IMG/VR virus record: IMGVR_UViG_3300045988_034415
Coordinates: 82,807 to 146,806 of that record
Strand: one strand, 5' to 3'
DNA: 64,000 nt
Origin: a virus
Position numbers and translations under genes: made by a program. Positions 1 through 64,000 of this stretch are shown one piece after another. Numbering within the stretch: position 1 is the stretch's first letter; each line of letters begins with the position of its first letter. The notes under the pieces are model-generated. The model ran no database searches and was not told the origin of the DNA. It saw only the letters and a program-made list of their open reading frames with translations.

Positions 1-451
1 ACTCAATAGTTATTTCTATATTCTTGTCCTTATTAAGTTCAGTCATAAGTCTATTAAATGCAGCAGTACTATTAATAACTTGCCCTTTAACCTTATTCTC
101 TCCAACTAAAAGACATCCCAATGTATCTTCTGGTTTATTACCAACGTGAATAAGAACTCCACTGTAACCTTTAACATCTAATAATCTAGGTAATTTACCA
201 CTATATGGCTTAGCCCAAGTCCTATCCTTAAACTTAGGACTGACTGTATTCATATCAACCTTATATGTGCCGGTAGGTATAGCGGTTTTACCATACACCT
301 TAATCTTCTCAATTTCCTCTGTAGGCATAGTATCTTTCAGCCCTCTGTCTGTATCCTCAAGAGTGTCACAGAAATACTTACCGTTTAGGTATAGCTTCCC
401 TATAGTATAAGACACACCTTTATAAATTCTCTCTAATCGTAAATTAATCAT
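1..451 (-). CDS. partial CDS (first ~150 aa; continues past window start); hypothetical, possibly cell-wall hydrolase-like
   Basis: Own translation of the minus strand from ATG at 451 (MINLRLERIYKGVSYTIGKLYLNG...GVLIHVGNKPEDTLGCLLVG...) stays open to nt 1; absent from the ORF track only because it is truncated by the window edge. Confidence 0.4.
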   Translation of the reverse strand, partial: MINLRLERIYKGVSYTIGKLYLNGKYFCDTLEDTDRGLKDTMPTEEIEKIKVYGKTAIPTGTYKVDMNTVSPKFKDRTWAKPYSGKLPRLLDVKGYSGVLIHVGNKPEDTLGCLLVGENKVKGQVINSTAAFNRLMTELNKDKNIEITIE

Positions 452-465
452 GGCTCGAATTTGGA

Positions 466-798
466 TTAATTGTTCTGTTTAAATGTCTTAAATATTTCTA
501 CTAATTGATTAACGTCGTCCTCTCCAAACCTTACTGGCTTGTTAAGAATGTTAACTACAAACCCATCAGCAGACTTCTCTTTCATCTCTGCTTTAACTGC
601 ATTGGCAAGCAACTCTAGATTAATATTGCCGTGCACGTCTGTGAATATGTCTAAATACTTACCATATTTATCTTCCATATTCTTAACTACGTATGTGATA
701 ACAGCTTGACTTGCCACGCTATTAAAATGAAATAGGTTACTCGCCAAGTCTTTAGCATACTTATTAATAGCTTGAAATACAATTTCTTTATCGCTCAT
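466..798 (-). CDS. hypothetical protein (110 aa)
   Basis: ORF track; last gene of the minus-strand late operon; start overlaps the upstream stop. Confidence 0.5.
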   Translation of the reverse strand: MSDKEIVFQAINKYAKDLASNLFHFNSVASQAVITYVVKNMEDKYGKYLDIFTDVHGNINLELLANAVKAEMKEKSADGFVVNILNKPVRFGEDDVNQLVEIFKTFKQNN

Positions 799-1238
799 TA
801 CTTACTTTTACTTAACATAACTTCGTCTAATCTCTTCTTAATCTCTGGGTCCTGTTCCACAAGTTCTAATAATGTGTTAACCTTATCTTCTTTAGCTTTT
901 AATTGAGCATGAATGTGCTCTTTACTCTTTCTAATAGTAGCTAATAGATTATCAGCTGCTACTTTACCATCTGCTGATGACACGAACTCTTGACTAAACT
1001 TAGTGCCTAAGAATGACATAAAGCCAGCTTCATAGGTTTGCTTAGCCATTTGATATTCTGGCATCTGTGCTAGAACCTTCTGCTCATCTAAAGACAGAGA
1101 CCCAACCTCTCTGTTTATTTCATCTAGAATAGGTTGGGTCTTCTGCTGTGCTTGTTGAGCTTGTTGCATCGCTTGTAATTGTTGCATGTAATGGTTCTGT
1201 AAATCCGTGTAGTTGCTACCGAATGGTTGTCCAAACAT
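798..1238 (-). CDS. Gln-rich coiled-coil protein (146 aa), scaffold-like
   Basis: ORF track; N-terminal MQQLQAMQQAQQAQQ low-complexity then helical; operon context. Confidence 0.5.
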   Translation of the reverse strand: MFGQPFGSNYTDLQNHYMQQLQAMQQAQQAQQKTQPILDEINREVGSLSLDEQKVLAQMPEYQMAKQTYEAGFMSFLGTKFSQEFVSSADGKVAADNLLATIRKSKEHIHAQLKAKEDKVNTLLELVEQDPEIKKRLDEVMLSKSK

Positions 1239-1239
1239 G

Positions 1240-1725
1240 TTATTTAGATTTAGCTACTGACGCAATTGCGGCTGTTGGTGCAGGAGCAGGTGTTACTCTA
1301 ACATCAAATACTGAATATGCACAATGTCCCTTAACAGGAAGAGAAGTAGGCAATTCATCAAGTACTTGTTGACTAACAATACTAACTCCGTTAGGTATAA
1401 TCACATCTATAACTTTAGTTACTGTTGGTGTCAAAGTGGTAATAGTTTCACTAGTTGCAGCAGTCTCCATAATCGTAGATGTAGACTCTGTAGACACTCT
1501 TACATTTCCTTTACAATCAGTGTATTGGATATTGTGAATAACATCAAATTTAGTAACTTGTACGTACTCCGTTCCTGTAGTTGAAACGTTAACGACTTTT
1601 GCCCATCTCTGTGTAACTGTTAATGTAGACACAGGAGCAATTGATGCATTTGCCCCACACGGTAACGATACATTAAACTCCATTACTTGAGCACTTTCTC
1701 CAGTTGGTGTAATTTTAACTTTCAT
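1240..1725 (-). CDS. hypothetical structural protein (161 aa)
   Basis: ORF track; T/V-rich beta-type composition; follows a hairpin terminator/attenuator. Confidence 0.5.
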   Translation of the reverse strand: MKVKITPTGESAQVMEFNVSLPCGANASIAPVSTLTVTQRWAKVVNVSTTGTEYVQVTKFDVIHNIQYTDCKGNVRVSTESTSTIMETAATSETITTLTPTVTKVIDVIIPNGVSIVSQQVLDELPTSLPVKGHCAYSVFDVRVTPAPAPTAAIASVAKSK

Positions 1726-1752
1726 ACGATAATTAAATTTGAATTAAATAAT

Positions 1753-1787
1753 AAAAGGGAGACCACTTAGATTGTAGCCTCCCTTTT
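1753..1787 (-). terminator. intrinsic terminator-like hairpin inside the late operon (9-bp stem aaaagggag/ctccctttt)
   Basis: Perfect stem 1753-1761/1779-1787 with a 17-nt loop; on the minus strand it is followed by a U-rich stretch (complement of 1741-1752). Confidence 0.4.
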
Positions 1788-1802
1788 ATGGGTTATCTTA
1801 AG

Positions 1803-2699
1803 TTATTGGGCTGTACAAGAAGGACATCCGCCTGTAACTGTGTTAATAGCTGTATTTACAGCGTTGAAGTTACTAGCAGCAGTTCCAGCATACATGCCAG
1901 TTCCGTAACTTGTGAATGGGCTACAGTATAGTGGAGCTATACTTGGAACAGGTGCACACAGGTCACTGTAAGCATATTTCAACTGTCCATCAATCTTGTG
2001 GTCAAGTTGACGCTGTAATCCATTAGCAGTCATTAACAGATTAGTTTCAGACTTGCAGCAGCAAGCATCAGTGTATCTTTCAGCATTAACTTTGTTAAGC
2101 TCGAACATTAGAGGTAGAGCAGCAGCTGTAGCAGCTTCTTTCTTCTCTAAATCAGAGATTCTAGTACTTAGTCTAGCGAACAAATCAGCTTTCTCCTGAA
2201 CATCTTGTTCTCTCCTCTTGTAAAGCTCATCACATAATCTTAAATTCTGTGCATTATCACGAGATACGATATCTACGTACATTGCACTCTTCTCTTGAAG
2301 GTCTTCTACTCTACCTTTCCAGATTTGGTTAGTTAAAACTTGAGACTCGTTACCGATTCTCTCGTTAGTAGCCAAAGCACGGCTGTTAACGTAAGTGTAC
2401 AGGTCAATGTCGTCTTGCATTGATTGTACTCTGTTCGCCCATGATAGGTTATCAGCTTGCTGTCCTTGAGCCATAGCTAAGGTTTTAGCATTTTCAGCTG
2501 CCTGCATAGCGCAACAGTTGTTGTTACCTCCAAAGAGGTTTCCAAGGATTCCGCCACCGTTACCACAACCACATCCTCCGTTGTTTCCAGCGAAAGCTGC
2601 TAATGCAGTACCGATAATACCAAGTGTAAGTCCAGCGTTTGTTCTTCCTTTAGTACCGAACTTTGACTTAGCTTCGTCCATTGTTAGAAATTCTGCCAT
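1803..2699 (-). CDS. Gly/Cys-rich structural protein (298 aa)
   Basis: ORF track; GCGCGNGGGILGNLFGGNNNCC segment, coiled-coil centre, Cys-rich C-terminus. Confidence 0.5.
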   Translation of the reverse strand: MAEFLTMDEAKSKFGTKGRTNAGLTLGIIGTALAAFAGNNGGCGCGNGGGILGNLFGGNNNCCAMQAAENAKTLAMAQGQQADNLSWANRVQSMQDDIDLYTYVNSRALATNERIGNESQVLTNQIWKGRVEDLQEKSAMYVDIVSRDNAQNLRLCDELYKRREQDVQEKADLFARLSTRISDLEKKEAATAAALPLMFELNKVNAERYTDACCCKSETNLLMTANGLQRQLDHKIDGQLKYAYSDLCAPVPSIAPLYCSPFTSYGTGMYAGTAASNFNAVNTAINTVTGGCPSCTAQ

Positions 2700-2868
2700 A
2701 ATTAAATAAATTTACGATAAATAATACAATATCTGTTGAGGGCATAATATATAAATATACTATACTTCCAAATTCGATGTTGCAAAGTTACGTTAAATTC
2801 TGGACATTACCAAATTATTTAACACTCGTTAACAATTAATTTATTGCATAGGTGGTTTTAGTAATCAG

Positions 2869-2903
2869 GTACAAACAAAGAAAGGCCGTCTATTGACGAC
2901 CTT
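2869..2903 (-). terminator. rho-independent terminator after gene 2934..4382
   Basis: On the minus strand: AAGGTCGTC-aata-GACGGCCTT hairpin (9 bp, one G-U) followed by UCUUUGUUUGU. Confidence 0.5.
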
Positions 2904-2933
2904 CTTAATGAAAACGTTATGAGATTATAATAA

Positions 2934-4382
2934 TTACTCTGCAAGTAATCTTCCAACTAGAGCTTCAAGTCTTGCAACTTTATCCTCTAGATATTTAATT
3001 TTAACCATAGCAAGTTCGTTATAGTTAACTGATTTAAATCCTTCACTATCAGTGTTCACCATTTCTGGATACACTTTCTCAAGTTCTTGAGCAATTACTC
3101 CATAGCCATGATGTTTTTTGTCTGTTCTATCAAACTCTACTAGTCTAACAGCATCAGCTTTACTTGCATCAATTTCTACTACGTTAGTTTTTACTCTAGC
3201 ATCAGATGTATCAAAGAATCCATTAGCTGCATAGATAGCTGCTGTTGATGTAATTGCACCACCTTCAAATCCTTGCAAAGACATAAGAATTCCATCATCT
3301 TCTATGTAAACACCATTCTTACTGTAAGTTTGTGGATTAGCTCCTTGTGATGTAGCTCCAATTAGGTATAGTCTATCAGAAGAATTTGTTGCACCTGCTG
3401 TGTTCTTTGTATCTGTAAAGTCATCAAGTTTCTTCTTATCAACACCAGTTATTAAACCTGCACGACCTTGACTATTACCGCTTGCTGGAGAAGCCATAGG
3501 TAAAGAAATGATTTTATGAGAAATAGACGTATCACTGTATGTAACATCTAATGGAACATACGCTGATTGCCAATCCGTACTGGGAGTTCCAGGTTCTACT
3601 TGTTTAACTAAGGTAGGCTTGCTTGTGATTTCTGGCCAGCTATAAGAAGGTTTAGAAGAACCAATCCATGATGGTTTACCTGTCACATTGCCCCATGCAA
3701 CTGAGTCGGCTTCTCCACCACCTGTAGCAGATAGAACACCATTACTAATTGCCAAACCACTTCCTACTTTTACACCACCAAGTGTAGTAGCTGAAGCAGT
3801 AGGAAGAGTATATTTAGTATCAGTCCAAGGAACATTTACTACTGCTTGTTCATTACTATTAACCTGAACAGCATATGTTCTGCCTGAAGTTGTAGTAATT
3901 CCGTTAGGAGTTCCTCCCTGTGTGCTACTTGATAACTTGATACCTCCACGAGTACTGTTTGACGCTAATGGTAGTGTATATGAGGAACCAGAAGGTATAT
4001 TTACTATTTTAGCAGCACTACCGTCCCATGTACCTGTTACTGCACCAGTAAAGGTTAATACGTTTGGAGTAGGTAACTTAGTAGGAATTGTAGGCTTGTT
4101 ACTCAAGTCATTATAATTACCTGAAGTAGCTACAGTAGCAAAGCTAGGTTTGCCTGTAATGGTACTCCATGTTACAGCGGTAGCATAGAACTGTCCGTGT
4201 GTCCAAATTTCTTTAGAATCTTTAATATAAACTATAGATTGATAGTTAATGTCAGGAGCTCCAGTCTGAACAGTTCCAGTACCTCCTACCTGATATTGAG
4301 TATTAGAAGCATTGGCTGATAACTTCTGTGAGTTAAAAGTAGTTTTCTTATTAAAGTGAATTAATTTCTTATTAATTGCCAT
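2934..4382 (-). CDS. tail fibre-like protein (482 aa), paralogue family
   Basis: ORF track; G/T/S-rich fibre-like composition; N-terminal motif SIVYIKDSKEIWTHGQFYA shared with neighbours; C-terminal coiled coil. Confidence 0.6.
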   Translation of the reverse strand: MAINKKLIHFNKKTTFNSQKLSANASNTQYQVGGTGTVQTGAPDINYQSIVYIKDSKEIWTHGQFYATAVTWSTITGKPSFATVATSGNYNDLSNKPTIPTKLPTPNVLTFTGAVTGTWDGSAAKIVNIPSGSSYTLPLASNSTRGGIKLSSSTQGGTPNGITTTSGRTYAVQVNSNEQAVVNVPWTDTKYTLPTASATTLGGVKVGSGLAISNGVLSATGGGEADSVAWGNVTGKPSWIGSSKPSYSWPEITSKPTLVKQVEPGTPSTDWQSAYVPLDVTYSDTSISHKIISLPMASPASGNSQGRAGLITGVDKKKLDDFTDTKNTAGATNSSDRLYLIGATSQGANPQTYSKNGVYIEDDGILMSLQGFEGGAITSTAAIYAANGFFDTSDARVKTNVVEIDASKADAVRLVEFDRTDKKHHGYGVIAQELEKVYPEMVNTDSEGFKSVNYNELAMVKIKYLEDKVARLEALVGRLLAE

Positions 4383-4400
4383 ATCACTTAAATTTTAATC

Positions 4401-4436
4401 ATTATAAAATAAAGGAGGGATGCTACTCCCTCCTTC
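4401..4436 (-). terminator. rho-independent terminator after gene 4448..6403
   Basis: GGAGGGA...TCCCTCC strong hairpin (4412-4435) followed on the minus strand by UUUAUUUUAUAAU. Confidence 0.55.
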
Positions 4437-4447
4437 TTGTACATATA

Positions 4448-6403
4448 TTATAGTTCAACCCAATCCCATGCAGCTTCTAGTTTACCAATAGCGGCATTAA
4501 GTGAATCACCAGCAGCAATTGCACCTGTATCTGACGGTTTGGTATAACCAGTCATTGCAGTTACCTTATTAGAAGCCAGATTGGCTAGAGTAGTAGCTAG
4601 TGTAACGTTAGCAGAACCATCTAAAGAAACACTTCCAGTTACACCACCACTAACTGTGATAGTACGAGCAGTAGCCCATTTAGCAGCAGTATCAGCCGCG
4701 CCAGCAGTAGCAGGTTTACCAATACTAATTGTTTGTTTAGAACCTCCAGAAGGAGTTACGTTGAATGAGCCGTTTCCTCCAACGAACGTATAAGTAGTAT
4801 TAGTATCAGCTCCTGGAATACCCAAAGCTGTAATATCAGCCTTAGTAACAGCGGTTACTGAAGCAACGTGGCTAGTAGAATCTGTGCTGAATTTATAGAA
4901 TCCAGAAGTCTTACTAGGAGCACCTCCAGCAGGGTGAGTATAAACTGTGTCCTTCTCTGCTTGCCATGCAGGACCACTAGCAGTAGCTTTCAGTACATAT
5001 CCAGTAGTACCGTTAGCTAGAGCTTTAACAGTAGACCCACCGTTACCTAAAATTACTGCGTTAGCAGTTAGGGATTTGCCAGTAACAGCACCGTCTAAGT
5101 TTCTCTGAATAACTGACCAGTCACCATTTGCAGCAGTCGTTCCAGATTTAACACAGATAATCATGTCACCTGCTTCACAACCTTCGCCCGCAAAGTTACC
5201 AGCAGCCTTAACTACGTAAGTATCTCCAACTGTGTGATTAGCTGGAAGTTCAGTTACATCACCGTCTGTACCAATAGTTCCTTTGAATCTAAGTGCTTGA
5301 GCAGCAGAAATCTTACTTCCAATCTCGTTAATTACAAATGCAGTAGTTGCAATTTGAGTAGTATTAGTTCCACCAGCAGCAGTAGGAGCTGTAGGAGTTC
5401 CAGTAAACGCTGGGCTTGTAAACATTGTAGCCTTAGATTCATTTGTTACGTTACCTAAGCCTACATCAGCTTTAGTAACAGTAACATTAGCACTAAGTGC
5501 ATGTCCGTTTACAGTTCTAGTATTTGGAACAGCATTATCAGCCTTAGTACCTTGAGCAGCAGTTGCATATGCAGACGATGCTGTATATGCAGCAGAACCT
5601 AATCCTTTAACAGCAACATCAGTTCCGTCAATTGCAATAGTACCATTAGCAGAACCAGAAGCAGCCGTGGTTGCAGCACCATTAATTGTTACTTTACCAG
5701 TAGCATCAGCTGTAACTGTTACTTTACCAGTACCAGTAATTTGATGTGAGCTTCTTACTGCACCATTCTCAATTAAGTTCAAGAATGTAGTAGCATTAGT
5801 AGTTGCTGCATTAGCTGTAGCTGTAGCAGAAGCGCCAACAACATTCTTAGCTTGCCAGTTAGTAAATGAAGGAGCAGCTGGCATAGTCATTGTAGTAGTT
5901 CCTTTAGCTGTAACGTGTCCTTGTGCATCATAAGTAATGCTAGGAATAGTAAACGTTCCACCAAATGCTAATGTCTTACTATTATCACCTTTAGCTGTGC
6001 CAGCAGTTACTGAATTAGAGTGATTAATTGTAGTACCTTCAATAGAGATACCAGAACCTTGTGTGTATTTAGTATCTGTAGCGCTAATTGTTACTCCATC
6101 TGTTCCGACAGTGATATTTACATTAGAGCCTTTGTTGAATTTAAGAGTTCCGTCATGAGAAGGAGACTCTGCAACATTAGTACCGTCAGAAACTTTAGAG
6201 AAGGCCTTGGCAGCCTGTAAAGCTGCCACAGCACTCTCCAATGAAGTAATTTTGCCTTTGTAAGAATCGGGAATAGCGTAGAACGTTCCATGAGTATAAA
6301 TCTCCTGTGAATCTTTAATGAAAACAATACTATTGGTGTATTGTTCTTGTAGTTCACTGGTAAATGTGGACTTCTTCGCTACGTGTACAAACATTTTCTC
6401 CAT
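4448..6403 (-). CDS. tail fibre-like protein (651 aa), paralogue family
   Basis: ORF track; A/T/G-rich repetitive fibre composition; N-terminal SIVFIKDSQEIYTHGTFYA motif. Confidence 0.6.
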   Translation of the reverse strand: MEKMFVHVAKKSTFTSELQEQYTNSIVFIKDSQEIYTHGTFYAIPDSYKGKITSLESAVAALQAAKAFSKVSDGTNVAESPSHDGTLKFNKGSNVNITVGTDGVTISATDTKYTQGSGISIEGTTINHSNSVTAGTAKGDNSKTLAFGGTFTIPSITYDAQGHVTAKGTTTMTMPAAPSFTNWQAKNVVGASATATANAATTNATTFLNLIENGAVRSSHQITGTGKVTVTADATGKVTINGAATTAASGSANGTIAIDGTDVAVKGLGSAAYTASSAYATAAQGTKADNAVPNTRTVNGHALSANVTVTKADVGLGNVTNESKATMFTSPAFTGTPTAPTAAGGTNTTQIATTAFVINEIGSKISAAQALRFKGTIGTDGDVTELPANHTVGDTYVVKAAGNFAGEGCEAGDMIICVKSGTTAANGDWSVIQRNLDGAVTGKSLTANAVILGNGGSTVKALANGTTGYVLKATASGPAWQAEKDTVYTHPAGGAPSKTSGFYKFSTDSTSHVASVTAVTKADITALGIPGADTNTTYTFVGGNGSFNVTPSGGSKQTISIGKPATAGAADTAAKWATARTITVSGGVTGSVSLDGSANVTLATTLANLASNKVTAMTGYTKPSDTGAIAAGDSLNAAIGKLEAAWDWVEL

Positions 6404-6421
6404 TTTAATATATTATGTGTT

Positions 6422-7405
6422 TTATTCAGTTACTTCGTGCCAAGCCATAGCTGCGTCGATAGCTGTATTAATTGTCGAAACTACAGTAGTGGTGATTCCA
6501 ACAAGTTTAGCCTCGTTAGCAGCAACTCTAACTTCTAGAGCATCAATATCTGAAGCGTTAGTGTCAATAAGTGCAAGTTTAGTTTCTGGAATCAGAGTAC
6601 TACCTTCTACCTTATCAACTTTATTAGCTACTAAATTACTAACATCACTAACTTTAGTATCTGCATAATCTTTAGCCTGTTTCAGAGTATTAGCTAGAGA
6701 ACCTTCAGCATCAGCACTACCATTAATCTTAGCAATAGCTTGAGTATTAGTAGTAATTTTACCGTCTAATGCAGTATCAGCTGCTTCTCTTAAAGTCTTC
6801 TCTGCATCAACAGCAGCTGCAATTGCAGCATCTGCTTGAGTCTTATTGTAGTATGCAGACAGGTCAATAGCTCCACCCAGAGCATCCCATGCTGTACCAG
6901 TCCATGCCCAGTTAGTACCAGCTGGATGATTGTCATGAGCTTCCTCTACATTCCATACATCACCTGCTGCTGCATCACTAGGAAGTTCTGCATAAGTAGC
7001 TTTGGAGCCTTTGTATGAATATACAGAAGAAATTTTGCCCTCAAGGGTAGTAACTCTCTGTCCTAATACTCTACCTTGATTAGCTGACAATGCAGCAGTG
7101 GTAGAAGAAGAATTTAAGTTGTCAATAATCTCTACTGTCTGTGCAGCAGCAACGTCCATTTGTTTCCATCCGGAGTAATCTGCTTCCAGAATTTTATCTT
7201 TATCAACTAGCATATAAATTGCCTTATCAGCAGCAACGGCTACTAACAATCCATTATATACGTAGATAGTATCGCCATCATACGGCCAAGTCTCTTTATT
7301 AATAAGTTCAGACTTATTATCTACTAAGATTCTTGGGTCTAAAGCACCTTGAAGTTTAACCTCAAAGTTGGCTGCAAATTGGAATGTACCTTTATTTCTT
7401 GCCAT
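6422..7405 (-). CDS. tail/structural protein (327 aa), paralogue family
   Basis: ORF track; N-terminal DTIYVYNGLLVAVA version of the shared motif; Ala-rich coiled segments. Confidence 0.55.
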   Translation of the reverse strand: MARNKGTFQFAANFEVKLQGALDPRILVDNKSELINKETWPYDGDTIYVYNGLLVAVAADKAIYMLVDKDKILEADYSGWKQMDVAAAQTVEIIDNLNSSSTTAALSANQGRVLGQRVTTLEGKISSVYSYKGSKATYAELPSDAAAGDVWNVEEAHDNHPAGTNWAWTGTAWDALGGAIDLSAYYNKTQADAAIAAAVDAEKTLREAADTALDGKITTNTQAIAKINGSADAEGSLANTLKQAKDYADTKVSDVSNLVANKVDKVEGSTLIPETKLALIDTNASDIDALEVRVAANEAKLVGITTTVVSTINTAIDAAMAWHEVTE

Positions 7406-7413
7406 ATGTCAAA

Positions 7414-8490
7414 TTAGAATTTAGCGATTAAAGTTACTGAACCTCTAGTAGAACCATTGTAAGTGTAAACTGAATAAGTTACAGGTGTGGTTCCAATAGT
7501 AATCTCTTCTTCTGTCTTAGTCCAGTCACTAAGTCCTATAACTTCCATGTTACCTGATACTGTGTTCAACATTTGAAGTTGAGTGACAGCTCTTGGCAGC
7601 TTGAATACCTGTGGAAGAGTACCAGAAGGTTGTAATTCAAATCTAGGAGTAGTCATAGCTCCAGTAGAAGTATTCCAAGCAATAAGAGCTTGTTTAACCA
7701 CAGGCGCACCAGAAGAAGCTGTACTTGTAGATGCATACCAAGGATATGTACCATTAAGTGTGATAGCTGAAGAGTTAACCGAACCAGCTGCAAGTGGAGT
7801 GCTATAATTGTTTCCTTTGTTATCTTTAGGTTGAGGTCCTTGCAAATAAGCTGCCTTATAAGTATAAGTAGTATTACCAAGTGTTACAGTAGTAGGCAGA
7901 GTTGTGTTAGACTCTTGTCCATTTACGAAGATAAATGAATTATCTGCATCTAAGTTACCAGACCTGTCTGCTTGTTTTGTTCCATTTAAGGTAATAGCTC
8001 CCTTATTAAGACTAGTGTTGAAGTTAGCAGCAGTAGGTGCAGTAGCTCCAACTTCTTGAGGAGTTGAATAACTCTTAAATGAGATGCTTGCAGTAGGAGC
8101 AGTAAATGTAGGATTAATAGTAGGGAACAGCAGTTCATCCCACATATAATCATATGTCTGTCCTTCCAGAGCACTTACCTTAGTTCCTTTAGCGATACCA
8201 CCGACAGCATTAGGCATAGCTAAATCTTTGTCCTCAATAGCTGATGTATACTTACCGCTACCTACTTCAATCTCTGTTGTAGTAGTATCAGAGTAAGTAA
8301 TGACCAGTTTGCTTTTATCAGAAGACAAGGCTACATTAGTAACGACTTTACCAGCAGCTAGAGCTCCTGTGTAAGCCTTACCATTCATAAGGATTTCATT
8401 GGTGTCTGTAGCAAAGTAAATCCCATCCTTGTGAGTAGTTTCAGCTACGTAATTGGCTTTTAACCCTCTGTAAAATTTTAATTGTGCCAT
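7414..8490 (-). CDS. structural protein (358 aa), paralogue family
   Basis: ORF track; N-terminal MAQLKFYRGLKANY...GIYFATDTNEILMNGKAYTG motif. Confidence 0.55.
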   Translation of the reverse strand: MAQLKFYRGLKANYVAETTHKDGIYFATDTNEILMNGKAYTGALAAGKVVTNVALSSDKSKLVITYSDTTTTEIEVGSGKYTSAIEDKDLAMPNAVGGIAKGTKVSALEGQTYDYMWDELLFPTINPTFTAPTASISFKSYSTPQEVGATAPTAANFNTSLNKGAITLNGTKQADRSGNLDADNSFIFVNGQESNTTLPTTVTLGNTTYTYKAAYLQGPQPKDNKGNNYSTPLAAGSVNSSAITLNGTYPWYASTSTASSGAPVVKQALIAWNTSTGAMTTPRFELQPSGTLPQVFKLPRAVTQLQMLNTVSGNMEVIGLSDWTKTEEEITIGTTPVTYSVYTYNGSTRGSVTLIAKF

Positions 8491-8504
8491 AAAATTTAAT
8501 GATG

Positions 8505-10109
8505 TTATTTAATAAATATGTTAATGGGGAGCACAGTATTATCACTGAATCTTACCTCCCCGCCAGTTATTTCACCACTGGCATTCTTATACAAATCTAC
8601 TCCAGTTGGAGTTATAGTTCCATATGTTTCCCAAGTTTCTCCATTCCAAGCATAGTTAGCACCGTCATTAATAACGTTGTAAATATCACCTACTTCTGGA
8701 GCAGAAGGTAAATACATACGAGTAGCTACAGACCCCTTATATCTAATAGCTGTAGAATCAGAAGATATAAGTATATCTCCATTACCGAGTACTGACTTAC
8801 CATTAATCTTCTTAATGTTAACTCCACTAACAAGCTTATCTTGTTTAGTAGATAGTAAGTACTCCATAGTATCTTTCAATGTATTAATTGATTGTTGTAT
8901 ATGTGTTAAGTCAATAGATACATCTTCGGAACCGTCGTAACTAACTTCTCCTTCAGAATGCTTAACTGTTAAAGTTCCTACTGGATAACTCTCTGGTAAA
9001 TCAGCGAGTCTGGTAGCTTTAGCAGTAGTTACTTCATTCCAAGTATAAGAAGTCAAGTCTGACATTAATGCAAGTGAATCAGTGTCTTCCCCTACTACAA
9101 CGGCTGGTCTTGTATTAGTGTATATCTCCAGATAAGAATTAACATTACCAAGTTTAAACCCTCCGGAATTGTCAGATGATATTAAATTCTGAACACCGTC
9201 TCTACGATTAACCACAATTCCTTGACCTTCCTCTAATACTATATTACCATCAACCAAACTAACTTTATTGTCTAAATCACTTTCGATATTAGATATAAGA
9301 GCGTCAGTTTCTGATTTAGTATAATATAAGTCAGGGTCTAAACCTCCACCACCTTCAGAGGCATATTTAACTCCATTAAGGTAAATAGACTTAATGTCCT
9401 TTATGAAGTAAATGGTATTAGGTTCCAAAGTCTGTAGTAAATACTCATCGTAAGTATCTACGGCTTTAATTCTTACTGGATATTCTGTACCTTCCCAACT
9501 AAATTTACAAACAACTCCTTTATCACCCTTAGTAATAACTATGTTAGAATCAGCATCAGTATCAACTACTAAGTCTGCCCTAACTCCAAAGTTTGAAGTT
9601 AATAAATCTACAGACCTATTAGTAATTGGATTATTAATCCTTAACTCTGATGCAATATTACCATTCTTAGTCTGGGTAATAATAGTATTAGTTATTTGTC
9701 CTTTAACTACAAAGTCTTCCAGAGACACTTCAAATCTATCTCCATTAGAAGCAGTAAGTATCAGCCATTCCTCATTCAGTGCATTACCGAATCCGTTATC
9801 TATATCCTCTTGTGTTATAAGATGTCTTTCAAATGAAACTATCTTAGTATCTTTATCAAGAAGGATTGATGATATTTCCTCACCACTTCCTCCTTTACCT
9901 ATAACTCTAACCTTATTACCTTCTTCTTGAGTATCGAGTTCTACTATACCAGTTACCTGGGTAGCAATAGCATCTTTGATAGCTTTAGAAGAAGGAATAG
10001 AGTCTTCAACGTCTATTGAGTCCGACACCGTATATGGGCCATATGTTGTCCACAAGTAGTCCAACTGGCTCATATTAGCGGGTCTATTAGGATACTGTTT
10101 CTTCATCAC
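8505..10109 (-). CDS. tail/structural protein (534 aa)
   Basis: ORF track; internal NTIYFIKDIKSIYLNGVKYASEGGGG copy of the shared motif. Confidence 0.5.
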   Translation of the reverse strand: MMKKQYPNRPANMSQLDYLWTTYGPYTVSDSIDVEDSIPSSKAIKDAIATQVTGIVELDTQEEGNKVRVIGKGGSGEEISSILLDKDTKIVSFERHLITQEDIDNGFGNALNEEWLILTASNGDRFEVSLEDFVVKGQITNTIITQTKNGNIASELRINNPITNRSVDLLTSNFGVRADLVVDTDADSNIVITKGDKGVVCKFSWEGTEYPVRIKAVDTYDEYLLQTLEPNTIYFIKDIKSIYLNGVKYASEGGGGLDPDLYYTKSETDALISNIESDLDNKVSLVDGNIVLEEGQGIVVNRRDGVQNLISSDNSGGFKLGNVNSYLEIYTNTRPAVVVGEDTDSLALMSDLTSYTWNEVTTAKATRLADLPESYPVGTLTVKHSEGEVSYDGSEDVSIDLTHIQQSINTLKDTMEYLLSTKQDKLVSGVNIKKINGKSVLGNGDILISSDSTAIRYKGSVATRMYLPSAPEVGDIYNVINDGANYAWNGETWETYGTITPTGVDLYKNASGEITGGEVRFSDNTVLPINIFIK

Positions 10110-11478
10110 CTTCTACGTCAATCCAAGTTACTTCACCACCTATATCATCTGGAAGTTGTTCTTTAGGAACCTTTCCACTTACTAAATCTGCTTTAGACTT
10201 TAGTAGAATTTCAACTTCGGGCAAAGAAATGGCTCCAATCTGTGCTGGAGTGACTCTATGTGGATTGTTGAAATCTTTAAGGTGGCTATCAATATCACTT
10301 TGTAATTCACTAATAACAACATCCAAGGCTTTAGAATCATGTGTAATGTTATCGGAAGTACCTTTAACATACAGAGCATTTCCTTCTTTTACTAAGATGT
10401 TATCTTTAGCTGTATACAACCTAACGTCAGCAGAAAGCTTATCAGCGCCAGTTCCTAATGATAACACTTTCTCCAATTCTACTACCTTATCAGGAATAGA
10501 GTTATCAACTTCCCATTCTCTAATAAGAGTTCCAACTGGAATCCTAACTACTTGCTTATCACCAGTTAGAAGTTTAAATACTATAACTAGCTCTTCCGTA
10601 TCTGGGTCGTACTTAGCATCCTCTACGATAGCTGACAAACCAATTTGATGTTGCCCTATAACATTATCGTTAACCTTAATAGTTAAGAGTCCGTCTAAAT
10701 ATTCAGTAGTTAGTTTATAGAATAGACCGTCATTCTTTATGGTAATTCCGTTACCACTATCAGTAGATACCTTAACATTACCAGATATTGTAGTTCCAGT
10801 AATCTGTCTATCAATATCTAATTCAATGCTTGGAGTATCCTCTAGTGTGACCCAGTTAAAGTGAATAGCATGATTCACTAATTCGTCTAGCTTGCGCAGA
10901 GAATCCATTACAGATGTAGAGTCTTTAAGGTAAGTAGTTTCAGTATCAGGAACATAAGCTCCGTCTTCTCCCAAACCTACTCCTTCTTGTGTCTTATCGA
11001 GTTCGGCTTGCACCTTGTCAATATTACTCTGTAATTCCTCATCAGTGCTGTCTAGATTACCTAGATGCTCTCTAATTTTAGTAATTTCCTCTGCAATGTC
11101 CTTCAGACTGTTTAAGTCCTCTGGTACACTAGTATGGTCAACACTTCCCCAGATAGCATCGTCTGCTGTCTTTCTATCTTTAATTTCCTGCTCTAATCTA
11201 GTTATCAAGTCAGCTATAGTTTCATCACTCTTAGAAGTAATAAGTTTAGTAAACTCTAACTCATCGTTAGTCTCCTTTCTAGTGACCCAATATAGTGCTT
11301 GATTACCATCTCCGTCATTTTCAACTACCTTTAACAATCCCTTGTGTAAAATAGCATTCTCTTCAGGAGATGAATAAAATTCTTTCAGTTTCGCTTCAGT
11401 TTCGAAGATATAGTCAGCTTCTATAGGGAACGGACCACCTCTTCTAAAACTTGCTATAATTTCACTATATGCTCTCAT
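10087..11478 (-). CDS. tail fibre/hinge-like structural protein (463 aa)
   Basis: ORF track; acidic coiled-coil centre, beta-rich C-terminus; operon context. Confidence 0.5.
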   Translation of the reverse strand: MRAYSEIIASFRRGGPFPIEADYIFETEAKLKEFYSSPEENAILHKGLLKVVENDGDGNQALYWVTRKETNDELEFTKLITSKSDETIADLITRLEQEIKDRKTADDAIWGSVDHTSVPEDLNSLKDIAEEITKIREHLGNLDSTDEELQSNIDKVQAELDKTQEGVGLGEDGAYVPDTETTYLKDSTSVMDSLRKLDELVNHAIHFNWVTLEDTPSIELDIDRQITGTTISGNVKVSTDSGNGITIKNDGLFYKLTTEYLDGLLTIKVNDNVIGQHQIGLSAIVEDAKYDPDTEELVIVFKLLTGDKQVVRIPVGTLIREWEVDNSIPDKVVELEKVLSLGTGADKLSADVRLYTAKDNILVKEGNALYVKGTSDNITHDSKALDVVISELQSDIDSHLKDFNNPHRVTPAQIGAISLPEVEILLKSKADLVSGKVPKEQLPDDIGGEVTWIDVEGDEETVS

Positions 11479-11483
11479 ACTTA

Positions 11484-13253
11484 TTAAATGTTAGCTGGGT
11501 CAAACTTAAATGTTACCTCCAAGTTGAGAGTTACTAGAGACTCCTTGAATACATATATCTTATATATTTTACTATTTGACAATCCAGGAATTTCAAATGG
11601 GATATCACTAATAATGTCAAATGATTCAAGACCAAACTGTTGAGAAGGCGTTGTCATTTGAACTAAGTCTGGATATTCCTTAGGCATTGCTACAAATATT
11701 TGCTTAAGCTCTCTAGGACTTGAGAAATTATATTTGTGTTTGATTTCTGATACTAAATCACCAGAACTGTCAATGCTATTGTTCTCTGGGTCTGATTGAA
11801 CTAGCTGAAGTAAGTAATCATAATTAACATTAGAGGCTGCATACCATTTAGGTAAGATTCCTACAAATATATCATATGCTACTTTAGTAGTACAACTAGC
11901 TTCCAGATATGTACCATTAGGATAGAATACTTTAAACGTAAAAGTAGTTTCTTCGTTAATAGGTAAACTCTTTACAGTCAACTGTCCTAATTCGAAATCG
12001 TCCTTAGTATATGTTCCAATAAGCTCATCGTTCTGCCATAATTCAGCATAAGATATCACTCCAGTAGAACCTCTAACGAATAGTTCAACGTCTACTATAG
12101 AACCCAGTAAAGCATACGCAGGAGCTTTAACATCTACAGATTTACCGTAGAAGATTGCATCCATAACCTCTTGAAGATTCAATTTCTCTCCTGGGTCAGT
12201 TTCATCTTCAACGAAGCCTACTGTAGTCTGAACTGGTCCACTAGTAATCCAAACAGGCTCTTCTACAATAGAAGCATCCAGTTGTCTCTTAGTTACTAAT
12301 TCGTCATCTTCTACAGCATCTACTCCCTTCTGTGGGGCAGTAAATGGAACTGAACCATCACGAGGTACATAATGCTTACTATAGATTTCTTTAAGAGTTC
12401 CATGAGGGTCATATTGATTGATATGTTCCTCAATAGCCCCTCTAGCCGCATCAATTACCAATTGATTAATAATGGCATCAATTTGAGCTCTTGAATAAGT
12501 CTCTGCTCTAGAGTAAGTTTCAGTCTTCCTGAAATAGTTGTTTAGTCTCTGATTAAGTAACGTTACAAATCCGTGAGGGTCTGCATCAACTAAATGTTTA
12601 AACATTACATCATCTACATATTTCTTAGTAGATAGATGCCCATCAGCTACTGGAGTAACTCCTAACTGTGGTTTTAAAAATGCAGTAGTTCCGTCACGTC
12701 TAACGAAATTCTTGATTAAGTCGTCAACTTGTTCTCTAGTATATAACTCTACCTTCCTATAAATCTGGTCAGTAGTTACATATACTTTAAGTATTTCCTC
12801 TACAAGAGGAATTATATTATGTGGGTCTGTTTTAGCTAAATGACTGTCCATTAAAGCAGTCACGAATCTCTTGGTTGTTAAATGAAAGTCTGTCAACGGG
12901 TCAACACCTGTTTGAGGTGCTAAGAATGGTGTGGTTCCATCCTCTTTAACAAAACCCTCCAGTTTACTTTCTATAGTAGGAATTATATTATGTGGGTCTT
13001 CAGTAGCTAGGTGAGTATCCATTGAGGTCTTAACTGCCTCTAATGTCTTTAAATCTGCTGAAGTCTTATCATAGACATCATTAATGCCAGCAGCTCCAAG
13101 ATTAATTCTAGCAATTTGTTTATCTGACTCACTCTCAAACTCCCCTAAGCGGTAATCTACTTTCAGAAATTGTGAAGTATCAATTTGTTCGTTAACAGGA
13201 TTGATACATTCATTTCCAGAACCACCTGGTGTTAAAATAGAGTTATCTGCCAT
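11484..13253 (-). CDS. tail fibre protein with three tandem 'DPHNIIP' repeat units (589 aa)
   Basis: ORF track; repeats HLATEDPHNIIPTIESKLEGFVKEDGTTPFLAPQTGV / HLAKTDPHNIIPLVEE...DGTTAFLKPQLGV / HLVDADPHGFVTLLNQ. Confidence 0.6.
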   Translation of the reverse strand: MADNSILTPGGSGNECINPVNEQIDTSQFLKVDYRLGEFESESDKQIARINLGAAGINDVYDKTSADLKTLEAVKTSMDTHLATEDPHNIIPTIESKLEGFVKEDGTTPFLAPQTGVDPLTDFHLTTKRFVTALMDSHLAKTDPHNIIPLVEEILKVYVTTDQIYRKVELYTREQVDDLIKNFVRRDGTTAFLKPQLGVTPVADGHLSTKKYVDDVMFKHLVDADPHGFVTLLNQRLNNYFRKTETYSRAETYSRAQIDAIINQLVIDAARGAIEEHINQYDPHGTLKEIYSKHYVPRDGSVPFTAPQKGVDAVEDDELVTKRQLDASIVEEPVWITSGPVQTTVGFVEDETDPGEKLNLQEVMDAIFYGKSVDVKAPAYALLGSIVDVELFVRGSTGVISYAELWQNDELIGTYTKDDFELGQLTVKSLPINEETTFTFKVFYPNGTYLEASCTTKVAYDIFVGILPKWYAASNVNYDYLLQLVQSDPENNSIDSSGDLVSEIKHKYNFSSPRELKQIFVAMPKEYPDLVQMTTPSQQFGLESFDIISDIPFEIPGLSNSKIYKIYVFKESLVTLNLEVTFKFDPANI

Positions 13254-13474
13254 TTATTATTAAGATAAAATTGTTCTACAAATTCAGACCTATTAACTTC
13301 ATTCTCTTCTAGCAATTCGATGAGACTTATCTCTTCGAGAATTAGTTGGTAGTCATATCTATGCCCCCGTTCTAAATACTTAAGCAGTTCTTTGTATTCA
13401 CAAATCACCTTATCTTTGAGAGCATCCACAGCCTTGCTCTGGCCATTTGCTGTATTCTGATTTACACAAGCCAT
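13232..13474 (-). CDS. small hypothetical protein (80 aa)
   Basis: ORF track; overlaps its neighbours by 65 and 22 nt, so it is uncertain. Confidence 0.3.
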   Translation of the reverse strand: MACVNQNTANGQSKAVDALKDKVICEYKELLKYLERGHRYDYQLILEEISLIELLEENEVNRSEFVEQFYLNNKWQITLF

Positions 13475-14168
13475 TACAACCTCCTATTTGTTCTATGATT
13501 CGTTCAGCTTCAGCTAACTGATTAGATTGAACCATATATTTGATTACATTAATAGCCATCCAGACTAAATCTCTCTTGTAGGATAATTCGGCCGCTACAG
13601 CATTCTTACTCCAACATTTACTGAAACCTCTGCTATTAAATATTTGCTGGCACAAAGATATATAACATTTCTTAAGAAAACAAATAGACACGTAATTATT
13701 ATATGTCCTAGAAATTGTAGTATCTTCTATGTTCCTCTCTACTATCTCATCTACAGTTACGGTCGTAGATGTGCCATTAAAATACTTATAGATGTAGATG
13801 CCGTCCGAATAGTACACAGTGGCATACATAGTTACAGCTGAACCAGCCGTTTTACCCATCTCTCTATCAAACCAATCTTTAGTCGGCAGAACTATATGAT
13901 ATACATTAAACCACCCATCAAACCCTACTGGCATAGTTACTGACTTATTACCGTCATCATGTAAAGTGTAAACAGGAAGTTGTATTTCAGGCCCATCTGC
14001 CTTATTATGTTGTAAGACATCAATAGATACAGTGTCAGAGTACTTGAATCTGTTCTTGACGATGACTGAAGAAGATTCAGGCAAATAGCCATTCTCTCCT
14101 GTACCAGTATCGTCAAGTATGATTACCTTACAGCTATCGTTAGTGCAAACTTTAATTTTTAATTCCAT
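13410..14168 (-). CDS. hypothetical head-associated protein (252 aa)
   Basis: ORF track; immediately downstream of the portal gene. Confidence 0.5.
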   Translation of the reverse strand: MELKIKVCTNDSCKVIILDDTGTGENGYLPESSSVIVKNRFKYSDTVSIDVLQHNKADGPEIQLPVYTLHDDGNKSVTMPVGFDGWFNVYHIVLPTKDWFDREMGKTAGSAVTMYATVYYSDGIYIYKYFNGTSTTVTVDEIVERNIEDTTISRTYNNYVSICFLKKCYISLCQQIFNSRGFSKCWSKNAVAAELSYKRDLVWMAINVIKYMVQSNQLAEAERIIEQIGGCNGLCKSEYSKWPEQGCGCSQR

Positions 14169-16369
14169 TATACGTTCTTCACTTCGTTATTCTGCTGATT
14201 CCCATCGTACAATTGGGCTATCTCAATATCTGTTCTTTTGGTGTCATTGTCAGAAGTACTCTGCTTATAATCTCTATCAGCGTTAGCCTTAATAAGGCCA
14301 ATCTCATAGTCATATTCAACCTTCTGCCTATCAATAGCAATCTTAGCTTCATTAAGAGATGCAATCTTATTATTAAGCTGCTCTTTCTCTTGTTCCGCCT
14401 TTTGAAGTTGCTTCTGTAGCTCTTCGTTCTGTTGTTGCATCTGTGCAGTGTTCTGAGTTTCTTCTCTTCTCTTTTGAAATGCCTTAGACAATTTAGACTT
14501 AAGTTCAGTCATACTTCTGGCAGTCATACACTCCATAGCTATGTCTGGGTCTAATTGACCACTCTTAATGAATTCAATCATTAATTGTTGCATGTTCTGC
14601 ATTTCCTCCATAATTCTACTACTAGCTATTACATGAATATCATAGTCAGTAAAAGTAAAATGTTCAGGGAGAGCAGTGAACACTTTCTGTAGTTTGTCAC
14701 CTAGCACTAAAGTTCCAGTAAGTGGTTTATGTTTCCATACCTTCTTAGCACAATTAAGAGAATCAATCAGAATATCCTCTGCCAAAGTATCCATTTGCTG
14801 ATAGTAAGATTTAGTAATGATATAAGAATTTCTCATACCTGCCTTAACATTACTAACAGCATCCCTGGTTTCTATTCCATTTAATCTCTCTCTAAACACT
14901 CCAGTAATAGATGATGTCTGCTCTTCTAACATCTGCAACGCCATATTAAATGCCTGAATAGTATCAGCTTTTAATAAGTCATCGAATCCAGCAAAAGAAG
15001 TATTGTTGTTAAATGCCCTACCTTCTTGTGAAGTATCAATAGGAGCCACACCAGTCTTCTTATAGGCAATGAATTTCTGCAATCTTTCAGTCAAATCATC
15101 GCCAAGAGCCATAGGTAGCATACTAAAGTCAATCCAGTCTCCACTAGTACCACTATTAGCAATTACATTGTCCCTAAAGAAAGTAATCAAATCATACTTG
15201 TCTTGAAGATGTGAACATGCAAGCACAAGTGAATATGGTTCGTTACTTCTGTTTACAAAGAACAAACCATTAACTGACAATCCACAGTGTGTAGGATTAT
15301 CTTTAGTTCTAACTACATCAGGAGACTTACCAGTAAGAATGTAAATAGATTCTCCGATTTTAACTCCTTCATATCTATTCTCTACATAATCTTCTCCTTC
15401 TTTATCAACATCAATCCACTCAACTTCAAACACAGGTATTAACTTATAATTGTAAGTCTCATAGTAGTCGGTAGGGAATCCAGGTATTACTTCTTTACCC
15501 GCCTCGAGTCCGTCTGTAATAGGAGCTCCAGTAGCTTGATTGCTCATAGCGCGTACATATATATAACTACTATCGTAATATCCCTCAAACATCTCCTCCA
15601 ATTCATTGATACTACTTGTATCTAGTTGAGGACCATATTTATTAAGTATTTGTTGCTTAGTTAACCAACGTCTAATAACTACTCTGTAGCTATCTCTAAC
15701 ATATACAGATTCTGGATTTCTATCAACGAATACATTACGTGGGTCTAATACCTCTATTTCTATATTAGTTCTCTTCCTACTAGGATGAACCTGGTAAAAG
15801 CTCATGCCAGTTACTAGTAAGTCAAGTAACAGGTTCTTTAACTTAGTAAGTAAGTTAATATCTCTAGATTGGATTATATACTCAACAACATTCTGTGCAG
15901 CTATTTCATACTCGCTAACAAAGCTATTATTAATATCTTCTACTAACTTATTAAGTTGAGCCTCTACAGCCTTATCAGTTACTTCTTGTCCTCCTAAGAA
16001 CGCTAGTATCTGATTGTTAAGATGTTGTTGTAAGTATTGATATACTTCTTTATTAATTTGTAATTCCTTATCTCTAGATATCTTAGATATAGTTTCTTTA
16101 TCCTTGCATGACACTTTAGGCAGTAATGGAGTACCTAGGTATTCTCCAAGTAAAGCATCAACATGCTTCCTGATAAGAGGAGTAAATTCTATAGAAGTAG
16201 GATTACCTATTCCAAAATTCTCTTCTAGATACCTATATTGTTCGGCATCTCTATATCCATTATAATAATTATATGCTTTCTGTAATTTGTACTTAGGAAA
16301 TACTAATTCTGACACTGCCTTATCAATATGCTCCATTAAGTACTCATCACTCCTGTTCTGTGCACTCAT
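14168..16369 (-). CDS. portal protein candidate (733 aa)
   Basis: ORF track; size and position directly downstream of TerL; C-terminal Q/E-rich coiled coil. Confidence 0.5.
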   Translation of the reverse strand: MSAQNRSDEYLMEHIDKAVSELVFPKYKLQKAYNYYNGYRDAEQYRYLEENFGIGNPTSIEFTPLIRKHVDALLGEYLGTPLLPKVSCKDKETISKISRDKELQINKEVYQYLQQHLNNQILAFLGGQEVTDKAVEAQLNKLVEDINNSFVSEYEIAAQNVVEYIIQSRDINLLTKLKNLLLDLLVTGMSFYQVHPSRKRTNIEIEVLDPRNVFVDRNPESVYVRDSYRVVIRRWLTKQQILNKYGPQLDTSSINELEEMFEGYYDSSYIYVRAMSNQATGAPITDGLEAGKEVIPGFPTDYYETYNYKLIPVFEVEWIDVDKEGEDYVENRYEGVKIGESIYILTGKSPDVVRTKDNPTHCGLSVNGLFFVNRSNEPYSLVLACSHLQDKYDLITFFRDNVIANSGTSGDWIDFSMLPMALGDDLTERLQKFIAYKKTGVAPIDTSQEGRAFNNNTSFAGFDDLLKADTIQAFNMALQMLEEQTSSITGVFRERLNGIETRDAVSNVKAGMRNSYIITKSYYQQMDTLAEDILIDSLNCAKKVWKHKPLTGTLVLGDKLQKVFTALPEHFTFTDYDIHVIASSRIMEEMQNMQQLMIEFIKSGQLDPDIAMECMTARSMTELKSKLSKAFQKRREETQNTAQMQQQNEELQKQLQKAEQEKEQLNNKIASLNEAKIAIDRQKVEYDYEIGLIKANADRDYKQSTSDNDTKRTDIEIAQLYDGNQQNNEVKNV

Positions 16370-16658
16370 TACAACTCTCTAATCCGTTATATTGTTTATA
16401 TCCTAGGAAATAATGTGTGTCGCCTAATCTTCTATCTCTTAATTCCTGTCTAAGAAATTTAAGATACGCTACTTCACCACCCTCAAACGATATAATAAGT
16501 GGCTTGTCTATATTATTCATGCCAAGTGTTAACTTATAACCCCTATGTGTCCCCTCGGCAGTTTGTAGCTCTTCTAGCTTTAATTTAGCCACATATTCTT
16601 TATGATAAATCTGTTTGAATAAATCTCTGATTGCTACTTCTAATTCTTGTAGGGTCAT
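16347..16658 (-). CDS. hypothetical protein (103 aa) between TerL and portal
   Basis: ORF track; overlaps the TerL 3' end by 59 nt. Confidence 0.4.
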   Translation of the reverse strand: MTLQELEVAIRDLFKQIYHKEYVAKLKLEELQTAEGTHRGYKLTLGMNNIDKPLIISFEGGEVAYLKFLRQELRDRRLGDTHYFLGYKQYNGLESCNECTEQE

Positions 16659-18876
16659 CGTATTGTGTAGGCCATAAATTAAACTTAGGTACTATCTGTT
16701 GTTTCTCTGGAATAACTCCTTTATGTCTAATTCCTCTTTCGTCAACCCAATAACCGAAAGGTCTTAGTTTGTTATTAGGACTGTCCATTTCTTTAGGAAC
16801 TACCCCCATTAATTCCTCGTCTCCTAGTTCGCACATACCCCATGCAGCTATAATATCAAACTTACGTTTATTCTCATAACTGTATTTAATTGCTTCTTCT
16901 AGAATTTCTTCAAACCATATATTATGACAATAATCTTCTATATGTTGAGCTATTAAATCTAATTGATGCCTAATTACTACTTCAGTAGCAGGAGCTCCGA
17001 ATTGTTTACTACGACCTCCTTGTATGTCAGATTGAGTAGCTCTAGGTCTTCTCATCAAATGTCTATTCTCTTTATGTTTCTCTCTAAAGAATTGCAGAGT
17101 AGACATTCTAGTAGATTCAAGAACAGCCTGACAATCGTAATACTGCAATATCTTAAGACATGTCATATGTGCTTCACGTAAAGTCTTAGGTCTGTCCCTA
17201 TAATAGCACACTATTTTAGGTTCATCTAACCCATAAGCTCTCTTTTTAACTACTACACAGAAATCAGAAGGGTCTTGAGTCTTATCAGAAGTGTCTTCAC
17301 CACCCATATCAATACCGTCAATACCAGCAACATATAAATTTCTAGGTACAGCTCCATGTTCTCCTCTAATCGGATGTTCAAGTATCTTAACCTTACCTTT
17401 AGGATTACTAACAAATCTTACACTATCAATTGCTTCCTCTGTGTGCTGGTTGTTAGTAAAATTATACTCTAACTGGCCTACATCAATATGTGGTCCCAGT
17501 TTATGTAATTTAATATTAGCAAGTTGCTCACTTAACAATACAGTATTAAACTGGTTATCTCCTTCTAGAGCCAAAGCATCATCAGGAGTAAAACAGAACT
17601 CTGCACATGCAATTAAATGCTCCTTCGGGTTAGCTAGTAGAGCTTCTCTTTGGTCTAAATAGAACTTCTTAGCCTTCGCAGTATTAGTAACTCCTCTATC
17701 GTCTACATATCCATTTGCTGCTACGAATGTATAGGCAGGTATGAAGAATGAGGTAAAAGCATAAGACCCGTCTTTAGTATGGTTATGTTTATAAGGTAAG
17801 AAATTATATCCAGCTGGATTATAAAACATCTTACTAAGTCCGTCAAGTGCAGGTCCCTGGTCTCCACCTGTTCCCCACACAAATCTAGTTCCAAACTTAT
17901 TACCTAGAATTTCTACAAGAGCTGTACTCTGTAAGTAAGTCTTTACTAGGATTGGGTTAGAACCAGATTCTTCAAAGAACAATCTATCCACACGGTCTCC
18001 ACGGAGTTTACGAGGAACATCTACTACGAAGCCAATAATGTCTGACATGAATCCAAATTCTTCTCTGTCTTTAGTAAGAAGAGAAGCTCTCTTATGCATA
18101 TCAGAATTATACTTCTGTCTTAGATGTCTCATGCCGCCTTCTGTATCAGCATTTAAATATTCAAGCTGTTCCCAGCATTTACGAAGCACGTCACTAACGA
18201 ATTTCTCGGTAAATGCTACATATACTGTATGTGAACCTCTAACAGTTGTATATAACCTAACTCCTAAAGATGCTGCAATTTCAGAGAATCCGACTCCACG
18301 AGCTTTAAGGGCGCACACATCCTTCTTCAACTTCTCACACATTTCTATGTAATGGAAGTACTCATACTGCTTACTAAAGAATGAAGGGAATGTAGTTTCA
18401 CGACCGGTACCAGCTTGAGACACATCGGTGTTCTTTAGTCTATAATAATTAAGGAAGAAGTAATTATCACCTGTGATTCTATACCCATGTGATTCATATC
18501 CTTGATTACATCTTCTATGTTCTTCAGTCCAGAAGTCATTATACTTCTTAGTTCCTTTAGGATAGGCACAGTATTTACCGTCTCTTAATTTAATCTGTCT
18601 AGCTCCAGTGAACCACTCTGGATTAAAATCTAATCCTCTTTCTTCATCCACTGGTCGATATCCAGTCAGCTCATAAGATAGAGTAGGGTCGAAATGCTTA
18701 ATCTCAGTATCTAATGTTACATCCCATACAATGTTAGACGTACTAACTGATTTATCTTCTATAATAGGGTCTACGTATGGAATAGCCTCTATCAATTCTG
18801 GTTCTACTCTTTGTATTAACTCTTGAACTGTTTCTGGAACTTCGACTTTCTTCTTAGGTCTACCACGTCCAGCCAT
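16600..18876 (-). CDS. terminase large subunit candidate (758 aa)
   Basis: ORF track; C-terminal RNaseH-like nuclease signature (VAGIDGIDMGGED...DFCVVVKKRAYG...IVCYYRDRP); size; adjacent to portal. Confidence 0.65.
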   Translation of the reverse strand: MAGRGRPKKKVEVPETVQELIQRVEPELIEAIPYVDPIIEDKSVSTSNIVWDVTLDTEIKHFDPTLSYELTGYRPVDEERGLDFNPEWFTGARQIKLRDGKYCAYPKGTKKYNDFWTEEHRRCNQGYESHGYRITGDNYFFLNYYRLKNTDVSQAGTGRETTFPSFFSKQYEYFHYIEMCEKLKKDVCALKARGVGFSEIAASLGVRLYTTVRGSHTVYVAFTEKFVSDVLRKCWEQLEYLNADTEGGMRHLRQKYNSDMHKRASLLTKDREEFGFMSDIIGFVVDVPRKLRGDRVDRLFFEESGSNPILVKTYLQSTALVEILGNKFGTRFVWGTGGDQGPALDGLSKMFYNPAGYNFLPYKHNHTKDGSYAFTSFFIPAYTFVAANGYVDDRGVTNTAKAKKFYLDQREALLANPKEHLIACAEFCFTPDDALALEGDNQFNTVLLSEQLANIKLHKLGPHIDVGQLEYNFTNNQHTEEAIDSVRFVSNPKGKVKILEHPIRGEHGAVPRNLYVAGIDGIDMGGEDTSDKTQDPSDFCVVVKKRAYGLDEPKIVCYYRDRPKTLREAHMTCLKILQYYDCQAVLESTRMSTLQFFREKHKENRHLMRRPRATQSDIQGGRSKQFGAPATEVVIRHQLDLIAQHIEDYCHNIWFEEILEEAIKYSYENKRKFDIIAAWGMCELGDEELMGVVPKEMDSPNNKLRPFGYWVDERGIRHKGVIPEKQQIVPKFNLWPTQYDDPTRIRSSNQRFIQTDLS

Positions 18877-18878
18877 AA

Positions 18879-19457
18879 TTATCTGTCGTTAAAACCTATT
18901 TCACTTTCACCTCTAACTCCAGTCTCTTCCTCTTGCTCTTTCTTGTACATATACTCAAGAGTTTTAAGTTCTTCTATAACCTTAGAAACTGATTGCATTT
19001 CTTTCATTACATCAGCCACTTTCCAAACAGGTTTATTATTAACTGGGTCTCTTTCGGATAAATCTATGGTGTCAAAGTAATCAGTAATTCTATCAACTAC
19101 ACTTTGAGCAGACTTAATGAGTTTAAGTGCTCTAGATTCGTTTTGAATATCTCTGTACTTCCTACATGCGGCTCTGAAGATTGGGTCTGCCCATTCCTCT
19201 TCACTTAAATTAGCATCCTGAAGACATGCTTGATGCCTTTCCTGTTCTGTATAATCAGAGTATGGAGATGCCCAATCTAACATTAGCCATATGTAAACAA
19301 GCTCTCTATAAGCTCTTGATTTGCAAACTCCCGTAGGGTCTTCTTTGGTCTTATTCCTTTCATTAGTCCATAGAGCTGCGAACTCCTTAATAAGAAGAAC
19401 CTCTGGCTCATTCACAATCACCGAATTAGTACCATTATCAAATAGGAATACTTTCAT
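18879..19457 (-). CDS. terminase small subunit candidate (192 aa)
   Basis: Position immediately upstream of TerL; no motif evidence. Confidence 0.3.
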   Translation of the reverse strand: MKVFLFDNGTNSVIVNEPEVLLIKEFAALWTNERNKTKEDPTGVCKSRAYRELVYIWLMLDWASPYSDYTEQERHQACLQDANLSEEEWADPIFRAACRKYRDIQNESRALKLIKSAQSVVDRITDYFDTIDLSERDPVNNKPVWKVADVMKEMQSVSKVIEELKTLEYMYKKEQEEETGVRGESEIGFNDR

Positions 19458-19459
19458 AT

Positions 19460-20287
19460 TTATTTGTTTTTATAAGGCTTACCAGCTAGTGCTTTCCTCT
19501 GAAACCCATTAAATTTCATTTCTCTAGTGCTATCTGCTGAGCCTGGTCCACCTTTAATGTGTTTAATAGCATCACCGCTAGCTTTACTAGGAATACTCCA
19601 TTTATTGCTAACAGTTCCGCCCATATTCTTCTTAATTCTCTTCTTAGCCATTCCTCCGCACTTGAACGAAGTAATAGTGCCACCGCTTAACTTTTTACCT
19701 ATATTACTACCTCTAGTTGCACCTGCTCCGCTAGCACCTCTGCCGTTGGCCTGGTCTTTCATATCAACTTTCATTTTGTCTTTTAAAGGTAGTCCTTTGT
19801 AATCTGCTTTGGACATCTTCTTATAAGGGAGCTTCTTATTACTAACATTATATATTCCCTTACTGGTGTGTACAGTATCAGTCTTATTAACTGCTATTTT
19901 ATCACCATTCTCGCTCTTCTTAATGCGTCTCTTGGCTTTACCTCCACATTTATCTTTGAATACGTCCATCGCTTTACTGCCTTCAGCCATTGCTTTCCTT
20001 CTACATTTAACACATCCTCCAGCCATGAATCTCTCTACCTCATAACCTTCTGGACACTTACCTTGCAATCTGCTAATGTAGTTAATTTTGGCTCCCATCT
20101 TAGCCATGATAGTTTGATTATTCTCCATACTCTTGTATTGTTTATAGATTTCATTAATTTCCCTCTCTGAGAGTTTGGATATAGTATCCTCAAACTCCTG
20201 CTGAGACTTAGGCTTAAATAACTTAATAAGGTAGGCAGAGAACAACTCTTGGTCGTCCTGCCCACCTTGTTGAAACTTAGTTGCCAT
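19460..20287 (-). CDS. highly basic Lys/Gly-rich protein with repeated CGG(M)AK(K)RIKK units (275 aa)
   Basis: ORF track; repeats CGGKAKRRIKKSENG / CGGMAKKRIKKNMGG / CPEGYEVERFMAGGCVKCRRKAMAEG. Confidence 0.5.
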   Translation of the reverse strand: MATKFQQGGQDDQELFSAYLIKLFKPKSQQEFEDTISKLSEREINEIYKQYKSMENNQTIMAKMGAKINYISRLQGKCPEGYEVERFMAGGCVKCRRKAMAEGSKAMDVFKDKCGGKAKRRIKKSENGDKIAVNKTDTVHTSKGIYNVSNKKLPYKKMSKADYKGLPLKDKMKVDMKDQANGRGASGAGATRGSNIGKKLSGGTITSFKCGGMAKKRIKKNMGGTVSNKWSIPSKASGDAIKHIKGGPGSADSTREMKFNGFQRKALAGKPYKNK

Positions 20288-20511
20288 TATAGTTTAATTA
20301 AGTCTTTAGTATTAAAGATAGCTTCTTGTAGCTCTCCTCTTGTAGAGAACCATCTACATCTAATACCCTTGAAATATTCATCTTTCTTCTCATCCTTAGA
20401 TGGTCTAAACGTCATCGTCTCTTTCTTAACTACAATCATCTGAGGTTTATATGGGATGTCTTGTCTTAATGTTACTACATCTCCTGGTTGATAAAACACT
20501 TTCTCTTCCAT
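20287..20511 (-). CDS. hypothetical protein (74 aa)
   Basis: ORF track. Confidence 0.45.
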   Translation of the reverse strand: MEEKVFYQPGDVVTLRQDIPYKPQMIVVKKETMTFRPSKDEKKDEYFKGIRCRWFSTRGELQEAIFNTKDLIKL

Positions 20512-21062
20512 TATTCTATACTTTTAAATCGTTCTTTTAAACCTTCATTAATAACCACCTGCACTTGCTGTTCAGCTACAACTTCAAATCCTTGTCTGAA
20601 GAACGGAACAGGTACTCCAGAAGAACGCCTATAATATATATCGTCTCCCGGTTTAATAAACTTACACAAAGGACTTACTTCTATAACATTAGCTACAACT
20701 GAAAGTTGATACTCTGTATCTTTCTCTCCGGTGTCTGGATTCTTAAATGCTCCGTCATATTCTGGTATAATAAGTCCGCCTTTAGTCACTTCTATCTTTT
20801 GATACGGATTCTTAGCATAAGGTCTAACCAATACGTATGAATTAATAGGCATAATTTCCATACTATTCATCTTCTCTGTTACTTCCTCCGCTTTCTCCAA
20901 TTCATCTTTAATGTTCTTATTAAGTGCTTTAGTGTAAGTATCTACTGCTTTATTATGTGCTTCCACAGCAGCTTCTTTCTTTAAATCTTTAAATCCATCT
21001 GCACCGGCAAAGCTTAATCCTTTACCCCCAAACATTACATCCATTGTTCCGTTATTACTCAT
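20511..21062 (-). CDS. Cpn10/GroES-like domain protein with an ~80-aa N-terminal extension (183 aa)
   Basis: C-terminal half resembles a GroES beta-barrel (VLVRP...KGGLIIPE...IKPGDDIYY); weak similarity judged by eye. Confidence 0.35.
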   Translation of the reverse strand: MSNNGTMDVMFGGKGLSFAGADGFKDLKKEAAVEAHNKAVDTYTKALNKNIKDELEKAEEVTEKMNSMEIMPINSYVLVRPYAKNPYQKIEVTKGGLIIPEYDGAFKNPDTGEKDTEYQLSVVANVIEVSPLCKFIKPGDDIYYRRSSGVPVPFFRQGFEVVAEQQVQVVINEGLKERFKSIE

Positions 21063-21074
21063 AATTTAAATCAT

Positions 21075-21344
21075 TTACCATTTACATGCTGGACATGAAG
21101 ACTTAATATCTCTAACTTTAGCATTAAGTCTACACCCGCATCCACGTTTATAACCATCTTTACGTTCTGTTGATATATCTCCTGTTTTAGGGTTTAGCCA
21201 CAGTTTACTGCTACATACATACCCCATAAACGAATCCTTCATAATAGGACATTTCTTACATATTCTAATACGAGCTTTAGCTATTTCTTTGTTATTACCC
21301 AGTAACTCGTTCAAGTGCCCATTTACAATATTAGTAATTCCCAT
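21075..21344 (-). CDS. Cys-rich zinc-binding protein (89 aa)
   Basis: ORF track; CKKCP...C...CGC...CPACKW cysteine pattern. Confidence 0.45.
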   Translation of the reverse strand: MGITNIVNGHLNELLGNNKEIAKARIRICKKCPIMKDSFMGYVCSSKLWLNPKTGDISTERKDGYKRGCGCRLNAKVRDIKSSCPACKW

Positions 21345-21430
21345 AGATTTCTAATGAGCTTTAATTATACTTTACTTTTAATATCTCAAATCCCAGTTTG
21401 AAAGATACTCTATGATTATGAACTAGCTCA

Positions 21431-22354
21431 TTAGAACTCTATAGGCTTTCTCTTCTCCTTGATTTCCTCAAGTATACACTGTTTTTTCCAATGCTTACAC
21501 ATACGTTCCACATCATCTTTAAGATAATCTAACTCATGTTCTGTAACGTTACCATTATGGTCATAATGTATAAGCAATAGCTTCTTAATAACAAAATCAG
21601 GATTTAATTTCTGAAGCATCCATGCATAGGTAGATAGTTGTAAAGTATAATGTACTTTATTACAGTCCATTAAGTTATTCATAGGATACTTCATCATTTG
21701 ACTCTTCTTAGTCCTGGTATCAAAGTAAGATTTCTCGTCAATACTTTTATTAGTCTTGTAGTCAACAATGTAAATGTCATTTCCGTCCTTAATAAGTAAG
21801 TCAATTTGACCTGCCAACCTAAACTTATTGTCGTCCGACCTTCTGTATATCATATATTCAGGGAAGACTCCTCTTTCTATGCTTAGTAGGTCTAAGTTAT
21901 TCTTCTCTAAAGATTCATTAGTATTAACTTCAAAAGTTCCGCCTAAACCGTAACTTCTCATTTGGCATGAACTCTTACCTAAGTATTGATGTTCCAAATC
22001 ACTATGAATCTTTGTACCTCTTTCCTTGGAATCGGCATTAGTTTTAGACCACTCATCCAGTATATCCTGTTGTGCAGAATTAAACTCCGTCTCATTTAAA
22101 TCATACATGTCTAAGAAGTACTTCTTATCAAAACGTTTAGTTTCTAATAGTCTCTTCTTCTCCATGGCAAACTGTTCAGCACTTAATAGCTTCTGTAATG
22201 CTTTGTACTGCGACCAGAAATCACTGTCGAACTTTTGACAGAACTCATGTATCATTGTTGTTACTGAAGTGTATATAGTATTGTCAATTTCACTCCAATA
22301 CATATGGGAAGAATCGTTGTAACATATTTCCTTGTTCCTCTTGTCTACTTTCAT
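21431..22354 (-). CDS. PD-(D/E)XK family nuclease (RecB/Cas4-like exonuclease), 307 aa
   Basis: Motif GQIDLLIKDGNDIYIVDYKTNKS (D...D-x-K core). Confidence 0.5.
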   Translation of the reverse strand: MKVDKRNKEICYNDSSHMYWSEIDNTIYTSVTTMIHEFCQKFDSDFWSQYKALQKLLSAEQFAMEKKRLLETKRFDKKYFLDMYDLNETEFNSAQQDILDEWSKTNADSKERGTKIHSDLEHQYLGKSSCQMRSYGLGGTFEVNTNESLEKNNLDLLSIERGVFPEYMIYRRSDDNKFRLAGQIDLLIKDGNDIYIVDYKTNKSIDEKSYFDTRTKKSQMMKYPMNNLMDCNKVHYTLQLSTYAWMLQKLNPDFVIKKLLLIHYDHNGNVTEHELDYLKDDVERMCKHWKKQCILEEIKEKRKPIEF

Positions 22355-23048
22355 AATCCATTTTAAATTTCTTCCTAATTGAGTTATAATCTAATAAGGT
22401 AGATAGAGGTTGGATACACGGAGCAATAACGGAGTTATAGTACCCCAAATAGTACTCTTTAGTAACTGGATAAATAACAACAATCATTCCTATAGGTCCA
22501 TCAATTCCAGCAATCGGATACATCGCAGCAGACTTTGCTCCAGATTCTTCTAATAAAGCTACTAAATTAGGGAATGTTCTGTAGTAGTTCTCAATAGTGT
22601 CCATTCTAATGAATTGGTTGTCATTAATCCTTCCAAGCTCATCACCGTAGTTAATATACTCCAACTCTTTCCATATCTTAATAGTTGCCTTAGTTTCATA
22701 CCCTCTTCTCTTCTCTGTAAGAGCTGTTAAATAACGATATGATAAACCATGTGTACTTTGTAAGGTATTATGGTAATTCAATAACAAGACATTCGACGCA
22801 TCCTTATCTTCCATAAGAATATGCTCTATATGCCCGTTAACTTGTGGAGTAATCATCTCTGTATATTTCTCAGCTAATACCTTCTCCGTAACAGCTGCCT
22901 GTCTATAATCTTCTAAAATAGCTTTAGTGTGTGAAGAGAAATGAAGCTCTACCATCAAGAATGCAAGCATTATAATGACTATCGTCTTAACACCAGAACT
23001 CCAACTGTCAATCCACCTGTACACCTCTTTTAGTTTGCCCAATAACAT
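22290..23048 (-). CDS. membrane-anchored hypothetical protein (252 aa); first gene of the minus-strand block
   Basis: ORF track; N-terminal TM helix (TIVIIMLAFLMV). Confidence 0.45.
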   Translation of the reverse strand: MLLGKLKEVYRWIDSWSSGVKTIVIIMLAFLMVELHFSSHTKAILEDYRQAAVTEKVLAEKYTEMITPQVNGHIEHILMEDKDASNVLLLNYHNTLQSTHGLSYRYLTALTEKRRGYETKATIKIWKELEYINYGDELGRINDNQFIRMDTIENYYRTFPNLVALLEESGAKSAAMYPIAGIDGPIGMIVVIYPVTKEYYLGYYNSVIAPCIQPLSTLLDYNSIRKKFKMDYESRQEEQGNMLQRFFPYVLE

Positions 23049-23143
23049 TAATCTACTGATTTAAAGGTTAGAGATTAATAATAGTTTAGTTTCTTTATTA
23101 CTTATTTACATTGACACCTTAAATCATTAATTCATCTGATTTG

Positions 23144-23175
23144 TTTGATAATGTGCAAATTTAGCAATACCTTTG
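23144..23175 (+). promoter_or_regulatory. Bacteroidota sigma-A-type promoter candidate (TTTG-N20-TAccTTTG)
   Basis: TTTG at 23144-23147 and TACCTTTG at 23168-23175 with a 20-nt spacer, ~35 nt upstream of ATG 23210 in a divergent intergenic region. Confidence 0.4.
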
Positions 23176-23209
23176 TGAATAAAAAAGTGATTTAACATGT
23201 AATTTAATT

Positions 23210-23512
23210 ATGGAATTTAACGCAGAGGAATTATCAAGAATTAATGAGGCTCTGAAAGAGTTACTCGATGATGCGGACCTAGAAGAGGTTCCCATGTTTA
23301 GATGTGGTAGTAAGTTAGTAAGGAAAGATAAAAATGGAAGCAAGATTCATATTAAGAAGAAGAATCGCGGCAAATTTACGGCATCAGCTAAGAAAGCTGG
23401 ACAGAGTGTTCAAGAACATGCTAGGTCTGTACTTAACAATCCTAATGCGACTCCGTTACAGAAGAAGAGAGCTAATTTTGCACGGAATGCGGCGTCTTGG
23501 TCTAAGAAGTAA
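23210..23512 (+). CDS. basic hypothetical protein (100 aa)
   Basis: ORF track. Confidence 0.5.
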   Translation: MEFNAEELSRINEALKELLDDADLEEVPMFRCGSKLVRKDKNGSKIHIKKKNRGKFTASAKKAGQSVQEHARSVLNNPNATPLQKKRANFARNAASWSKK

Positions 23513-23514
23513 AC

Positions 23515-24186
23515 ATGAAGAAAGAAGAAAGATTGCAACAGCAATGTGACGTATGTGGGAGGTTGCTAGACAAGAATATAAGCAACTTCAGAAAGTATTC
23601 ACGCAAGACAAACGGCTTAAACTTTCACACTACATGTAGGGATTGTGAAGACCGAATCAAATTGAATACCGAATGGAAAGATGGGAAGCTCTTATGCCAC
23701 ATATGTGGAGAATATAAAGAGCCTAGTGAGTTTACTTATGCAGGGGCTAATAAATACACTTTACGTCAGAATAAGGAGTGTAGGTGCAATTCCTGTAAAC
23801 TAGAACAAAGGAAAGCTGCTATAGCTACTTATGATAACGACGTTAAACTAGAGAAGGTTTTACAAGCACGTTGGCTTGCAGCTAAATCCAGAGCTATAGA
23901 CAAATCTATACCTTTCACTATTACTAAAGAAGATTTACTAACCGTATGGAAGGCACAAAATGGCAAGTGTGCAATTTCTGGATTAGACATGACTTATGAA
24001 TTAGGAGAAGGTCGAATCTATACGAATGTTAGCATTGACCAGATAATGCCCTCAAAAGGTTATACTATAGATAATATACAATTAGTATGTATGGCAGTTA
24101 ATCAACTTAAGTCAGATTTAGATATGGATACTATTTTAATTCTGTGTTCTGCAATAGTTGATAATGCCGCTAAATGGAAGCATTAA
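23515..24186 (+). CDS. HNH-like endonuclease with N-terminal Cys4 zinc fingers (catalytic His replaced by Gln)
   Basis: CDVCGRL...CRDCED...CHICGEY...CRCNSC then GKCAISGLDMT...SIDQIMPSKGYTIDNIQLVCMAVNQLKSD (HNH layout with DQI instead of DHI). Confidence 0.5.
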   Translation: MKKEERLQQQCDVCGRLLDKNISNFRKYSRKTNGLNFHTTCRDCEDRIKLNTEWKDGKLLCHICGEYKEPSEFTYAGANKYTLRQNKECRCNSCKLEQRKAAIATYDNDVKLEKVLQARWLAAKSRAIDKSIPFTITKEDLLTVWKAQNGKCAISGLDMTYELGEGRIYTNVSIDQIMPSKGYTIDNIQLVCMAVNQLKSDLDMDTILILCSAIVDNAAKWKH

Positions 24187-24554
24187 CTATGAAATTTAAG
24201 TACGACAAATCTAAAGGATTGCTATTCTTTATCAATCCGTTACTTCCGGTAAAAGGATATTCATTTATGAATATTTGTGCTATTATGTTTACTAGAAGTG
24301 AGGATTATATAAAGAGAATGAGTCAAGCTACAGTTACACATGAGAAGACTCACACGAAACAGATATTAGAAATGGGAATAGTATTCTTCTATTTATGGTA
24401 TGTAATAGAGTGGTTTATTAAATTACTAGCTAGTGGCAATGCTCACACTGCCTATAGAAACATATCATTTGAAAGAGAAGCTAGATACGCGGCTGAACAT
24501 CTTGAATACGAGAGGAAGACTTTCAGCTATGGCTGGTTTAAGTGGTTATTATGA
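24174..24554 (+). CDS. hypothetical membrane protein (126 aa)
   Basis: ORF track; hydrophobic segments. Confidence 0.45.
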   Translation: MEALTMKFKYDKSKGLLFFINPLLPVKGYSFMNICAIMFTRSEDYIKRMSQATVTHEKTHTKQILEMGIVFFYLWYVIEWFIKLLASGNAHTAYRNISFEREARYAAEHLEYERKTFSYGWFKWLL

Positions 24555-24609
24555 GAATCTCAACTAAAACAGATACAAACTAACGTAGAATTATTAAACA
24601 ATAACAATC

Positions 24610-25000
24610 ATGACTTTAATTCAAAATGAAGACAACAAATGCCCTACCACTAAACAAGTGAATGACGCACTCAAGTCTATGGGGGGGGGTTCAGACCCTA
24701 GTTTTAACAACAAAAGATTTGATTCATCCAGGTAGAAGTAGTAATCTAGAGATTAACAGTGCTGATAGTGCTGTAATGGAGATTGTGAAGTCTAATATGA
24801 CAGACATGGTCCCATTTCAGTTACTGTATTATGGAGTATCTAATGGTACGCCAACATGTATTAGTGTGGCAATAGTCGGAATTCCAATAGCTAATTTGTT
24901 CACATTATACGTAAATGTAAATCAAAGTGGTTTACAGCACTTTAGCCTTAACAAAGGCTCCAATCAAAAGTGGATTGCTTCTACACTTAGTAATTCTTAA
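24610..25000 (+). CDS. G9-tract-disrupted gene: ATG 24610, frame shifts at G9 (24681-24689) into ORF 24662..25000
   Basis: Own translation: MTLIQNEDNKCPTTKQVNDALKSMGGG then stop at 24733 in register; the G8 or G11 register gives one continuous 129-aa ORF. Confidence 0.45.
24681..24689 (+). repeat. G9 homopolymer in the N-terminal Gly-Gly-Gly codons of gene 24610
   Basis: Read directly: tat ggggggggg ttcag. Confidence 0.95.
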
Positions 25001-25031
25001 CATTTAAGAATTAAAGTACATTAATCGCAGT

Positions 25032-25235
25032 ATGAGAAATTTTATATTTGACGTCTGGGTTTGGTCTAAAGCCAAACACTCCAGACTACTTAAGCAAATA
25101 AGGGTAAAGGCACTATCGTTTCCTTCAGACATGTTCTGTTTGAACGAAGCTGCTAAAGATGCAGATGTATCACCCTACATGAAATCAGATGAATTTGAAG
25201 TAACAATTGGTAATTTAAGAGAATATCAAGAATAA
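25032..25235 (+). CDS. hypothetical protein (67 aa)
   Basis: ORF track. Confidence 0.4.
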   Translation: MRNFIFDVWVWSKAKHSRLLKQIRVKALSFPSDMFCLNEAAKDADVSPYMKSDEFEVTIGNLREYQE

Positions 25236-25729
25236 TGGAAAGCACTAATGAATTAGTAACAGCAGCTGAAGCCAGAGCAGAAGGCTTGAGCTTAGACGGA
25301 GTTGCGAACAATAGATGCATTACTAAGCAACAGTTCAATGATAACCTACCGTCGGGGGGGGGTATTGCTGACGCTATAGATTTATTAAACGGTTCACTAG
25401 GCGGCAGCACCCTAATATTCTTTAATAACACTACTACAGACACTACAATGGGTATATCAATCATGAATATGTATGGTCAAAGCACATCGGCTACACCAGA
25501 TATTCCTGCTTCATCTATGGTGGTATACCCTATAGCAGGTGCTATAAGAAATATAGCTTTGTTTGGCAATAGTGTGATTGGAAGTAATACTTACGTAGCA
25601 TTCCTATTAAATAATGCAAAGAATATGAATTACTATTCTAATTATGAAACAGATAGACTTACTATAGGAACTAATCAGAATATGCCAGTACAGGGTCTAC
25701 TTGCCGTTATGTGTATAAACAATACATAG
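25235..25729 (+). CDS. hypothetical protein (164 aa) carrying an in-frame G9 tract; ends with TAG
   Basis: ORF track; ...NLPSGGGIADAIDLL over the G9 at 25354-25362. Confidence 0.5.
   Translation: MESTNELVTAAEARAEGLSLDGVANNRCITKQQFNDNLPSGGGIADAIDLLNGSLGGSTLIFFNNTTTDTTMGISIMNMYGQSTSATPDIPASSMVVYPIAGAIRNIALFGNSVIGSNTYVAFLLNNAKNMNYYSNYETDRLTIGTNQNMPVQGLLAVMCINNT
25354..25362 (+). repeat. G9 homopolymer (in frame, Gly-Gly-Gly)
   Basis: Read directly: ccgtcg ggggggggg tattg. Confidence 0.95.
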
Positions 25730-25741
25730 CAAGTATTTAAA

Positions 25742-26284
25742 ATGACAAATAAAATTGCAACAGAACAATATTTAATTAATTTAGCTGGTGGAGGTACAAA
25801 TACTCCAACCAAGTGTGCCACTAGAGATAGAGTAGAGTTCTTCGGACTTGAAACTAACGATAATTACGCTAATAATCAGTTAGTTAAGGAAGAGGATATA
25901 CAGTTGTCAACATTCCAGTATGACTTCAATATACATGTTTCAATAACTAACTCTGGGCTTACGTCTAAATCCTATGACTTTGTAGCAGATGTTTACATAG
26001 ATGGAGTTCCAGATGGGTTTATAACAATTCCTAGGTCTGGAACTCTAGACTATCAAGGGGCAACTTTCTTTGACAGAAACTTCCACTTTAATTTACCAAC
26101 TGATTTAACTAATGTCTCTAAATTATTGTTCACTGGATATTTCAGTACATACAGGGTGACTGTAGATGCAGATAATGTAACAAATAACGCAGTATGCCAA
26201 TCTGGGGTAACTACTGAAATACCAATAAATCAGGCATATATAGGAGGTGACACAGCTAATATTTCTATAAATGTAATTATATAA
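25742..26284 (+). CDS. hypothetical protein (180 aa); in frame with the upstream TAG-terminated ORF
   Basis: ORF track; the 12-nt linker has no stop. Confidence 0.5.
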   Translation: MTNKIATEQYLINLAGGGTNTPTKCATRDRVEFFGLETNDNYANNQLVKEEDIQLSTFQYDFNIHVSITNSGLTSKSYDFVADVYIDGVPDGFITIPRSGTLDYQGATFFDRNFHFNLPTDLTNVSKLLFTGYFSTYRVTVDADNVTNNAVCQSGVTTEIPINQAYIGGDTANISINVII

Positions 26285-26526
26285 TGAAGTTTGTAACATT
26301 CTTAAAGCAAGTATTCACATCCCACTCTGGCATATCATCTAAGAGACTCTGCGGAGTAGTAGGGTGGTTTGTCTGCTTGGGAGTGTTAATATACTGTGCA
26401 ATAAACGTAATTCAAGCCCCATTAATGATAGACACAGTCCTGTTGTGTTGTATGGGATTGCTTGGCATAGATTCAGTAACAGGAATATGGAAGAGATTCA
26501 CCAATAACGATAAATCGAATAAATAA
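26284..26526 (+). CDS. holin-like small membrane protein (80 aa, two TM helices)
   Basis: LCGVVGWFVCLGVLIYCAINVI and LLCCMGLLGIDSVTGIW hydrophobic helices, charged C-terminus; directly upstream of the SLT-domain gene. Confidence 0.35.
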   Translation: MKFVTFLKQVFTSHSGISSKRLCGVVGWFVCLGVLIYCAINVIQAPLMIDTVLLCCMGLLGIDSVTGIWKRFTNNDKSNK

Positions 26527-28778
26527 TGAAAGTAATACCTAAACTACAACAAGGAAACACCATAGAGTCCGATAATACTAAAGTAGTTAGGCCAGAAATT
26601 CATGAACCTATTAAAGCTAAACCTAAACAGTATTCCATTGTAGATTTAGGTGGAGAACCTTCTAATGATACCAGGTCAGCTGCTGAAAGAAATAGAGACT
26701 ATTGGCATCCTATTAAAGGAGCTAAAGCCAGATTCAGGGCTTCTATGTCCAATGAGACTAATCCTCTAGTTGGAATAGAAAGAACTATACTTCCCTCAGC
26801 AGCTGGCGCTGCATTAGTAACAACTCCAGCCGCTGTTGTAGGAGGAGCTTTAGGTAATATGACTGTGGATAAGCTTACCGGGGGCTGGGGTAACTGGTTG
26901 GAAGATAAAACTGGCATTCCGTCCGAAATTGGAATTTATACTAATCCAGGAGCTTGGTATGGTGGTGCTAAAGGATATAAGATTGGAAAGGACAAGTTAA
27001 TAACTAAATCAATTAAAGGTGACGCTGACTTAGCTTGGAATCCTATTAACAAGAATCATTGGATATTTAATAAGGAAGCAAGGACTCCTTCTAATATAGC
27101 AATGGCAACAGCTAACAGAATTACTCCATTTCTATCTAAGGTAGAGAAATTACCATTAAAAGTGGCTGCTTATAAAGCTGCCAAGAGAACTAACGGTAAT
27201 GCATCAGTAAGTTTGCAAGATATAAAAACAATGCCAGCCGACTACACAGGTTCTTCAATACTAGGTGGAGGAAATTTAGAAGGTAGGAATCTATTAGCTA
27301 AATATATATTTGATGAGAATCCAGTAGTTAAAAGAATGTTCTTTAATAAAGCTACTAGTAATATCAAACCTATTAGCCGTAATGAAGCAAGGAGAGGATT
27401 TAGTCATGGGGATAGATATGAGCAGCTTTATCCTGGAGTTCATAACAGAAGATACGAAATGAGTGCAGTAGTACCCTCTGGTAGACCTCTTAAGTTTGAG
27501 AATGTTACAAAGTTTACTGATTATGCTGGAAAGAATCCAATCGGCAAGGTTGTTGGTAAGGAGACTGAACCAGTAATGCGTATGGGAGATAAAGAGTTTA
27601 TGACCTTTAGGCAGCCAGGAACCGATTATATAGGTCCTATTGATGACGTTACTGGACACTTGGTTAAGTTTCAAATGAATAAGGGTAAGCTTAGACAGAC
27701 TTCTCAAGATATGTGGAAATTTAATCCTGCTGACTATGCTAAGAGGTGGAATGATTCTCCTAATACTGCTAACCAAGTTAGGCTTACTAAACAAGCTGCA
27801 TTAATGGATAAAGTAGGTCGTCCGTTTTTTATACTACAGCAATCTAATCCTATATGGATTGAAGGTAAGTCTGTTAGAAATCCAGAATTAGTAACTATGG
27901 CACATGGTGGAAGATTTGATTTTAAGAAGTCCCCTCTGTTAAAGAAACAAGAAGAGATTAACGGTAAAAGGGACATGCGCAAGAAGTTCATCAAATCAAG
28001 TCGCCCAACCTATAAGAAGCGAATCAAGAAAGCTCAACAAGGAATGAAGTTCGTAAGTTATAATCCAGTAAGTAATCCTACAATAGATTACACTGATATT
28101 ACTAATCCTATTAATCCATTTAGTGAGTATAATTATAATACAACTTACGATAAACCAGAGGCTTTAGTAGTACCAGTAAGAGATACTAATGAACCTGATG
28201 TAGTAGCTAATAATCCTACAGCAGAGCCAGTAATTAATAAGCCAGTAGCTAGTAAAGTTACATATACTCCTAAATCATATAAAGGATTAGCTGCATTTAA
28301 TAAGGCTTATGATGAAGTAGAAGCTAGTAATCCAGAAGCTAAGAAGTATAGGCAATTCCTTACTAAAATGGCAGAGCAGGAATCTGGATTTAATAGTGCA
28401 ATTCAGAATAGAGCAGGAGCACCTGCCTATGGCTATTTCCAATTCATGCAGGATGATAAGAAGTATAACAACATTAGACAGTATGCAGGTACGGATATAG
28501 AGACATTTAGAAATAATCCTAAGCTACAAATAGAAGCTGCAATTAGACTTGCCAAATCATTCGAGAAGGGATTCAGTAAAGAGGATTTGGAACTTGCTAA
28601 TAAGAATGGATATTCTACTTGGGGATTATTAGGTGGAGCTTGGTTAGCAGGTAATGGTGGTGTACGTAAGTTCTTAAGAGGACAAGGTAATCCTTCTGAT
28701 AGACATTGGAGTAAAGAAGGTAAAGGTACTGATGTAGCTACTAGGATTAAGGCATTTAATTTTAAGGAAGGTGGTTAG
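26526..28778 (+). CDS. 750-aa protein with C-terminal SLT lytic transglycosylase domain (virion-associated or lysis enzyme)
   Basis: Motif MAEQESGFNSAIQNRAGAPAYGYFQFMQ matches the SLT/GH23 core (ES...N..A....GA.G..Q.MQ); ends in TAG. Confidence 0.55.
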   Translation: MKVIPKLQQGNTIESDNTKVVRPEIHEPIKAKPKQYSIVDLGGEPSNDTRSAAERNRDYWHPIKGAKARFRASMSNETNPLVGIERTILPSAAGAALVTTPAAVVGGALGNMTVDKLTGGWGNWLEDKTGIPSEIGIYTNPGAWYGGAKGYKIGKDKLITKSIKGDADLAWNPINKNHWIFNKEARTPSNIAMATANRITPFLSKVEKLPLKVAAYKAAKRTNGNASVSLQDIKTMPADYTGSSILGGGNLEGRNLLAKYIFDENPVVKRMFFNKATSNIKPISRNEARRGFSHGDRYEQLYPGVHNRRYEMSAVVPSGRPLKFENVTKFTDYAGKNPIGKVVGKETEPVMRMGDKEFMTFRQPGTDYIGPIDDVTGHLVKFQMNKGKLRQTSQDMWKFNPADYAKRWNDSPNTANQVRLTKQAALMDKVGRPFFILQQSNPIWIEGKSVRNPELVTMAHGGRFDFKKSPLLKKQEEINGKRDMRKKFIKSSRPTYKKRIKKAQQGMKFVSYNPVSNPTIDYTDITNPINPFSEYNYNTTYDKPEALVVPVRDTNEPDVVANNPTAEPVINKPVASKVTYTPKSYKGLAAFNKAYDEVEASNPEAKKYRQFLTKMAEQESGFNSAIQNRAGAPAYGYFQFMQDDKKYNNIRQYAGTDIETFRNNPKLQIEAAIRLAKSFEKGFSKEDLELANKNGYSTWGLLGGAWLAGNGGVRKFLRGQGNPSDRHWSKEGKGTDVATRIKAFNFKEGG

Positions 28779-28891
28779 TTAAATATCAAGAACCTGCACA
28801 ACCTATTAATAGACGTGATGCAATTAGAGACTATAGACCTAATATTCCGAATAGAATTAGAAGGGCTACCCCTGCTGAACATATTCAGTCC

Positions 28892-29935
28892 ATGATAAAC
28901 ATATATGGGCAATCCGAACAGCCTATAGTAACCTCTGATGCTAAAAGTCCTTGGCAGCATCAACAAGCACATGAAGCAGCTAGTAAAGGATATGATGATT
29001 ATATGCAAGCAAAGAAGTATGAAGAAGGTTTGCATAATTTAAATGGAATCCTTACCTTTACAGACTATGCTACACTAGCAACAGGATTAGGTAGTTTACT
29101 TAGTAAGGGAGTTAGTTATGCTGGTAAGAGATTAATAAAGAAGGAAATTAGAAATGCAATGAGTACGTCCGGTAGTCCAATTAAGGGAAGTATAGCTAAG
29201 TTTAATATTAGTAAGGAGTCTCTTCCTGACTATGCTAAACCAAATTGGCAGGGAGATGAATTAGCTCTTACTAAAGAACGTCTTGCTAATGGTGGATTTG
29301 ATAGACTAGAGAAGTTTAGTAAGTATAGTGGAGAGAAGGCAGAACAGTTTAGAAATGTAACAGGTACAGGTTATAGAGATTTCTATCCATTTGAGAATGA
29401 CTTCGGTAAGACATATAGGCAGTATTTATTAGATTCCCAACCAGCTAAGGGAACTCGTGCTGATTTCAAAGTTAATAAAGAAGTTGCAGCATTCTCTGAC
29501 AGAACTCAAAATGTCTATACTACCATATTAGATGATGTTCCTGATAGATTTAAGAATCCTCAATATAGAACTACCACAGAAGCACATGAATTTGCACACT
29601 TTGCATTTAATCCACAAAGAAGACCACCTCTAGATGTATATAACCCTCCCTTAACAAATCCGCATAGGGAGTATTTATTAGGATTAAAAGATAGGAATGA
29701 ATATGGTACAGAATTGACAGCTAGAGGTACTCAAATTAAGAACTACTTTGGGTTAGATAAAGACAAACCAATTACAGAGGATATGCTTAAATATGCAGCG
29801 GACAACTATGTTAAGGATAAAGGATTTGATAATAATATGACAGATTTCTTCTCTGGAATTAAGAATTACAAAGAAATGGCTAAGTGGTTATCAGAGTTAT
29901 CCCCTATGTTAGTCCTTCCACTATTAAATTATTAA
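28892..29935 (+). CDS. zincin-like metallopeptidase (HEFAH motif), 347 aa; frame open upstream to 28766
   Basis: EAHEFAHFAF (HExxH); its reading frame is open from 28766 and overlaps the last 13 nt of the SLT gene in the -1 frame. Confidence 0.5.
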   Translation: MINIYGQSEQPIVTSDAKSPWQHQQAHEAASKGYDDYMQAKKYEEGLHNLNGILTFTDYATLATGLGSLLSKGVSYAGKRLIKKEIRNAMSTSGSPIKGSIAKFNISKESLPDYAKPNWQGDELALTKERLANGGFDRLEKFSKYSGEKAEQFRNVTGTGYRDFYPFENDFGKTYRQYLLDSQPAKGTRADFKVNKEVAAFSDRTQNVYTTILDDVPDRFKNPQYRTTTEAHEFAHFAFNPQRRPPLDVYNPPLTNPHREYLLGLKDRNEYGTELTARGTQIKNYFGLDKDKPITEDMLKYAADNYVKDKGFDNNMTDFFSGIKNYKEMAKWLSELSPMLVLPLLNY

Positions 29936-29939
29936 GGTT

Positions 29940-30413
29940 ATGATAAAGTTTAGTAAAGGTATATATCCAGACCACCCAACAGCTTTCATGTTCACAGGTT
30001 CTAATGAATTAGTAGTAGATTTAGATGAGCAAAACTTGAAAGTCTACTACTGGTGTTTATTTAGAAATAGAACTGTTAATAATAAGAAGTATGTTAGTAA
30101 GTATAGCTCACTAAAGGAGTTGAGAGAAGATATCTACGGTGAATGTTACTTCGCTCATCAATTCTATTATGATAAAGTATTGTTTAAGGATATTTACAAA
30201 CAGTTGGATAAGCAGCTACTACTTAGTAAGATTAATGATATGATAGCTAAGTATGGTAACATGATAGTAATAAATGACCGTGCTATATGCATTAAAACTG
30301 ATGAAGATATAAGACCTTACGATTATGTCAAGAACCTGTGTCCAGATAAAGAGGTGCTGTCATTTGACACATTAGAGAGAATATATGAACTAGGACTATG
30401 GGAGAATACATAA
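29940..30413 (+). CDS. hypothetical protein (157 aa)
   Basis: ORF track. Confidence 0.5.
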   Translation: MIKFSKGIYPDHPTAFMFTGSNELVVDLDEQNLKVYYWCLFRNRTVNNKKYVSKYSSLKELREDIYGECYFAHQFYYDKVLFKDIYKQLDKQLLLSKINDMIAKYGNMIVINDRAICIKTDEDIRPYDYVKNLCPDKEVLSFDTLERIYELGLWENT

Positions 30414-30517
30414 TATCAGTGTCTCTTACTAATAGGAGGAATGAATTATGAGAAGATTTAATAAATATGGATTTGGTACAACAGCTCCAGCAATTATAAA
30501 TAATAGAGAGTAATATT

Positions 30518-30784
30518 ATGGAAGAATATCCTTATACAGAGGTTGTAGACGGTAAAGAGTACACCTATATTAATATGGGTACGTACTATGTAACTAACTT
30601 AGAGACTGGAGACAGAAGACTTGTACAGAGAGAAGTGCCATTCTTATTCGATGATGAGTATGATACAGGTGTAAAAGATGAAGATGATACTGATTGCTTA
30701 ACTGGGCATGAAGAGATTCTTAACCCATTTAAAGCAGAATATGATGAGAATGGTAAGGAGATATTTATACCTAAAACCAAATGA
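30518..30784 (+). CDS. small acidic protein (88 aa)
   Basis: ORF track; strongly acidic (DDEYDTGVKDEDDTD). Confidence 0.45.
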   Translation: MEEYPYTEVVDGKEYTYINMGTYYVTNLETGDRRLVQREVPFLFDDEYDTGVKDEDDTDCLTGHEEILNPFKAEYDENGKEIFIPKTK

Positions 30785-30797
30785 AGAAATAAATACA

Positions 30798-31883
30798 ATG
30801 AGTAGAATAGTAACACAAAGTAAATTAAACGAATTAACAGGTAAGAATATAGATTACGGGAAGGGGGGGGGTTATTGTCCTCACTACCAAATCATAGTTA
30901 GTCTCTGGGGTAGCGTAGTTGCGTCTAGTAACTACCAGCCAAATCAATTAGTTAAAGAAGAAGATATAGTTGTAGACAAAGACCTATTCCTTATTAATGC
31001 GGAGACAGGTAGTTTATACTTTGCTGGCGGTGGTACCTATGCTCAAATTCCAGCTATAGACGGCCATGAGGATTTTATGTACATAGCTGGAGGAGGTGAA
31101 GCAATTGGAGCATTGTCTGTGCTTGGAGGATTGTATGTAGTTAATCAGTCTACCAAACAGTGGGAATTAAAATACAAAGATACTGTAAGAGCTTATAGTT
31201 ATGCTCGCTTGGCTAGGTTCTCTACTGGCTGGGTATTTTATAAGGGAGCAGGAGGAGACGGTAAGAACTATGTTATTATAGTGTATGATGACGGTACAGT
31301 AAAGGAGCGTAGTGTTGTAGGCCCAGTCAGCAGCATATCAACTGGGCCTTATGATTACTGCTGTGTTGGGGCATCATATCAGGGAGGAGCTAGAATATAT
31401 ACCTTCTTGGCTACATCTGTACCAGATTCTCTTACTTATTATACTCCTGGAATGTTTACACCAAGTGCAGTAATACAAGGGTTTCATTCTTCGCCAAGAA
31501 GTGTAGTATATAGCACTACTAGTAATTATACATACGTTAGTGCTAATCCAACTGGAACTCAATGGACTGCTGCAACCACTAGACCACAACTAACAGGTTT
31601 GACTAAAGGATTGTATGTAAATGAAGCTAGGACTAATACATTTATGCTTATAGGAAATAATATGAAGAGTGTGTCTACAGATGGGGGTAATAATTGGACT
31701 ACATCTACACTAGGTGAATATACTCTTACTGATTTAATATATGTAGATTCAAATTGGTATGCAATTGGTTCGAATAAAGCTAAAAGACTCCTATTGCAGA
31801 ATACAGCTTCTACATTTGACCAAAGTAATAAAATACTTGACTTGCCTGACTATTCTAGCCAAGTAATTAAAATTAGTACATAA
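30798..31883 (+). CDS. hypothetical protein (~361 aa) with an in-frame G9 tract near the N-terminus; start moved to ATG 30798
   Basis: The track ORF 30708.. overlaps the upstream gene by 77 nt; MSRIVTQSKLNE start at 30798 avoids the overlap; GKGGGYCPHYQ over G9 30863-30871. Confidence 0.5.
   Translation: MSRIVTQSKLNELTGKNIDYGKGGGYCPHYQIIVSLWGSVVASSNYQPNQLVKEEDIVVDKDLFLINAETGSLYFAGGGTYAQIPAIDGHEDFMYIAGGGEAIGALSVLGGLYVVNQSTKQWELKYKDTVRAYSYARLARFSTGWVFYKGAGGDGKNYVIIVYDDGTVKERSVVGPVSSISTGPYDYCCVGASYQGGARIYTFLATSVPDSLTYYTPGMFTPSAVIQGFHSSPRSVVYSTTSNYTYVSANPTGTQWTAATTRPQLTGLTKGLYVNEARTNTFMLIGNNMKSVSTDGGNNWTTSTLGEYTLTDLIYVDSNWYAIGSNKAKRLLLQNTASTFDQSNKILDLPDYSSQVIKIST
30863..30871 (+). repeat. G9 homopolymer (in frame, Gly-Gly-Gly)
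   Basis: Read directly: cggg aa ggggggggg ttattg. Confidence 0.95.
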
Positions 31884-31897
31884 CAGGTTGATATAAT

Positions 31898-31945
31898 AAA
31901 GCCCGAGCCTAGTAATTAAACTAAGTTCGGGCTTTGTTGTTTATA
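31898..31945. terminator. bidirectional intrinsic terminator between convergent genes
   Basis: aaagcccga (31898-31906) pairs with tcgggcttt (31927-31935); A-run on the left and T-run (gttgtttat) on the right. Confidence 0.5.
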
Positions 31946-32065
31946 ATAAGATTCCGTCTCGGTAAGTGAGAATACGTCAGAGCACACTGTCGTAGACCAC
32001 CAAGACGAAGATGTAAAAACTATCTTAGGCTTTGTGCCTAGCATCTACTGGCTGGTATCAATTTA

Positions 32066-32920
32066 TTATATAGCTGTAGTGTCTATAGAGAATGTCACGT
32101 ACCACCAATATAAATCATCTGCATTATCTATCCCAACTTCTAGTAGCTGTGACCAATTTACTCCTTTATATTTCCTTAAGTTTTTAAGCACATTTAGAAC
32201 ATCTTCCATAGAATTAATAATACATCCTTCAGCCCCATTTGTTCCATTGCTAATTGTCATATAAACTTGTAATTTAGATTTACCTCTAGGAACAACGGCA
32301 AATGTTTCATAATGGTCTTTTATGTTCAAAATAATATCTTCTATATGTTCTAGAACATTGGCTTGTAAGGGTTCGCCAGTCAGGTTACACATTCTTAAGC
32401 CTTTGGGGGTTCTTTCATAATATAAATGCTTTAAGGACCCAAGTGTATCATACCAAGTTCCAGAGTTAAACAGTTTAATTACTTGTTTACGTTCCTCCTC
32501 ATTATAAGGACTCCACCTATTCCCAAATCCTCTACTGGTTCTATCATTGTATGTTTCTGTTCCCGATTGTACTATATAGTCAATGATATCATCCAAATTA
32601 GATTCTATTATTTCAGTAGCGTAGTCTAAGGGATACTTTCCGTCAACTACTTTAGTAGTATCAGCCTCAAGAATGAGATATTCTTCATGCGAGAACAATA
32701 GCTCTCTGGTTTCGGAAGTAGAGAATATGCAGGCATTTGTGTCAAATAGAAAGCTGTCAGCCTGATGTTTTACCCCTGTTAGACAGTCAATACAGAATTG
32801 TTTTATCTTATCTCTTTGTGCCTTTAGTGATGATGCTATATCATTACAATTGAACTGTAAATTTATAGATTGCATATCAAAGTAAAGGATTAGCCATTTA
32901 TTATACTCCTCATTTATCAT
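32066..32920 (-). CDS. hypothetical protein (284 aa)
   Basis: ORF track. Confidence 0.5.
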   Translation of the reverse strand: MINEEYNKWLILYFDMQSINLQFNCNDIASSLKAQRDKIKQFCIDCLTGVKHQADSFLFDTNACIFSTSETRELLFSHEEYLILEADTTKVVDGKYPLDYATEIIESNLDDIIDYIVQSGTETYNDRTSRGFGNRWSPYNEEERKQVIKLFNSGTWYDTLGSLKHLYYERTPKGLRMCNLTGEPLQANVLEHIEDIILNIKDHYETFAVVPRGKSKLQVYMTISNGTNGAEGCIINSMEDVLNVLKNLRKYKGVNWSQLLEVGIDNADDLYWWYVTFSIDTTAI

Positions 32921-32926
32921 AGTTCA

Positions 32927-33208
32927 TCAATCAAAACTTCCAAAACTAGCTACTAAGCTCATTGGTATGTGTACTGTATCTTTTACTCTACGAGTACCGT
33001 CCTCATTACAATGATTCTCAATACCTCTTCCCAATATTATTGATTTATCATCCATATATGCCAAGTAGCCCACTGTGGTTATCAAATTCTCATCTGGGCA
33101 TTTTCCTAGTATATGTCCTCCACGCAATACGTATCTATCGTCCCAATGAACCCACATAGGTTCTCCTACTTCATATCCTAGTTTCTGTACATTTAATTTA
33201 TTATCCAT
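32927..33208 (-). CDS. hypothetical protein (93 aa)
   Basis: ORF track. Confidence 0.45.
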   Translation of the reverse strand: MDNKLNVQKLGYEVGEPMWVHWDDRYVLRGGHILGKCPDENLITTVGYLAYMDDKSIILGRGIENHCNEDGTRRVKDTVHIPMSLVASFGSFD

Positions 33209-33209
33209 A

Positions 33210-33890
33210 TTAACTACCTACAAGTATTTTAACATTACCAGTCTCTATATCGAGAGTAGCTTTCTCAAGCCATAAATCTTCTATATGATGTCCCCATATT
33301 CCATACTTACCTGGATTCTCCTTCTCTTCTTCGTAAATCCTTCTATATGCAAGAACTATTTCATTTATCAAATCATTCAAAACGATACATTTAACAGTGA
33401 ATGTGTATGGATTCTTTAACGGATAATTAATAGTTACGTTTACTGTATGATTCTTGAAATAGCTATCAACATGACCAAAGAGGAAAATTCCACAGTCAAT
33501 GGAGTATTTATGAATCTTTATGTTAACACCTTTAGGAAGTAATTCGCGCTCCCTCTCTATTGTGAATTTAGACGGAAGTCTGTTTATTACTTCCTGCATA
33601 TCAAAGTCCTTGTCACCATATACACCTATTCCAGATTCTTTATGCTGAACATACACATAATACATTAGCCTATATTGATTGTCTCCTACACAAACATCTA
33701 GCTCATGCATACTAATATCATAATCTGGATTTAATTCCCTAATTTCATTTAGCCTATCGTTATCATTAAAGATTGCACAGATGGTTTGGTCCGCTTGTTC
33801 CTCCGTTATCAAATTGTTCTCTAGTAATTTGCCTACTAGGACAGGTACTATCTCCTCCACTTCATCAACATTAATTAATCGCTTTCCCAT
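33210..33890 (-). CDS. hypothetical protein (226 aa)
   Basis: ORF track. Confidence 0.5.
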   Translation of the reverse strand: MGKRLINVDEVEEIVPVLVGKLLENNLITEEQADQTICAIFNDNDRLNEIRELNPDYDISMHELDVCVGDNQYRLMYYVYVQHKESGIGVYGDKDFDMQEVINRLPSKFTIERERELLPKGVNIKIHKYSIDCGIFLFGHVDSYFKNHTVNVTINYPLKNPYTFTVKCIVLNDLINEIVLAYRRIYEEEKENPGKYGIWGHHIEDLWLEKATLDIETGNVKILVGS

Positions 33891-34084
33891 TCTTCTTCTA
33901 ATGTATTATATAATTTAATAAAATCTTCTCCTTTATATTCACATACACATTCATTATCCTTATTAAAGATAGTAAGCATGTGCATATCCTTAGATTGTCC
34001 ATTGTCTACATAAGAATACATCCCGTGTACCAATACGTATTCGGGATGTTTCTCATTCCAGTTATTTACAAGTTCCTTCATCAC
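33875..34084 (-). CDS. hypothetical protein (69 aa)
   Basis: ORF track; overlapping start/stop arrangement. Confidence 0.4.
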   Translation of the reverse strand: MMKELVNNWNEKHPEYVLVHGMYSYVDNGQSKDMHMLTIFNKDNECVCEYKGEDFIKLYNTLEEEWESD

Positions 34085-34322
34085 TAAGTGTTATTCCATT
34101 ACTAGCATAAGATATAAATGTACCTGTGTCATATGGTCTCCAGCCACTATTATCTCTACGTATAGTAGTTGTCTGTCCTACGTTAAATTGTGAAATCTCT
34201 ACTATGTTATCAAGAACTCTAAATAAGTCCTCTATTGATAAGTTTGGAAGTATCTGATGTAAATTCTCTAATGTCTTTCTAACGTCAATCATAATAGTAT
34301 ATTTTAGCAAATTGTACATCAC
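34062..34322 (-). CDS. hypothetical protein (86 aa)
   Basis: ORF track. Confidence 0.4.
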   Translation of the reverse strand: MMYNLLKYTIMIDVRKTLENLHQILPNLSIEDLFRVLDNIVEISQFNVGQTTTIRRDNSGWRPYDTGTFISYASNGITLSDEGTCK

Positions 34323-34524
34323 CTATACTAATATTAGGCAGTAATACTTTATATAGTTCTGTAGATTCAAATGTATCTTTATATTCCCTAGGAACTAACA
34401 GAGTATCAACATGATGTCCTCTAGATATTCTAGCTAGATAGGAAATTTTACTATCATCAAAGTCTGTAAGTTCCAACATAATGGCATTATGATGCCTAGG
34501 ACAGTTCCCACTAAGTATTATCAT
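34285..34524 (-). CDS. hypothetical protein (79 aa)
   Basis: ORF track. Confidence 0.4.
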   Translation of the reverse strand: MIILSGNCPRHHNAIMLELTDFDDSKISYLARISRGHHVDTLLVPREYKDTFESTELYKVLLPNISIGDVQFAKIYYYD

Positions 34525-34527
34525 AAT

Positions 34528-34689
34528 TACTTCTCCTGTAGTAAGATTCTCATCTCTTCCTTCCAGTTCTTATACCACTGTTCATTAATAAGGTCTTCTG
34601 ATTCAATTAATTCAATCAAATCCTTAGTGCCATTATGAATTTGGCTACATAAATACTGTGCTAATTGGTTCTTTAATTCATCCATAATT
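34528..34689 (-). CDS. small hypothetical protein (53 aa, below the track cutoff)
   Basis: Own translation MDELKNQLAQYLCSQIHNGTKDLIELIESEDLINEQWYKNWKEEMRILLQEK fills the gap between flanking genes. Confidence 0.3.
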
Positions 34690-34690
34690 A

Positions 34691-34888
34691 TTAGTCTTTA
34701 GTTTTAACATAAAGTTGGCAATGGCAAGTCCCTTCTTCCATTTCCCTAAACTCTTTACACATACATACTGTATCTTCATCTCTTACTAAAGAGCATGGAC
34801 AATACTTCTTACCATACTTCTCTTTATTCCTTTTAAGTCCTGCTAGGACTGTTTCCTTTACTTCTTTATTATCAGTTACTTTAATCAT
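34691..34888 (-). CDS. zinc-ribbon-like small protein (65 aa)
   Basis: CPCS...CMCK...CHCQ cysteine pattern. Confidence 0.45.
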   Translation of the reverse strand: MIKVTDNKEVKETVLAGLKRNKEKYGKKYCPCSLVRDEDTVCMCKEFREMEEGTCHCQLYVKTKD

Positions 34889-35531
34889 TGCGCTGACGCT
34901 GTATACAGTTCTATGTTTAGGTCTATTTCCCCACCAGTAAATCTAAATACTCTACCAGAATTATTCATTTTGACCCACCTTCCAGATGAAGGGAGTGTTA
35001 CTCCTTCTGCCCAATTCTCAGATTGAGAATCTACTGCTAATGTAATTTGAGACACTTGCCTAAGCATCACGTATCCCTCAAAACGTATCCAAACAGGTGT
35101 ATTATATGGGTCTTGGTTAGGAAGTGCTAATTTCTCTAAGTAATATTTAAGAGGATTTGCTAAAGTCTTAGTGTACGTTCGTTCTCCTTGCTCTAATCTT
35201 GGAGTAATTGTAAAGTACATAGTATTGTCAGAATACTCAAACGGCTCTCCATTCACTGAACTCTCATTAACAAATGAGAAACGTACTCTAAATTGCCGTA
35301 TATTATTAATTGGCATATCCTGCCAACCATAATGAAGGATTACATTTGGAGCAGTTATAGCTGCCTCTATACCTTCTAACTCTACTAACTGATTATCAGT
35401 ATAACTAAATCCACTTTTAATCTGACATCCTAATTCAAGTGCTCTAGCTTTAGTACAGCACTTATTATCAATTACCGAGAGAGTCCCCCCCCCATAGTCT
35501 TAGCTTCTAATTCTGTTGCTATTTTACTCAT
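34885..35531 (-). CDS. G9-tract-disrupted gene: N-terminal 19 codons (35475-35531) out of register with ORF 34885..35316
   Basis: Minus-strand ATG at 35531 (ATGAGTAA overlap with the upstream stop) reads MSKIATELEAKTMGGGLSR*; one extra G (G10) fuses it in frame to MPINNIRQFRV... giving ~215 aa. Confidence 0.45.
35485..35493 (-). repeat. G9 homopolymer (C9 on the plus strand) in the N-terminal Gly-Gly-Gly codons
   Basis: Read directly: gagagt ccccccccc atagt. Confidence 0.95.
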
Positions 35532-35793
35532 GGTTCTTGTATCGTTCTGTAATATTAATTAAATCCTTGTTGTCATGCAGTAACTCTAAGAAAGCCTTGT
35601 CTACTGCTATATCAAATGCAGTATTAGTAATGATTGGTTCTTTATGCACTCTCTCAATCTCTTCTCTAATCATTTGTTCAGATAATTGAGTGTATAATCG
35701 TCTGGTATAATCATTATACCAAGGCTCTTTAAATGTTACTATAATTTCTTCTCCTGTCATAAATATATTGTCTTTAGTAATCCAGGTAGGCAA
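35524..35793 (-). CDS. hypothetical protein (89 aa)
   Basis: ORF track. Confidence 0.45.
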   Translation of the reverse strand: MPTWITKDNIFMTGEEIIVTFKEPWYNDYTRRLYTQLSEQMIREEIERVHKEPIITNTAFDIAVDKAFLELLHDNKDLINITERYKNHE

Positions 35794-35863
35794 TACTTCC
35801 AGCCTGGATATATGTACGCATTCCTATATAATGCTTCTTCTACTAATTCTACTTCTTGTGTTA

Positions 35864-36175
35864 TCATTGATTAGCCTTTGCTCTTGCTAAATAGTCTCTA
35901 GTTTGCCATCTGCCATCATATTCCATATCCCATGGAGCTACCTTATTTAGTATTTGTAGTAGCTCCTCACCACTTATAGAGTCTCTATGTTTGAGTGTAT
36001 GAAGTATTTCATCCTTAAGGTTTCTAATATAGAAGTCTCTCATATGTATGTTAGCATATAATTCCTTTATATAATCCCTCATATACTCTGCTAATTTGTA
36101 GTCATTAGTCTTTAATAATTCTAGAGCTCTCTGGTCTACATTATCATAATCACCTGGTATCTGTTCTAGTTTCAT
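35864..36175 (-). CDS. hypothetical protein (103 aa)
   Basis: ORF track. Confidence 0.45.
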   Translation of the reverse strand: MKLEQIPGDYDNVDQRALELLKTNDYKLAEYMRDYIKELYANIHMRDFYIRNLKDEILHTLKHRDSISGEELLQILNKVAPWDMEYDGRWQTRDYLARAKANQ

Positions 36176-36546
36176 TGAAGTTTCTCTAAGTTCTTTACTA
36201 TCGTGAATAGCTCATCTGGTTCGAATGATGTGATATCATTAATAACATCAACCATATACTCTTTAACTTCATCTAGAGTCATTATTTTAAATTCATCCTT
36301 AGATAGACCTTTAGTTTTGATAAATTTACTAAATATGTCTATAATCTGGACTAAGTTGTGCTTATCTTGTAAATAGAACTCACCCTTCTCTGGATGAGAT
36401 GCTAATTTAAATATATCTGCATTATCTGTAATTACTTGTTCATATTCCTCATCACTAAGAAGATTCATTAACGCTACAGCTTTATCATATAGCAATTTAA
36501 CTTCCTTCTCTTCATACTGCTTATTAATTCTATCAATATGTCTCAT
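36172..36546 (-). CDS. hypothetical protein (124 aa)
   Basis: ORF track. Confidence 0.45.
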   Translation of the reverse strand: MRHIDRINKQYEEKEVKLLYDKAVALMNLLSDEEYEQVITDNADIFKLASHPEKGEFYLQDKHNLVQIIDIFSKFIKTKGLSKDEFKIMTLDEVKEYMVDVINDITSFEPDELFTIVKNLEKLQ

Positions 36547-36548
36547 TA

Positions 36549-36803
36549 TTAGCGAATGTTATTATAAATGCAAGATAGTTGCATTAAATATTCAATACCA
36601 GCTCCATTAGCTAGTCCGTCTTGCAATTTATTTAATAATTCTAATTTTACATCTGTTGTTTTATTGTCTAACTTCACCCAGTTAGTTGCCTTTGATTCAT
36701 TACATCCTAAATCAGTATTTACTGGACATTCTGACAAACTAGTCTTTAATATTTTTACTTCATCTACTTCTTTACTTGTTAAGTCTTTAACTTCTTTAGC
36801 CAT
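36549..36803 (-). CDS. hypothetical protein (84 aa); first gene of the minus-strand small-gene operon
   Basis: ORF track. Confidence 0.45.
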   Translation of the reverse strand: MAKEVKDLTSKEVDEVKILKTSLSECPVNTDLGCNESKATNWVKLDNKTTDVKLELLNKLQDGLANGAGIEYLMQLSCIYNNIR

Positions 36804-36900
36804 TGTTATAAATTTTAGTTATTGTTAATAATTCTGATTTAAGTTCGCAAATATATTATTATTTAATTTGACAATACAAAATTAGTTATATATTTCAATA

Positions 36901-36914
36901 TTACCAAATGGTAA
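36901..36914. promoter_or_regulatory. perfect palindrome TTACCAAATGGTAA (operator-like)
   Basis: Read directly in the divergent AT-rich intergenic region. Confidence 0.4.
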
Positions 36915-36933
36915 TATAATTATTAATATATAT

Positions 36934-37148
36934 TATATATTGCCAACTCAAATTCACAGTTAATATTAAGTATATTGCCAACTCGGAACTTCATGACGTG
37001 CTGTGGCAATCTGCGCCCCTTCGGGGCTTGCTTGCAATTAGTAAGATGAATAGAAATTAATATATATTGCCAACTCACAAGTACGGGTGCTCAAAATCAC
37101 ACCCCTCCCACTCCCGGGGTGGGTTGTCATATTATATATTGCCAACTC
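36934..37148 (+). repeat. array of four direct repeats (TA)TATATTGCCAACTC (iteron/operator-like)
   Basis: Copies at 36934-36949, 36971-36984, 37061-37076 and 37133-37148; interspersed GC-rich hairpins (gcccc-ttc-ggggc at 37015-37027; cccactcccggggtggg at 37105-37123). Confidence 0.8.
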
Positions 37149-37456
37149 GGATGCTGGGTGAATATTGCAAGATTTGTGTATATTGCGGATACGACAGTCG
37201 TGTTACCCTTCACACCCCTCACCCATGTTTGGAGAAAATCAAAAGATTTATATCATTTGGTTTTGCTTTATAATATTCATTTTAAAATTATTAGCTTATG
37301 TACACTATTTTATCAAACGGTTTAGTTCGTGTTAATCTTACAGGTTGTTATATCACAATGTCAGAATATAAAGAACTAATTGCAGGCGTATAAAATTAAA
37401 TTAAGAACGGGTAAATAAGTCCGTTCTATATTGTTTCACTAATAAATTATTAAACT

Positions 37457-37939
37457 ATGAATTTAACAGAATTACAAGAAGTTAACAAGAAGTTACCGAA
37501 AGCAAGCAAAAACGAAATTGCGGCAGCTTTAAACCGTTTGGGTGTGAATCCTGATTCTATCAAGGTAGGCGACAAATTGAAGTTTCCCGCTGAAATTAAC
37601 GAATTTAACGGAACAATCACAAAGGGAGTTGTAAACGGTAATACATTCTTTCAAGTTGCCGTAGAGGTTAACGGAACGGCAAGAAACGTGTCTATCAATT
37701 CTTTGTTCCGGTCTTTCAACGACCGTGAAAACAACAAGCGTATTACACCGGTTGACATTCTTCCAGAGGCGGACAAAGACAAATGTATTTTCACTATGTT
37801 TGAAAATAAGACAATAGCGGAATGTCTTGCAGATTTACAAGGTACGGAAGTAACCGCAAAGGCGATAGAAACGTTTGAAAGCGTCGCAAGAGACGGCAGC
37901 CAAATGAACGTAAATGTCATTGCATATTGCAAGGAATAA
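37457..37939 (+). CDS. hypothetical protein (160 aa) with atypical (GC-richer) codon usage
   Basis: ORF track; GCG/CCG/CGT/GGC codons are frequent, unlike the neighbours. Confidence 0.5.
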   Translation: MNLTELQEVNKKLPKASKNEIAAALNRLGVNPDSIKVGDKLKFPAEINEFNGTITKGVVNGNTFFQVAVEVNGTARNVSINSLFRSFNDRENNKRITPVDILPEADKDKCIFTMFENKTIAECLADLQGTEVTAKAIETFESVARDGSQMNVNVIAYCKE

Positions 37940-38046
37940 CAAAGTACTTCTTATTGAAAGGCACATTTAGAAAGTCTATTTGTGTCTTTCTTTTTATCAT
38001 GCTTATTCAGATATATTTGTTAGTATGTAGTTAGCCGAATAGTGAA

Positions 38047-38244
38047 ATGAAAGCGAAGAAATCAAAATTAAGAACTGTATTTGGACGTAATCGGAACGAT
38101 GCAATTCATGCAAATAATGGTATAATGTATAAACTGACAAATCCTCTGTTTGAGGAAGCAGTAGGCTATTATTTGCTTGAACAAATCTCCACTTGGAGTG
38201 GGACGAGATATAAAGTACTAAAGTACGTAGTTCAGACCGTTTGA
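38047..38244 (+). CDS. small hypothetical protein (65 aa)
   Basis: ORF track. Confidence 0.3.
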   Translation: MKAKKSKLRTVFGRNRNDAIHANNGIMYKLTNPLFEEAVGYYLLEQISTWSGTRYKVLKYVVQTV

Positions 38245-38336
38245 ATGTGTAAAATGAATATTATTAAGAGTATGTAGGTCTGTGATAGATATACATGCTC
38301 ACCTTTTATTCGAGTTGACAATAATACTATATATTT

Positions 38337-38591
38337 ATGGACTACATCGAAGACGATTTCACAGATGCTCTAATTGATGCAATTTGTGAGAAATCACCAA
38401 GCACTTGGTATACCTTAATAGGAGAGAACTTTGACCCAGACGAAGAGACAATAGTCAAGGAAGCTGACAATAAGAAGGACATTGAAGATGCATTTAATGA
38501 AAGCAAAGACGACTTTGATTTATTATATGTAGTACTTAATGATGAATCTTATGCGGCATGTTCCAAAGGCTCTAAACTTATTTGGAAGTAA
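38337..38591 (+). CDS. small acidic protein (84 aa)
   Basis: ORF track; strongly acidic. Confidence 0.4.
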   Translation: MDYIEDDFTDALIDAICEKSPSTWYTLIGENFDPDEETIVKEADNKKDIEDAFNESKDDFDLLYVVLNDESYAACSKGSKLIWK

Positions 38592-38608
38592 ATAACGATT
38601 AAAACCTC

Positions 38609-38926
38609 ATGGTGTATAGGTTAACCATGCGCACATTTATGGTATTCGAATACGTTCATTCAAGCGGAATTAAACTACGTCCAGCTAGACCTTTAACTAA
38701 CAGCATATTATACATTTACAATCCAATTGGCAACGAATGGATGCATTTGTGTAAAGAGGACATACATGGACATCTAGAGCTATTGACATGCTTTAGTAAT
38801 GGTGCTACTATGTATCAGGTAATTGAAGGTCTTAAGAAAGTAGTAGAGTATTGGGGAGATGACTATCTCGTAGGTCGCAGAGACTTTTACAAAGAGATTA
38901 TAGACATCTATTCCTCACACCGATAA
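38609..38926 (+). CDS. hypothetical protein (105 aa)
   Basis: ORF track. Confidence 0.4.
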   Translation: MVYRLTMRTFMVFEYVHSSGIKLRPARPLTNSILYIYNPIGNEWMHLCKEDIHGHLELLTCFSNGATMYQVIEGLKKVVEYWGDDYLVGRRDFYKEIIDIYSSHR

Positions 38927-39646
38927 CATCACAGGGTTTAGCTCTTCTAAGTAGTTGCAAATGCTTGGAATCCTTTACGTGCAAAATGGACATAATGCAT
39001 GTATTGCCCAAATTAAGACGTTCCTGCTTCACGCGTTAAAGCAGGAGTCCATTATGGTTGTTTTAATTACATTAATCTTTAAGTTTTAAACAGCGTCCTG
39101 CATTGTTTGTGGGTTTTGGTATGGCTCCTCTGCCAAGTAATGCGTACAAGAGCTATGATAGACTCACAAAGAAAATGTATTTGTGAGTAAACAATGGTGA
39201 AACCACATTGCTTTAAGTAGTAATGTGGGGACCATTCCGCCCTATTTGCAATTATGAACTGCATAGTGACAGAGACCTAAGAGAGGGAAGCAAATGAGCG
39301 TTGACTATCGTAGCGAAAGCTGCGTTCCACCATCGTACGTAGGGGTGTGTGGGTAATCGGCTAAAGGAACGTTCTGCAACTTGTGCCTCACAAGCATGAG
39401 TTGTACGTAGAGTACGTGTGGCAGCCTGGAATAGACAGGCAATTATATCAAAAACTCAATAACTTCCCAAGACATTGAGGGCACCAGTTTCTTATGGGCA
39501 GAAGTATGTTAGATAGGTCACTAGTTCTGTGCGCAGAGTTAGTAAGCTGTCGATTAAAGAGAGAAGCATTCGGCATGAGAACCCGACTACTCGTAAGTTT
39601 TAGGTGTAAAATGCAACCACTAGAAACCTCACACTGAATAGGTAAA
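38927..39646 (+). ncRNA. candidate large structured non-coding RNA (720 nt ORF-free, GC-enriched block)
   Basis: No ORF of 60 aa or more on either strand except a short antisense one; GC content visibly above the flanking genes; GNRA hairpin cgtaGCgaaaGCtgcg at ~39306-39321. Confidence 0.3.
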
Positions 39647-39946
39647 GTGTACATAGTTATGAGTAAATACGATGATTGTCACAGAGTTGACAATAGATAT
39701 ACCACAGCTATAGGAATGAGTGTGTGGAGATTCTTTAACATTGGCAAATATAAGAATCAGAAAGTGAAAGACGTCTGTTACTTTAATCCATTCTATGTAG
39801 CATGGTGTCTGGAGAGCTGGCAGGGATTTAGTCTTACTAGCTACGAACGTTCCAATTACATGAAAGGATTAGAACGTCAGTTAGAGAAAGACCCTGAAGA
39901 CCAAGAACTCATCTTAAAGGTGAGTAAATGTAAAACCATTGTATGA
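39647..39946 (+). CDS. hypothetical protein (99 aa)
   Basis: ORF track. Confidence 0.4.
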   Translation: MYIVMSKYDDCHRVDNRYTTAIGMSVWRFFNIGKYKNQKVKDVCYFNPFYVAWCLESWQGFSLTSYERSNYMKGLERQLEKDPEDQELILKVSKCKTIV

Positions 39947-40285
39947 TTATTTTTACAGAAATGATATAGTCATCCACCATAATGGGTACGCCCGGAGACT
40001 AATGCAGAGCATCTCTTATACCAAACAGTATCCTCCTTTAATACTGGAGAGATGTCTTATCGTGAGATAAGGCAAAGGAGTGTGGCACAGAAAGGTGGAT
40101 TCCTTTACTTGTAATAATATTTTTGTTCGTTTTATTACAGCATATCCTCCCGTGACGGGAGTGGCATCATGACTAAGCCTTTACGTGGCGATGCTATAAG
40201 TAAGTCAATAGACTGAAACTAATTAGTTCTTTATTAACGTTTCACTAAAACCTCGTGAGTGTATAGGTAACTCATTAGATTAATT

Positions 40286-41092
40286 ATGAAGACATTAAAA
40301 TCATCTCTCAAGTTCAGTGTAGTAGAAATCACACCGAAAGATGCAGAAGTACTATTGTCAAAGTATTTGCACAATCGGCCTATTTCTAGAGACAATATCA
40401 ACAAGTATGCTATTCAAATGTCTGAAGGTAAATGGCATTTGAACGGTGAGGCAATCATTATAAATGATAAAGGTCTTACTGATAACGGCTATCATCGTCT
40501 AGCAGCGTGCATACAGGCAGGTGTTCCATTTCAAACTGTGCTCATAGAAGGTGTTAAACACGAAACTTGGACTACCATAGATACTGGTAAAACAAGAAGT
40601 GCAGGTGATGTGTTTGGAATCATGGGCATTACTAATCCTACCCAGAAAGCTTCCATTGTGGCTAAATATTACGCTTTGACCAAGGGCTTGAAAGGTTTGG
40701 CTGATGCTGGCGCTCTTCACAGACTTAGAGGGACTGGTCTGACTCGTCAAGATTTGTTGAACATGTACAGAAAGTATGAAACTACCTTTGATGAGGTTAC
40801 AGGACTTGCACTCAAGTACAAGAAGTACACTAAAGGATTACTCCATGCATCTATGATTGGTGGTGTAACAGCTTATCTTGTTCTTGATAAGAAGCATAAA
40901 TTAGATACTCTTGACGACTTCTGGAACAAAGTATCTACAAGCACACTTCCGTTGTATACGAGTGGTCGTAATCGTTTGCTGTCTGTGCGTGGTCAGGACA
41001 AACAAAAGGTTGTGACTGACCTGTGGAATAAATATATCTCTTCTAAAGAGAACATCCGCGTTAATATCACGTCTGCAATAATCTTTAAGTAA
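40286..41092 (+). CDS. ParB-like nuclease domain protein (268 aa)
   Basis: Motif GLTDNGYHRLAACIQAG (ParB N-terminal domain G-x-HR-x-AA signature). Confidence 0.5.
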   Translation: MKTLKSSLKFSVVEITPKDAEVLLSKYLHNRPISRDNINKYAIQMSEGKWHLNGEAIIINDKGLTDNGYHRLAACIQAGVPFQTVLIEGVKHETWTTIDTGKTRSAGDVFGIMGITNPTQKASIVAKYYALTKGLKGLADAGALHRLRGTGLTRQDLLNMYRKYETTFDEVTGLALKYKKYTKGLLHASMIGGVTAYLVLDKKHKLDTLDDFWNKVSTSTLPLYTSGRNRLLSVRGQDKQKVVTDLWNKYISSKENIRVNITSAIIFK

Positions 41093-41131
41093 CCAAAGGA
41101 GTGTGAGATTTCCATATTTTAAAACCTGGCA

Positions 41132-41671
41132 GTGAGTAGGTTAACTGCCAACTTATCTATGACTAATGAATTAGCAGAGGAATACAGAGAGCTTAAACGT
41201 AACTTAATACCCATATTGTTACAGACATGTGGTAAAGAGCGTTTATGTGATGCTGTAGACAAATGGTTATTAGTAAAATCCGGTATCAAAGTAATATCTA
41301 AATCATGGTATGAAGGTGGATTGCCTGGTAAAGAGTATGTGGTAATTAAGGATACTTCAGTACTTGCTAGCTATCCCTCTAAAGGTGCTAATTATGAACA
41401 TCGTCTTGCGAGGTATAGAGCCTACACTAAGGCATTTAACCATGTAAGAGAAGAAGGAATACCTTTGGCTCCTATACAGGTTGATAAATTTACCAAAGTA
41501 CTTGTCAATGGAGTAACACTATGCCTTATCGGAACTTTTGAAGGTAAATCAGAGAATGACTTTATCAAAGAGATATCTGGTAAGGTTTACGTAAAGGCAG
41601 GTACTGATTCGGTAGATGTTATTAATCTACAAACTAGAAGAACTAAAAGATATAAAGTTCAGTACACATGA
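41132..41671 (+). CDS. hypothetical protein (179 aa)
   Basis: ORF track. Confidence 0.45.
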   Translation: MSRLTANLSMTNELAEEYRELKRNLIPILLQTCGKERLCDAVDKWLLVKSGIKVISKSWYEGGLPGKEYVVIKDTSVLASYPSKGANYEHRLARYRAYTKAFNHVREEGIPLAPIQVDKFTKVLVNGVTLCLIGTFEGKSENDFIKEISGKVYVKAGTDSVDVINLQTRRTKRYKVQYT

Positions 41672-42012
41672 AACTATACTTTAACTATACACAGAACTTC
41701 ATCCTTGCAGATTGTGAGGGTGAGGTTATTGATATGAGAACTGGCCAGCCTTCTGATGCCAAACTACAATCTCGTCTTAATAGCTACAAAGATGAAACTA
41801 CATCTAAGTGGATTCCTATTAAGGACTTAGGAGATTTGTATGATATGTCAGATAGTGATGTAACAGTTTCTGGCAGCTTAATCACGATGTCCATTGACGG
41901 ACATAAGGTTACAGCTAGACATAAGGTGTCAGCAGGAGTTAATTATGTACAACTGACTGGACACTTCCCTCGCTACTTCTGGAAAGGATTTGCTAACTTA
42001 TTAACTAAGTAA
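41668..42012 (+). CDS. hypothetical protein (114 aa)
   Basis: ORF track; 4-nt start/stop overlap. Confidence 0.45.
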   Translation: MKLYFNYTQNFILADCEGEVIDMRTGQPSDAKLQSRLNSYKDETTSKWIPIKDLGDLYDMSDSDVTVSGSLITMSIDGHKVTARHKVSAGVNYVQLTGHFPRYFWKGFANLLTK

Positions 42013-42014
42013 CA

Positions 42015-42248
42015 ATGTTATCGCAGATACAATTTAGGAAACAGAGAATACCATGTACTCTCAATCATCAATCTATTACTTCTCGTGAAGGTAAGTTGCT
42101 TCTTGGGTTTGGAACTAACCAACCCATGATGCAACAAGCCGAAAGACAAATTGCCAAATATCAAGTTCCTTATGAGACATCTGATTTAAATGGCATGCTT
42201 TCAATCATTATTGATTATTCTATTATCAGCAGTGTAACAACAATCTAA
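42015..42248 (+). CDS. hypothetical protein (77 aa)
   Basis: ORF track. Confidence 0.35.
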   Translation: MLSQIQFRKQRIPCTLNHQSITSREGKLLLGFGTNQPMMQQAERQIAKYQVPYETSDLNGMLSIIIDYSIISSVTTI

Positions 42249-42258
42249 CCTTTAAACA

Positions 42259-42501
42259 ATGGATATAAAGAACAGTCCTATAGTTAAACATGCAATTAAC
42301 AATGACAAATCTCTTCTTCCCGGAATCATCGCTTACAGCTGCAAAGAAGCTATGGTAATGGCTAAGAGAGAATGCGGTGATTTTATAGACTTCGCCAAGG
42401 AGTGGATACAGTCCTCCAAACAGCTTTGCGAAGAAGAGAACATTCCATGGGAACAGATTAGGGCAGCAACTGGAGATTCTATTGATAATTATATATCATA
42501 A
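42259..42501 (+). CDS. hypothetical protein (80 aa)
   Basis: ORF track. Confidence 0.4.
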   Translation: MDIKNSPIVKHAINNDKSLLPGIIAYSCKEAMVMAKRECGDFIDFAKEWIQSSKQLCEEENIPWEQIRAATGDSIDNYIS

Positions 42502-42812
42502 TCTCCTTTCCGTCTAAAAGAGAGTCTGATGAGTCGTTGAAAATTACGACGAAACTTCACTGTGATTGGCATGTCACGGTGGGGTCACTCTTAACCAATA
42601 TTAGTAATTATGAAACTCACTAAGAATAAGAAAGACAATATAATAATTAGTTCTGCCATTGGAGCATTAGTAATTATTAATATTATGTTGCCTACAGCTG
42701 GCGATTTTACATATGTAGTCGGAGCTATAGGTATTGTTGCGGCCATAGGAGTCTGGTTCTTACCAGACTAATCAAATAATTAATAAATCAAACTCTTTAA
42801 ATTTAGAAGGAA

Positions 42813-43436
42813 ATGAAGAAATTACAAGAACGCCTGAAAGCTGGTATTGATTTCAATCCAAAGAAAGACCCATGCTATGATTCTATCGTAGAAGAAGCTG
42901 AAACTATTCTTGGGCATGTGCTCGATGCCGCTGAAGGCAAAGAAGTTCCTTACAAGAACTTCACTGTTGGTGGCGGTTATGACGAAAGGAAAGACCGTGA
43001 AATCGTCATTGTTCGTGGTGACGGTGAAGACTTGCTCGTTATGGAAGTTAAAGACGAATCTATTCGTGTTCAACCTCATGAACGTCATGCTGTCACTCTG
43101 AATGAGGATGACGAAGCTTCTGCCCGTGAAATCTTTGACATTCTTATGAAAATGAGAGACCAAAGACAAGGCTCTACATTTAAAGTCGAAGAAGGCAAAA
43201 AAGCTTTGTTTGAGTTTCTGAAGGATATATCTAAGGCTATCGGTGCTGATGTTGAAGGTGTTGAAACGCCAGAAGAGCTATTAAAAGCTCTCAAGGCTAG
43301 AGAAGAAGGCAATGAAGGAGCCATAGAAGATTTGATGCGTGAACAACGCATTCATCTTACTATGCACATGCTTGACTGTTCCCGTGAGAAGGCAGAGAAG
43401 ATTGTAAAGAACTTTGAAGAAGCTGTGAAGCGTTAA
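42813..43436 (+). CDS. acidic hypothetical protein (207 aa)
   Basis: ORF track; E/D-rich. Confidence 0.45.
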   Translation: MKKLQERLKAGIDFNPKKDPCYDSIVEEAETILGHVLDAAEGKEVPYKNFTVGGGYDERKDREIVIVRGDGEDLLVMEVKDESIRVQPHERHAVTLNEDDEASAREIFDILMKMRDQRQGSTFKVEEGKKALFEFLKDISKAIGADVEGVETPEELLKALKAREEGNEGAIEDLMREQRIHLTMHMLDCSREKAEKIVKNFEEAVKR

Positions 43437-43446
43437 TAATGCCAAG

Positions 43447-43515
43447 AGAGGATTAGTTCAATGGTAGAAGGCTAGTTGCGAACTGGCGGAGGGAGTTCGA
43501 ATCTCCCATCCTCTC
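43447..43515 (+). tRNA. tRNA (short D-arm), anticodon probably GCG (Arg)
   Basis: Acceptor AGAGGAT/ATCCTCT, T-arm GGGAG-TTCGAAT-CTCCC, anticodon loop TTGCGAA; D-arm non-canonical so the isotype is uncertain. Confidence 0.55.
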
Positions 43516-43596
43516 CAATCATTTTAAAGTTTTGTATAGTTTAGGCTTGCCCCAGTCATGTTGTGAAACACACTTGGGCTTTTAATTAATAAGTGT

Positions 43597-43950
43597 ATGA
43601 ATCAGAATGCAGTTAATTCTTTAAGGAATGCCAAGAGGCATATTCTTATTAGCGATGTTGATAAGTTCAATAGCCATTTATTGTATTACATATTAAATGT
43701 TATATATGGAACACATGACCATATTAAATTAAATACGATACGTGAAAGACTTGAACGTGAGCTTAAATGGTCATTGGACGAGCATATTCCTGATAAGGAT
43801 GTAATTAGAGAATGGCTTGACAATGATTACCCTCTTATATGCATAACAGAGTTATCGTTTGACAGTTGTATTAAACTTGCCAACGATTTCCCAGATTATG
43901 AAATTGTAGTTTATAGTTGGATGAAACATGAAGGGAACTTACCATTTTAA
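43597..43950 (+). CDS. hypothetical protein (117 aa)
   Basis: ORF track. Confidence 0.45.
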   Translation: MNQNAVNSLRNAKRHILISDVDKFNSHLLYYILNVIYGTHDHIKLNTIRERLERELKWSLDEHIPDKDVIREWLDNDYPLICITELSFDSCIKLANDFPDYEIVVYSWMKHEGNLPF

Positions 43951-44086
43951 ATGGAATAAAAATAACTCCTAGGCTATTAAGTCTGTAATGGGTACGCTAC
44001 TCAATGTAGCACAGGAAGATACTGATAGCTTTTTTGTTCAGGTTTGAGAGACCTCCTGGCATGAGAGGATAATCATGCCGTTCTAT

Positions 44087-44608
44087 GGGCCTAGATTTGG
44101 TTTTGACAGGCGATTACAAGTTAGTAAGACGTGTAGAGTTCGTACCAACTCTTTAATAATGATACAGCAATTTAAGTGGAAACACTGAAGTAAGAATGGC
44201 AGCCTAAGCTGCTGGCTTAATTAGTGGACGTCATTGATTAAGTCGGGTTAATTGGAGAGACCTAGAAACAGAAGAGGTGTGGGAAGAAGCGTATAGAGCA
44301 GCCCACTTAACTTGAAAGCCAAAGGTTAGTAAAGCTGAAATCTCCACTACCTATCTATGGGTTACAAATAGAAACGTTCTCCAACGTAAATGGAGTGGTG
44401 GAGCGACCGTTCGGTCAAGCCCAGTTTGGTAGTTTGTGAACAACTAAGTCGTAGCCCTACGAGGGAGACGTAATTGGTGAATTAACACTCGGCTTCTTAG
44501 TAAAACTACCTACATGCTGAACTCAACAGCTGATGTAATAAAATAGAGACACACGTAATCTTATTAATGAGGGTTGTTTGGACGGCGGTTCGACTCCGCC
44601 TAGGTCCA
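44087..44608 (+). ncRNA. ssrA: tmRNA (ssrA), ~520 nt
   Basis: 5' GGGCCUAGAUUUGGUUUUGACAGGCG resembles E. coli GGGGCUGAUUCUGGAUUCGACGGG; 3' GGACGGCGGUUCGACUCCGCCUAGGUCCA resembles GGACGCGGGUUCAACUCCCGCCAGCUCCACCA; acceptor GGGCCUA pairs with UAGGUCC; short frame ...GNTEVRMAA-TAA at 44163-44207 about 90 nt from the 5' end. Confidence 0.7.
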
Positions 44609-44636
44609 CTATTATTAACGTTTAAATATCAATTTT

Positions 44637-44990
44637 ATGGGATTATTTATTATTGCAGTGATTGTTTTACTTATTTGTGTATGTCTTTCGCGAGTAGGGT
44701 CTAAAGACCTAAGAGGAGTTGCAGTGGCAGTTGAGGTTGTATTCTCAATAGCAACAGTTGGGGCAGCGATTTCATTACCATTCGCTATTACAAGGAATAT
44801 TCAAATTATTGGCAAGCACGCAGTGCTCAAAGAAACATTGGAGGCTACTGATAGGAAGAATTACTATCTTATATCTAGTGATGTCTTAAGGCTTAATTAT
44901 ACCATCATGAATCATAGGAACTTTGTAGACAACTTCTGGATTGGGATATGGTATGATAAGGACGTAGCTAAATTGGAACTATTAAAATGA
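44637..44990 (+). CDS. membrane protein (117 aa)
   Basis: ORF track; two hydrophobic helices. Confidence 0.45.
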   Translation: MGLFIIAVIVLLICVCLSRVGSKDLRGVAVAVEVVFSIATVGAAISLPFAITRNIQIIGKHAVLKETLEATDRKNYYLISSDVLRLNYTIMNHRNFVDNFWIGIWYDKDVAKLELLK

Positions 44991-45268
44991 AAGCAAGGTT
45001 ATTAAAGAAACTTCGCAAGGAGTCAAAGAAGCTGAAATTAATAAGAGGTGAGGATTATCAATACATAGTTACTGATAGTCCTCATGACATATTAAGACCA
45101 AAGCTTGATACTTACTACAGTGGCACATACTACTGTGGTCAAGAATTATTATTTGACGAAGATGTAATTGCATGGTTACATCAATGCAGACGTAATTGGA
45201 TTCTGTCCGAGGTTAAACGAATGCGTGTACATCTGCGTAAATCTCGAATTAGAATATATAAAGAGTAA
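44987..45268 (+). CDS. hypothetical protein (93 aa)
   Basis: ORF track. Confidence 0.45.
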   Translation: MKARLLKKLRKESKKLKLIRGEDYQYIVTDSPHDILRPKLDTYYSGTYYCGQELLFDEDVIAWLHQCRRNWILSEVKRMRVHLRKSRIRIYKE

Positions 45269-45294
45269 TTGTTTCACTAAAAGTTATTGAAATT

Positions 45295-45792
45295 ATGGGA
45301 AAGAGGTCAATATCCGATGATGACATCGTTCGGATTTTTAACACGGTAAAGGCAATGAATCCTGGGCCTTTTAAGATTACAGATGTAGTCAGGGATTTAA
45401 AGAAGAATGGCTTCCCAAGGCCAGAGAACTTCATGGCTGTTTTGCGTAAGCAGGGAGTGATTGAACCTGACGGTGCTATCTATACTAAAGGATTTATGTG
45501 GAAAGAACATGGCCCTTTGTATAAGACTAGAGTCATTGAATTGATAACTATCAGCAGGAAAGAAATGGCTAAGATACAGAGAGATGCATATGCTAAGAGA
45601 ATGGCTATTAAAGCTGGCACTTACGTAGCACCTCCTAAACCTAAGCCACAAGCTGAAATGGAAGCTGTTACAGAAGCGGAAGAAGACAAACATCTGATTC
45701 CTATTACACAGGCTGAAATGGAAGCAATCAAATTCCTGAAATCGAGAGGTTATAGAATCACTAAATTAATAACAGTTGAACAGATAGTATGA
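45295..45792 (+). CDS. hypothetical protein (165 aa)
   Basis: ORF track. Confidence 0.45.
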   Translation: MGKRSISDDDIVRIFNTVKAMNPGPFKITDVVRDLKKNGFPRPENFMAVLRKQGVIEPDGAIYTKGFMWKEHGPLYKTRVIELITISRKEMAKIQRDAYAKRMAIKAGTYVAPPKPKPQAEMEAVTEAEEDKHLIPITQAEMEAIKFLKSRGYRITKLITVEQIV

Positions 45793-46484
45793 AGTTTACA
45801 GTACAAGGGAACACGCCATTCAGTGCACACATTTGCCAATATCTATATGATTTGGAAAGCAACTTTGCTAAGGAGAAACTATCATTGCCACTTAGTCAGA
45901 TTATAGCTCATATCTTATATGGGACTAAGAGAATCAGACTTGGTAATGAAGCTATTCCGTCCGAAGCAATCACTATTTTGGAAGAATGTATTGAAGCTAA
46001 TCAGCCAATACCAGTCAATTGTATCTTCGGCAGTTCTGAATCGGAGAAAGACTATGTTGACATTGCTGAATTTCAATCTCTTCAAACGTTGAAGGATATA
46101 AGCAGGAGAGTTGCTAAATTCTACTATCCAGGCTTGAACATAAGACTAGATGTAGTAGGCGATTCAAAATATGTTAGTAAGGTGATGAGACTAGCAACAG
46201 TCCTAGGTGGTTTTACCATAGGCACACACCAATCAGCTATTAATGTATCATTCGCTCACTACCGGCCAGCACACTATTATTATAAGTCTATTCCGTCTCG
46301 AAACATTCTACGAGGTGGATATGTTCCAGCTTGGGACGGTAGAGGTTATTTATACTTAGAATCCCCACATGATATTGTGAGTATGATAACTACAGCTGAC
46401 AATCCTGATATTCTTTCGACGACTGTGGTGTTAGAAGCAAACGAAGAGACGGTAGACCTTCGTGTGGACTATCTAATACCGTAA
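45789..46484 (+). CDS. hypothetical protein (231 aa)
   Basis: ORF track. Confidence 0.5.
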   Translation: MKFTVQGNTPFSAHICQYLYDLESNFAKEKLSLPLSQIIAHILYGTKRIRLGNEAIPSEAITILEECIEANQPIPVNCIFGSSESEKDYVDIAEFQSLQTLKDISRRVAKFYYPGLNIRLDVVGDSKYVSKVMRLATVLGGFTIGTHQSAINVSFAHYRPAHYYYKSIPSRNILRGGYVPAWDGRGYLYLESPHDIVSMITTADNPDILSTTVVLEANEETVDLRVDYLIP

Positions 46485-46864
46485 ATCCACTATTGACGAA
46501 TAGTGGTAGCAAAACTTGGTCTGAAGAACCAGTAGACATATTCCGGAGTATGTCTATGACTTAAAGGCTATATCAAAGAGTTGAAACCTGTATCTATTCG
46601 AACAGTAGGAGTTCACCTGATTAAGCATCAGAAAACAGTAGTGCAAATCTACTATAGATATTGTGTAAGAGAGAATCTACACGGTCTGCATTATATAATC
46701 AGCATGCAGATAGGTCACCAAGCAAACCTCTTTCCTGCCTGGTCAAGTGTGCATTACGGTCTGTAAGTGGCGAGCGGGTTAACGTATGTCCGATTGCCGT
46801 AATGCCGCTTGTTTATTGTTTAGAATAAAGAAAGACTCTCATAACAATAAATTTAAACAAAGAG

Positions 46865-64000: not shown

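What the first reader, a model, noticed from the sequence alone, without database searches (positions are those of the whole stretch)
24610..35531. Four exact G9 homopolymers sit on Gly-Gly-Gly codons in the first 40 codons of four genes: candidate slipped-strand phase-variation set
In AT-rich DNA a 9-G run is expected far less than once per 64 kb. Here there are four, all exactly 9 long (24681-24689, 25354-25362, 30863-30871 and 35485-35493 on the minus strand). Each lies at codon ~13-40 of a gene of unknown function and each encodes GGG. Two are in frame (genes 25235 and 30798). Two break their genes (gene 24610 needs G8 or G11; gene 35531 needs G10). N-terminal hypermutable poly-G tracts that switch genes ON/OFF are the known mechanism Campylobacter phages use to diversify receptor-binding proteins. 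The same logic in a phage that looks Bacteroidota-infecting would be new, and the affected genes are candidates for host-range or anti-defence factors.
Basis: partly seen in the sequence, partly recalled or inferred. Interest (0 to 1): 0.85.

Follow-up and report, generated by a model that had tools for sequence, protein, structure and literature searches.

The report
Poly-G switches in a gut phage
Four genes of an abundant human-gut crAss-like phage each carry a run of about nine Gs near their start; its length changes constantly between otherwise identical phages and flips each gene on or off, a bet-hedging trick so far shown experimentally mainly in Campylobacter phages.

Summary
The window holds four exact G9 runs, all G on the coding strand, and no other G/C run longer than 5. 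A/T runs of 7 or more are absent, where 28 are expected by chance.

The slipped-strand reading is supported by comparison with relatives:
- Across 137 homologous alleles from IMG/VR, ENA/JGI metagenomes and GenBank, the run varies from G6 to G11 with a mode of 9, between near-identical flanks.
- 50 alleles are in frame and 87 are out of frame.
- Nearly every out-of-frame allele regains the full ORF when only the tract length is corrected.
- Two assemblies are identical over 11,687 nt and differ only at two tracts.
- Shorter homopolymers in the same region are stable.

The four genes, plus a fifth paralogue without a tract, share a ~55-aa N-terminal module. Their C-terminal domains are unrelated and all-beta (a 7-bladed propeller, an Ig-like sandwich), and they recombine as cassettes. 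No function could be assigned; a binding role is inferred.

The phage matches the "Zeta" crAss-like group: TerL about 30% identical to Crassvirales, 25 tRNAs including a CUA suppressor, relatives of 175-190 kb.

I found no report of poly-G contingency loci in crAss-like phages. Read-level heterogeneity and phenotype remain untested.

The parts
24681..24689 (+). Poly-G tract A (G9; OFF state in this window)
   Evidence: In relatives the run is G6-G11, n=31, 8 ON.
24610..25000 (+). Gene A. It gives 129-130 aa when the tract is G8 or G11. At G9 it gives a 41-aa peptide, and an ATG at 24662 opens a 112-aa ORF in the downstream frame.
   Evidence: The corrected ORF is intact in 26 of 27 alleles of the first set. 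pN/pS is 0.58.
25354..25362 (+). Poly-G tract B (G9; ON state in this window)
   Evidence: G6-G11 in 30 alleles, 14 ON. In the 24 relatives of the first set the two 25-nt flanks carry 0-2 mismatches in all.
25235..25729 (+). Gene B, 164 aa. It has the N-terminal module, then the tract, then a C-terminal domain with hot-spot amino-acid variation.
   Evidence: pN/pS is 2.2. hhalign of the A/B N-termini against the C/D/E module gives 87% probability, E 3.7e-6.
25742..26284 (+). Gene E, 180 aa. It is a paralogue with the same N-terminal module, but its Gly-Gly-Gly is coded GGT GGA GGT, so there is no tract.
   Evidence: It is inactivated by ordinary indels in 4 relatives.
30863..30871 (+). Poly-G tract C (G9 followed by T; ON state in this window)
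   Evidence: Relatives have G8-G9 plus interrupted forms and are mostly OFF, 2 of 14 ON.
30798..31883 (+). Gene C, 361 aa. Residues 1-60 are the N-terminal module and the rest is a 7-bladed beta-propeller.
   Evidence: AF2 model with pLDDT 68.5 and core 75-94. Foldseek against PDB hits Ycf48 and other propellers at E 6e-9. pN/pS is 0.37.
35485..35493 (-). Poly-G tract D (G9 on the coding strand; OFF state in this window)
   Evidence: Between fixed flanks the length is 8-11 nt in 62 alleles, 26 ON.
34885..35531 (-). Gene D, 215 aa when the tract region is 10 nt. It has the N-terminal module and an Ig-like beta-sandwich. At G9 it gives a 19-aa peptide.

Best explanation
The four G9 runs are hypermutable contingency loci.

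Proposed mechanism, with each step marked:
1. During phage DNA replication the polymerase slips on the G:C homopolymer and adds or removes a base (inferred mechanism). The outcome is shown: lengths of 6-11 in relatives.
2. Each tract sits in the first 45 codons, inside or just after a shared and apparently flexible N-terminal module. A +/-1 change therefore truncates the protein after 19-48 residues (OFF) or restores the full protein (ON). A +/-3 change only adds or removes a glycine (shown).
3. The four genes switch independently, so one phage lineage keeps producing progeny with different combinations of four accessory proteins (inferred).

Tract length sits around a mutational optimum of nine Gs whatever the frame. 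Point changes at the tract edge reset which state is the default. Examples are G9+T in gene C of this window and the G9+A or A+G9 alleles of gene D (shown as a pattern; the cause is inferred).

The products share a ~55-aa N-terminal module, consensus xKIATExEA..GG....NKCxTKxRA...G....Y..NQLV..eDI. It is joined to unrelated, exchangeable all-beta domains. My best guess, held with low confidence, is that the module docks them to a common partner such as the virion and that the variable domains bind host-surface or other ligands. On that reading the switching diversifies host interaction in a phage whose Bacteroidales hosts are themselves phase-variable.
For: Rarity and restriction to one gene family.
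- Four runs of 9 where 0.22 G8 matches are expected.
- There are no other G/C runs above 5 and no A/T runs of 7 or more, against 28 +/- 7 expected.
- The remaining 87 kb of the related scaffold MT835470.1 holds no further tract.
- Four of the five paralogues carry a tract; no other gene in the window, or in that further 87 kb, does.

The tract is selected at the DNA level.
- GGG makes up 8% of Gly codons.
- Of the 14 Gly-Gly-Gly positions in ORFs of 100 aa or more, the 12 outside the tract genes' tracts are never homopolymer-coded.
- The tracts occupy two non-homologous positions in the module.

Hypermutability.
- In 137 alleles the longest G run is 6:6, 7:13, 8:27, 9:65, 10:24, 11:2.
- In the 24 relatives of the first set, the 25-nt flanks of tract B carry 0-2 mismatches.
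- 36 of 60 comparisons differ in length at these tracts, against 15 of 592 at 45 shorter homopolymers in the same region.
- L014 and L015 show 0 mismatches in 11,687 nt and 2 gaps, both at tracts.
- Variation is also seen in contigs of 17x to 122x coverage.

Reversible switching rather than decay.
- 50 alleles are ON and 87 OFF.
- Correcting the tract alone restores the full-length ORF in 45 of 46 OFF alleles of the first set, and in 36 of the 41 complete gene-D alleles (ON and OFF) of the metagenome set.
- pN/pS is 0.31-0.58 for genes A, C and D.
- In-frame interrupted alleles exist, such as GGGGGGAGGGG.
- Full-length and truncated gene calls of D each form clusters of more than 1,000 members.

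Modular family.
- define the shared module.
- The chimera P0076 joins the N-terminus of D to the propeller of C.
- C and D swap genomic sites among relatives.
- The module is found in 447 clusters at 50% identity; in the 150 listed it lies at or close to the N-terminus, on proteins with a median length of about 183 aa.
Against: - No reads were available, so length heterogeneity within one population, the switching rate and reversibility are inferred from consensus assemblies.
- The ON fraction (36%) is close to what the shared length distribution predicts. There is therefore no sign that the consensus state itself is under selection.
- The paralogue without a tract is knocked out by ordinary indels in 4 relatives, so the family is dispensable at least sometimes.
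- Function is unknown. Pfam, PHROGs, NCBIfam and PDB sequence searches gave no significant hit. Fold matches are generic.
- The genes lie outside the tail-fibre block at 1-13 kb.
Confidence: 0.85

Rival explanations
1. Homopolymer sequencing or assembly error. On this view the tracts have one true length and the G6-G11 spread, including the two 'broken' genes here, is base-calling or consensus noise.
For: Many metagenome contigs have low coverage, 1-6x. Poly-G is error-prone on several platforms. All evidence here comes from consensus assemblies.
Against: - The spread covers six lengths, not just +/-1.
- Substitution-interrupted alleles occur at the same sites.
- Different lengths are seen at 17x, 24x and 122x coverage.
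- The window and MT835470.1 agree independently on G9 at both A and B.
- The alleles come from many projects, and other homopolymers in the same contigs are stable.
- The genome-wide absence of runs of 7 or more is a property of the sequence, not of sequencing.
Confidence: 0.04
2. Programmed recoding. On this view G9 is a fixed slippery site where RNA polymerase or the ribosome slips, so that 'broken' genes are still expressed and DNA-level variation is incidental.
For: G9 is the modal length whatever the frame. The two OFF genes here, and several in relatives, sit at exactly G9. Long homopolymers are known sites of transcriptional slippage (general knowledge; review PMC5009743 listed).
Against: - The site is not conserved in length, which a programmed site should be.
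- Out-of-frame products end after 4-20 codons with no conserved alternative C-terminus.
- Different genes need -1 (A) or +1 (D) from the same G9 run.
- Edge substitutions that put G9 in frame have spread: G9A in D and G9T in C. That only makes sense if the DNA frame matters.
- This explanation cannot be excluded as a leak that softens OFF states.
Confidence: 0.06
3. Neutral mutational hot spots in dispensable genes. On this view the tracts are by-products of conserved Gly-Gly(-Gly) linkers and the genes drift in and out of frame with no adaptive bet-hedging role.
For: The module consensus has 'GG' at the C/D tract site. ON fractions follow the common length distribution. Paralogue E is lost by ordinary indels in some genomes.
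Against: - Unselected tracts should be broken up by substitutions. Instead, uninterrupted runs of 8 or more persist in 118 of 137 alleles, across lineages down to 74% protein identity in the neighbouring gene.
- Every other Gly-Gly-Gly in the window avoids GGG codons.
- The genome purges all other long runs.
- Downstream ORFs stay intact, and three of the four show pN/pS below 1.
- Tracts arose at two different positions in the module.
Confidence: 0.1

Closest known systems
Hypermutable poly-G tracts in Campylobacter Fletchervirus phages (Sorensen et al. 2021, Cell Rep 35:109214, as cited in PMC8713573 and PMC12823448; not read directly)
   Same: Both have G-homopolymers of about 9 inside phage ORFs. 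Both have several tract-bearing genes per genome; Fletchervirus phages are cited as encoding up to four receptor-binding proteins. Both switch ON/OFF by frameshift and generate mixed progeny.
   Different: - The phage lineage is unrelated (crAss-like Zeta group) and the presumed hosts are Bacteroidales. Those hosts are best known (my own knowledge) for phase variation by DNA inversion rather than by poly-G tracts.
- The proteins show no sequence match in PHROGs or among deposited phage records.
- Receptor binding is not demonstrated here.
- The evidence is comparative and metagenomic, not experimental.
Poly-G contingency genes of Campylobacter jejuni (Bayliss et al. 2012, from my own knowledge; tract tables in PMC8713573)
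   Same: N-terminal poly-G tracts of G8-G11 with G9 the commonest length, and ON/OFF states that differ between isolates. A modal G9 independent of frame is also what I see here.
   Different: Those are bacterial genes for surface-modifying enzymes. Here the genes are viral and the replicase is presumably the phage's own polymerase.
Simple-sequence-repeat contingency loci of T2/T4 and other phages (Gomez, Barrick and Waters 2025 preprint, PMC12633550)
   Same: Reversible frameshifts at homopolymers in phage genes, proposed as bet-hedging.
   Different: That study counts more than a hundred short runs of 6 or more bases per T-even genome, in all gene classes; the two it characterises are A runs. 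This genome has no run above 6 except four long G runs, and all four lie in one paralogous family.
Diversity-generating retroelements of Zeta and Epsilon crAss-like phages (PMC12386605, PMC11054128)
   Same: Both are targeted diversification of presumed host-interaction proteins in the same broad phage group.
   Different: A retroelement rewrites codons through a reverse transcriptase and a template repeat. Here I found no template-like repeat of any of the four genes in the window, and the variation is ON/OFF by length. The Zeta subgroup that best matches this phage (CUA suppressor tRNA, about 36-37% GC, Bacteroides hosts) is listed without such retroelements.

Membership tests
Homopolymer (SSR) contingency / phase-variable loci | Long uninterrupted mononucleotide run inside or just upstream of an ORF, over-represented against the genome background | tested here: met
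   Four G9 runs within codons 14-43. The G8 pattern matches 8 times against 0.22 expected. No other G/C run exceeds 5 and no A/T run reaches 7, against 28 expected.
Homopolymer (SSR) contingency / phase-variable loci | Tract length polymorphic among close relatives at a rate far above the surrounding sequence | tested here: met
   Lengths of 6-11 in 137 alleles. 36 of 60 comparisons differ at the tracts against 15 of 592 at control runs. A pair of assemblies identical over 11.7 kb differs only at two tracts.
Homopolymer (SSR) contingency / phase-variable loci | Length changes toggle the reading frame while the rest of the ORF is kept intact | tested here: met
   50 alleles ON and 87 OFF. Correcting the tract alone restores the full-length ORF in 45 of 46 OFF alleles of the first set and in 36 of 41 complete D alleles of the second set. 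pN/pS is below 1 for A, C and D.
Homopolymer (SSR) contingency / phase-variable loci | Heterogeneity within one population, and measured reversible switching | not testable with these tools
   No reads and no culture are available. Only consensus assemblies were compared.
Homopolymer (SSR) contingency / phase-variable loci | Switching changes a phenotype | not testable with these tools
   Protein function is unknown and there is no cultured host.
Fletchervirus-type phase-variable receptor-binding proteins | The tract-bearing genes encode receptor-binding proteins, by homology or by experiment | tested here: inconclusive
   No PHROG, Pfam or NCBIfam hit. No tblastn match for gene D in 50,697 phage records. 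The folds are a beta-propeller and an Ig-like sandwich, which are compatible with binding but not diagnostic.
Programmed frameshift / transcriptional slippage site | Slippery sequence conserved in length, with a conserved functional product in the second frame | tested here: not met
   Length varies from 6 to 11. Out-of-frame reading stops after 4-20 codons.
Diversity-generating retroelement target | A template repeat similar to the variable region, plus a reverse transcriptase nearby | tested here: not met
   No second copy of any of the four genes was found in the 64 kb at word size 7, E 0.01. No reverse-transcriptase hit appeared among the proteins scanned, but the whole genome was not available.
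Zeta crAss-like phages (proposed Echekviridae) | Crassvirales-type TerL and portal, genome of about 155-190 kb, many tRNAs often including suppressor tRNAs, 28-38% GC | tested here: inconclusive
   TerL is about 30% identical to crAss-like phages. There are 25 tRNAs including a CUA anticodon. GC is about 37%. Relatives lie on contigs of 174-190 kb. These features match the table in PMC12386605, but no phylogeny was made.

The most novel reading that the evidence does not exclude
A widespread human-gut crAss-like (Zeta-group) phage lineage uses poly-G contingency loci to switch on and off, in combinations, a set of interchangeable host-binding modules that dock through a common N-terminal adaptor. 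This would be a phage-side counterpart to the phase-variable capsules of its Bacteroidales hosts. It would also be a functional alternative to the diversity-generating retroelements of sister lineages. On this reading the default state of each gene is tuned by edge substitutions around a polymerase-determined G9 equilibrium.
Probability: 0.3. Interest if true: 0.8.

Novelty: new member of a known kind. Interest (0 to 1): 0.7.

Why it matters
How crAss-like phages persist for years alongside Bacteroidales hosts that keep switching their surfaces is an open question. The known explanations lie on the host side (phase-variable capsules) or involve diversity-generating retroelements in some phage lineages.

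A set of four independently switching genes gives up to 16 expression states. That is a concrete, testable phage-side bet-hedging mechanism in one of the commonest human-gut phage groups.

It also has practical consequences.
- Gene callers split or truncate these genes in thousands of public assemblies, so annotation pipelines should treat G8-G11 runs in this lineage as switches rather than pseudogenes.
- Tract states could serve as fast-evolving markers in longitudinal viromes.
- The strong genome-wide purge of homopolymers suggests that this phage's replication is unusually prone to slippage.

Full report
**The observation**

The window (about 37% GC) contains exactly four G/C homopolymers longer than 5, and all four are 9 long. 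They lie at 24681, 25354 and 30863 on the + strand and at 35485 on the - strand. Dinucleotide-preserving shuffles give 0.22 +/- 0.56 G8 matches against 8 observed. All 16 G6 matches lie inside the four tracts, where 4.8 are expected.

The background makes the tracts more striking. The longest A or T run is 6, and A7/T7 occurs 0 times against 28.4 +/- 7.3 expected. The genome therefore avoids slippery runs everywhere except at these four places.

All four tracts are G on the coding strand and encode Gly-Gly-Gly at codons 14-43.
- gene A (24610) is open only at G8 or G11;
- gene B (25235) and gene C (30798) are open at G9;
- gene D (35531, minus strand) is open only at G10.

**Comparative test**

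A tblastn-confirmed scan of IMG/VR with the neighbouring 750-aa protein returned 70 loci. About 27 of them, with that protein at least about 74% identical, carry homologues of the tract genes. GenBank scaffold MT835470.1 (human faeces, Mexico) is 98-99% identical over 28 kb. A metagenome scan with the flanks of tract D added 45 independent human-gut contigs.

Over 137 alleles the longest G run is distributed as 6:6, 7:13, 8:27, 9:65, 10:24, 11:2. In the 24 relatives of the first set, the two 25-nt flanks of tract B together carry 0-2 mismatches, while the tract ranges from G6 to G11.

As a control I followed 45 shorter homopolymers (G/C 4-5, A/T 5-6) in the same region. They differ in length in 15 of 592 allele comparisons, and 9 of those come from a single in-frame T6-to-T3 difference. 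The four tracts differ in 36 of 60.

The clearest single case is L014 against L015, two separate metagenome assemblies. They show 11,687 aligned bases, 0 mismatches and 2 gaps, and the gaps are tracts A (10 against 9) and B (10 against 9).

Different lengths also occur in contigs of 122x, 24x and 18x coverage. Alleles interrupted by substitutions occur at the same sites, for example GGGGGGAGGGG and GGGGGGAGGG. Consensus error is therefore an unlikely explanation.

**Switches, not decay**

By frame, 50 alleles are ON and 87 are OFF: A 8 of 31 ON, B 14 of 30, C 2 of 14, D 26 of 62. In the first set, 45 of 46 OFF alleles become full-length ORFs (about 130, 164, 361 and 215 aa) when only the tract is corrected. 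In the metagenome set, 36 of the 41 gene-D alleles (ON and OFF) that are complete on their contig give a full-length ORF after tract correction.

Codon-aligned pN/pS downstream of the tract is 0.58 (A), 0.37 (C), 0.31 (D) and 2.2 (B). Three genes are thus under purifying selection. In B the replacements concentrate at about ten hot-spot positions.

In the 5.8-billion-protein collection, gene D appears in two forms. Full-length 215-aa clusters have 1,150 and 1,636 members. Calls that start downstream of the tract, at 166-167 aa and 143 aa, have 526, 1,253 and 1,337 members. Both states are therefore common in public assemblies. The profile search with the N-terminal module likewise returned dozens of 40-100-aa fragments that end shortly after a frameshift.

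**Selection on the DNA, and a G9 equilibrium**

GGG is only 8% of Gly codons in the window. ORFs of 100 aa or more hold 14 Gly-Gly-Gly positions. The 12 that lie outside the tracts, including the homologous motif in paralogue E (GGT GGA GGT), never use a homopolymer.

The modal run is 9 in all four genes, although 9 is ON only in B, and in C of this window. The ON fractions follow the common length distribution. This looks like a mutational equilibrium, as described for C. jejuni tracts (my own knowledge). The 'default' state seems to be tuned by edge substitutions. In gene C of this window the run is G9 followed by T, where relatives have G9 or G10. Many ON alleles of D are G9+A or A+G9.

**What the genes are**

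A, B, C, D and the tract-free gene E (25742-26284) share an N-terminal module of about 55 aa, roughly xKIATExEA..GG....NKCxTKxRA...G....Y..NQLV..eDI.
- C, D and E align directly.
- The A/B N-termini match the module profile in hhalign at 87% probability, E 3.7e-6.

In that alignment the tracts of C and D lie before the NKCxTK motif, and those of A and B about 10-25 residues after it. The tracts therefore arose at least twice.

The modules recombine.
- P0076 joins the N-terminus of D to the propeller of C.
- C and D swap genomic positions in some relatives.
- C and E share a 34-nt stretch at the NQLVKEEDI junction.

An exhaustive profile search finds the module in 447 clusters at 50% identity. 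In the 150 listed it lies at or close to the N-terminus, on proteins with a median length of about 183 aa and unrelated C-terminal parts. None is annotated. A few long members carry InlB B-repeat domains.

Pfam, PHROGs, NCBIfam and PDB sequence searches gave nothing significant for the four proteins. The genes lie outside the tail-fibre block at 1-13 kb. They sit next to a small membrane protein and a 750-aa protein with a C-terminal SLT lytic transglycosylase domain.

A common docking module carrying exchangeable binding domains is the most economical reading. It remains inference.

**The phage**

- TerL and the portal protein match crAss-type PHROGs.
- TerL is about 30% identical to many Crassvirales genomes.
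- The window has 25 tRNA genes, including a CUA-anticodon suppressor.
- Close relatives lie on contigs of 174-190 kb.

These features match the 'Zeta crAss-like' group. Within it they best fit the subgroup listed with a CUA suppressor tRNA, about 35-37% GC, Bacteroides hosts and no diversity-generating retroelement (PMC12386605). I made no phylogeny, so the placement is provisional. More distant relatives, with the SLT-domain protein about 59% identical, have neither the gene family nor tracts within 10 kb of that gene.

**Comparison with what is known**

The mechanism matches poly-G contingency loci. These were described in phages for Campylobacter Fletchervirus (Sorensen 2021, cited; I could not read the paper itself). 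More generally, homopolymer contingency loci have been reported in T-even phages (PMC12633550).

I found no mention of poly-G, homopolymers, frameshifts or slippage in the two dedicated papers on Zeta and Epsilon crAss-like genomes. Searches combining crAss-like phages with phase variation returned only host-side phase variation. I therefore file this as a new member of a known kind: the same mechanism in a new phage lineage, a new host phylum and a new protein family.

**Limits**

Everything rests on consensus assemblies. Switching within one population, its rate, any contribution from transcriptional slippage, and any phenotype are untested.

Noticed in passing
window 1-64000: Homopolymers are purged genome-wide. 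There are no A/T runs of 7 or more, against 28.4 +/- 7.3 expected in shuffles. Outside the four tracts no G/C run exceeds 5. This suggests strong selection against slippery runs, or an unusually slippage-prone replicase.
   Followed up: partly
window 25363-25729 (gene B, downstream of the tract): pN/pS is 2.2 among 24 unique alleles. Replacements concentrate at about ten hot-spot codons (for example N/Y/H/T, I/V/A/M, Y/H/L/C, T/N/I/V/F) in an otherwise invariant sequence. No template-like repeat was found in the window, so this looks like ordinary diversifying selection rather than a retroelement.
   Followed up: partly
window 43447-63862, especially 50877-50949: A cluster of 25 tRNA genes includes a CUA-anticodon (amber suppressor) tRNA, which ARAGORN labels 'Pyl'. 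I did not test whether TAG is recoded in any gene of this phage.
   Followed up: no
window 30798-30977 and 35358-35531; protein P0076; loci L008, L028: The paralogues shuffle as cassettes. A public protein joins the N-terminus of D to the propeller of C. In some relatives C and D occupy each other's genomic sites and orientations.
   Followed up: partly
window 25742-26284 (gene E); L002, L006, L007, L008: The paralogue without a tract is frameshifted in four relatives by ordinary events. Three share the loss of one copy of a 5-bp direct repeat (AGAGT AGAGT). One has a single-base deletion (CTCCAACC to CTCAACC).
   Followed up: yes
window 24568-24576; L001 20570-20897: A segment of 230-328 bp lies between the protease-like gene and gene A in MT835470.1 and most relatives. 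It is missing from this window. It has an open reading frame across its whole length that continues the upstream frame.
   Followed up: partly
window 34885-34960 (3' end of gene D); proteins P0057, P0051, P0066: Some public gene calls fuse the end of gene D to the downstream small gene, which has a PF02943 hit. The fusion arises from a frameshift at a short G run (FTGGE becomes FTGGGN). This may be assembly error or a second, weaker slippery site.
   Followed up: no
window 26284-28778: An 80-aa protein with hydrophobic, membrane-like stretches has only a weak, sub-threshold match to lambda holin (E 0.07). It is followed by a 750-aa protein whose C-terminus is an SLT lytic transglycosylase domain. 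This may be a lysis or virion-lysin pair lying directly downstream of genes A, B and E.
   Followed up: no
window 58032-58135: ARAGORN calls two overlapping tRNAs on opposite strands, Ser-GCT on + and Arg-TCG on -. At least one is probably spurious.
   Followed up: no

What the first reader, a model, noticed from the sequence alone, without database searches (positions are those of the whole stretch)
24610..25000. Gene 24610 is split by a G9 tract: a 41-codon N-terminal frame and a 112-aa ORF in the -1 register
ATG 24610 reads MTLIQNEDNKCPTTKQVNDALKSMGGG, passes through G9 (24681-24689) and stops at TAG 24733. The long ORF 24662..25000 in the track starts inside it in another register. A G8 or G11 tract would give a single 129-aa product. 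The present OFF state may be biological (phase-OFF subpopulation consensus) or a homopolymer miscall.
Basis: seen in the sequence. Interest (0 to 1): 0.6.

Follow-up and report, generated by a model that had tools for sequence, protein, structure and literature searches.

The report
Phase-variable poly-G genes in gut phage
The G9 run that splits this small gene is one of four slippage-prone poly-G switches in a family of probable surface-binding proteins of a very common crAss-like human gut phage, and here this switch is in the OFF position; such switches were previously documented in phages mainly for Campylobacter phages.

Summary
ATG 24610 reads 41 codons through G9 (24681-24689) to TAG 24733. 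The 112-aa ORF 24662..25000 lies in the +1 frame. G8 gives a fused 129-aa product and G11 a 130-aa one.

It is not an isolated miscall. The only homopolymers longer than 6 nt in 64 kb are four G9 tracts (24681, 25354, 30863, and 35485 on the minus strand). All four lie at a conserved Gly-Gly(-Gly) in the N-terminal module of one paralogous family.

In 26 close relatives the orthologous tracts range from G6 to G11. Nine of ten genome pairs with near-identical flanks differ in tract length. ON alleles (G8, G11, interrupted G6AG4) are abundant in public data, and so is the 41-aa OFF peptide, seen on hundreds of contigs. T1 shows dN/dS of about 0.44, so it is not a pseudogene.

The host genome is most likely a zeta crAss-like phage of about 185 kb, predicted to infect Bacteroides.

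Best reading: these are slipped-strand contingency loci that toggle accessory, probably virion-surface binding proteins. One paralog carries a 7-bladed beta-propeller. This is a new member of a known kind, the Campylobacter-phage polyG system. Read-level heterogeneity and protein function remain untested.

The parts
24610..25000 (+). T1 gene, phase-OFF in this window. The N-terminal frame 24610-24735 has 41 codons. The C-terminal domain is read in the +1 frame from the tract to TAA 24998-25000.
   Evidence: Fused orthologs appear. dN/dS is 0.44.
24681..24689 (+). G9 tract of T1. It is ON at G8 or G11 and OFF at G7, G9 or G10. It encodes the conserved Gly-Gly(-Gly) after ...ALKSM.
24662..24664 (+). 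Internal ATG, created by the conserved Asn-Asp codons AAT GAC. It is in frame with the C-terminal domain only in the G9 (ON+1) state and could give a 112-aa N-truncated product. Its use is unproven.
   Evidence: The 112-aa product is called in public assemblies.
25235..25729 (+). T2 paralog (164 aa), phase-ON here. Its G9 tract is at 25354-25362. It ends in TAG.
   Evidence: In relatives: G9 ON in 11, G6 ON in 2, G7/G8/G10/G11 OFF in 12.
25742..26284 (+). Tract-less paralog P5 (180 aa). It has the full N-terminal module, with GGG encoded by GGT GGA GGT.
30798..31883 (+). T3 paralog (361 aa), phase-ON here. Its G9 tract is at 30863-30871. It consists of the N-terminal module plus a 7-bladed beta-propeller.
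34885..35531 (-). T4 paralog, phase-OFF here. Its tract is C9 on the + strand at 35485-35493. It would be ON at G10, giving 215 aa. As it stands it reads MSKIATELEAKTMGGGLSR and then stops.
30798..35531 (.). Segment bounded by the T3 and T4 start codons. It is found in the opposite orientation in relatives L008 and L028. The T3 gene alone is inverted in L005 and L033.
   Evidence: The boundary homology is weak.

Best explanation
The G9 run is a hypermutable homopolymer, that is, a contingency locus. It lies about 24 codons into a small accessory gene (T1) of a zeta crAss-like gut phage of about 185 kb. Slipped-strand mispairing during phage DNA replication adds or removes G residues. At G8 or G11 the gene encodes one protein of 129 or 130 aa: a conserved N-terminal module followed by a fast-evolving beta-rich C-terminal domain. 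At G7, G9 or G10 translation ends after 29-41 codons. In this window T1 is in the most common OFF state. Three paralogs carry the same device at the same conserved Gly-Gly(-Gly): T2 is ON, T3 is ON and T4 is OFF. One paralog (P5) has no tract. A phage population can therefore hold up to 16 expression combinations. What is shown: the tracts, their restriction to this family, the length variation between near-identical genomes, the frame logic, and purifying selection on T1. What is inferred: that switching is frequent and reversible within a population, and that the proteins are displayed on the virion or otherwise meet the host surface, so that switching acts as bet-hedging on host recognition or on exposure to host defence.
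For: (1) Four G9/C9 tracts are the only runs longer than 6 nt in 64 kb, against about 0.01 expected. A and T runs of 6 or more are about 10-fold depleted. A further 100 kb of the same genome has no G/C run of 7 or more. (2) All four tracts are sense-strand G, lying 13-40 codons into paralogs that share an N-terminal module. Gly-Gly(-Gly) at that position is ancestral, found in 85 of 141 representatives. (3) Orthologous tracts span G6-G11 in 26 relatives, and ON/OFF follows the length modulo 3. 'Locked-ON' interrupted or shortened tracts exist: G6AG4 at T1, G6AG3 at T4, G6 at T2. (4) Nine of ten genome pairs with 0-4 mismatches in 800 nt of flank differ in tract length, by up to 3 nt. (5) Full-length ON proteins are abundant: 93 G8-type and 27 G11-type among the top 120 of 2057 homologs. 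The G9-specific 41-aa peptide occurs on 11 contigs exactly, and close variants on 189, 117, 46 and more contigs. (6) The downstream ORF is intact in every OFF genome, and dN/dS is 0.44, the same in OFF-OFF pairs. (7) The T1 C-terminal domain is the most variable element locally (median 87%, minimum 57% identity), while its N-module is at 96%. T3 carries a confident 7-bladed beta-propeller. Module-bearing relatives carry BACON, BspA-LRR, InlB-repeat or minor-tail domains. (8) Precedent: Campylobacter Fletchervirus polyG tracts (Sorensen 2021, cited) and T-even contingency loci.
Against: No reads were available, so within-population length heterogeneity and switching rate are unmeasured. Every comparison is between consensus metagenome assemblies, where individual homopolymer calls can be wrong. 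The overall ON fraction (30 of 79, or 38%) is close to the one third expected with no selection on expression, and one relative (L035) has all four genes OFF. The genes are therefore dispensable, and an adaptive role is inferred rather than shown. G9 is the modal length at all four loci whatever the frame. That fits a mutational equilibrium, but would also fit expression by slippage at the RNA or ribosome level. The function of T1 is unknown: there are no Pfam, PHROG, NCBIfam or PDB matches and the T1 structure model is unusable (pLDDT 45). The genes lie outside the recognisable tail-fibre block at 2.9-13 kb.
Confidence: 0.8

Rival explanations
1. Homopolymer miscall. The true tract is G8 (in frame), and G9 is a sequencing or assembly error in this window.
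For: Long G runs are error-prone on several platforms, and no reads could be inspected. All the comparative data are consensus assemblies.
Against: An independent assembly from Mexico has the same G9. Thirteen of 26 relatives have G9. The G9-specific 41-aa peptide is on hundreds of contigs from NCBI, ENA and Logan. Lengths differ by up to 3-4 nt between genomes with identical flanks. To make all genes ON, errors would have to add a base at T1 (G8 to G9) but remove one at T3 and T4 (G10 to G9), which is not how a systematic error behaves.
Confidence: 0.06
2. Programmed recoding. G9 is the intended DNA state, and full-length T1 is made by RNA-polymerase slippage or a +1 ribosomal frameshift on the G run. 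DNA-level OFF would then not mean protein OFF. This could coexist with DNA-level variation.
For: G9 is the modal length at all four loci regardless of which frame it gives. A perfect homopolymer allows tRNA-Gly or the nascent RNA to re-pair in any register (established knowledge of slippery runs).
Against: Recoding sites are conserved in length, whereas this one varies from G6 to G11 between near-identical genomes. Locked-ON alleles with interrupted tracts exist and encode the fused frame directly. There is no stable RNA structure downstream (z = +0.65) and no rare codon or stop in the A site after the tract. Transcriptional slippage is documented mainly for A/T runs (from my own knowledge).
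Confidence: 0.12
3. Two separately expressed products. In the G9 state the phage makes a 41-aa N-terminal peptide and, from ATG 24662, a 112-aa protein that lacks the N-terminal module. The tract would then switch between isoforms rather than ON and OFF.
For: ATG 24662 is present and is in frame with the C-terminal domain only in the ON+1 state, which is the commonest state. Analogous upstream ATGs exist for T3, where database entries start MGRGGYCP. Gene callers report the 112-aa product.
Against: The ATG is an automatic by-product of the conserved Asn-Asp codons AAT GAC. The truncated product lacks the conserved NKCPTTK motif of the module. In other OFF states (G7, G10) no such start is in frame. 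There is no evidence of translation.
Confidence: 0.1
4. Decaying pseudogene. T1 is being lost, and the frameshift is ordinary gene decay at a mutational hot spot.
For: Most consensus genomes are OFF at T1 (19 of 26), and one relative has all four family members OFF.
Against: The downstream ORF stays open (101-105 codons) in all OFF genomes, and the tract is retained in 25 of 26. dN/dS is 0.44, the same in OFF-OFF pairs. ON alleles are abundant. The same device sits in three paralogs.
Confidence: 0.03

Closest known systems
Hypermutable polyG tracts in Campylobacter Fletchervirus phages (Sorensen et al. 2021, Cell Rep 35:109214; cited in PMC12823448 and PMC11959909)
   Same: Both are lytic phage genomes with several long poly-G tracts inside coding regions. 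Length changes switch genes ON and OFF and create phenotypically mixed progeny. The tracts are concentrated in proteins that meet the host surface.
   Different: The phage lineage is unrelated (zeta crAss-like, 37% GC, Bacteroides predicted, versus roughly 26% GC Campylobacter myoviruses). There is no sequence similarity. Here all tracts sit at one conserved Gly-Gly-Gly of a shared N-terminal module in a paralogous family. The host phylum is not known for polyG phase variation. Nothing has been tested experimentally here.
Bacterial simple-sequence contingency loci (Campylobacter, Haemophilus, Neisseria; reviews PMC11868660, PMC8355987)
   Same: The mechanism (slipped-strand mispairing), the placement in the 5' coding region, modal tract lengths around G9, ON lengths spaced by 3 nt, and combinatorial 'phasotypes' all match.
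   Different: The genome is a virus replicated by its own polymerase (polA in this clade), so the tracts diversify virions rather than cells.
Contingency loci in T-even and other phages (Gomez, Barrick & Waters 2025 preprint, 10.1101/2025.10.21.683753)
   Same: Homopolymer slippage in phage genes is proposed as bet-hedging against host defence.
   Different: Those loci are numerous short runs (6 nt or more, mostly A/T; over 100 per genome) spread across all gene classes and under-represented in tail fibres. Here homopolymers are generally avoided, and four long G9 tracts are confined to one gene family.
Diversity-generating retroelements in zeta crAss-like phages (Babkin et al. 2025, PMC12386605)
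   Same: Both occur in the same phage group and have the same presumed purpose, namely varying host-interaction proteins.
   Different: A DGR rewrites codons through reverse transcription, whereas this switches whole genes on and off by slippage. The Bacteroides-predicted subgroup that matches this window is listed without DGRs.
Invertible tail-fibre segments (Mu G/Gin, P1 C/Cin)
   Same: The T3-T4 segment occurs in both orientations among near-identical genomes.
   Different: No invertase gene and no clear crossover repeats were found. Whole genes flip, rather than C-terminal cassettes.

Membership tests
Homopolymer (SSR) contingency locus / phase-variable gene | Long mononucleotide run inside the coding region (or promoter) of the gene | tested here: met
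   G9 at 24681-24689, 24 codons after ATG 24610.
Homopolymer (SSR) contingency locus / phase-variable gene | Tract more frequent or longer than composition predicts | tested here: met
   Four G9/C9 tracts against about 0.01 expected. A/T runs of 6 or more are about 10-fold depleted. No tract in another 100 kb of the genome.
Homopolymer (SSR) contingency locus / phase-variable gene | Tract length polymorphic among otherwise near-identical genomes | tested here: met
   G6-G11 across 26 relatives. Nine of ten pairs with 0-4 flank mismatches differ in length.
Homopolymer (SSR) contingency locus / phase-variable gene | Length changes toggle the reading frame, with ON lengths spaced by 3 nt | tested here: met
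   T1 is ON at G8 or G11 (129 or 130 aa) and OFF at G7, G9 or G10.
Homopolymer (SSR) contingency locus / phase-variable gene | Gene maintained by selection, not a pseudogene | tested here: met
   dN/dS is 0.44. The downstream ORF is intact in all OFF alleles.
Homopolymer (SSR) contingency locus / phase-variable gene | High-frequency, reversible switching within a clonal population | not testable with these tools
   This needs read pile-ups or propagation of a cultured isolate. Only consensus assemblies were available.
Fletchervirus-type polyG receptor-binding-protein system | Homology or lineage relationship to Campylobacter Fletchervirus genes | tested here: not met
   Megablast and tblastn against 50,697 phage records hit only the unannotated sibling MT835470.1. 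There are no PHROG hits. The terminase is crAss-like.
Fletchervirus-type polyG receptor-binding-protein system | Tract-bearing genes encode receptor-binding or virion proteins | tested here: inconclusive
   T3 is the module plus a 7-bladed beta-propeller. Relatives of the module carry BACON, LRR or minor-tail domains. T1 itself has no assignable fold.
Programmed frameshift / transcriptional-slippage recoding site | Slippery sequence conserved in length and sequence among relatives | tested here: not met
   Length varies from G6 to G11, and interrupted variants exist.
Programmed frameshift / transcriptional-slippage recoding site | Stimulatory element (downstream structure or a stalling codon) | tested here: not met
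   The 91 nt downstream fold no better than shuffles (z = +0.65). The following codons are GGT TCA GAC.
Zeta crAss-like phages (proposed Echekviridae) | Crassvirales-type terminase and portal; genome of 156-189 kb with a large tRNA set; about 36.7% GC and a CTA tRNA in the Bacteroides-predicted subgroup | tested here: met
   The terminase is about 30% identical to Crassvirales. The window has 25 tRNAs including CTA and 37.1% GC. Relatives' contigs are 180-189 kb. A T1 homolog lies on an NCBI contig of 182,226 bp, the length listed for zeta phage 3190_52781. No phylogeny was built.
Site-specific invertible segment (Gin/Cin-type) | Adjacent invertase gene and defined inverted-repeat crossover sites | tested here: not met
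   Both orientations exist. The genes inside have no recombinase hits, and the boundary homology is only about 19 imperfect nt.

The most novel reading that the evidence does not exclude
A widespread clade of zeta crAss-like Bacteroides phages runs a dedicated four-switch poly-G 'phasome' on a modular family of virion-surface binding proteins. Each protein is an uncharacterised 55-aa N-terminal anchor module plus an exchangeable C-terminal binding domain. The switches are combined with inversion of the T3-T4 segment and with domain shuffling at the NQLVKEEDI junction. One infection would then release progeny with many different surface configurations. This would be the first such system outside Campylobacter phages, and it would sit in the dominant phage order of the human gut.
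Probability: 0.45. Interest if true: 0.75.

Novelty: new member of a known kind. Interest (0 to 1): 0.62.

Why it matters
crAss-like phages are the most abundant viruses of the human gut. How they persist alongside Bacteroides hosts that constantly phase-vary their capsules is an open question. A built-in, multi-locus ON/OFF switchboard on candidate host-binding proteins would be the phage-side counterpart of host phase variation. A 2025 review (PMC11959909) still calls the Campylobacter phage case 'exceptional', and papers on zeta crAss-like phages list DGRs, recoding and polymerase swaps but not this. There is also a practical consequence. These genes will be mis-annotated as split or truncated ORFs in about two thirds of assemblies. 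Their tract lengths offer a ready-made marker of within-host phage population structure that can be read directly from existing metagenomes.

Tried and rejected
1. TAG recoding by the window's CUA-anticodon tRNA as a rescue of the short frame. Rejected: TAG 24733 is followed by AAG TAG TAA, and there is no general gain of long ORFs under TAG read-through. The zeta subgroup is listed as carrying an unused CTA tRNA.
2. Family assignment of T1, T2, P5, T3 and T4 by Pfam, PHROGs and NCBIfam. No hits were found.
3. AlphaFold model of an ON-state T1 ortholog. Its pLDDT was 45, so no fold search was run on it.
4. N-terminal module against PDB sequences and Pfam. Only noise was returned.
5. Module consensus against 50,697 annotated phage records. 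Only the unannotated sibling record matched.
6. T1 family in the more distant clade (anchor about 59% identical). No homologs or tracts were found within the flanks fetched, so the origin of the tracts could not be dated.
7. Invertase or inverted repeats to explain the T3-T4 inversion. None were convincing.
8. A frameshift-stimulating RNA structure. None was found.
9. The Sorensen 2021 paper could not be read (not held). It is known only through citing papers.
10. The host was not tested directly. It is taken from the iPHoP prediction in PMC12386605 for genomes of matching size and composition.

Full report
OBSERVATION

The sequence is as described. ATG 24610 opens a 41-codon frame (MTLIQNEDNKCPTTKQVNDALKSMGGGSDPSFNNKRFDSSR). 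It passes through exactly nine G at 24681-24689 and stops at TAG 24733-24735, which is followed by AAG TAG TAA. ORF 24662..25000 (112 aa) overlaps it in the +1 frame. Deleting one G gives a 129-aa fusion and adding two gives 130 aa.

NOT AN ISOLATED TRACT

The window is 37% G+C. Its only homopolymers longer than 6 nt are four G9/C9 runs, at 24681, 25354 and 30863 on the + strand and at 35485 (C9, with the gene on the - strand). About 0.01 such runs are expected. A and T runs of 6 or more are about ten-fold rarer than a first-order model predicts: 2 and 4 observed against 34 and 31 expected, and none of 7 or more. A further 100 kb of the same genome, read from the 98%-identical record MT835470.1, has no G or C run of 7 or more. 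The genome therefore avoids homopolymers in general and keeps four long ones.

WHERE THE TRACTS SIT

All four tracts are poly-G on the sense strand, 13-40 codons into genes of one paralogous family.
- T1 (24610-25000) is OFF and needs G8 or G11.
- T2 (25235-25729) is ON.
- T3 (30798-31883) is ON.
- T4 (35531-34885, minus strand) is OFF and needs G10.
- A fifth paralog, P5 (25742-26284), has the same Gly-Gly-Gly encoded by mixed codons and carries no tract.

COMPARATIVE EVIDENCE

I used the conserved 750-aa neighbour gene (26526-28778) as an anchor and fetched 70 related loci with 10-kb flanks. Twenty-six belong to the tract-bearing clade.

The orthologous tracts vary from G6 to G11.
- At T1: G8 in 5 loci and G11 in 1, all ON; an interrupted G6AG4 in 1, ON; G9 in 13, G7 in 3 and G10 in 3, all OFF.
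- At T2: G9 in 11 and G6 in 2, ON; 12 loci OFF.
- At T3: 2 of 12 ON.
- At T4: 8 of 16 ON, including an interrupted G6AG3.

The frame state follows tract length modulo 3 in every case. The downstream ORF is open in every OFF genome.

Among genome pairs with at most 4 mismatches in 800 nt of flanking sequence, 9 of 10 differ in tract length. Examples are L007 against L039 (identical flanks, G10 versus G7) and L014 against L015 (identical flanks, G10 versus G9 at both T1 and T2). The tract therefore changes faster than any neighbouring site.

PUBLIC PROTEIN DATA

Public protein data agree. The fused T1 has 2057 homologs, and the best 120 are all full length: 93 with Gly-Gly (G8 type) and 27 with Gly-Gly-Gly (G11 type). 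The window's exact 41-aa OFF peptide is on 11 contigs, and close variants are on 189, 117, 46 and more contigs from NCBI, ENA and Logan. T3 homologs likewise include GG, GGG and GGGG versions, versions interrupted by substitutions, and N-truncated gene calls.

WHY NOT A MISCALL, PSEUDOGENE OR RECODING SITE

A miscall is unlikely. An independent assembly has the same G9. G9 is the commonest state. To make every gene ON, errors would have to add a base at T1 but remove one at T3 and T4.

A pseudogene is unlikely. dN/dS of the T1 C-terminal domain is 0.44 (222 pairs), and the value is the same for OFF-OFF pairs.

A programmed recoding site should be conserved in length and usually has a stimulator. 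Here the length varies, locked in-frame alleles exist, and the downstream 91 nt fold no better than shuffles (z = +0.65). I cannot exclude that some slippage at the RNA or ribosome level adds leaky expression from G9. The fact that G9 is the mode at all four loci regardless of frame is compatible with that reading and with a mutational equilibrium.

TAG read-through by the window's CUA tRNA does not rescue T1, because a TAA follows two codons later. There is also no sign of general TAG recoding.

WHAT THE PROTEINS ARE

None of the five paralogs matches Pfam, PHROGs or NCBIfam.

They share an N-terminal module of about 55 aa, with consensus MGKIATEQEAYNIGGxGTPxxNKCCTKxRAEALGCxVSGSYxxNQLVxxxDL. 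A profile search of 1.84 billion representatives finds this module at residues 1-55 of 141 proteins that are 30-896 aa long. Gly-Gly or Gly-Gly-Gly at the tract position occurs in 85 of them. The homopolymer is therefore a codon-choice derivative of an ancestral glycine pair.

T1 and T2 carry their tract at the second glycine site of the module. T3 and T4 carry it at the first.

The module has no PDB or Pfam match, and in the annotated phage collection it is found only in the sibling record.

C-terminal domains of module-bearing proteins occasionally match BACON, BspA-type LRR, InlB B-repeat, Lcl C-terminal or minor-tail families.

Between relatives, the T1 C-terminal domain is the most variable element nearby (median 87%, minimum 57% identity), while its N-module stays at 96% and neighbouring genes at 97-100%. 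Database entries such as P0125 join the T3 N-module to the P5 C-domain at the NQLVKEEDI junction.

A conserved attachment module followed by a variable, exchangeable binding domain is the usual design of phage fibres and adhesins. This is an inference. The genes lie next to a holin-like gene and an SLT-domain protein, beyond the terminase, and not within the recognisable tail-fibre block at 2.9-13 kb.

WHAT PHAGE THIS IS

The terminase is about 30% identical to Crassvirales terminases and to those of other phages of Bacteroidota. Relatives' contigs reach 180-189 kb. The window has 25 tRNAs, including a CTA-anticodon one.

Table 1 of Babkin et al. 2025 (PMC12386605) lists a zeta crAss-like subgroup with 36.5-36.9% GC, 23-29 tRNAs, an unused CTA tRNA, polA and predicted host Bacteroides. 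It includes genome 3190_52781 at 182,226 bp. That is exactly the length of the NCBI contig that carries T1 homolog P0048. I did not build a phylogeny.

WHAT IS KNOWN

[quoted passage not shown] A 2025 preprint reports many short A/T-run contingency loci in T-even and other phages, under-represented in tail fibres. The two papers on zeta crAss-like phages mention DGRs, stop-codon recoding, introns and polymerase swaps, but no homopolymers or slippage. My other literature searches found nothing on poly-G tracts in crAss-like phages.

The mechanism is therefore a known kind. This lineage, this gene family and the strict confinement of the tracts to one module are new.

VERDICT

Two things remain undone: read-level proof of heterogeneity within a population, and any direct evidence of what the proteins do.

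Noticed in passing
window 30798-35531: The segment between the T3 and T4 start codons is inverted in relatives L008 and L028. The T3 gene alone is inverted in L005 and L033. No invertase gene or clear crossover repeats were found, only about 19 nt of imperfect homology between the two 5' ends.
   Followed up: partly
window 25727-25744 and 50877-50949: T2 ends in TAG, a rare stop here (4 of 46 long ORFs). The next paralog's ATG follows in the same frame after 12 nt (CAAGTATTTAAA) in 26 of 26 relatives. The window also encodes a CUA-anticodon (amber suppressor) tRNA, so a T2-P5 read-through fusion is conceivable. There is no general TAG recoding in the window.
   Followed up: partly
window 44087-44611 and 46487-46594: Rfam finds a phage-encoded tmRNA (83.7 bits; missed by ARAGORN) and a RAGATH-34 RNA (120.9 bits), upstream of the 25-gene tRNA array at 43.4-63.9 kb.
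   Followed up: no
window 62531-63598: A divergent adenylosuccinate-synthase-like gene. It matches PHROG 1211 (a PurZ-type annotation, E = 5e-45) but scores far below the NCBIfam cut-offs for both PurA and PurZ. Whether it is a PurZ (2-aminoadenine pathway) enzyme is open.
   Followed up: partly
whole window: Strong avoidance of A/T homopolymers in a 63% A+T genome. A runs of 6 or more: 2 observed against 34 expected. T runs of 6 or more: 4 against 31. None of 7 or more.
   Followed up: yes
P0125, P0127 (database proteins); window junctions near 25880 and 30950: Natural recombinants join the N-terminal module of one paralog to the C-terminal domain of another, exactly at the conserved NQLVKEEDI motif. 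This suggests domain shuffling within the family.
   Followed up: partly
window 23515-24186: The endonuclease VII/HNH-like gene just upstream of T1 is detectable in only 12 of the close relatives, whereas its neighbour (24174-24554) is found in 26. It is probably a mobile homing endonuclease.
   Followed up: no
L066 12773-12829; L067 12945; L068 14013; L060 17624: More distant relatives (anchor 43-62% identical) have C8-C10 and G9 runs in apparently non-coding DNA downstream of the anchor gene. In L066, a C10 and a G9 lie 48 nt apart. This is a different context from the coding tracts.
   Followed up: no
window 30855-30871 (T3) and 24662 (T1): In the ON+1 frame state, an ATG just upstream of the tract comes into frame with the downstream domain. 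At T1 it is ATG 24662, from the Asn-Asp codons. At T3 it arises from the Tyr-Gly codons and gives database entries that start MGRGGYCP. N-truncated isoforms are possible but unproven.
   Followed up: partly

What the first reader, a model, noticed from the sequence alone, without database searches (positions are those of the whole stretch)
34885..35531. Minus-strand gene split by a G9 tract (C9 at 35485-35493); G10 would restore a ~215-aa protein
A minus-strand ATG at 35531 overlaps the stop of the upstream gene (ATGAGTAA), the typical coupled-gene arrangement. It encodes MSKIATELEAKTMGGG and then terminates. Adding one G places it in frame with MPINNIRQFRVRF (ORF 34885..35316) with no intervening stop. 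The 215-nt ORF-free gap in an otherwise gap-free operon is explained only by this frameshift.
Basis: seen in the sequence. Interest (0 to 1): 0.6.

Follow-up and report, generated by a model that had tools for sequence, protein, structure and literature searches.

The report
Poly-G on/off switches in gut phage
The "broken" gene is one of four genes in this uncultured crAss-like human-gut phage that each carry a run of nine G's whose length changes constantly between otherwise near-identical genomes, flipping the gene in and out of frame: a known kind of phage on/off switch not previously reported, as far as I could find, for this phage group.

Summary
A minus-strand ATG at 35531 opens MSKIATELEAKTMGGGLSR*, and one extra G in the G9 run (35485-35493) gives a 215-aa protein ending at 34885.

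It is not an isolated lesion. The 37%-GC window has no A/T run of 7 or more (19 expected) but four G9 runs (0.025 expected). Each is G on the coding strand, near the 5' end of a paralogous gene. All four vary in length (G6-G11) among related assemblies with identical flanks. At the target, 25 genomes are in frame and 28 out of frame. Genome pairs differing by at most 5 substitutions per kb differ at the tract in 14 of 17 cases. Out-of-frame alleles keep intact downstream ORFs.

Best explanation: slipped-strand, hypermutable poly-G contingency loci that switch a family of modular proteins, each a conserved ~55-aa N-terminal adaptor plus a variable adhesin-like domain. This is the Fletchervirus (Campylobacter phage) principle in a large crAss-like phage, so a new member of a known kind. 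Protein function and within-population switching are inferred, not shown.

The parts
35485..35493 (-). Tract T4: G9 on the coding (minus) strand, codons 13-16 of the target gene; out of frame at G9, in frame at G10 or G7
   Evidence: Length varies G7-G10 in about 50 related assemblies with identical flanks.
35472..35531 (-). 5' fragment of the target gene as it reads with G9: MSKIATELEAKTMGGGLSR*, with its ATG overlapping the upstream gene's stop (ATGAGTAA)
34885..35484 (-). Rest of the target gene in the G10 frame (TLSVIDNKCCTK...TASAQ*, 199 codons plus stop): remainder of the N-module, then a beta-sandwich domain
   Evidence: Open in 24/26 out-of-frame and 21/23 in-frame alleles. AlphaFold model pLDDT 81.6, beta-sandwich at residues 63-213.
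35352..35531 (-). Region encoding the conserved N-terminal adaptor module (about 55-60 aa; IATE-x-EA...GG(G)...NKCCTK-x-RA...LGC...Y..NQLV)
   Evidence: Nearly invariant across homologues. It heads about 300 protein clusters of 60-1121 aa.
24681..24689 (+). Tract T1: G9, out of frame here (needs G8 or G11)
   Evidence: G7, G9, G10, G11 and G7AG4 occur in relatives. Only 1 of 11 genomes is in frame, yet the downstream ORF is open and conserved in all.
24610..25000 (+). T1 gene (MTLIQNEDNKCPTTKQVNDALKSMGG / VQTLVLTTK...SNS*), split by T1
   Evidence: Its N-terminus resembles that of the T2 gene.
25354..25362 (+). Tract T2: G9, in frame here
   Evidence: G6, G8, G9 and G10 occur in relatives.
25235..25729 (+). 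T2 gene (164 aa), intact in the window
25742..26284 (+). Paralogue without a tract: the same N-module (MTNKIATEQYLINLAGGGTNTPTKCATRD...NNQLVKEEDI), but Gly-Gly-Gly is written GGTGGAGGT. It serves as an internal control.
30863..30871 (+). Tract T3: G9 followed by T, in frame here; most relatives have G9 or G8 one or two nucleotides shorter and are out of frame
30798..31883 (+). T3 gene (361 aa; N-module plus a larger C-terminal domain)

Best explanation
The G9 run is a hypermutable simple-sequence repeat, a contingency locus. During phage DNA replication the homopolymer gains or loses single G's by slipped-strand mispairing. The gene therefore flips reversibly between in frame (G10 or G7: a 215-aa protein) and out of frame (G9 or G8: a 19-aa peptide, with no N-module on any downstream product). 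The window records the OFF state.

The same device sits in at least three other paralogous genes of this phage, plus a fifth in a relative, so a phage population is a mixture of up to 2^4 or more expression combinations. The proteins share a conserved ~55-aa N-terminal module fused to interchangeable binding-type domains. I infer that the module is an adaptor docking them to a common partner, most likely the virion. I also infer that switching diversifies what the particle can bind, as a bet-hedge against the phase-variable surfaces of its probable Bacteroidales hosts.

Shown: the tracts, their non-random presence, their length polymorphism and frame consequences, the intactness of OFF alleles, and the modular family. 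Inferred: the slippage mechanism itself, within-population heterogeneity, virion location and binding function.
For: (1) Four G/C runs of exactly 9 are observed against 0.025 expected, while A/T runs of 7 or more are absent (19 expected) and A/T runs of 5-6 are about 7-fold depleted. In 410 kb of related DNA there is no A/T run of 7 or more, and all but one of the 79 G/C runs of 7 or more belong to these tract families.
(2) The tracts use the rarest Gly codon, and a tract-less paralogue encodes the same GGG tripeptide as GGTGGAGGT.
(3) Length polymorphism with identical flanks: T4 G7-G10, T1 G7-G11, T2 G6-G10, T3 G6-G9.
(4) At T4, 25 genomes are ON and 28 OFF. The protein database mirrors this with intact clusters of 1150 and 1636 members and truncated clusters of 526, 1253 and 1337.
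(5) Genome pairs with under 0.5% flank divergence differ at the tract in 14 of 17 cases. One haplotype occurs as G9A, G8A and G7A with 1-3 flank substitutions between copies.
(6) OFF alleles are not decaying: the downstream ORF is intact in 24/26 OFF and 21/23 ON alleles. The T1 downstream ORF is open and conserved in 11/11 genomes although 10 are OFF.
(7) T4 alleles in which the run has decayed to 7 or fewer G's (G3AG6, G6AG3, ATA-G7-AG, ATA-G6-AAA) are all in frame.
(8) G9 is the most common length at T1, T2 and T4 whatever the ON length is, and is also the most common run at T3. This matches the mutational attractor measured for Campylobacter poly-G: modal length 9, insertion bias at G8/G9, deletion bias at G10/G11 (PMC3401435).
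(9) The tract lies at codons 13-16 in a segment predicted disordered (pLDDT below 50 for residues 1-17), and in-frame Gly-number variants are tolerated.
(10) Modular family: the N-module heads about 300 clusters of 60-1121 aa. Long members carry BspA-type LRR (7.5e-24) and InlB B-repeat (2.3e-13) adhesin domains. One natural chimera joins the target's N-module to the T3 C-domain (P0076).
Against: No reads were available, so within-sample heterogeneity and switching rates are not shown. Some between-assembly variation could come from homopolymer sequencing or assembly error, and many contigs have low coverage (about 3x).

At T3, two alleles with an interrupted tract (G6TGG, G7AG) are out of frame. 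At T1, the interrupted allele G7AG4 is also out of frame. T1 is OFF in 10 of 11 genomes. So consensus OFF states are commoner than simple selection for expression would predict.

Confidence: 0.85

Rival explanations
1. Recoding rather than DNA switching. The G9 allele is productive because ribosomes slip -1 on G_GGG_GGG, or RNA polymerase stutters on the C9 template. Full-length protein would then be made from 'out-of-frame' genotypes, and DNA length variation would be nearly neutral.
For: G GGG GGG is formally a slippery heptamer in the zero frame, and a -1 shift gives exactly the G10 protein (inference). Consensus OFF states are very common and G9 is the most common length whatever the frame. 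This would be easier to tolerate if expression did not depend strictly on DNA length. Homopolymers of 9 or more are known transcriptional slippage sites for A/T runs (general knowledge).
Against: There is no stimulatory RNA structure downstream of any tract (z-scores -0.15, +0.30, -0.95, -0.87). The shift needed differs by tract and allele: -1 for T4-G9 and T3-G9, +1 for T1-G9 and T4-G8, none for T2-G9. Programmed sites are normally fixed in sequence, whereas these vary from G6 to G11. Decayed T4 tracts are all in frame, which shows that the DNA frame matters.
Confidence: 0.08
2. Sequencing or assembly artefact. The true tract in this genome is G10 and the window under-counts the homopolymer, so the apparent variation among assemblies is noise.
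For: Homopolymers are the classic site of indel error. Many related contigs have k-mer coverage of about 3 (contig names). All four tracts in the window read exactly 9.
Against: An independent assembly of a 98-99.9% identical phage from another study (MT835470.1, Mexico) also reads G9 at T1 and T2. The variation spans G6-G11, not just +/-1. Higher-coverage contigs also differ: cov 23.6 reads G9A and cov 17.6 reads G8. Error cannot explain why the tracts exist at all in a genome purged of homopolymers, nor the use of the rarest codon. The artefact reading bears only on the exact state of this one copy, not on the nature of the locus.
Confidence: 0.05
3. Pseudogene, or a naturally short gene. 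Either the gene is dead and decaying, or the real gene is the 143-aa MPINN ORF behind an untranslated leader.
For: the ORF listing finds only the 143-aa ORF, and gene callers elsewhere often- or 166-aa products.
Against: The 'leader' encodes a module conserved at nearly 100% while the C-domain diverges to 40%, and the module is found on about 300 other protein clusters. OFF alleles carry no secondary stops. Half of all genomes have the intact 215-aa gene.
Confidence: 0.02

Closest known systems
Hypermutable poly-G tracts in receptor-binding protein genes of Fletchervirus (Campylobacter phages); Sorensen et al. 2021, Cell Rep 35:109214. The paper is not held in the library; its content is taken from citing papers.
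   Same: Intragenic poly-G runs of 7-11 in several genes of one phage. Length variation switches the genes on and off, producing phenotypically mixed phage populations. Several but not all members of a gene set carry a tract.
   Different: The phage group is unrelated (a large crAss-like podovirus-type gut phage rather than a Campylobacter myovirus), and the proteins share no detectable homology. The probable Bacteroidales hosts are known for invertible-promoter rather than poly-G phase variation (general knowledge). Here the tract sits in a shared N-terminal adaptor module of a paralogous family. The receptor-binding role is inferred, not demonstrated.
Poly-G/C contingency loci of Campylobacter jejuni (Bayliss et al. 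2012, PMC3401435)
   Same: Modal tract length of 9, a range of about G7-G11, single-unit changes, tracts near the 5' end of ORFs, and tract length set by mutational bias rather than by the frame.
   Different: Those loci are bacterial chromosomal genes replicated by a host lacking mismatch repair. Here the loci are in a phage genome, and the polymerase or repair background is unknown.
Phage contingency loci in T2/T4 (Gomez, Barrick and Waters 2025 preprint, 10.1101/2025.10.21.683753)
   Same: Homopolymer repeats in phage ORFs give reversible frameshifts and bet-hedging.
   Different: The T-even repeats are short (6 or more, mostly A/T), numerous and spread over all gene classes, and are under-represented in tail fibres. 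Here homopolymers are purged genome-wide, apart from a few long G9 tracts confined to one protein family.
Diversity-generating retroelements and other adaptive devices described for large (zeta) crAss-like phages (PMC12386605)
   Same: The same ecological logic, targeted diversification of putative host-interaction proteins in large crAss-like gut phages, and shared genome traits (about 25 tRNAs, a TAG suppressor tRNA).
   Different: The mechanism is entirely different: frame switching at a homopolymer rather than retro-mutagenesis of a variable repeat. That paper does not mention homopolymers, frameshifts or slippage.

Membership tests
SSR-mediated contingency locus (phase-variable gene) | Homopolymeric or simple repeat of mutable length (about 7 or more) inside the ORF or promoter | tested here: met
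   G9 at codons 13-16 of the target, and three more G9 tracts in paralogues
SSR-mediated contingency locus (phase-variable gene) | Repeat present more often than composition or coding need explains | tested here: met
   4 observed against 0.025 expected. GGG is the rarest Gly codon at 7.8%, other GGG tripeptides use mixed codons, and the genome is otherwise depleted of homopolymers.
SSR-mediated contingency locus (phase-variable gene) | Repeat-number polymorphism among close relatives that toggles the reading frame | tested here: met
   G6-G11 across the four tracts. T4 is ON in 25 and OFF in 28 genomes, and 14 of 17 near-identical pairs differ.
SSR-mediated contingency locus (phase-variable gene) | OFF alleles remain otherwise intact (reversibility, no decay) | tested here: met
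   24/26 OFF alleles have a full downstream ORF. The T1 ORF is open in 11/11 genomes with 10 OFF. Caveat: two interrupted T3 alleles and one interrupted T1 allele are OFF.
SSR-mediated contingency locus (phase-variable gene) | High measured switching rate, or heterogeneity within one population | not testable with these tools
   No read-level data and no culture
Fletchervirus-type phase-variable receptor-binding proteins | The switched protein is a receptor-binding or virion-surface protein | tested here: inconclusive
Fletchervirus-type phase-variable receptor-binding proteins | Sequence homology to Fletchervirus RBPs, or presence in catalogued phages | tested here: not met
   tblastn of the intact protein against 50,697 phage records gave no match, and there was no PHROG.
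Programmed -1 ribosomal frameshift site | Conserved slippery heptamer plus a downstream stimulatory RNA structure, with a fixed sequence | tested here: not met
   The heptamer is formally present, but there is no downstream structure (z from -0.95 to +0.30). The tract length is not conserved, and the shift direction required differs between tracts.
Crassvirales (crAss-like phages), large-genome groups | Terminase and portal related to crAss-like phages; large genome; many tRNAs; suppressor tRNA | tested here: inconclusive
   The terminase is 28-31% identical over about 80% of its length to crAss-like terminases, and 99.9% identical to the unclassified MT835470.1. There is a portal PHROG hit. 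Related contigs are 155-190 kb. The window has 25 tRNAs including anticodon CTA. The hallmark virion RNA polymerase and the major capsid protein were not examined.

The most novel reading that the evidence does not exclude
A widespread, uncultured lineage of large crAss-like human-gut phages runs a combinatorial phase-variable repertoire. At least four or five paralogous adhesin-like proteins share one N-terminal virion adaptor, and each is gated by its own poly-G switch (16-32 or more particle types per population). This would be a phage-side counterpart to capsule phase variation in Bacteroidales. It would operate in a genome that has otherwise purged homopolymers, implying a slippage-prone replication system that is tolerated and exploited only at these loci.
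Probability: 0.4. Interest if true: 0.75.

Novelty: new member of a known kind. Interest (0 to 1): 0.6.

Why it matters
Phase variation by phages themselves has been demonstrated essentially only for Campylobacter Fletchervirus. A 2025 gut-phage review still calls that "an exceptional case". The recent survey of adaptive devices in large crAss-like phages lists DGRs, recoding and polymerase swaps, but not homopolymer switches.

If the tracts here work as inferred, a member of the dominant human-gut phage order uses the same trick on a family of modular, adhesin-like proteins. This would help explain long-term coexistence with phase-variable Bacteroidales hosts.

The hypothesis is directly testable from existing data, because thousands of public metagenomes already contain both ON and OFF forms. 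There is also a practical point: gene callers systematically truncate or split these genes, and such "frameshifted" ORFs in metagenomic phage genomes should not be discarded as errors or pseudogenes.

Tried and rejected
- Megablast of the locus against 50,697 phage records found nothing. The only related record, MT835470.1, ends before the target, so it could be checked only for T1 and T2.
- PHROGs, Pfam and PDB sequence searches of the target and its paralogues gave nothing usable.
- A programmed frameshift stimulator was looked for and not found.
- Rescue of the G9 frame by TAG recoding was considered because the phage encodes a CTA-anticodon tRNA. It was rejected because the stop after the tract is TAA.
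- I briefly considered that the alternative frame after T3, whose stops are all TAG, might be read through. I rejected this because the conserved NQLVKEEDI motif fixes the frame.
- A crude synonymous/non-synonymous count was confounded by in-frame indels and is not used.
- The Sorensen 2021 paper could not be read. Its claims are cited only through papers that quote it.
- I did not classify the phage to family, and I did not use the second structure-prediction job.

Full report
**1. The observation**

On the minus strand an ATG at 35531 sits in ATGAGTAA, overlapping the stop of the upstream 89-aa ORF (35524..35793). It opens MSKIATELEAKTMGGGLSR*, with the stop TAA at 35474-35472. Codons 13-16 are written as a run of nine G's (35493-35485; C9 on the + strand). 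Inserting one G yields a 215-aa ORF that runs without a stop to 34885 and contains the 143-aa MPINN ORF that the ORF listing reports. G7 would restore the frame equally well.

**2. It is not a single lesion**

- The 64-kb window is 37% G+C.
- It has no A or T run of 7 or more, where a first-order Markov model expects 19.
- A/T runs of 5 and 6 are about seven-fold depleted (22 against 154, and 6 against 46).
- It has no G or C run of 6-8.
- It has four G/C runs of exactly nine, at 24681, 25354, 30863 and 35485, where 0.025 are expected.
- All four are G on the coding strand and lie near the 5' end of an ORF.
- GGG is the rarest glycine codon here (7.8%). Every other Gly-Gly-Gly tripeptide in the window is written with mixed codons. 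This includes a paralogue at 25742..26284 that has the same N-terminal motif but GGTGGAGGT. The runs are thus maintained at the DNA level.

Frame state in the window:

| Tract | Position | State at G9 | In-frame length |
|---|---|---|---|
| T1 | 24681 | out of frame | G8 or G11 |
| T2 | 25354 | in frame | G9 |
| T3 | 30863 | in frame (G9 followed by T) | as in window |
| T4 (target) | 35485 | out of frame | G10 or G7 |

**3.

The repaired protein finds 80 relatives.

- Contiguous 215-aa forms are abundant: P0001 (96% identical, cluster of 1150 members) and P0002 (1636 members).
- Truncated calls of 166-167 aa (526 and 1253 members) and 143 aa (1337 members) are similarly abundant.
- The first ~55 residues are almost invariant, even where the C-terminal domain has diverged to 40-50% identity.
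- The residues encoded by the tract vary: MGGG, MGG, MGR, IGGK, IGGGG, IGGGR.
- In intact alleles the gene overlaps its upstream neighbour by 8 nt and its downstream neighbour, a FeThRed_B-like 65-aa protein, by 4 nt.

So homologues are not naturally short, and the stretch upstream of MPINN is coding.

**4. DNA-level variation**

I scanned IMG/VR and public metagenome contigs with a pattern that brackets the tract. This gave 50 loci with identical flanks.

- In-frame alleles: G10 (12), G9 followed by A (7), ATA-G9, G3AG6, G6AG3 and ATA-G7-AG.
- Out-of-frame alleles: G9 (about 17 after removing duplicate contigs), G8 (7), ATA-G7 (2), G8A and G7A.
- With a few further loci, the census is 25 in frame and 28 out of frame.

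The other three tracts vary as well:

| Tract | Lengths seen |
|---|---|
| T1 | G7, G9, G10, G11, G7AG4 |
| T2 | G6, G8, G9, G10 |
| T3 | G6-G9, with interrupted forms |

Across 410 kb of related DNA there is no A/T run of 7 or more. All but one of the 79 G/C runs of 7 or more belong to these four tract families. The exception is a fifth G9 in yet another paralogue in L050.

**5. Hypermutation relative to background**

- For 45 loci with at least 500 nt on each side, pairs whose flanks differ by under 0.5% and have essentially no other indel differ at the tract in 14 of 17 cases. That is as often as distant pairs do.
- One haplotype, marked by an A after the run, occurs as G9A, G8A and G7A with 1-3 flank substitutions between copies.
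- Out-of-frame alleles are not decaying. The 199-codon downstream frame is intact in 24 of 26 OFF alleles and 21 of 23 ON alleles.
- At T1, ten of eleven genomes are out of frame, yet the ~110-codon downstream ORF is open and conserved at the protein level in all of them, including a divergent one.
- At T4, every allele whose run has decayed to 7 or fewer G's is in frame: G3AG6, G6AG3, ATA-G7-AG and ATA-G6-AAA.
- G9 is the most common length at T1, T2 and T4 whatever the in-frame length is, and is also the most common run at T3. This matches the mutational attractor measured for Campylobacter poly-G tracts: modal length nine, insertion bias at G8/G9, deletion bias at G10/G11, and rates of 1e-4 to 4e-3 per division (PMC3401435).
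- An independent assembly of a 98-99.9% identical phage (MT835470.1) also reads G9 at T1 and T2.

**6. What speaks against this reading, or remains open**

- There are no reads, so heterogeneity within one population is inferred. Some between-assembly differences may be homopolymer error, since several contigs have about 3x coverage.
- At T3, two interrupted alleles (G6TGG, G7AG) are out of frame, and only 2 of 9 DNA loci are in frame. At T1 the interrupted allele G7AG4 is also out of frame. At database scale, however, intact T3 proteins are abundant (clusters of 1289, 2164 and 546 members) and show in-frame tract polymorphism.
- The high frequency of consensus OFF states leaves room for recoding, that is ribosomal or transcriptional slippage. 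But no tract has a downstream stimulatory structure (z from -0.95 to +0.30). The shift needed differs by tract and allele. Programmed sites are not normally polymorphic in length.

**7. What the proteins are**

- There is no Pfam, PHROGs or PDB sequence match.
- An AlphaFold model of the intact form (P0001 with 18 homologues; pLDDT 81.6) has three parts. Residues 1-17, which contain the tract-encoded glycines, are disordered. Residues 18-60 form a small alpha/beta N-module. Residues 63-213 form a confident beta-sandwich.
- An exhaustive profile search of 1.84 billion representatives finds 305 clusters. Most match only profile positions 1 to about 65, at the N-terminus of proteins 60-1121 aa long. 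The consensus is M-x-K-IATE-x-EA-x-x-IGG...NKCCTK-x-RA-x-x-LGC...Y-x-x-NQLV.
- Long members carry BspA-type leucine-rich repeats (7.5e-24) or InlB B-repeat domains (2.3e-13).
- One natural chimera joins the target's N-module to the T3 C-domain (P0076).

This architecture, an invariant N-terminal adaptor on swappable binding domains, is what tail fibres, receptor-binding proteins and virion decoration proteins look like. I therefore infer a virion-displayed binding function, which is not shown.

The tract itself is lineage-specific:
- Diverged target lineages with different C-domains keep it (G10 in L058; G7 plus another C9 in L059).
- N-module genes in other viral contigs lack it. So do those on contigs binned with Bacteroides, Prevotella, Phocaeicola and Caccoplasma MAGs, which encode the Gly-Gly with mixed codons.

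**8. The phage**

- The terminase is 99.9% identical to MT835470.1, an unannotated 'Bacteriophage sp.' from human faeces. It is 28-31% identical to crAss-like terminases.
- There is a P22-type portal and several tail-fibre genes.
- Related contigs are 155-190 kb.
- The window holds 25 tRNA genes, including a TAG suppressor.

This fits the large-genome crAss-like groups, with a probable Bacteroidales host. I did not test the family-defining genes.

**9. Comparison with what is known**

- Phage-encoded poly-G phase variation is established for Fletchervirus phages of Campylobacter: 7-11 G in receptor-binding protein genes (Sorensen et al. 2021, as quoted).
- Homopolymer contingency loci have recently been described in T2/T4.
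- I found no report for crAss-like phages. A 2025 paper on adaptive mechanisms of zeta crAss-like phages does not mention homopolymers or frameshifts.

The finding is therefore a new member of a known kind. Two features are distinctive. The tracts sit in a shared adaptor module of a paralogous family. And the rest of the genome is conspicuously purged of homopolymers.

**10. Verdict**

The gene is not broken: it is in the OFF state of a reversible poly-G switch, one of at least four in this phage.

- Confidence in the switch mechanism: about 0.85.
- Confidence in the virion-adhesin function: about 0.5.
- Interest: 0.6.

Noticed in passing
window 1-64000 (and 410 kb of related loci L001-L053): Strong genome-wide depletion of A/T homopolymers in a 63% A+T genome. 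Runs of 7 or more: 0 observed against 19 expected. Runs of 6: 6 against 46. Runs of 5: 22 against 154 (first-order Markov). No A/T run of 7 or more in 410 kb of relatives. This suggests selection against slippage-prone sequence everywhere except the G9 tracts, perhaps because the replication system is slippage-prone.
   Followed up: partly
window 43447-63862 (+), suppressor at 50877-50949: An array of about 25 tRNA genes, including one with anticodon CTA (reads TAG; ARAGORN labels it Pyl). TAG ends only 7 of 67 ORFs of at least 100 aa in a six-frame ATG-to-stop scan (TAA 47, TGA 13). Possible amber suppression or recoding, as described for large crAss-like phages. It does not affect the target, whose stop is TAA.
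   Followed up: partly
P0076; corresponds to window 35531-35360 fused to 31080-31883: A natural chimeric protein joins the target's N-module (MSKIATELEAKTMGGG...EGIEAAIT) to the C-terminal domain of the T3 paralogue. This indicates recombinational shuffling of C-domains between the poly-G genes.
   Followed up: no
L050 (minus strand, about position 2852 of the reverse complement): A fifth G9 tract in a related phage, at codon 9 of another paralogue (MTNSISTL-GGG; the next frame continues IALQAANNRLATVNDAV...NKCITVDEMN). It is out of frame in that contig. A further C9 lies in L059 at 5465.
   Followed up: partly
window 34691-34888 (-): The 65-aa ORF immediately downstream of the target, overlapping it by 4 nt, matches the ferredoxin-thioredoxin reductase catalytic beta chain (PF02943, E = 1.5e-13; CPC...CHC motifs). 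This is an unusual phage gene, conserved next to the target in all relatives examined.
   Followed up: no
window 26284-28778 (+): Between the T1/T2 cluster and T3 lie an 80-aa hydrophobic (holin-like) ORF and a 750-aa protein with a C-terminal SLT lytic transglycosylase domain (PF01464, E = 2.7e-6). In relatives, the corresponding large protein is 1247-1260 aa with a glucosaminidase or SLT domain.
   Followed up: no
window 55983-57944 (+): A 653-aa protein with an SPFH/Band-7 domain (PF01145, E = 1e-24) is embedded in the tRNA region. SPFH proteins are uncommon in phages.
   Followed up: no
window 24679-24689 and 35495-35485: T1 and T4 share the same immediate context, CTATG followed by the G run, so the first G of the tract is the G of an in-frame ATG codon. 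In some alleles this is ATA instead (M to I). The significance is unknown.
   Followed up: no

What the first reader, a model, noticed from the sequence alone, without database searches (positions are those of the whole stretch)
36880..37260. Divergent intergenic hub with 4x direct repeat TATATTGCCAACTC, a perfect palindrome and GC-rich hairpins: candidate origin or operator array
Two oppositely oriented operons start either side of this 650-nt AT-rich region. It contains four copies of a 14-16-nt repeat (36934, 36971, 37061, 37133) at irregular spacing, the perfect palindrome TTACCAAATGGTAA (36901-36914), and small GC-rich stem-loops (gcccc-uuc-ggggc; cccacucccggggugggu). Iteron-like repeats plus AT-richness between divergent early transcription units is the classic layout of a phage replication origin or of a repressor or activator operator set. 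Tiny Cys-containing ORFs (an 18-codon ATG ORF at 36993-37049, and a TTG-start ORF 37067..37273 with CKICVYCGYD) overlap the repeats.
Basis: seen in the sequence. Interest (0 to 1): 0.6.

Follow-up and report, generated by a model that had tools for sequence, protein, structure and literature searches.

The report
Tandem early-promoter boxes with structured RNAs
The four repeats are real and most likely form a row of promoter-like boxes at the start of the rightward early genes of a large crAss-like gut phage, each followed by a short conserved folded RNA; nothing points specifically to a replication origin.

Summary
TATATTGCCAACTC occurs exactly four times (36936, 36971, 37063, 37135), all on the + strand. 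It occurs nowhere else in the 64 kb, and shuffles give zero copies.

The window is a distant crAss-like phage with contigs up to about 185 kb. The hub (36804-37456) lies between two diverging blocks of small genes of unknown function.

The repeat is a paralogue of the leftward promoter. On the minus strand at 36855-36836, TATATTTGCGAACTTAAATC carries a canonical Bacteroidota TAnnTTTG box about 45 nt before the leftward gene. The rightward copies read TATATT-GCCAACTCAAATTC, one T shorter. The same TATATTG box also sits 30 nt before the 160-aa gene.

In relatives down to 47% protein identity the core ATTGCCAACTC is kept, while copy number and spacing change. The GC-rich hairpins keep pairing through compensatory changes. 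The tiny Cys ORFs lose their start codons or frames.

Best reading (about 0.5): a divergent early-promoter hub whose rightward boxes head short structured RNAs or a structured leader. Nothing specific supports an origin or operator array. Transcription was not measured, and which polymerase reads the boxes is unknown. Assembled contigs end in the hub unusually often, so a genome terminus is not excluded.

The parts
36836..36855 (-). Leftward promoter-like box P_L, an inverted paralogue of the repeat. The minus strand reads TATATTTGCGAACTTAAATC, with a canonical TAnnTTTG box at 36848-36855. It lies about 45 nt upstream of the ATG of the 84-aa gene (36803).
   Evidence: It shares TTGC(C/G)AACT(C/T)AAAT with copy 1. 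Relatives keep G(C/T)GAA(C/T)T(C/T)AAATC at this place.
36877..36884 (-). Second TAnnTTTG match on the minus strand (TAATTTTG). Its TTTG lies about 21 nt upstream of the P_L box, where the -33 TTTG element of Bacteroidota promoters is expected.
   Evidence: spacing read from the sequence.
36804..36935 (.). Extremely AT-rich spacer (13.6% GC) that holds P_L and the inverted repeat TTACCA-AA-TGGTAA (36901-36914). That inverted repeat reads as a decayed copy of the motif. Several assembled contigs begin within this stretch.
36936..36949 (+). Repeat copy 1, TATATTGCCAACTC, followed by A. Its downstream 16-mer AATTCACAGTTAATAT recurs exactly at 49017, just after a TAnnTTTG box upstream of tRNA-Tyr.
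   Evidence: Copy 1 is exact in the L184 and L307 clades.
36971..36984 (+). Repeat copy 2, followed by G; it heads module A.
   Evidence: The core ATTGCCAACTC is kept in all clades. In L184 and L307 the TATA is replaced (TTAATTGCCAACTC).
37006..37035 (+). Module A extended hairpin: GCAA-UCU-GC-GCCCC / UUC / GGGGC-UU-GC-UUGC.
   Evidence: 98.9% of cells paired. There are two independent compensatory changes: C-G to U-A in L141, and A-U to G-C in the L017 clade. Versions with the 3' partners slid by 1-3 columns pair in only 22-53% of cells.
37063..37076 (+). Repeat copy 3, followed by A; it heads module B.
   Evidence: It has decayed in the L017 clade (TATATGTCGCACTC) and changed in L184 (TATATTGCCGACTC).
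37085..37123 (+). Module B: hairpin B1 (GGGUG/CACCC, 37085-37104), a C-rich linker, and hairpin B2 (CCCAC/GUGGG, 37107-37123).
   Evidence: B2 becomes CCCCU-AUAC-GGGGG in L307, so pairing is kept with a different sequence. C and G run lengths vary between strains.
37135..37148 (+). Repeat copy 4, followed by G; it heads module C.
   Evidence: Exact in L184. It is TATATTGC(A/T)AACAC in the L017 clade.
37149..37230 (+). Body of module C. It holds a degenerate copy (TATATTGCGGATAC, 37179-37192), the small hairpin AUACGAC/GUCGUGU (37189-37203), and the conserved C-rich stretch UUACCCUUCACACCCCUCACCCAUG.
   Evidence: The C-rich stretch is nearly invariant in all clades. A possible long-range helix from the 5' start to UUUGGAG has only moderate support.
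37231..37269 (+). Long AU-rich hairpin closing module C, followed by a U-rich tail; it looks like an intrinsic terminator.
   Evidence: one covarying pair, A-U in 8 sequences against G-C in 4.
37298..37393 (+). Probable 31-codon gene. It is absent from the L017 and L307 clades.
   Evidence: It was called as a gene in relatives. Substitutions look third-position-biased by eye, and a diverged homologous peptide is seen in L141, L142 and L184.
37404..37427 (+). Terminator-like hairpin after the 31-codon gene.
   Evidence: Compensatory changes in relatives were read by eye from the alignment (GGGT/GTCC, GAGC/GCTC, GGAC/GTCC).
37427..37439 (+). Promoter-like box TATATTGTTTCAC, 30 nt before the ATG of the 160-aa gene.
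   Evidence: for the TATATTG hit. ATTGTTTCACTAA is kept in every clade.

Best explanation
The region is a divergent early-promoter hub of a large, distant crAss-like (Crassvirales-related) phage of the human gut.

One promoter with a canonical Bacteroidota -7 box (TATATTTG, 36855-36848, minus strand) drives the leftward block of small genes. Facing the other way are four tandem paralogues of the same element, TATATTG-CCAACTC, which are one T shorter. A further TATATTG box lies 30 nt before the 160-aa gene.

I infer that transcription starts at the AA inside the repeat, or at the purine just after it. On this reading copies 2, 3 and 4 each head a short, GC-rich, conserved folded RNA module. Module C (about 37145-37275) has the anatomy of a small RNA gene: a box, internal hairpins, a nearly invariant C-rich single strand, and a long AU-rich terminator-like hairpin. 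Together the modules may act as separate small RNAs or as one structured leader of the rightward early operon.

Shown here: the repeats, their homology to the leftward promoter box, their conservation, the covarying hairpins, and the non-coding status of the small ORFs.

Inferred only: that the boxes fire, where the 5' and 3' ends lie, which polymerase reads them (host sigma-A holoenzyme or a phage RNA polymerase), and what the RNAs do.
For: (1) The repeat is non-random and local: four exact copies against zero expected, and none elsewhere in 64 kb. All four point the same way as the rightward genes.

(2) It is homologous to a promoter. P_L on the minus strand (TATATTTGCGAACTTAAATC) aligns with copy 1 (TATATT-GCCAACTCAAATTC). 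P_L carries TAnnTTTG with a TTTG about 21 nt upstream, at the expected distance from the leftward ATG. This is the Bacteroidota sigma-A consensus (PMC7366714).

(3) The + strand of the hub has no canonical TAnnTTTG, so the rightward genes have no other candidate promoter. Six of the eleven + strand TATATTG in the 64 kb lie in this 500-nt stretch, one of them 30 nt before the 160-aa gene.

(4) The 16 nt after copy 1 recur exactly after a canonical box upstream of tRNA-Tyr.

(5) Every copy is followed by a purine. Purines are the preferred initiating nucleotides in Bacteroides thetaiotaomicron (PMC7366714).

(6) In clades whose 160-aa protein is only 47-58% identical, the core ATTGCCAACTC and the modules persist at 72-82% nucleotide identity. 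Spacing and copy number change, and short units are tandemly duplicated. Each box therefore travels with its own module rather than forming a phased array.

(7) There is evidence for RNA-type structure. Hairpin A has two compensatory changes and 98.9% pairing. Hairpin B2 keeps pairing with a different sequence in L307. The terminal hairpin of module C has an A-U/G-C covarying pair.

(8) There is a precedent. [quoted passage not shown]
Against: No transcript data were available, so no 5' or 3' end is shown.

The rightward boxes miss the canonical consensus (TAnnTTG rather than TAnnTTTG) and have no -33 TTTG at a fixed distance.

In the L184 and L307 clades copy 2 reads TTAATTGCCAACTC. There the conserved part is ATTGCCAACTC rather than the TA of a -7 box, which suits a sequence-specific protein or RNA-level role better than sigma-A recognition.

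In module A the repeat can pair with a downstream UGGCAAU, which would require the repeat itself to be transcribed.

Single-sequence folding energies are not better than shuffles (z about -0.0 to -1.3). Only the hairpin at 37404-37427 passes the terminator scan. Hairpin A has no U tail.

The number of independent lineages is small (4-5 clades), so covariation counts are low.

The host phylum is inferred from crAss-likeness and from the TAnnTTTG boxes. It was not tested.
Confidence: 0.5

Rival explanations
1. RNA-level repeat. The whole array is one early transcript made from a single start near copy 1. AUUGCCAACUC is then a repeated RNA element: a processing site that cuts the precursor into modules, a binding site for a phage RNA-binding protein, or a pairing strand.
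For: The core ATTGCCAACTC is conserved even where the TATA is lost (copy 2 of L184 and L307). The repeat can pair with downstream sequence in module A: a 7-bp helix with UGGCAAU, kept as U-A to U-G. By hand pairing it may also pair in module B. In module C the last three bases of the motif (CUC) and the bases that follow it can pair with downstream UUUGGAG. A conserved sequence at the head of each unit is the pattern seen in processed RNA arrays.
Against: The part of the motif that pairs differs between units, so pairing alone does not explain its conservation. The motif is homologous to the leftward promoter P_L, which cannot be part of a rightward RNA. The long-range helix has only weak to moderate support and is absent in the L017 clade. 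No nuclease or RNA-binding protein gene is recognisable nearby.
Confidence: 0.2
2. Operator or regulator sites. The conserved 11-14 nt are DNA sites for a phage-encoded transcription factor. The factor would switch both the leftward promoter and the rightward boxes on or off together.
For: Conservation extends well beyond what a sigma-A -7 box needs. The same block GC(C/G)AACT(C/T) lies at P_L and at the rightward copies. Related sequences occur on the minus strand at 38326-38312 and 39697-39684.
Against: The motif has no dyad symmetry. Spacing is unphased and not conserved. No HTH or RHH-type protein is detectable among the neighbours at E <= 0.1, apart from sub-threshold noise. This reading is compatible with the sites also being promoters, so it is only partly a rival.
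Confidence: 0.12
3. Replication origin. The repeats are iterons bound by an initiator, and the neighbouring 13.6%-GC stretch is the unwinding element.
For: Direct repeats lie next to a very AT-rich 132-nt stretch. A local minimum of cumulative GC skew falls at 36-38 kb. In some lytic phages origins coincide with promoters (textbook knowledge of T7 and T4), so this is not exclusive of the best explanation.
Against: Spacing of 35, 92 and 72 nt is not helically phased. It changes by insertions of about 150 nt and by tandem duplications in relatives. One clade keeps a single exact copy. The skew minimum at 22-24 kb is deeper, and both minima follow gene orientation. No primase, helicase, polymerase or initiator family is detected in the flanking genes. 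Covarying hairpins between the repeats are not expected of iterons.
Confidence: 0.07
4. Genome terminus or packaging region. The hub spans the physical ends (or terminal repeat) of the linear genome, and the repeats take part in end recognition. The early promoters would then lie just inside the leading end, as in N4-like phages that inject their own RNA polymerase.
For: Many independent assemblies break inside the hub. The contig of L107/L132 starts at window 36917. L017, L086 and L175 start within 22 nt of one another just upstream of the first copy. L173/L180, L181, L308 and L309 end in module C. One short contig joins unrelated high-GC DNA to copy 1.
Against: Other contigs of 95-185 kb run straight through. 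The break points are scattered over about 400 nt. They coincide with near-pure AT sequence and with tandemly duplicated units, both of which break short-read assemblies. Two contigs of one sample overlap inside module C, as expected of a repeat-induced break. No read data were available.
Confidence: 0.07

Closest known systems
Tandem early promoter clusters at the start of phage early regions (T7 A1-A2-A3; the three N4 early promoters)
   Same: Several promoter elements of one family, in one orientation, are packed into a few hundred bases at the head of the early genes. Basis: textbook knowledge, plus the layout seen.
   Different: Here the intervals between boxes hold conserved GC-rich hairpins. 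The boxes are exact 14-mers. The recognising polymerase is unknown. Nothing was transcribed experimentally.
Bacteroidota primary-sigma (sigma-ABfr) promoters: -7 TAnnTTTG with -33 TTTG (PMC7366714)
   Same: The leftward member of the family is a perfect match with the right spacing and the right distance to its gene. The rightward copies share its downstream block and the TA..TTG frame.
   Different: The rightward copies are one T short of the consensus and have no -33 element. They also carry a 7-nt conserved extension (CCAACTC) that ordinary promoters of this phage lack.
Early long non-coding RNAs of the crAss-like phage phi14:2 (g004-g006 intergenic regions; 10.1101/2020.03.07.982082)
   Same: A long intergenic region beside the early genes of a crAss-like phage. 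[quoted passage not shown]
   Different: There is no sequence similarity, and no comparable exact repeat family in the phi14:2 region. In phi14:2 the early transcripts showed no common upstream motif.
Virion-RNA-polymerase early promoters of jumbo phages (AR9: AAATATATATTAT-(6N)-G+1; PMC5312081)
   Same: A single extended AT-rich conserved block with no -35-like partner, followed by six bases and a purine. Compare (T)TATATATTGC-CAACTC-R here.
   Different: The AR9 and phiKZ enzymes are split multisubunit polymerases. They are unrelated to the single-chain virion polymerase described for phi14:2. Those promoters are spread over the genome, whereas this motif is confined to one hub. The resemblance is a lead, not a test.
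Iteron-type origins (lambda ori, P1 oriR)
   Same: Several direct repeats next to an AT-rich stretch.
   Different: Here the spacing is unphased and unstable, there are structured modules between the repeats, no initiator gene is found, and the repeat is homologous to a promoter.
Intergenic small RNA genes of Bacteroides (e.g. GibS; PMC7366714)
   Same: Module C has a promoter box, hairpins, a conserved single-stranded segment that could serve as a seed, and a terminal hairpin with a U-rich tail.
   Different: It is phage-encoded, and its candidate seed is C-rich rather than AU-rich. No target or expression data exist. Rfam has no match.

Membership tests
Iteron-type replication origin | Three or more direct repeats at regular, helically phased spacing that is kept among relatives | tested here: not met
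   Spacing is 35/92/72 nt. Relatives show insertions of about 150 nt, tandem duplications, and in one clade only one exact copy.
Iteron-type replication origin | Adjacent AT-rich unwinding region | tested here: met
   36804-36935 is 13.6% GC. It also holds the leftward promoter.
Iteron-type replication origin | Initiator or replication genes at or next to the repeats | tested here: inconclusive
   No Pfam or PHROG replication family is found in the flanking genes, but all of them are proteins of unknown function.
Iteron-type replication origin | Strand-compositional switch specific to the site | tested here: inconclusive
   There is a local skew minimum at 36-38 kb, but a deeper one at 22-24 kb. 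Both coincide with changes of gene orientation. Only 64 kb of about 180 kb is available.
Bacteroidota sigma-A promoter | -7 box TAnnTTTG | tested here: not met
   The four repeats read TATATTG(C), one T short, and no TAnnTTTG occurs on the + strand of the hub. The inverted paralogue P_L at 36855-36848 does meet the consensus.
Bacteroidota sigma-A promoter | -33 TTTG about 19-21 nt upstream | tested here: not met
   It is absent at a fixed distance from the four repeats (contexts). It is present for P_L. The element is reported to be weakly conserved in the phylum (PMC7366714).
Bacteroidota sigma-A promoter | Correct orientation and distance to a downstream gene or RNA | tested here: met
   All copies face the rightward genes. 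The TATATTG box at 37427 lies 30 nt before the ATG at 37457. P_L lies about 45 nt before the ATG at 36803.
Bacteroidota sigma-A promoter | Mapped primary 5' end a few bases downstream | not testable with these tools
   No transcript data are available. The sequence offers AA inside each copy and a purine after it.
Repressor operator array | Dyad-symmetric sites and a regulator gene nearby | tested here: not met
   TATATTGCCAACTC has no internal dyad (read from the sequence). No DNA-binding family passes threshold in ten neighbouring proteins.
Structured RNA (sRNA or leader) | Base pairs kept through compensatory changes | tested here: met
   Hairpin A has 2 pairs with changes on both sides and 98.9% of cells paired, against 22-53% for slid controls. 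Hairpin B2 is re-written in L307. The terminal hairpin has one covarying pair. There are few independent lineages.
Structured RNA (sRNA or leader) | Membership of a described RNA family | tested here: not met
   Rfam 15 at E <= 10 gives only a 16-nt, 12-bit chance match.
Structured RNA (sRNA or leader) | Intrinsic terminator at the 3' end | tested here: inconclusive
   The long AU-rich hairpin 37231-37269 has a U-rich tail, but the consensus scan flags only 37404-37427.
Small protein-coding genes (the two Cys ORFs) | Start codon and reading frame kept in relatives | tested here: not met
   For 36993-37049 the ATG becomes ATA, AGT or AGG in three lineages. 37067-37273 crosses C4/C5/C6 runs and G runs of variable length.

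The most novel reading that the evidence does not exclude
The 11-14-nt core (ATTGCCAACTC with its TATA lead) may be the promoter of a phage-encoded RNA polymerase, such as the virion-packaged enzyme described for the crAss-like phage phi14:2, rather than of the host enzyme. The three modules behind it would then be a set of immediate-early phage small RNAs. One carries an invariant C-rich single strand that could act on host RNAs. This would give the first promoter consensus for a crAss-type virion polymerase, since none was found in phi14:2. It would also give the first small-RNA cluster of the order. No such polymerase gene was looked for in this phage.
Probability: 0.15. Interest if true: 0.7.

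Novelty: new member of a known kind. Interest (0 to 1): 0.38.

Why it matters
crAss-like phages are among the most abundant viruses of the human gut, and how they start their infection programme is poorly known. In the one system studied, phi14:2, the early transcripts showed no shared promoter motif, and abundant early non-coding RNAs have no known function.

A sharply defined, conserved box family at the head of the early genes of a roughly 180-kb relative gives concrete sequences to test. The tests are in vitro transcription with host or virion polymerase, and 5'-end mapping. The candidate small RNAs behind the boxes could then be searched for targets.

If it turns out to be only a set of host-type promoters with leader hairpins, it is ordinary phage gene organisation.

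Tried and rejected
Known RNA families: Rfam at gathering threshold on the whole window, and at E <= 10 on 36700-37500, found nothing in the hub.

tRNA-like elements: ARAGORN finds none in the hub.

Coding reading of the small ORFs: rejected.

CRISPR-like or toxin-antitoxin-type RNA arrays: rejected from the sequence, because the unit lengths differ (35, 92, 72 nt) and the intervals are unrelated to one another.

Sigma-54 and sigma-70 readings: the sigma-70 scan gives 11 hits against 7.5 expected and nothing consistent across copies. By eye there is no GG-N10-GC arrangement.

Closer annotated relatives: the GenBank phage collection holds only one partial record of this phage, and it stops before the hub.

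It added only three or four near-identical relatives.

phi14:2 comparison: its early non-coding region has no comparable exact repeat family.

Literature searches for a Crassvirales early promoter motif found nothing beyond the phi14:2 study.

Long-range helix closing module C: support is significant only in the window-type sequence (5 of 1000 shuffles). It is marginal in L141 and L184 and absent in the L017 clade. RNAalifold prefers to pair the GGAG into the terminal hairpin. I treat the helix as unproven.
Full report
WHAT THE WINDOW IS

The 64 kb carry a terminase large subunit and a portal protein that match head-and-packaging PHROG families. The terminase is about 30% identical to those of many Crassvirales and 99.9% identical to an unannotated 117-kb human faecal phage record. 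The window also holds 25 tRNA genes, a tmRNA and a RAGATH-34 RNA. Contigs carrying the same genes reach 160-185 kb. This is therefore a large, distant crAss-like gut phage. A Bacteroidota host is inferred, not shown.

Genes run leftward at 1-22 kb, rightward at 23.5-32 kb, leftward at 32-36.8 kb and rightward from 37.4 kb. GC skew simply follows these blocks.

THE OBSERVATION

TATATTGCCAACTC occurs exactly at 36936, 36971, 37063 and 37135, all on the + strand, and nowhere else. Shuffles give 0.00 exact copies. The gap between the leftward 84-aa gene and the rightward 160-aa gene is 36804-37456.

Only its left 132 nt are nearly pure AT (13.6% GC). The modules between the repeats are 45-53% GC.

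The so-called perfect palindrome is a 6-nt inverted repeat with a 2-nt spacer. It is not kept in other clades and looks like a decayed copy of the motif.

The gap also holds a probable 31-codon gene (37298-37393) and a terminator-like hairpin (37404-37427).

RELATIVES

About thirty loci from gut assemblies carry the hub. They fall into the following groups, given with the identity of the 160-aa protein to the window's:
- Window type: 93-100%.
- L141, L142 and L140: 80-88%.
- L307: 58%.
- L184: about 58% identity from a hand comparison of the first 17 codons only.
- L017, L086, L170, L174 and L175: 47%.

Despite that protein divergence, blastn still aligns parts of the non-coding hub of L017 and L086 at 72-82% identity and does not align the flanking genes. 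The non-coding sequence is thus under at least as much constraint as its coding neighbours.

WHAT IS KEPT AND WHAT IS NOT

The core ATTGCCAACTC is kept:
- Copy 1 is exact in the window, L184 and L307 types.
- Copy 2 is exact in the window and L017 types, and reads TTAATTGCCAACTC in L184 and L307.
- Copies 3 and 4 vary (TATATTGCCGACTC, TATATTGCAAACAC, TATATTACCAATTC) or decay.

Spacing and number are not kept. The L017 type has about 150 nt of extra sequence with its own hairpin. L175 and L307 carry tandem duplications of short units such as TATATATTGCTAACAC... and TCTCGAATAC. This is not the behaviour of a phased protein-binding array. Each box seems to go with the module that follows it.

THE LINK TO PROMOTERS

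A search allowing one indel found an inverted relative of the repeat at 36855-36836. The minus strand reads TATATTTGCGAACTTAAATC, against copy 1's TATATT-GCCAACTCAAATTC. This copy has a perfect TAnnTTTG box, the -7 element of the Bacteroidota primary sigma factor (PMC7366714). It has a TTTG about 21 nt upstream and sits about 45 nt before the leftward gene's ATG. It is thus a good candidate for the leftward promoter.

Canonical boxes also precede tRNA genes and other genes of the window, so the phage uses host-type promoters elsewhere. On the + strand of the hub there is no canonical box. Instead TATATTG occurs six times in 500 nt, out of eleven in the whole + strand. The sixth lies 30 nt before the ATG of the 160-aa gene, inside a block (ATTGTTTCACTAA) that every clade keeps.

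The 16 nt after copy 1 recur exactly after the canonical box upstream of tRNA-Tyr at 49002-49032. Each copy contains AA and is followed by a purine. Purines are the preferred start nucleotides in B. thetaiotaomicron (PMC7366714).

Taken together, the repeats are most simply a family of promoter boxes: one facing left and the rest facing right.

Two things do not fit a plain host promoter. The boxes are one T short and lack a -33 element. And the conserved part extends 7 nt further than host promoters need, surviving even where the TA is lost (copy 2 of L184 and L307). A dedicated factor or a phage polymerase is therefore possible. The single-block AT-rich-6N-purine layout recalls the virion-polymerase promoters of AR9 (AAATATATATTAT-6N-G; PMC5312081). 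That is a resemblance only.

WHAT FOLLOWS THE BOXES

Module A (after copy 2) contains an extended hairpin at 37006-37035. Over eight distinct sequences, 98.9% of cells pair, and two pairs change on both sides in independent lineages: C-G to U-A in L141, and A-U to G-C in the L017 clade. Versions with the 3' partners slid by 1-3 columns pair in only 22-53% of cells. RNAalifold also finds a 7-bp helix between the repeat itself and a downstream UGGCAAU.

Module B (after copy 3) has two short hairpins. The second (CCCAC/GUGGG) is rewritten as CCCCU/GGGGG in L307.

Module C (after copy 4) has a small hairpin and a nearly invariant C-rich stretch (UUACCC.U.ACACCCCUCACC). It ends in a long AU-rich hairpin with a U-rich tail (37231-37269), which shows one A-U/G-C covarying pair. 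A long-range helix closing module C is only weakly supported.

Single-sequence folding energies are not exceptional and Rfam has no match. The case for RNA structure therefore rests on the few compensatory changes.

Run-length variation (C4 to C6, and G runs) inside module B, together with loss of the ATG in three lineages, rules out the two small ORFs.

THE RIVALS

Origin. The layout (repeats plus an AT-rich stretch) fits superficially. However, the spacing is unphased and unstable, the skew is uninformative, no initiator is detectable, and covarying hairpins between the repeats are unexpected.

Operators. There is no dyad and no regulator gene. Still, the long conserved block shared by the leftward and rightward boxes leaves room for a factor that binds the promoters.

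RNA-level repeat. This is a serious alternative, because the core rather than the TATA is what is conserved, and because the core can pair downstream.

Terminus. An unusually large number of assemblies break inside the hub. That would fit a genome end with early promoters just inside it, as in phages that inject their own polymerase. But the breaks are scattered, they coincide with pure-AT and duplicated sequence, and many contigs read through. Only read-level data can settle this.

COMPARISON AND VERDICT

The closest known things are tandem early promoter clusters of lytic phages, the Bacteroidota -7 promoter, and the abundant early non-coding transcripts of phi14:2. The phi14:2 region shows no comparable repeat.

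The finding is a real, conserved feature. It is most likely a new example of a known kind of element, with a modest chance of being the recognition sequence of a phage polymerase heading a small-RNA cluster.

Confidence in the promoter-plus-structured-RNA reading is about 0.5. Interest is 0.38.

Noticed in passing
window 38935-39444 (compare L017 1915-2418): About 510 nt with no convincing ORF are 85.5% identical between the window and the L017 clade, although the neighbouring 160-aa proteins are only 47% identical. Minus-strand pseudo-ORFs there look conserved only because the DNA is. It is probably a large conserved non-coding RNA. Rfam finds nothing at E <= 1.
   Followed up: partly
window 39445-39625: A stretch of about 180 nt is absent from the L017 clade. 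Its ends are 100% identical to unannotated DNA of several Crassvirales genomes (46 nt at 39450-39495 by the pairwise blastn, 39451-39496 by the collection search; 22 nt at 39594-39615). In cr113_1 the match lies in a roughly 1-kb gene-free gap near the genome start. The interior differs. It looks like a small mobile element, or an RNA with conserved ends and a variable centre.
   Followed up: partly
window 50877-50949; tRNA block 43.4-63.9 kb: One of the 25 tRNAs has anticodon CUA (ARAGORN calls it Pyl), so it is an amber suppressor. This hints at TAG recoding in part of the genome, as reported for some crAss-like groups. There is also a 525-nt tmRNA match (44087-44611) and a RAGATH-34 RNA (46487-46594).
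   Followed up: no
hub, in relatives: L107/L132, L017, L086, L175, L173/L180, L181, L308, L309: At least eight independent contigs start or stop inside the 650-nt hub. Four of them do so within about 45 nt upstream of the first repeat copy. The cause could be a genome end, an AT-rich coverage gap, or repeat-induced breaks.
   Followed up: partly
L233 1451-1503: A 1.5-kb high-GC, bacterial-looking contig ends with 53 nt that are 100% identical to window 36938-36990 (copy 1 to copy 2). An ORF reads across the junction. It is probably an assembly or ligation chimera, but the junction falls exactly at the repeat.
   Followed up: no
window 49002-49046: The canonical box TACCTTTG upstream of tRNA-Tyr is followed by CACTCACAATTCACAGTTAATAT. 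It shares an exact 16-mer with the sequence after repeat copy 1.
   Followed up: partly
window 38326-38312, 39697-39684 and about 39752 (minus strand); 41142-41156 (+): There are further motif-like sequences: TATTATTGTCAACTC, TCTATTGTCAACTC, TATATTTGCCAATGTT and TTAACTGCCAACTTA. The last is conserved in other clades, just before a gene start.
   Followed up: no
L175 about 460-670; L307 3843-3895: Short promoter-like units are tandemly expanded in some strains. Examples are TATATATTGCTAACAC..., a duplicated 56-nt unit that contains the C-rich stretch, and three copies of TCTCGAATAC. The hub is therefore a hotspot for local duplication.
   Followed up: partly
window 37100-37120 in relatives: C-run (C4, C5, C6) and G-run lengths in module B differ between otherwise near-identical strains. 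This could be homopolymer slippage or sequencing noise.
   Followed up: no
window 37457-37939: The N-terminus of the 160-aa first rightward protein has a weak, sub-threshold LysM-like stretch (E = 0.048). The protein has no homologues outside this phage group.
   Followed up: no

What the first reader, a model, noticed from the sequence alone, without database searches (positions are those of the whole stretch)
38927..40285. Two long ORF-free, GC-enriched blocks (720 nt and 340 nt) flanking a 99-aa gene: candidate large structured RNAs or a self-splicing intron
Nearly every other base of this phage is coding, yet 38927-39646 and 39947-40285 have no credible ORF on either strand. They are visibly GC-richer than the flanks and contain stable local hairpins (GNRA stem cguaGCgaaaGCugcg at ~39306-39321; CTCCCG-tga-CGGGAG at ~40149-40163). 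Large ornate ncRNAs (ROOL/GOLLD classes) and group I introns are both known to sit in phage genomes near tRNA arrays.
Basis: partly seen in the sequence, partly recalled or inferred. Interest (0 to 1): 0.55.

Follow-up and report, generated by a model that had tools for sequence, protein, structure and literature searches.

The report
Island of uncatalogued structured phage RNAs
The two gene-free stretches are not an intron or one giant RNA but a row of at least four separate, conserved, folded RNA modules, none matching an Rfam family; one is a ~75-base double-pseudoknot RNA that is nearly identical across more than a hundred gut crAss-like phage contigs, and its function is unknown.

Summary
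The ORF-free blocks are real: 720 nt and 339 nt, with stops in all six frames under any single stop-codon reassignment. Only the middle of block 1 is GC-enriched (45.6% against 37.1% for the window); block 2 is not (37.5%).

No Rfam family matches, even at E<=10, so ROOL, GOLLD and group I/II introns are not supported.

Comparison with related phages splits the region into modules that recur in different combinations:
- M1: 38927-39157, 3'-UTR-like.
- M2: 39158-39440, ~285 nt; 18 of 64 predicted pairs show compensatory changes.
- M3: 39450-39615.
- M4: 39972-40100.
- M5: 40146-40228.

M3 is the striking one. A 46-nt stretch is about 100% identical in Suoliviridae and Steigviridae crAss-like phages that share no other DNA similarity with this window. 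It occurs in more than 119 IMG/VR contigs. Covariation supports a double-pseudoknot fold with a hypervariable P3 insert of 15-117 nt.

In relatives the same modules sit among hatchet and hammerhead ribozymes, RAGATH-6, -7 and -14 RNAs, tRNAs and tmRNA.

Most likely this is a co-transcribed island of independent RNA cassettes of the RAGATH type. Function is unknown. A new self-cleaving ribozyme, or an RNA that binds a conserved partner, both remain open.

The parts
38927..39157 (+). M1: 3'-UTR-like module after the 105-aa gene. It holds hairpins, a terminator-like hairpin plus U-run at 39097-39113, and a hairpin with the conserved loop GUAAUGCGUA at 39122-39155.
   Evidence: 95% identical in L104 and L109, 86-88% in L085 and L088. 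Differences from L085/L109 include a 1-nt and a 4-nt indel, so it is not coding. The hairpin CCUGCA/UGUGGG becomes CCUACA/UGUAGG. Terminator-like site reported. The GUAAUGCGUA hairpin recurs directly upstream of M3 in L008, L046, L123 and L124.
39158..39440 (+). M2: ~285-nt multi-hairpin structured RNA and the GC-rich part of block 1. It contains the GNRA hairpin at 39309-39324, an invariant ~68-nt core at 39309-39376, and a terminal hairpin GCCUG-GAAUAGA-CAGGC at 39424-39440.
   Evidence: Present in 17 IMG/VR contigs by exact 26-mer. RNAalifold on 10 sequences predicts 64 pairs, 18 with compensatory double changes (alignment A2). It occurs apart from M3 in L034 and L043. GC 45.6%. No Rfam hit.
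39450..39615 (+). M3: ultraconserved double-pseudoknot RNA.
- 5' A-tract: 39450-39454.
- P1: 39455-39460 with 39474-39479.
- PK: 39466-39467 with 39480-39481.
- T1: 39473-39476 with 39611-39614.
- P2: 39482-39485 with 39604-39607.
- U-rich 5x5 internal loop: 39486-39490 and 39599-39603.
- P3 plus a 107-nt variable insert: 39491-39598.
   Evidence: The 46-nt and 23-nt blocks are about 100% identical in 15 crAss-like GenBank phages. More than 119 IMG/VR contigs carry it. There are about 20 further true members in metagenomes. Covariation. Single copy in the window. No Rfam hit, even for the 73-nt minimal form.
39647..39946 (+). Small protein gene. It is 99 aa from the GTG, and more likely 95 aa from the ATG at 39659. 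It separates M3 from M4 in this phage.
   Evidence: Pfam ExoX-like_C, E=2.2e-6. The same gene follows M3 in L104, L106 and L109 and is absent between M3 and M4 in L048, L116, L122 and L126.
39972..40100 (+). M4: closed multi-stem RNA. The closing stem is AUCCACC (39972-39978) with GGUGGAU (40094-40100). It has a UACG hairpin, a variable hairpin and a GUGA-capped hairpin. The conserved junctions are AUAAUGGGUAYGCCCNGAGACUA, CAAAGNANNGUG and GCACAGRAA.
   Evidence: 63 IMG/VR contigs. The closing stem has 4 or more contiguous pairs in 30 of 33 distinct versions, with many different sequences. The GNRA hairpin covaries. In relatives the order is RAGATH-14, tRNA, M4, RAGATH-1 hammerhead.
40146..40228 (+). 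M5: three-hairpin RNA with the conserved loop CUAAGCCUUUACGUGG and the junction AUAAGUA...GAAAC.
   Evidence: 38 IMG/VR contigs, usually 170-260 nt downstream of M4. 22 predicted pairs, 7 with compensatory changes.
38603..38621 (+). Gene-start motif copy 1 (AACCUC plus a hairpin with loop GUAUAGGUUA), in front of the 105-aa gene.
   Evidence: Pattern found 3 times in the window against 0.06 expected. Also found in front of genes in 16 related loci.
39625..39643 (+). Gene-start motif copy 2, between the M3 3' end and the 99-aa gene.
   Evidence: The stem ACACU/AGUGU differs from the other two copies.
40249..40268 (+). Gene-start motif copy 3, between M5 and the 268-aa gene (phrog_5931).

Best explanation
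The two blocks are a rightward-transcribed island of independent structured-RNA cassettes. M2 and M3 lie in block 1 and M4 and M5 in block 2. M1 is a 3'-UTR or terminator module. The island is interrupted by one small protein gene.

Shown:
- Each cassette is a separate family that keeps its own helices by compensatory substitution.
- Each is found in tens to more than a hundred gut-phage contigs.
- The cassettes are shuffled between genomes as units.
- In relatives, the cassettes sit among hatchet and hammerhead ribozymes, RAGATH-6, -7, -12, -14 and -34 RNAs, tRNAs and tmRNA. This is the RAGATH-type ribozyme/ncRNA neighbourhood, with new, uncatalogued motifs.

M3 fold. One continuous strand, CAUUGAGGGCACC, pairs with four separate segments: the 3' tail (T1), the 5' strand of P1, two loop cytosines (PK) and GGUG (P2). 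A conserved U-rich 5x5 internal loop and a freely replaceable P3 arm follow. An invariant A-tract sits at the 5' end. P3, PK and T1 are shown by covariation. P1 and P2 rest on complementarity only.

Inferred mechanism. The cassettes are co-transcribed with the early/middle genes and tRNAs. They are then cut out, by host RNases or by the neighbouring ribozymes present in relatives, into stable small RNAs. The compact M3 fold displays its invariant unpaired nucleotides to a highly conserved partner and acts in trans as an RNP component, a decoy or a catalyst for the phage.

My probabilities:
- Functional structured RNAs on the + strand: ~0.9.
- Independent cassettes rather than one RNA or an intron: ~0.85.
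- Processed, trans-acting small RNAs: ~0.4.

The overall confidence of 0.6 is for the statement as a whole.
For: Not coding: stops in all frames under any recoding. Relatives differ by 1-, 2- and 4-nt indels and by wholesale replacement of P3.

Conservation:
- M3 is the only DNA similarity between window 30000-50000 and Suoliviridae/Steigviridae genomes, at 96-100% over 46-54 nt.
- It is present in more than 119 IMG/VR contigs and in metagenomes under several unrelated record prefixes.
- It is absent from bacterial genomes apart from 6 contigs: five in MAGs and one low-coverage contig in an isolate assembly, which I read as mis-binned phage DNA or contamination.

M3 structure, on 52 distinct sequences:
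- T1 pair 24-75: CG 43, UA 9. Pair 25-74: AU 42, GC 10. No exceptions.
- PK pair 17-32: CG 34, UA 18. Pair 18-31: CG 48, AU 2, GC 1, UG 1.
- P3 positions 4-6 show 4-6 pair types.
- Covariation score 0.309 against 0.129 for shuffles (0 of 500 reach it). 94.9% of cells are paired, against 31-46% when partners are slid by 1-3 columns.
- G-U pairs (P1 C/U-G; the G-U or A-U closing pair of P2 in the model; G-U pairs in P3) fit only the + strand, the strand of all flanking genes and tRNAs.
- The 73-nt natural minimal form folds into P1, P2 and P3 as its minimum-energy structure, z = -2.6.
- About 30 loci carry a 34-nt GNRA-capped hairpin inserted in the P1 loop, a typical peripheral RNA expansion.

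Other modules:
- M2: 18 of 64 pairs compensatory.
- M4: closing stem covaries in 30 of 33 versions.
- M5: 7 of 22 pairs compensatory.

Modularity:
- blastn of the window against the loci gives separate blocks with different sets of partner loci.
- The window and L035 share an identical 165-nt M3 (39450-39615) with different flanks on both sides.
- The order of modules differs between loci.

Context:
- Hatchet, RAGATH-1 hammerhead, RAGATH-6, -7, -12, -14 and -34, tmRNA and tRNAs lie within 1-3 kb of M3 or M4 in relatives.
- RAGATH-34, tmRNA and 25 tRNAs lie downstream in the window.

Precedent: in crAss-like phage phi14:2, long early intergenic regions are transcribed above most genes and were called long non-coding RNAs of unknown function (bioRxiv 10.1101/2020.03.07.982082).
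Against: - There is no expression, end-mapping or biochemical data for any module. Transcription is inferred from strand and context.
- P1 and P2 of M3 never vary on both sides, so they are not proven. P1's lower three pairs compete with T1.
- Much of M3's apparent invariance is imposed by my exact-match search patterns. The relatedness of the sequences inflates the shuffle control.
- The P3 interiors were replaced by GAAA in alignments A1 and A3.
- Four metagenomic members (L269, L277, L279, L281) end in GGAUAGAUUAA and lack the P2 3' strand and the T1 tail.
- No conserved promoter or terminator brackets M3.
- No protein partner is evident. Neighbouring proteins have no annotation.
- The phi14:2 early intergenic regions contain no M3 homologue.
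- The window itself has no recognised ribozyme next to these modules.
Confidence: 0.6

Rival explanations
1. One or more modules, M3 above all and possibly M4 or M5, are new classes of small self-cleaving ribozyme. They would process the polycistronic RNA/tRNA transcript, as hatchet and hammerhead ribozymes presumably do in sister genomes.
For: - M3 is about 75 nt with two pseudoknots, almost all nucleotides conserved, and one dispensable variable arm. This is the anatomy of twister, pistol and hatchet (my own knowledge of those classes).
- The modules occupy the same slots as hatchet and RAGATH-1 hammerhead in relatives.
- Searching near ribozyme-associated genes is how hatchet, pistol and twister-sister were found (Weinberg 2015, as cited in PMC5737381).
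- M3 has sharp 5' and 3' conservation boundaries.
Against: - No Rfam ribozyme model matches.
- The hatchet consensus is unrelated in sequence.
- As I recall, most RAGATH candidates that were tested did not cleave.
- No cleavage site can be deduced from the sequences.
Confidence: 0.15
2. M3 is a cis-acting 5' leader, either riboswitch-like or a translation-control element. Formation of T1 would sequester the A-rich tail and AUG and so control the downstream ORF.
For: - T1 uses the 3' tail UAAAAUGC and competes with the lower part of P1, as in an aptamer/expression-platform pair.
- In gut phages the tail contains AUG, or GUG in L049 and L113.
- In roughly a third of loci with a downstream ORF call, an ORF starts within 50 nt downstream.
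- 3'-tail pseudoknots that hide initiation signals are known from preQ1-II and SAM-II riboswitches (my own knowledge).
Against: - The AUG is not conserved. Most of the more divergent metagenome members (11 of 52 rows in A3) have AAAACAC, AAAACGC or AAAACGU instead, and one IMG/VR member (L235) has AAAAUAC; these changes are exactly compensated in T1.
- ORFs opened by the AUG are 5-29 codons long and unrelated to one another (read directly).
- Downstream genes fall into 53 unrelated clusters in about 100 loci, and in many loci the next element is another RNA.
Confidence: 0.1
3. The conserved blocks act at the DNA level, as a replication origin, packaging site or recombination/homing target. Under this reading the hairpins are DNA cruciforms or single-strand structures.
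For: - M3 is single copy per genome.
- It lies about 2 kb from the strand switch and the cumulative GC-skew minimum.
- Flanks and inserts are mosaic, as if the conserved blocks were crossover points.
Against: - G-U wobble pairs would be A-C mismatches on the other strand.
- Pseudoknot pairs covary.
- Peripheral hairpin expansions, four different co-located families and their association with ribozymes and tRNAs all fit RNA genes better.
- L302 holds two copies within 3.6 kb.
Confidence: 0.04
4. One reading: a self-splicing group I intron carrying the 99-aa ORF, or a single large ornate RNA of the ROOL/GOLLD type.
For: - Large crAss-like phages are rich in group I introns (PMC7886860).
- The region lies near a tRNA array.
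- It contains GNRA hairpins.
Against: - No hit to the Intron_gpI, group II, ROOL or GOLLD models at E<=10.
- The flanking ORFs are separate, complete genes.
- The modules occur singly and in other orders elsewhere.
- M3 and M4 are adjacent without the ORF in relatives.
- The ORF gave no homing-endonuclease family in Pfam or PHROGs; its only hit is ExoX-like_C.
Confidence: 0.02

Closest known systems
RAGATH motifs (RNAs Associated with Genes Associated with Twister and Hammerhead; Weinberg et al. 2015 and 2017; Rfam RAGATH-1 to -35)
   Same: - Same genomic niche: intergenic arrays in gut-phage-like DNA, next to hatchet and hammerhead ribozymes and tRNAs. RAGATH-6, -7, -12, -14, -34 and RAGATH-1 hammerhead flank M3 and M4 in relatives, and RAGATH-34 is in the window.
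- They are orphan structured RNAs defined by covariation.
   Different: None of M2 to M5 matches any Rfam RAGATH model, even at E<=10. RAGATH is a collection defined by neighbourhood, not a homologous family. At least one member, RAGATH-18, turned out to be a TnpB guide RNA (PMC11061315), so function cannot be transferred.
Small self-cleaving ribozymes of the same neighbourhoods (hatchet, pistol, twister-sister, hammerhead)
   Same: Size of 60-130 nt, pseudoknots, highly conserved junction nucleotides, one length-variable peripheral stem, and a position within phage RNA arrays.
   Different: There is no sequence or model similarity: and the hatchet consensus is shown. Catalysis is untested. 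The M3 topology (P1, PK, T1, P2, U-rich loop, P3) does not correspond to any of these as far as I can recall.
3'-tail pseudoknot aptamers (preQ1-I/II, SAM-II) and ENE-type U-rich internal loops that clamp an A-tract (PAN, MALAT1); comparison from my own knowledge
   Same: - A compact H-type pseudoknot with an A-rich loop.
- A 3' tail that pairs back into the fold (T1).
- A symmetric U-rich internal loop (AGUUU/UUUUA) flanked by helices, with invariant A-tracts at both ends. These could form U-A-U triples.
   Different: - No Rfam hit.
- No coherent downstream gene set.
- The triple helix is pure inference, because the loop and the A-tracts do not vary informatively.
ROOL and GOLLD large ornate RNAs
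   Same: Phage-borne, near tRNA arrays, of unknown function.
   Different: Those are single RNAs of more than 500 nt. Here there are separate 75-290-nt modules, and there are no model hits.
Early long non-coding transcripts of crAss-like phage phi14:2 (Drobysheva et al.)
   Same: Long ORF-free stretches in the rightward early region of a crAss-like genome, transcribed very strongly, with function unknown.
   Different: There is no M3 homologue there. Part of that phi14:2 region scores as tmRNA at 46 bits against a cut-off of 47.

Membership tests
Group I intron | Match to the conserved catalytic core (Rfam Intron_gpI model) | tested here: not met
   No hit at gathering score over the window or at E<=10 over 38500-40400.
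Group I intron | Interrupts a gene whose exons join into one reading frame; the whole element is inserted or absent as a unit | tested here: not met
   The flanking ORFs have their own stops and starts. The pieces M1 to M5 occur independently and in other orders. M3 and M4 are adjacent without the ORF in L048, L116, L122 and L126.
Group I intron | Self-splicing in vitro or in vivo | not testable with these tools
   Needs RT-PCR or an in vitro splicing assay.
ROOL / GOLLD | Match to the family covariance model; a single multi-domain RNA of more than 500 nt | tested here: not met
   No hits. The region resolves into separately mobile modules of 75-290 nt.
RAGATH-type motif (neighbourhood class, not a homologous family) | Conserved structured RNA located near hammerhead/twister-type ribozymes or their associated genes | tested here: met
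   In relatives, M3 and M4 lie within 0.1-1.5 kb of hatchet, RAGATH-1 hammerhead and RAGATH-6, -7 and -14. In the window itself the nearest such element is RAGATH-34, 6.3 kb downstream.
Any catalogued RAGATH family in Rfam | Score against that family's covariance model | tested here: not met
   No RAGATH model hits 38500-40400 or the minimal M3 of L012 at E<=10.
Hatchet / pistol / twister-sister / hammerhead ribozymes | Family consensus (covariance model) | tested here: not met
   The hatchet consensus, inspected, is unrelated.
Self-cleaving ribozyme (any class) | Site-specific self-cleavage giving 2',3'-cyclic phosphate and 5'-OH ends | not testable with these tools
   Requires a biochemical assay.
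Riboswitch / cis-regulatory leader | Consistent position in the 5' UTR of functionally related genes | tested here: not met
   There are 53 unrelated downstream ORF clusters in about 100 loci. Gaps range from 10 to 1479 nt. M3 is often followed by another RNA.
Riboswitch / cis-regulatory leader | Mutually exclusive alternative pairings | tested here: inconclusive
   T1 and the lower three pairs of P1 share nucleotides 39474-39476. T1 covaries on both sides, whereas P1-lower changes on one side only.
tRNA / tmRNA | Detected by ARAGORN or Rfam | tested here: not met
   Nothing is detected in 38927-40285.
Host-derived RNA gene or mimic | Homologue present in bacterial genomes, or significant similarity to rRNA | tested here: not met
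   Only 6 contigs among 185,579 species genomes, five in MAGs and one low-coverage contig in an isolate assembly, which I read as mis-binned phage DNA or contamination. The best local match to E. coli 16S has p~0.02 before correction for 12 tests.

The most novel reading that the evidence does not exclude
M3 is a new class of catalytic or ligand/partner-binding RNA: a ~75-nt double-pseudoknot fold with rRNA-like sequence conservation, carried as a mobile cassette by crAss-like phages, a very abundant group of human gut viruses. Together with M2, M4 and M5 it would add several new functional RNA classes, possibly a new self-cleaving ribozyme, to the unexplained ribozyme/RAGATH islands of gut phages.
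Probability: 0.18. Interest if true: 0.85.

Novelty: new variant of a known kind. Interest (0 to 1): 0.62.

Why it matters
crAss-like phages are a very abundant group of viruses in the human gut. Their early regions contain kilobases of unannotated, apparently non-coding DNA.

This analysis shows that such DNA holds several distinct covariation-supported RNA families that no Rfam family matches. One of them is conserved almost base for base across phage families that share no other DNA similarity with this window.

That gives concrete, short targets for biochemistry: a 73-nt minimal M3 and a roughly 70-80-nt minimal M4. It also helps explain why these phages keep islands of ribozymes and orphan RNAs next to their tRNA and tmRNA genes.

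If any module is catalytic or binds a host factor, it would be a new RNA class and a new layer of phage-host interaction. It would also improve annotation of thousands of gut-phage genomes.

Tried and rejected
- Alternative genetic code. An amber-suppressor tRNA is present, but no frame opens under TAG, TGA or TAA reassignment.
- Rfam at gathering score and at E<=10 on the region, and on the minimal M3. Only chance-level hits appeared: TarA, snoR14 and mir-643.
- Group I intron with an ORF: rejected. See the membership table.
- Single-sequence folding of M3 with its long insert is uninformative (z = -0.48). Comparative analysis was needed.
- An extra 3-bp extension inside the P1 loop (CUU/AAG), which the MFE predicts. 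It is broken without compensation in L026, L051, L085 and L019, and the loop cytosines pair with GG instead (PK).
- The AUG in the M3 tail as a start codon of a leader peptide. The AUG is replaced by ACAC, ACGC or ACGU, with exact compensation in T1.
- The anti-Shine-Dalgarno-like loop CCUCCUUUA in M4 is not conserved in relatives.
- rRNA mimicry. I recalled a resemblance to the 16S 910 region and tested it against E. coli rrnB. The best hit is elsewhere (16S 179-202) and is not significant after multiple testing.
- Host origin: the genome scan was essentially negative.
- A homologue in the transcribed lncRNA regions of phi14:2: none.
- Sigma-70 promoter and terminator scan: at background level, and the host is probably a Bacteroidota species with a different promoter type.
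- Annotation of neighbouring proteins by Pfam and PHROGs: nothing informative.
- Literature search for a described crAss-phage RNA of this kind: none found. Weinberg 2015 itself is not held in the library.
Full report
**1. The observation**

The window is a gut phage. It carries 25 tRNAs including an amber suppressor, a tmRNA at 44087-44611 and a RAGATH-34 RNA at 46487-46594. Portal and terminase genes lie on the minus strand upstream. Every gene from about 37.4 kb onward is on the + strand.

38927-39646 (720 nt) and 39947-40285 (339 nt) contain no ORF of 80 aa and 60 aa or more respectively. Because the phage may recode TAG, I listed all stops. Every frame on both strands is also interrupted by TAA and TGA.

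GC enrichment holds only for 39158-39440 (45.6% against 37.1%; top 0.9% of windows). Block 2 is 37.5%. The 99-aa ORF between the blocks has a Pfam ExoX-like_C hit.

**2. No known RNA family**

Rfam 15 gives nothing here at gathering thresholds. With permissive filters at E<=10 it returns only three chance-level matches. This covers ROOL, GOLLD, group I/II introns and all ribozyme, riboswitch and RAGATH models.

**3. The key lead**

blastn of 38600-40300 against 50,697 phage records found one short stretch, 39443-39498, at 90-100% identity in 15 crAss-like records (11 at 95% or more). They belong to Suoliviridae of four subfamilies and to Steigviridae cr128_1. The match always falls in unannotated gaps of 0.5-2.2 kb. 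A second 23-nt block, 39594-39616, follows at a variable distance.

A megablast of the whole 30000-50000 region shows that this stretch is the only DNA shared with those genomes. The first 25 kb of the window are 99% identical to MT835470.1.

Most are about 100 kb, and some are 140-270 kb.

**4. Anatomy of this element (M3, 39450-39615)**

All copies read:

A5-7 CUCAAU AACUUCCCAAGAC AUUGAG GG CACC AGUUU CUUAU [insert] AUAAG UUUUA GGUG U AAAAUGC

The insert has 72 distinct sequences in 121 loci. It runs from 15 nt (L012 and L073, a 5-bp stem with a 5-nt loop) to 117 nt. It is 107 nt in the window. About 30 loci have a 34-nt GNRA-capped hairpin inserted in the first loop.

Upstream and downstream of these limits the sequences are unrelated, or drawn from a small set of alternatives. 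Identical elements sit in different flanks, as in the window and L035. M3 therefore behaves as a cassette.

The first covariation count used 45 trimmed sequences (alignment A1, P3 interior replaced by GAAA). The base of P3 changes through AU, UA, CG and GC pairs. A loop C/U also covaries perfectly with the G/A just before CACC.

To escape the bias of my first pattern, I scanned metagenomes anchored only on CACCAGUUUCUU...AAGUUUUAG. About 20 true members appeared, several under record prefixes not seen among the human-gut hits. They had new substitutions:
- The tail becomes AAAACAC, AAAACGC or AAAACGU exactly when CAUU upstream becomes UGUU or CGUU.
- The loop/junction pair becomes A-U (L158, L235) or G-C (L264).

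On 52 distinct sequences (alignment A3):
- T1 (39473-39476 with 39611-39614) is 100% paired: CG 43 / UA 9 and AU 42 / GC 10.
- PK (39466-39467 with 39480-39481) is 100% paired: CG 34 / UA 18 and CG 48 / AU 2 / GC 1 / UG 1.
- The covariation score is 0.309 against 0.129 for shuffles (0 of 500). Slid controls give 31-46% pairing against 94.9%.

P2 (CACC/GGUG) and P1 never change on both sides, so they rest on complementarity only. The lower three pairs of P1 compete with T1.

The natural 73-nt form folds into P1, P2 and P3 as its MFE, z = -2.6. G-U pairs make the fold specific to the + strand.

The model is a continuous strand, CAUUGAGGGCACC, paired in turn with the 3' tail, the P1 5' strand, two loop cytosines and GGUG. 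Next come a conserved U-rich 5x5 internal loop and the replaceable P3 arm.

The invariant A-tracts at both ends, with the two U-rich strands, could form an ENE-like U-A-U clamp. That is inference only.

A type-B paralogue with a different 5' domain keeps the same A-tract, CACC-AGUUU-P3-UUUUA-GG core and, in some copies, the tail. It sits about 250 nt upstream of M3 in L027, L038, L105 and L109, and also occurs in L075, L149 and L180.

The element is single copy in the window. It is essentially absent from 185,579 bacterial species genomes. The 6 hits are five MAG contigs and one low-coverage contig in an isolate assembly, which I read as mis-binned phage DNA or contamination.

**5. The rest of the blocks**

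blastn of the window against all fetched loci splits the region into pieces with different partner sets.

- M1 (38927-39157) is shared with L104, L109, L085 and L088. It carries 1- and 4-nt indels and a terminator-like hairpin.
- M2 (39158-39440) occurs in 17 IMG/VR contigs.
- M4 (39972-40100) occurs in 63 contigs. It is a closed domain whose terminal stem covaries in 30 of 33 versions. Its length between the conserved 5' and 3' junction motifs ranges from 62 to 185 nt.
- M5 (40146-40228) occurs in 38 contigs, usually just after M4.

In L048, L116, L122 and L126, M4 follows M3 after 70 nt with no gene between them. The 99-aa gene is therefore an insertion between cassettes, not the core of an intron.

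**6. Neighbourhood**

Rfam scans of 29 related loci found several families within 0.1-3 kb of M3 or M4, on the same strand:
- hatchet ribozymes (often two);
- RAGATH-1 hammerhead;
- RAGATH-6, -7, -12, -14 and -34;
- tmRNA and tRNAs.

Typical orders are:
- M2, (tRNA), M3, RAGATH-6, RAGATH-7, ..., hatchet;
- RAGATH-14, tRNA, M4, hammerhead.

These are the ribozyme-associated neighbourhoods that led to hatchet, pistol and twister-sister (Weinberg 2015, as cited in PMC5737381).

In crAss-like phage phi14:2, long early intergenic regions are among the most highly transcribed parts of the genome and are unexplained. They contain no M3, but one scores as tmRNA.

**7. What it most likely is, and how it works**

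Shown:
- The blocks are non-coding.
- They consist of at least four independent RNA families with conserved, covarying folds.
- The families are phage-specific, mobile as cassettes, and live in RAGATH-type RNA islands.

Inferred:
- They are co-transcribed rightward and matured into discrete small RNAs.
- M3, whose nearly every nucleotide is fixed in a compact double-pseudoknot, recognises a very conserved partner or is itself catalytic.

Arguments against a specific cis-regulatory role:
- 53 unrelated downstream gene clusters.
- Loss of the AUG in most of the more divergent members (11 of 52 aligned sequences).

Arguments against a DNA-level role:
- G-U pairs.
- Pseudoknot covariation.

Caveats:
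- There is no expression or biochemical evidence.
- P1 and P2 are unproven.
- Exact-match scans cause ascertainment bias.
- The sequences are related and many come from one large IMG dataset.
- Four members lack the T1 tail.

**8. Comparison and novelty**

The modules work like, and live with, RAGATH motifs and small ribozymes, but they match none of their models. I file them as new motifs of that known kind, not as members of any family. I found no description in the searchable literature. This cannot exclude unpublished or unindexed work.

**Verdict**

The general idea of structured RNA is right, and the specific candidates are wrong. The most interesting object is M3.

Noticed in passing
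window 38603-38621, 39625-39643, 40249-40268 (+); also L001 1745-1763, L085, L104, L121, L251, L253, L257: A repeated gene-start motif, AACCUC followed by a hairpin with variable stem and conserved loop (G)WAUAGGUWA, lies 6-20 nt upstream of the start codons of the three small genes that bracket the RNA modules. It occurs 3 times in the window against 0.06 expected. It could be a promoter or a translation-control hairpin shared by crAss-like phages.
   Followed up: partly
window 46865-48559 (+), next to RAGATH-34 at 46487-46594: A 564-aa ORF starts 270 nt after the RAGATH-34 RNA and hits PHROG 850 'RNA-binding protein' (E=1.4e-11). It has no Pfam hit. This could be an RNA-protein pair.
   Followed up: partly
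window 44087-44611 (+); L048 4878-5454; L126 3673-4231; L316 13597-14158: A phage-encoded tmRNA about 525 nt long, with large insertions relative to the 374-position Rfam model. It is conserved in the large relatives of this phage.
   Followed up: no
L368 (Cellulophaga phage phi14:2, NC_021806) 4031-4502 (+): The long ORF-free stretch between g004 and g006 of phi14:2 corresponds to the g004-g005 and g005-g006 intergenic regions reported as highly transcribed long non-coding RNAs of unknown function. It scores as tmRNA at 46.0 bits against a gathering score of 47 (E=2.6e-16).
   Followed up: partly
window 50877-50949 (+): A tRNA with anticodon CUA (amber suppressor) sits inside the tRNA array, which suggests TAG recoding in part of this genome. 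It does not affect the region studied.
   Followed up: partly
L027, L038, L105, L109 (about 250 nt upstream of M3); L075, L149, L180: A type-B paralogue of M3. It has the same 5' AAAAAACU, the same CACC-AGUUU-P3-UUUUA-GG core and, in L149 and L180, a closely similar 3' tail. The first hairpin domain is replaced by an unrelated, longer one.
   Followed up: partly
L302 263-321 and 1567-1625 (metagenome contig Ga0247609_10058171): Two diverged M3 copies lie 1.3 kb apart on one 3.6-kb contig. Their tails are AAAACGU and AAAACAC, each compensated in T1.
   Followed up: no
L269, L277, L279, L281: An M3 variant class ends in AAGUUUUAGGAUAGAUUAA. It lacks the P2 3' strand and the T1 tail. It may be a decayed or recombined lineage, or an alternative 3' module.
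   Followed up: no
window 1-25000 against 30000-50000: The structural half of the window is 99% identical to GenBank MT835470.1. The 30-50 kb part has no close match in the phage collection, which indicates strong mosaicism or an incomplete reference.
   Followed up: partly
window 39424-39440 and upstream of M3 in many loci (L010, L017, L043, L053, L106, L114): A small hairpin with a conserved loop close to GGAAAGAC and a covarying stem, followed by AUUU or CUUUUU, ends M2 and also directly precedes M3 in many genomes that lack M2 at that position. It may be a shared terminator or processing signal. AAGAC also recurs in the M3 loop and in the type-B paralogue.
   Followed up: no
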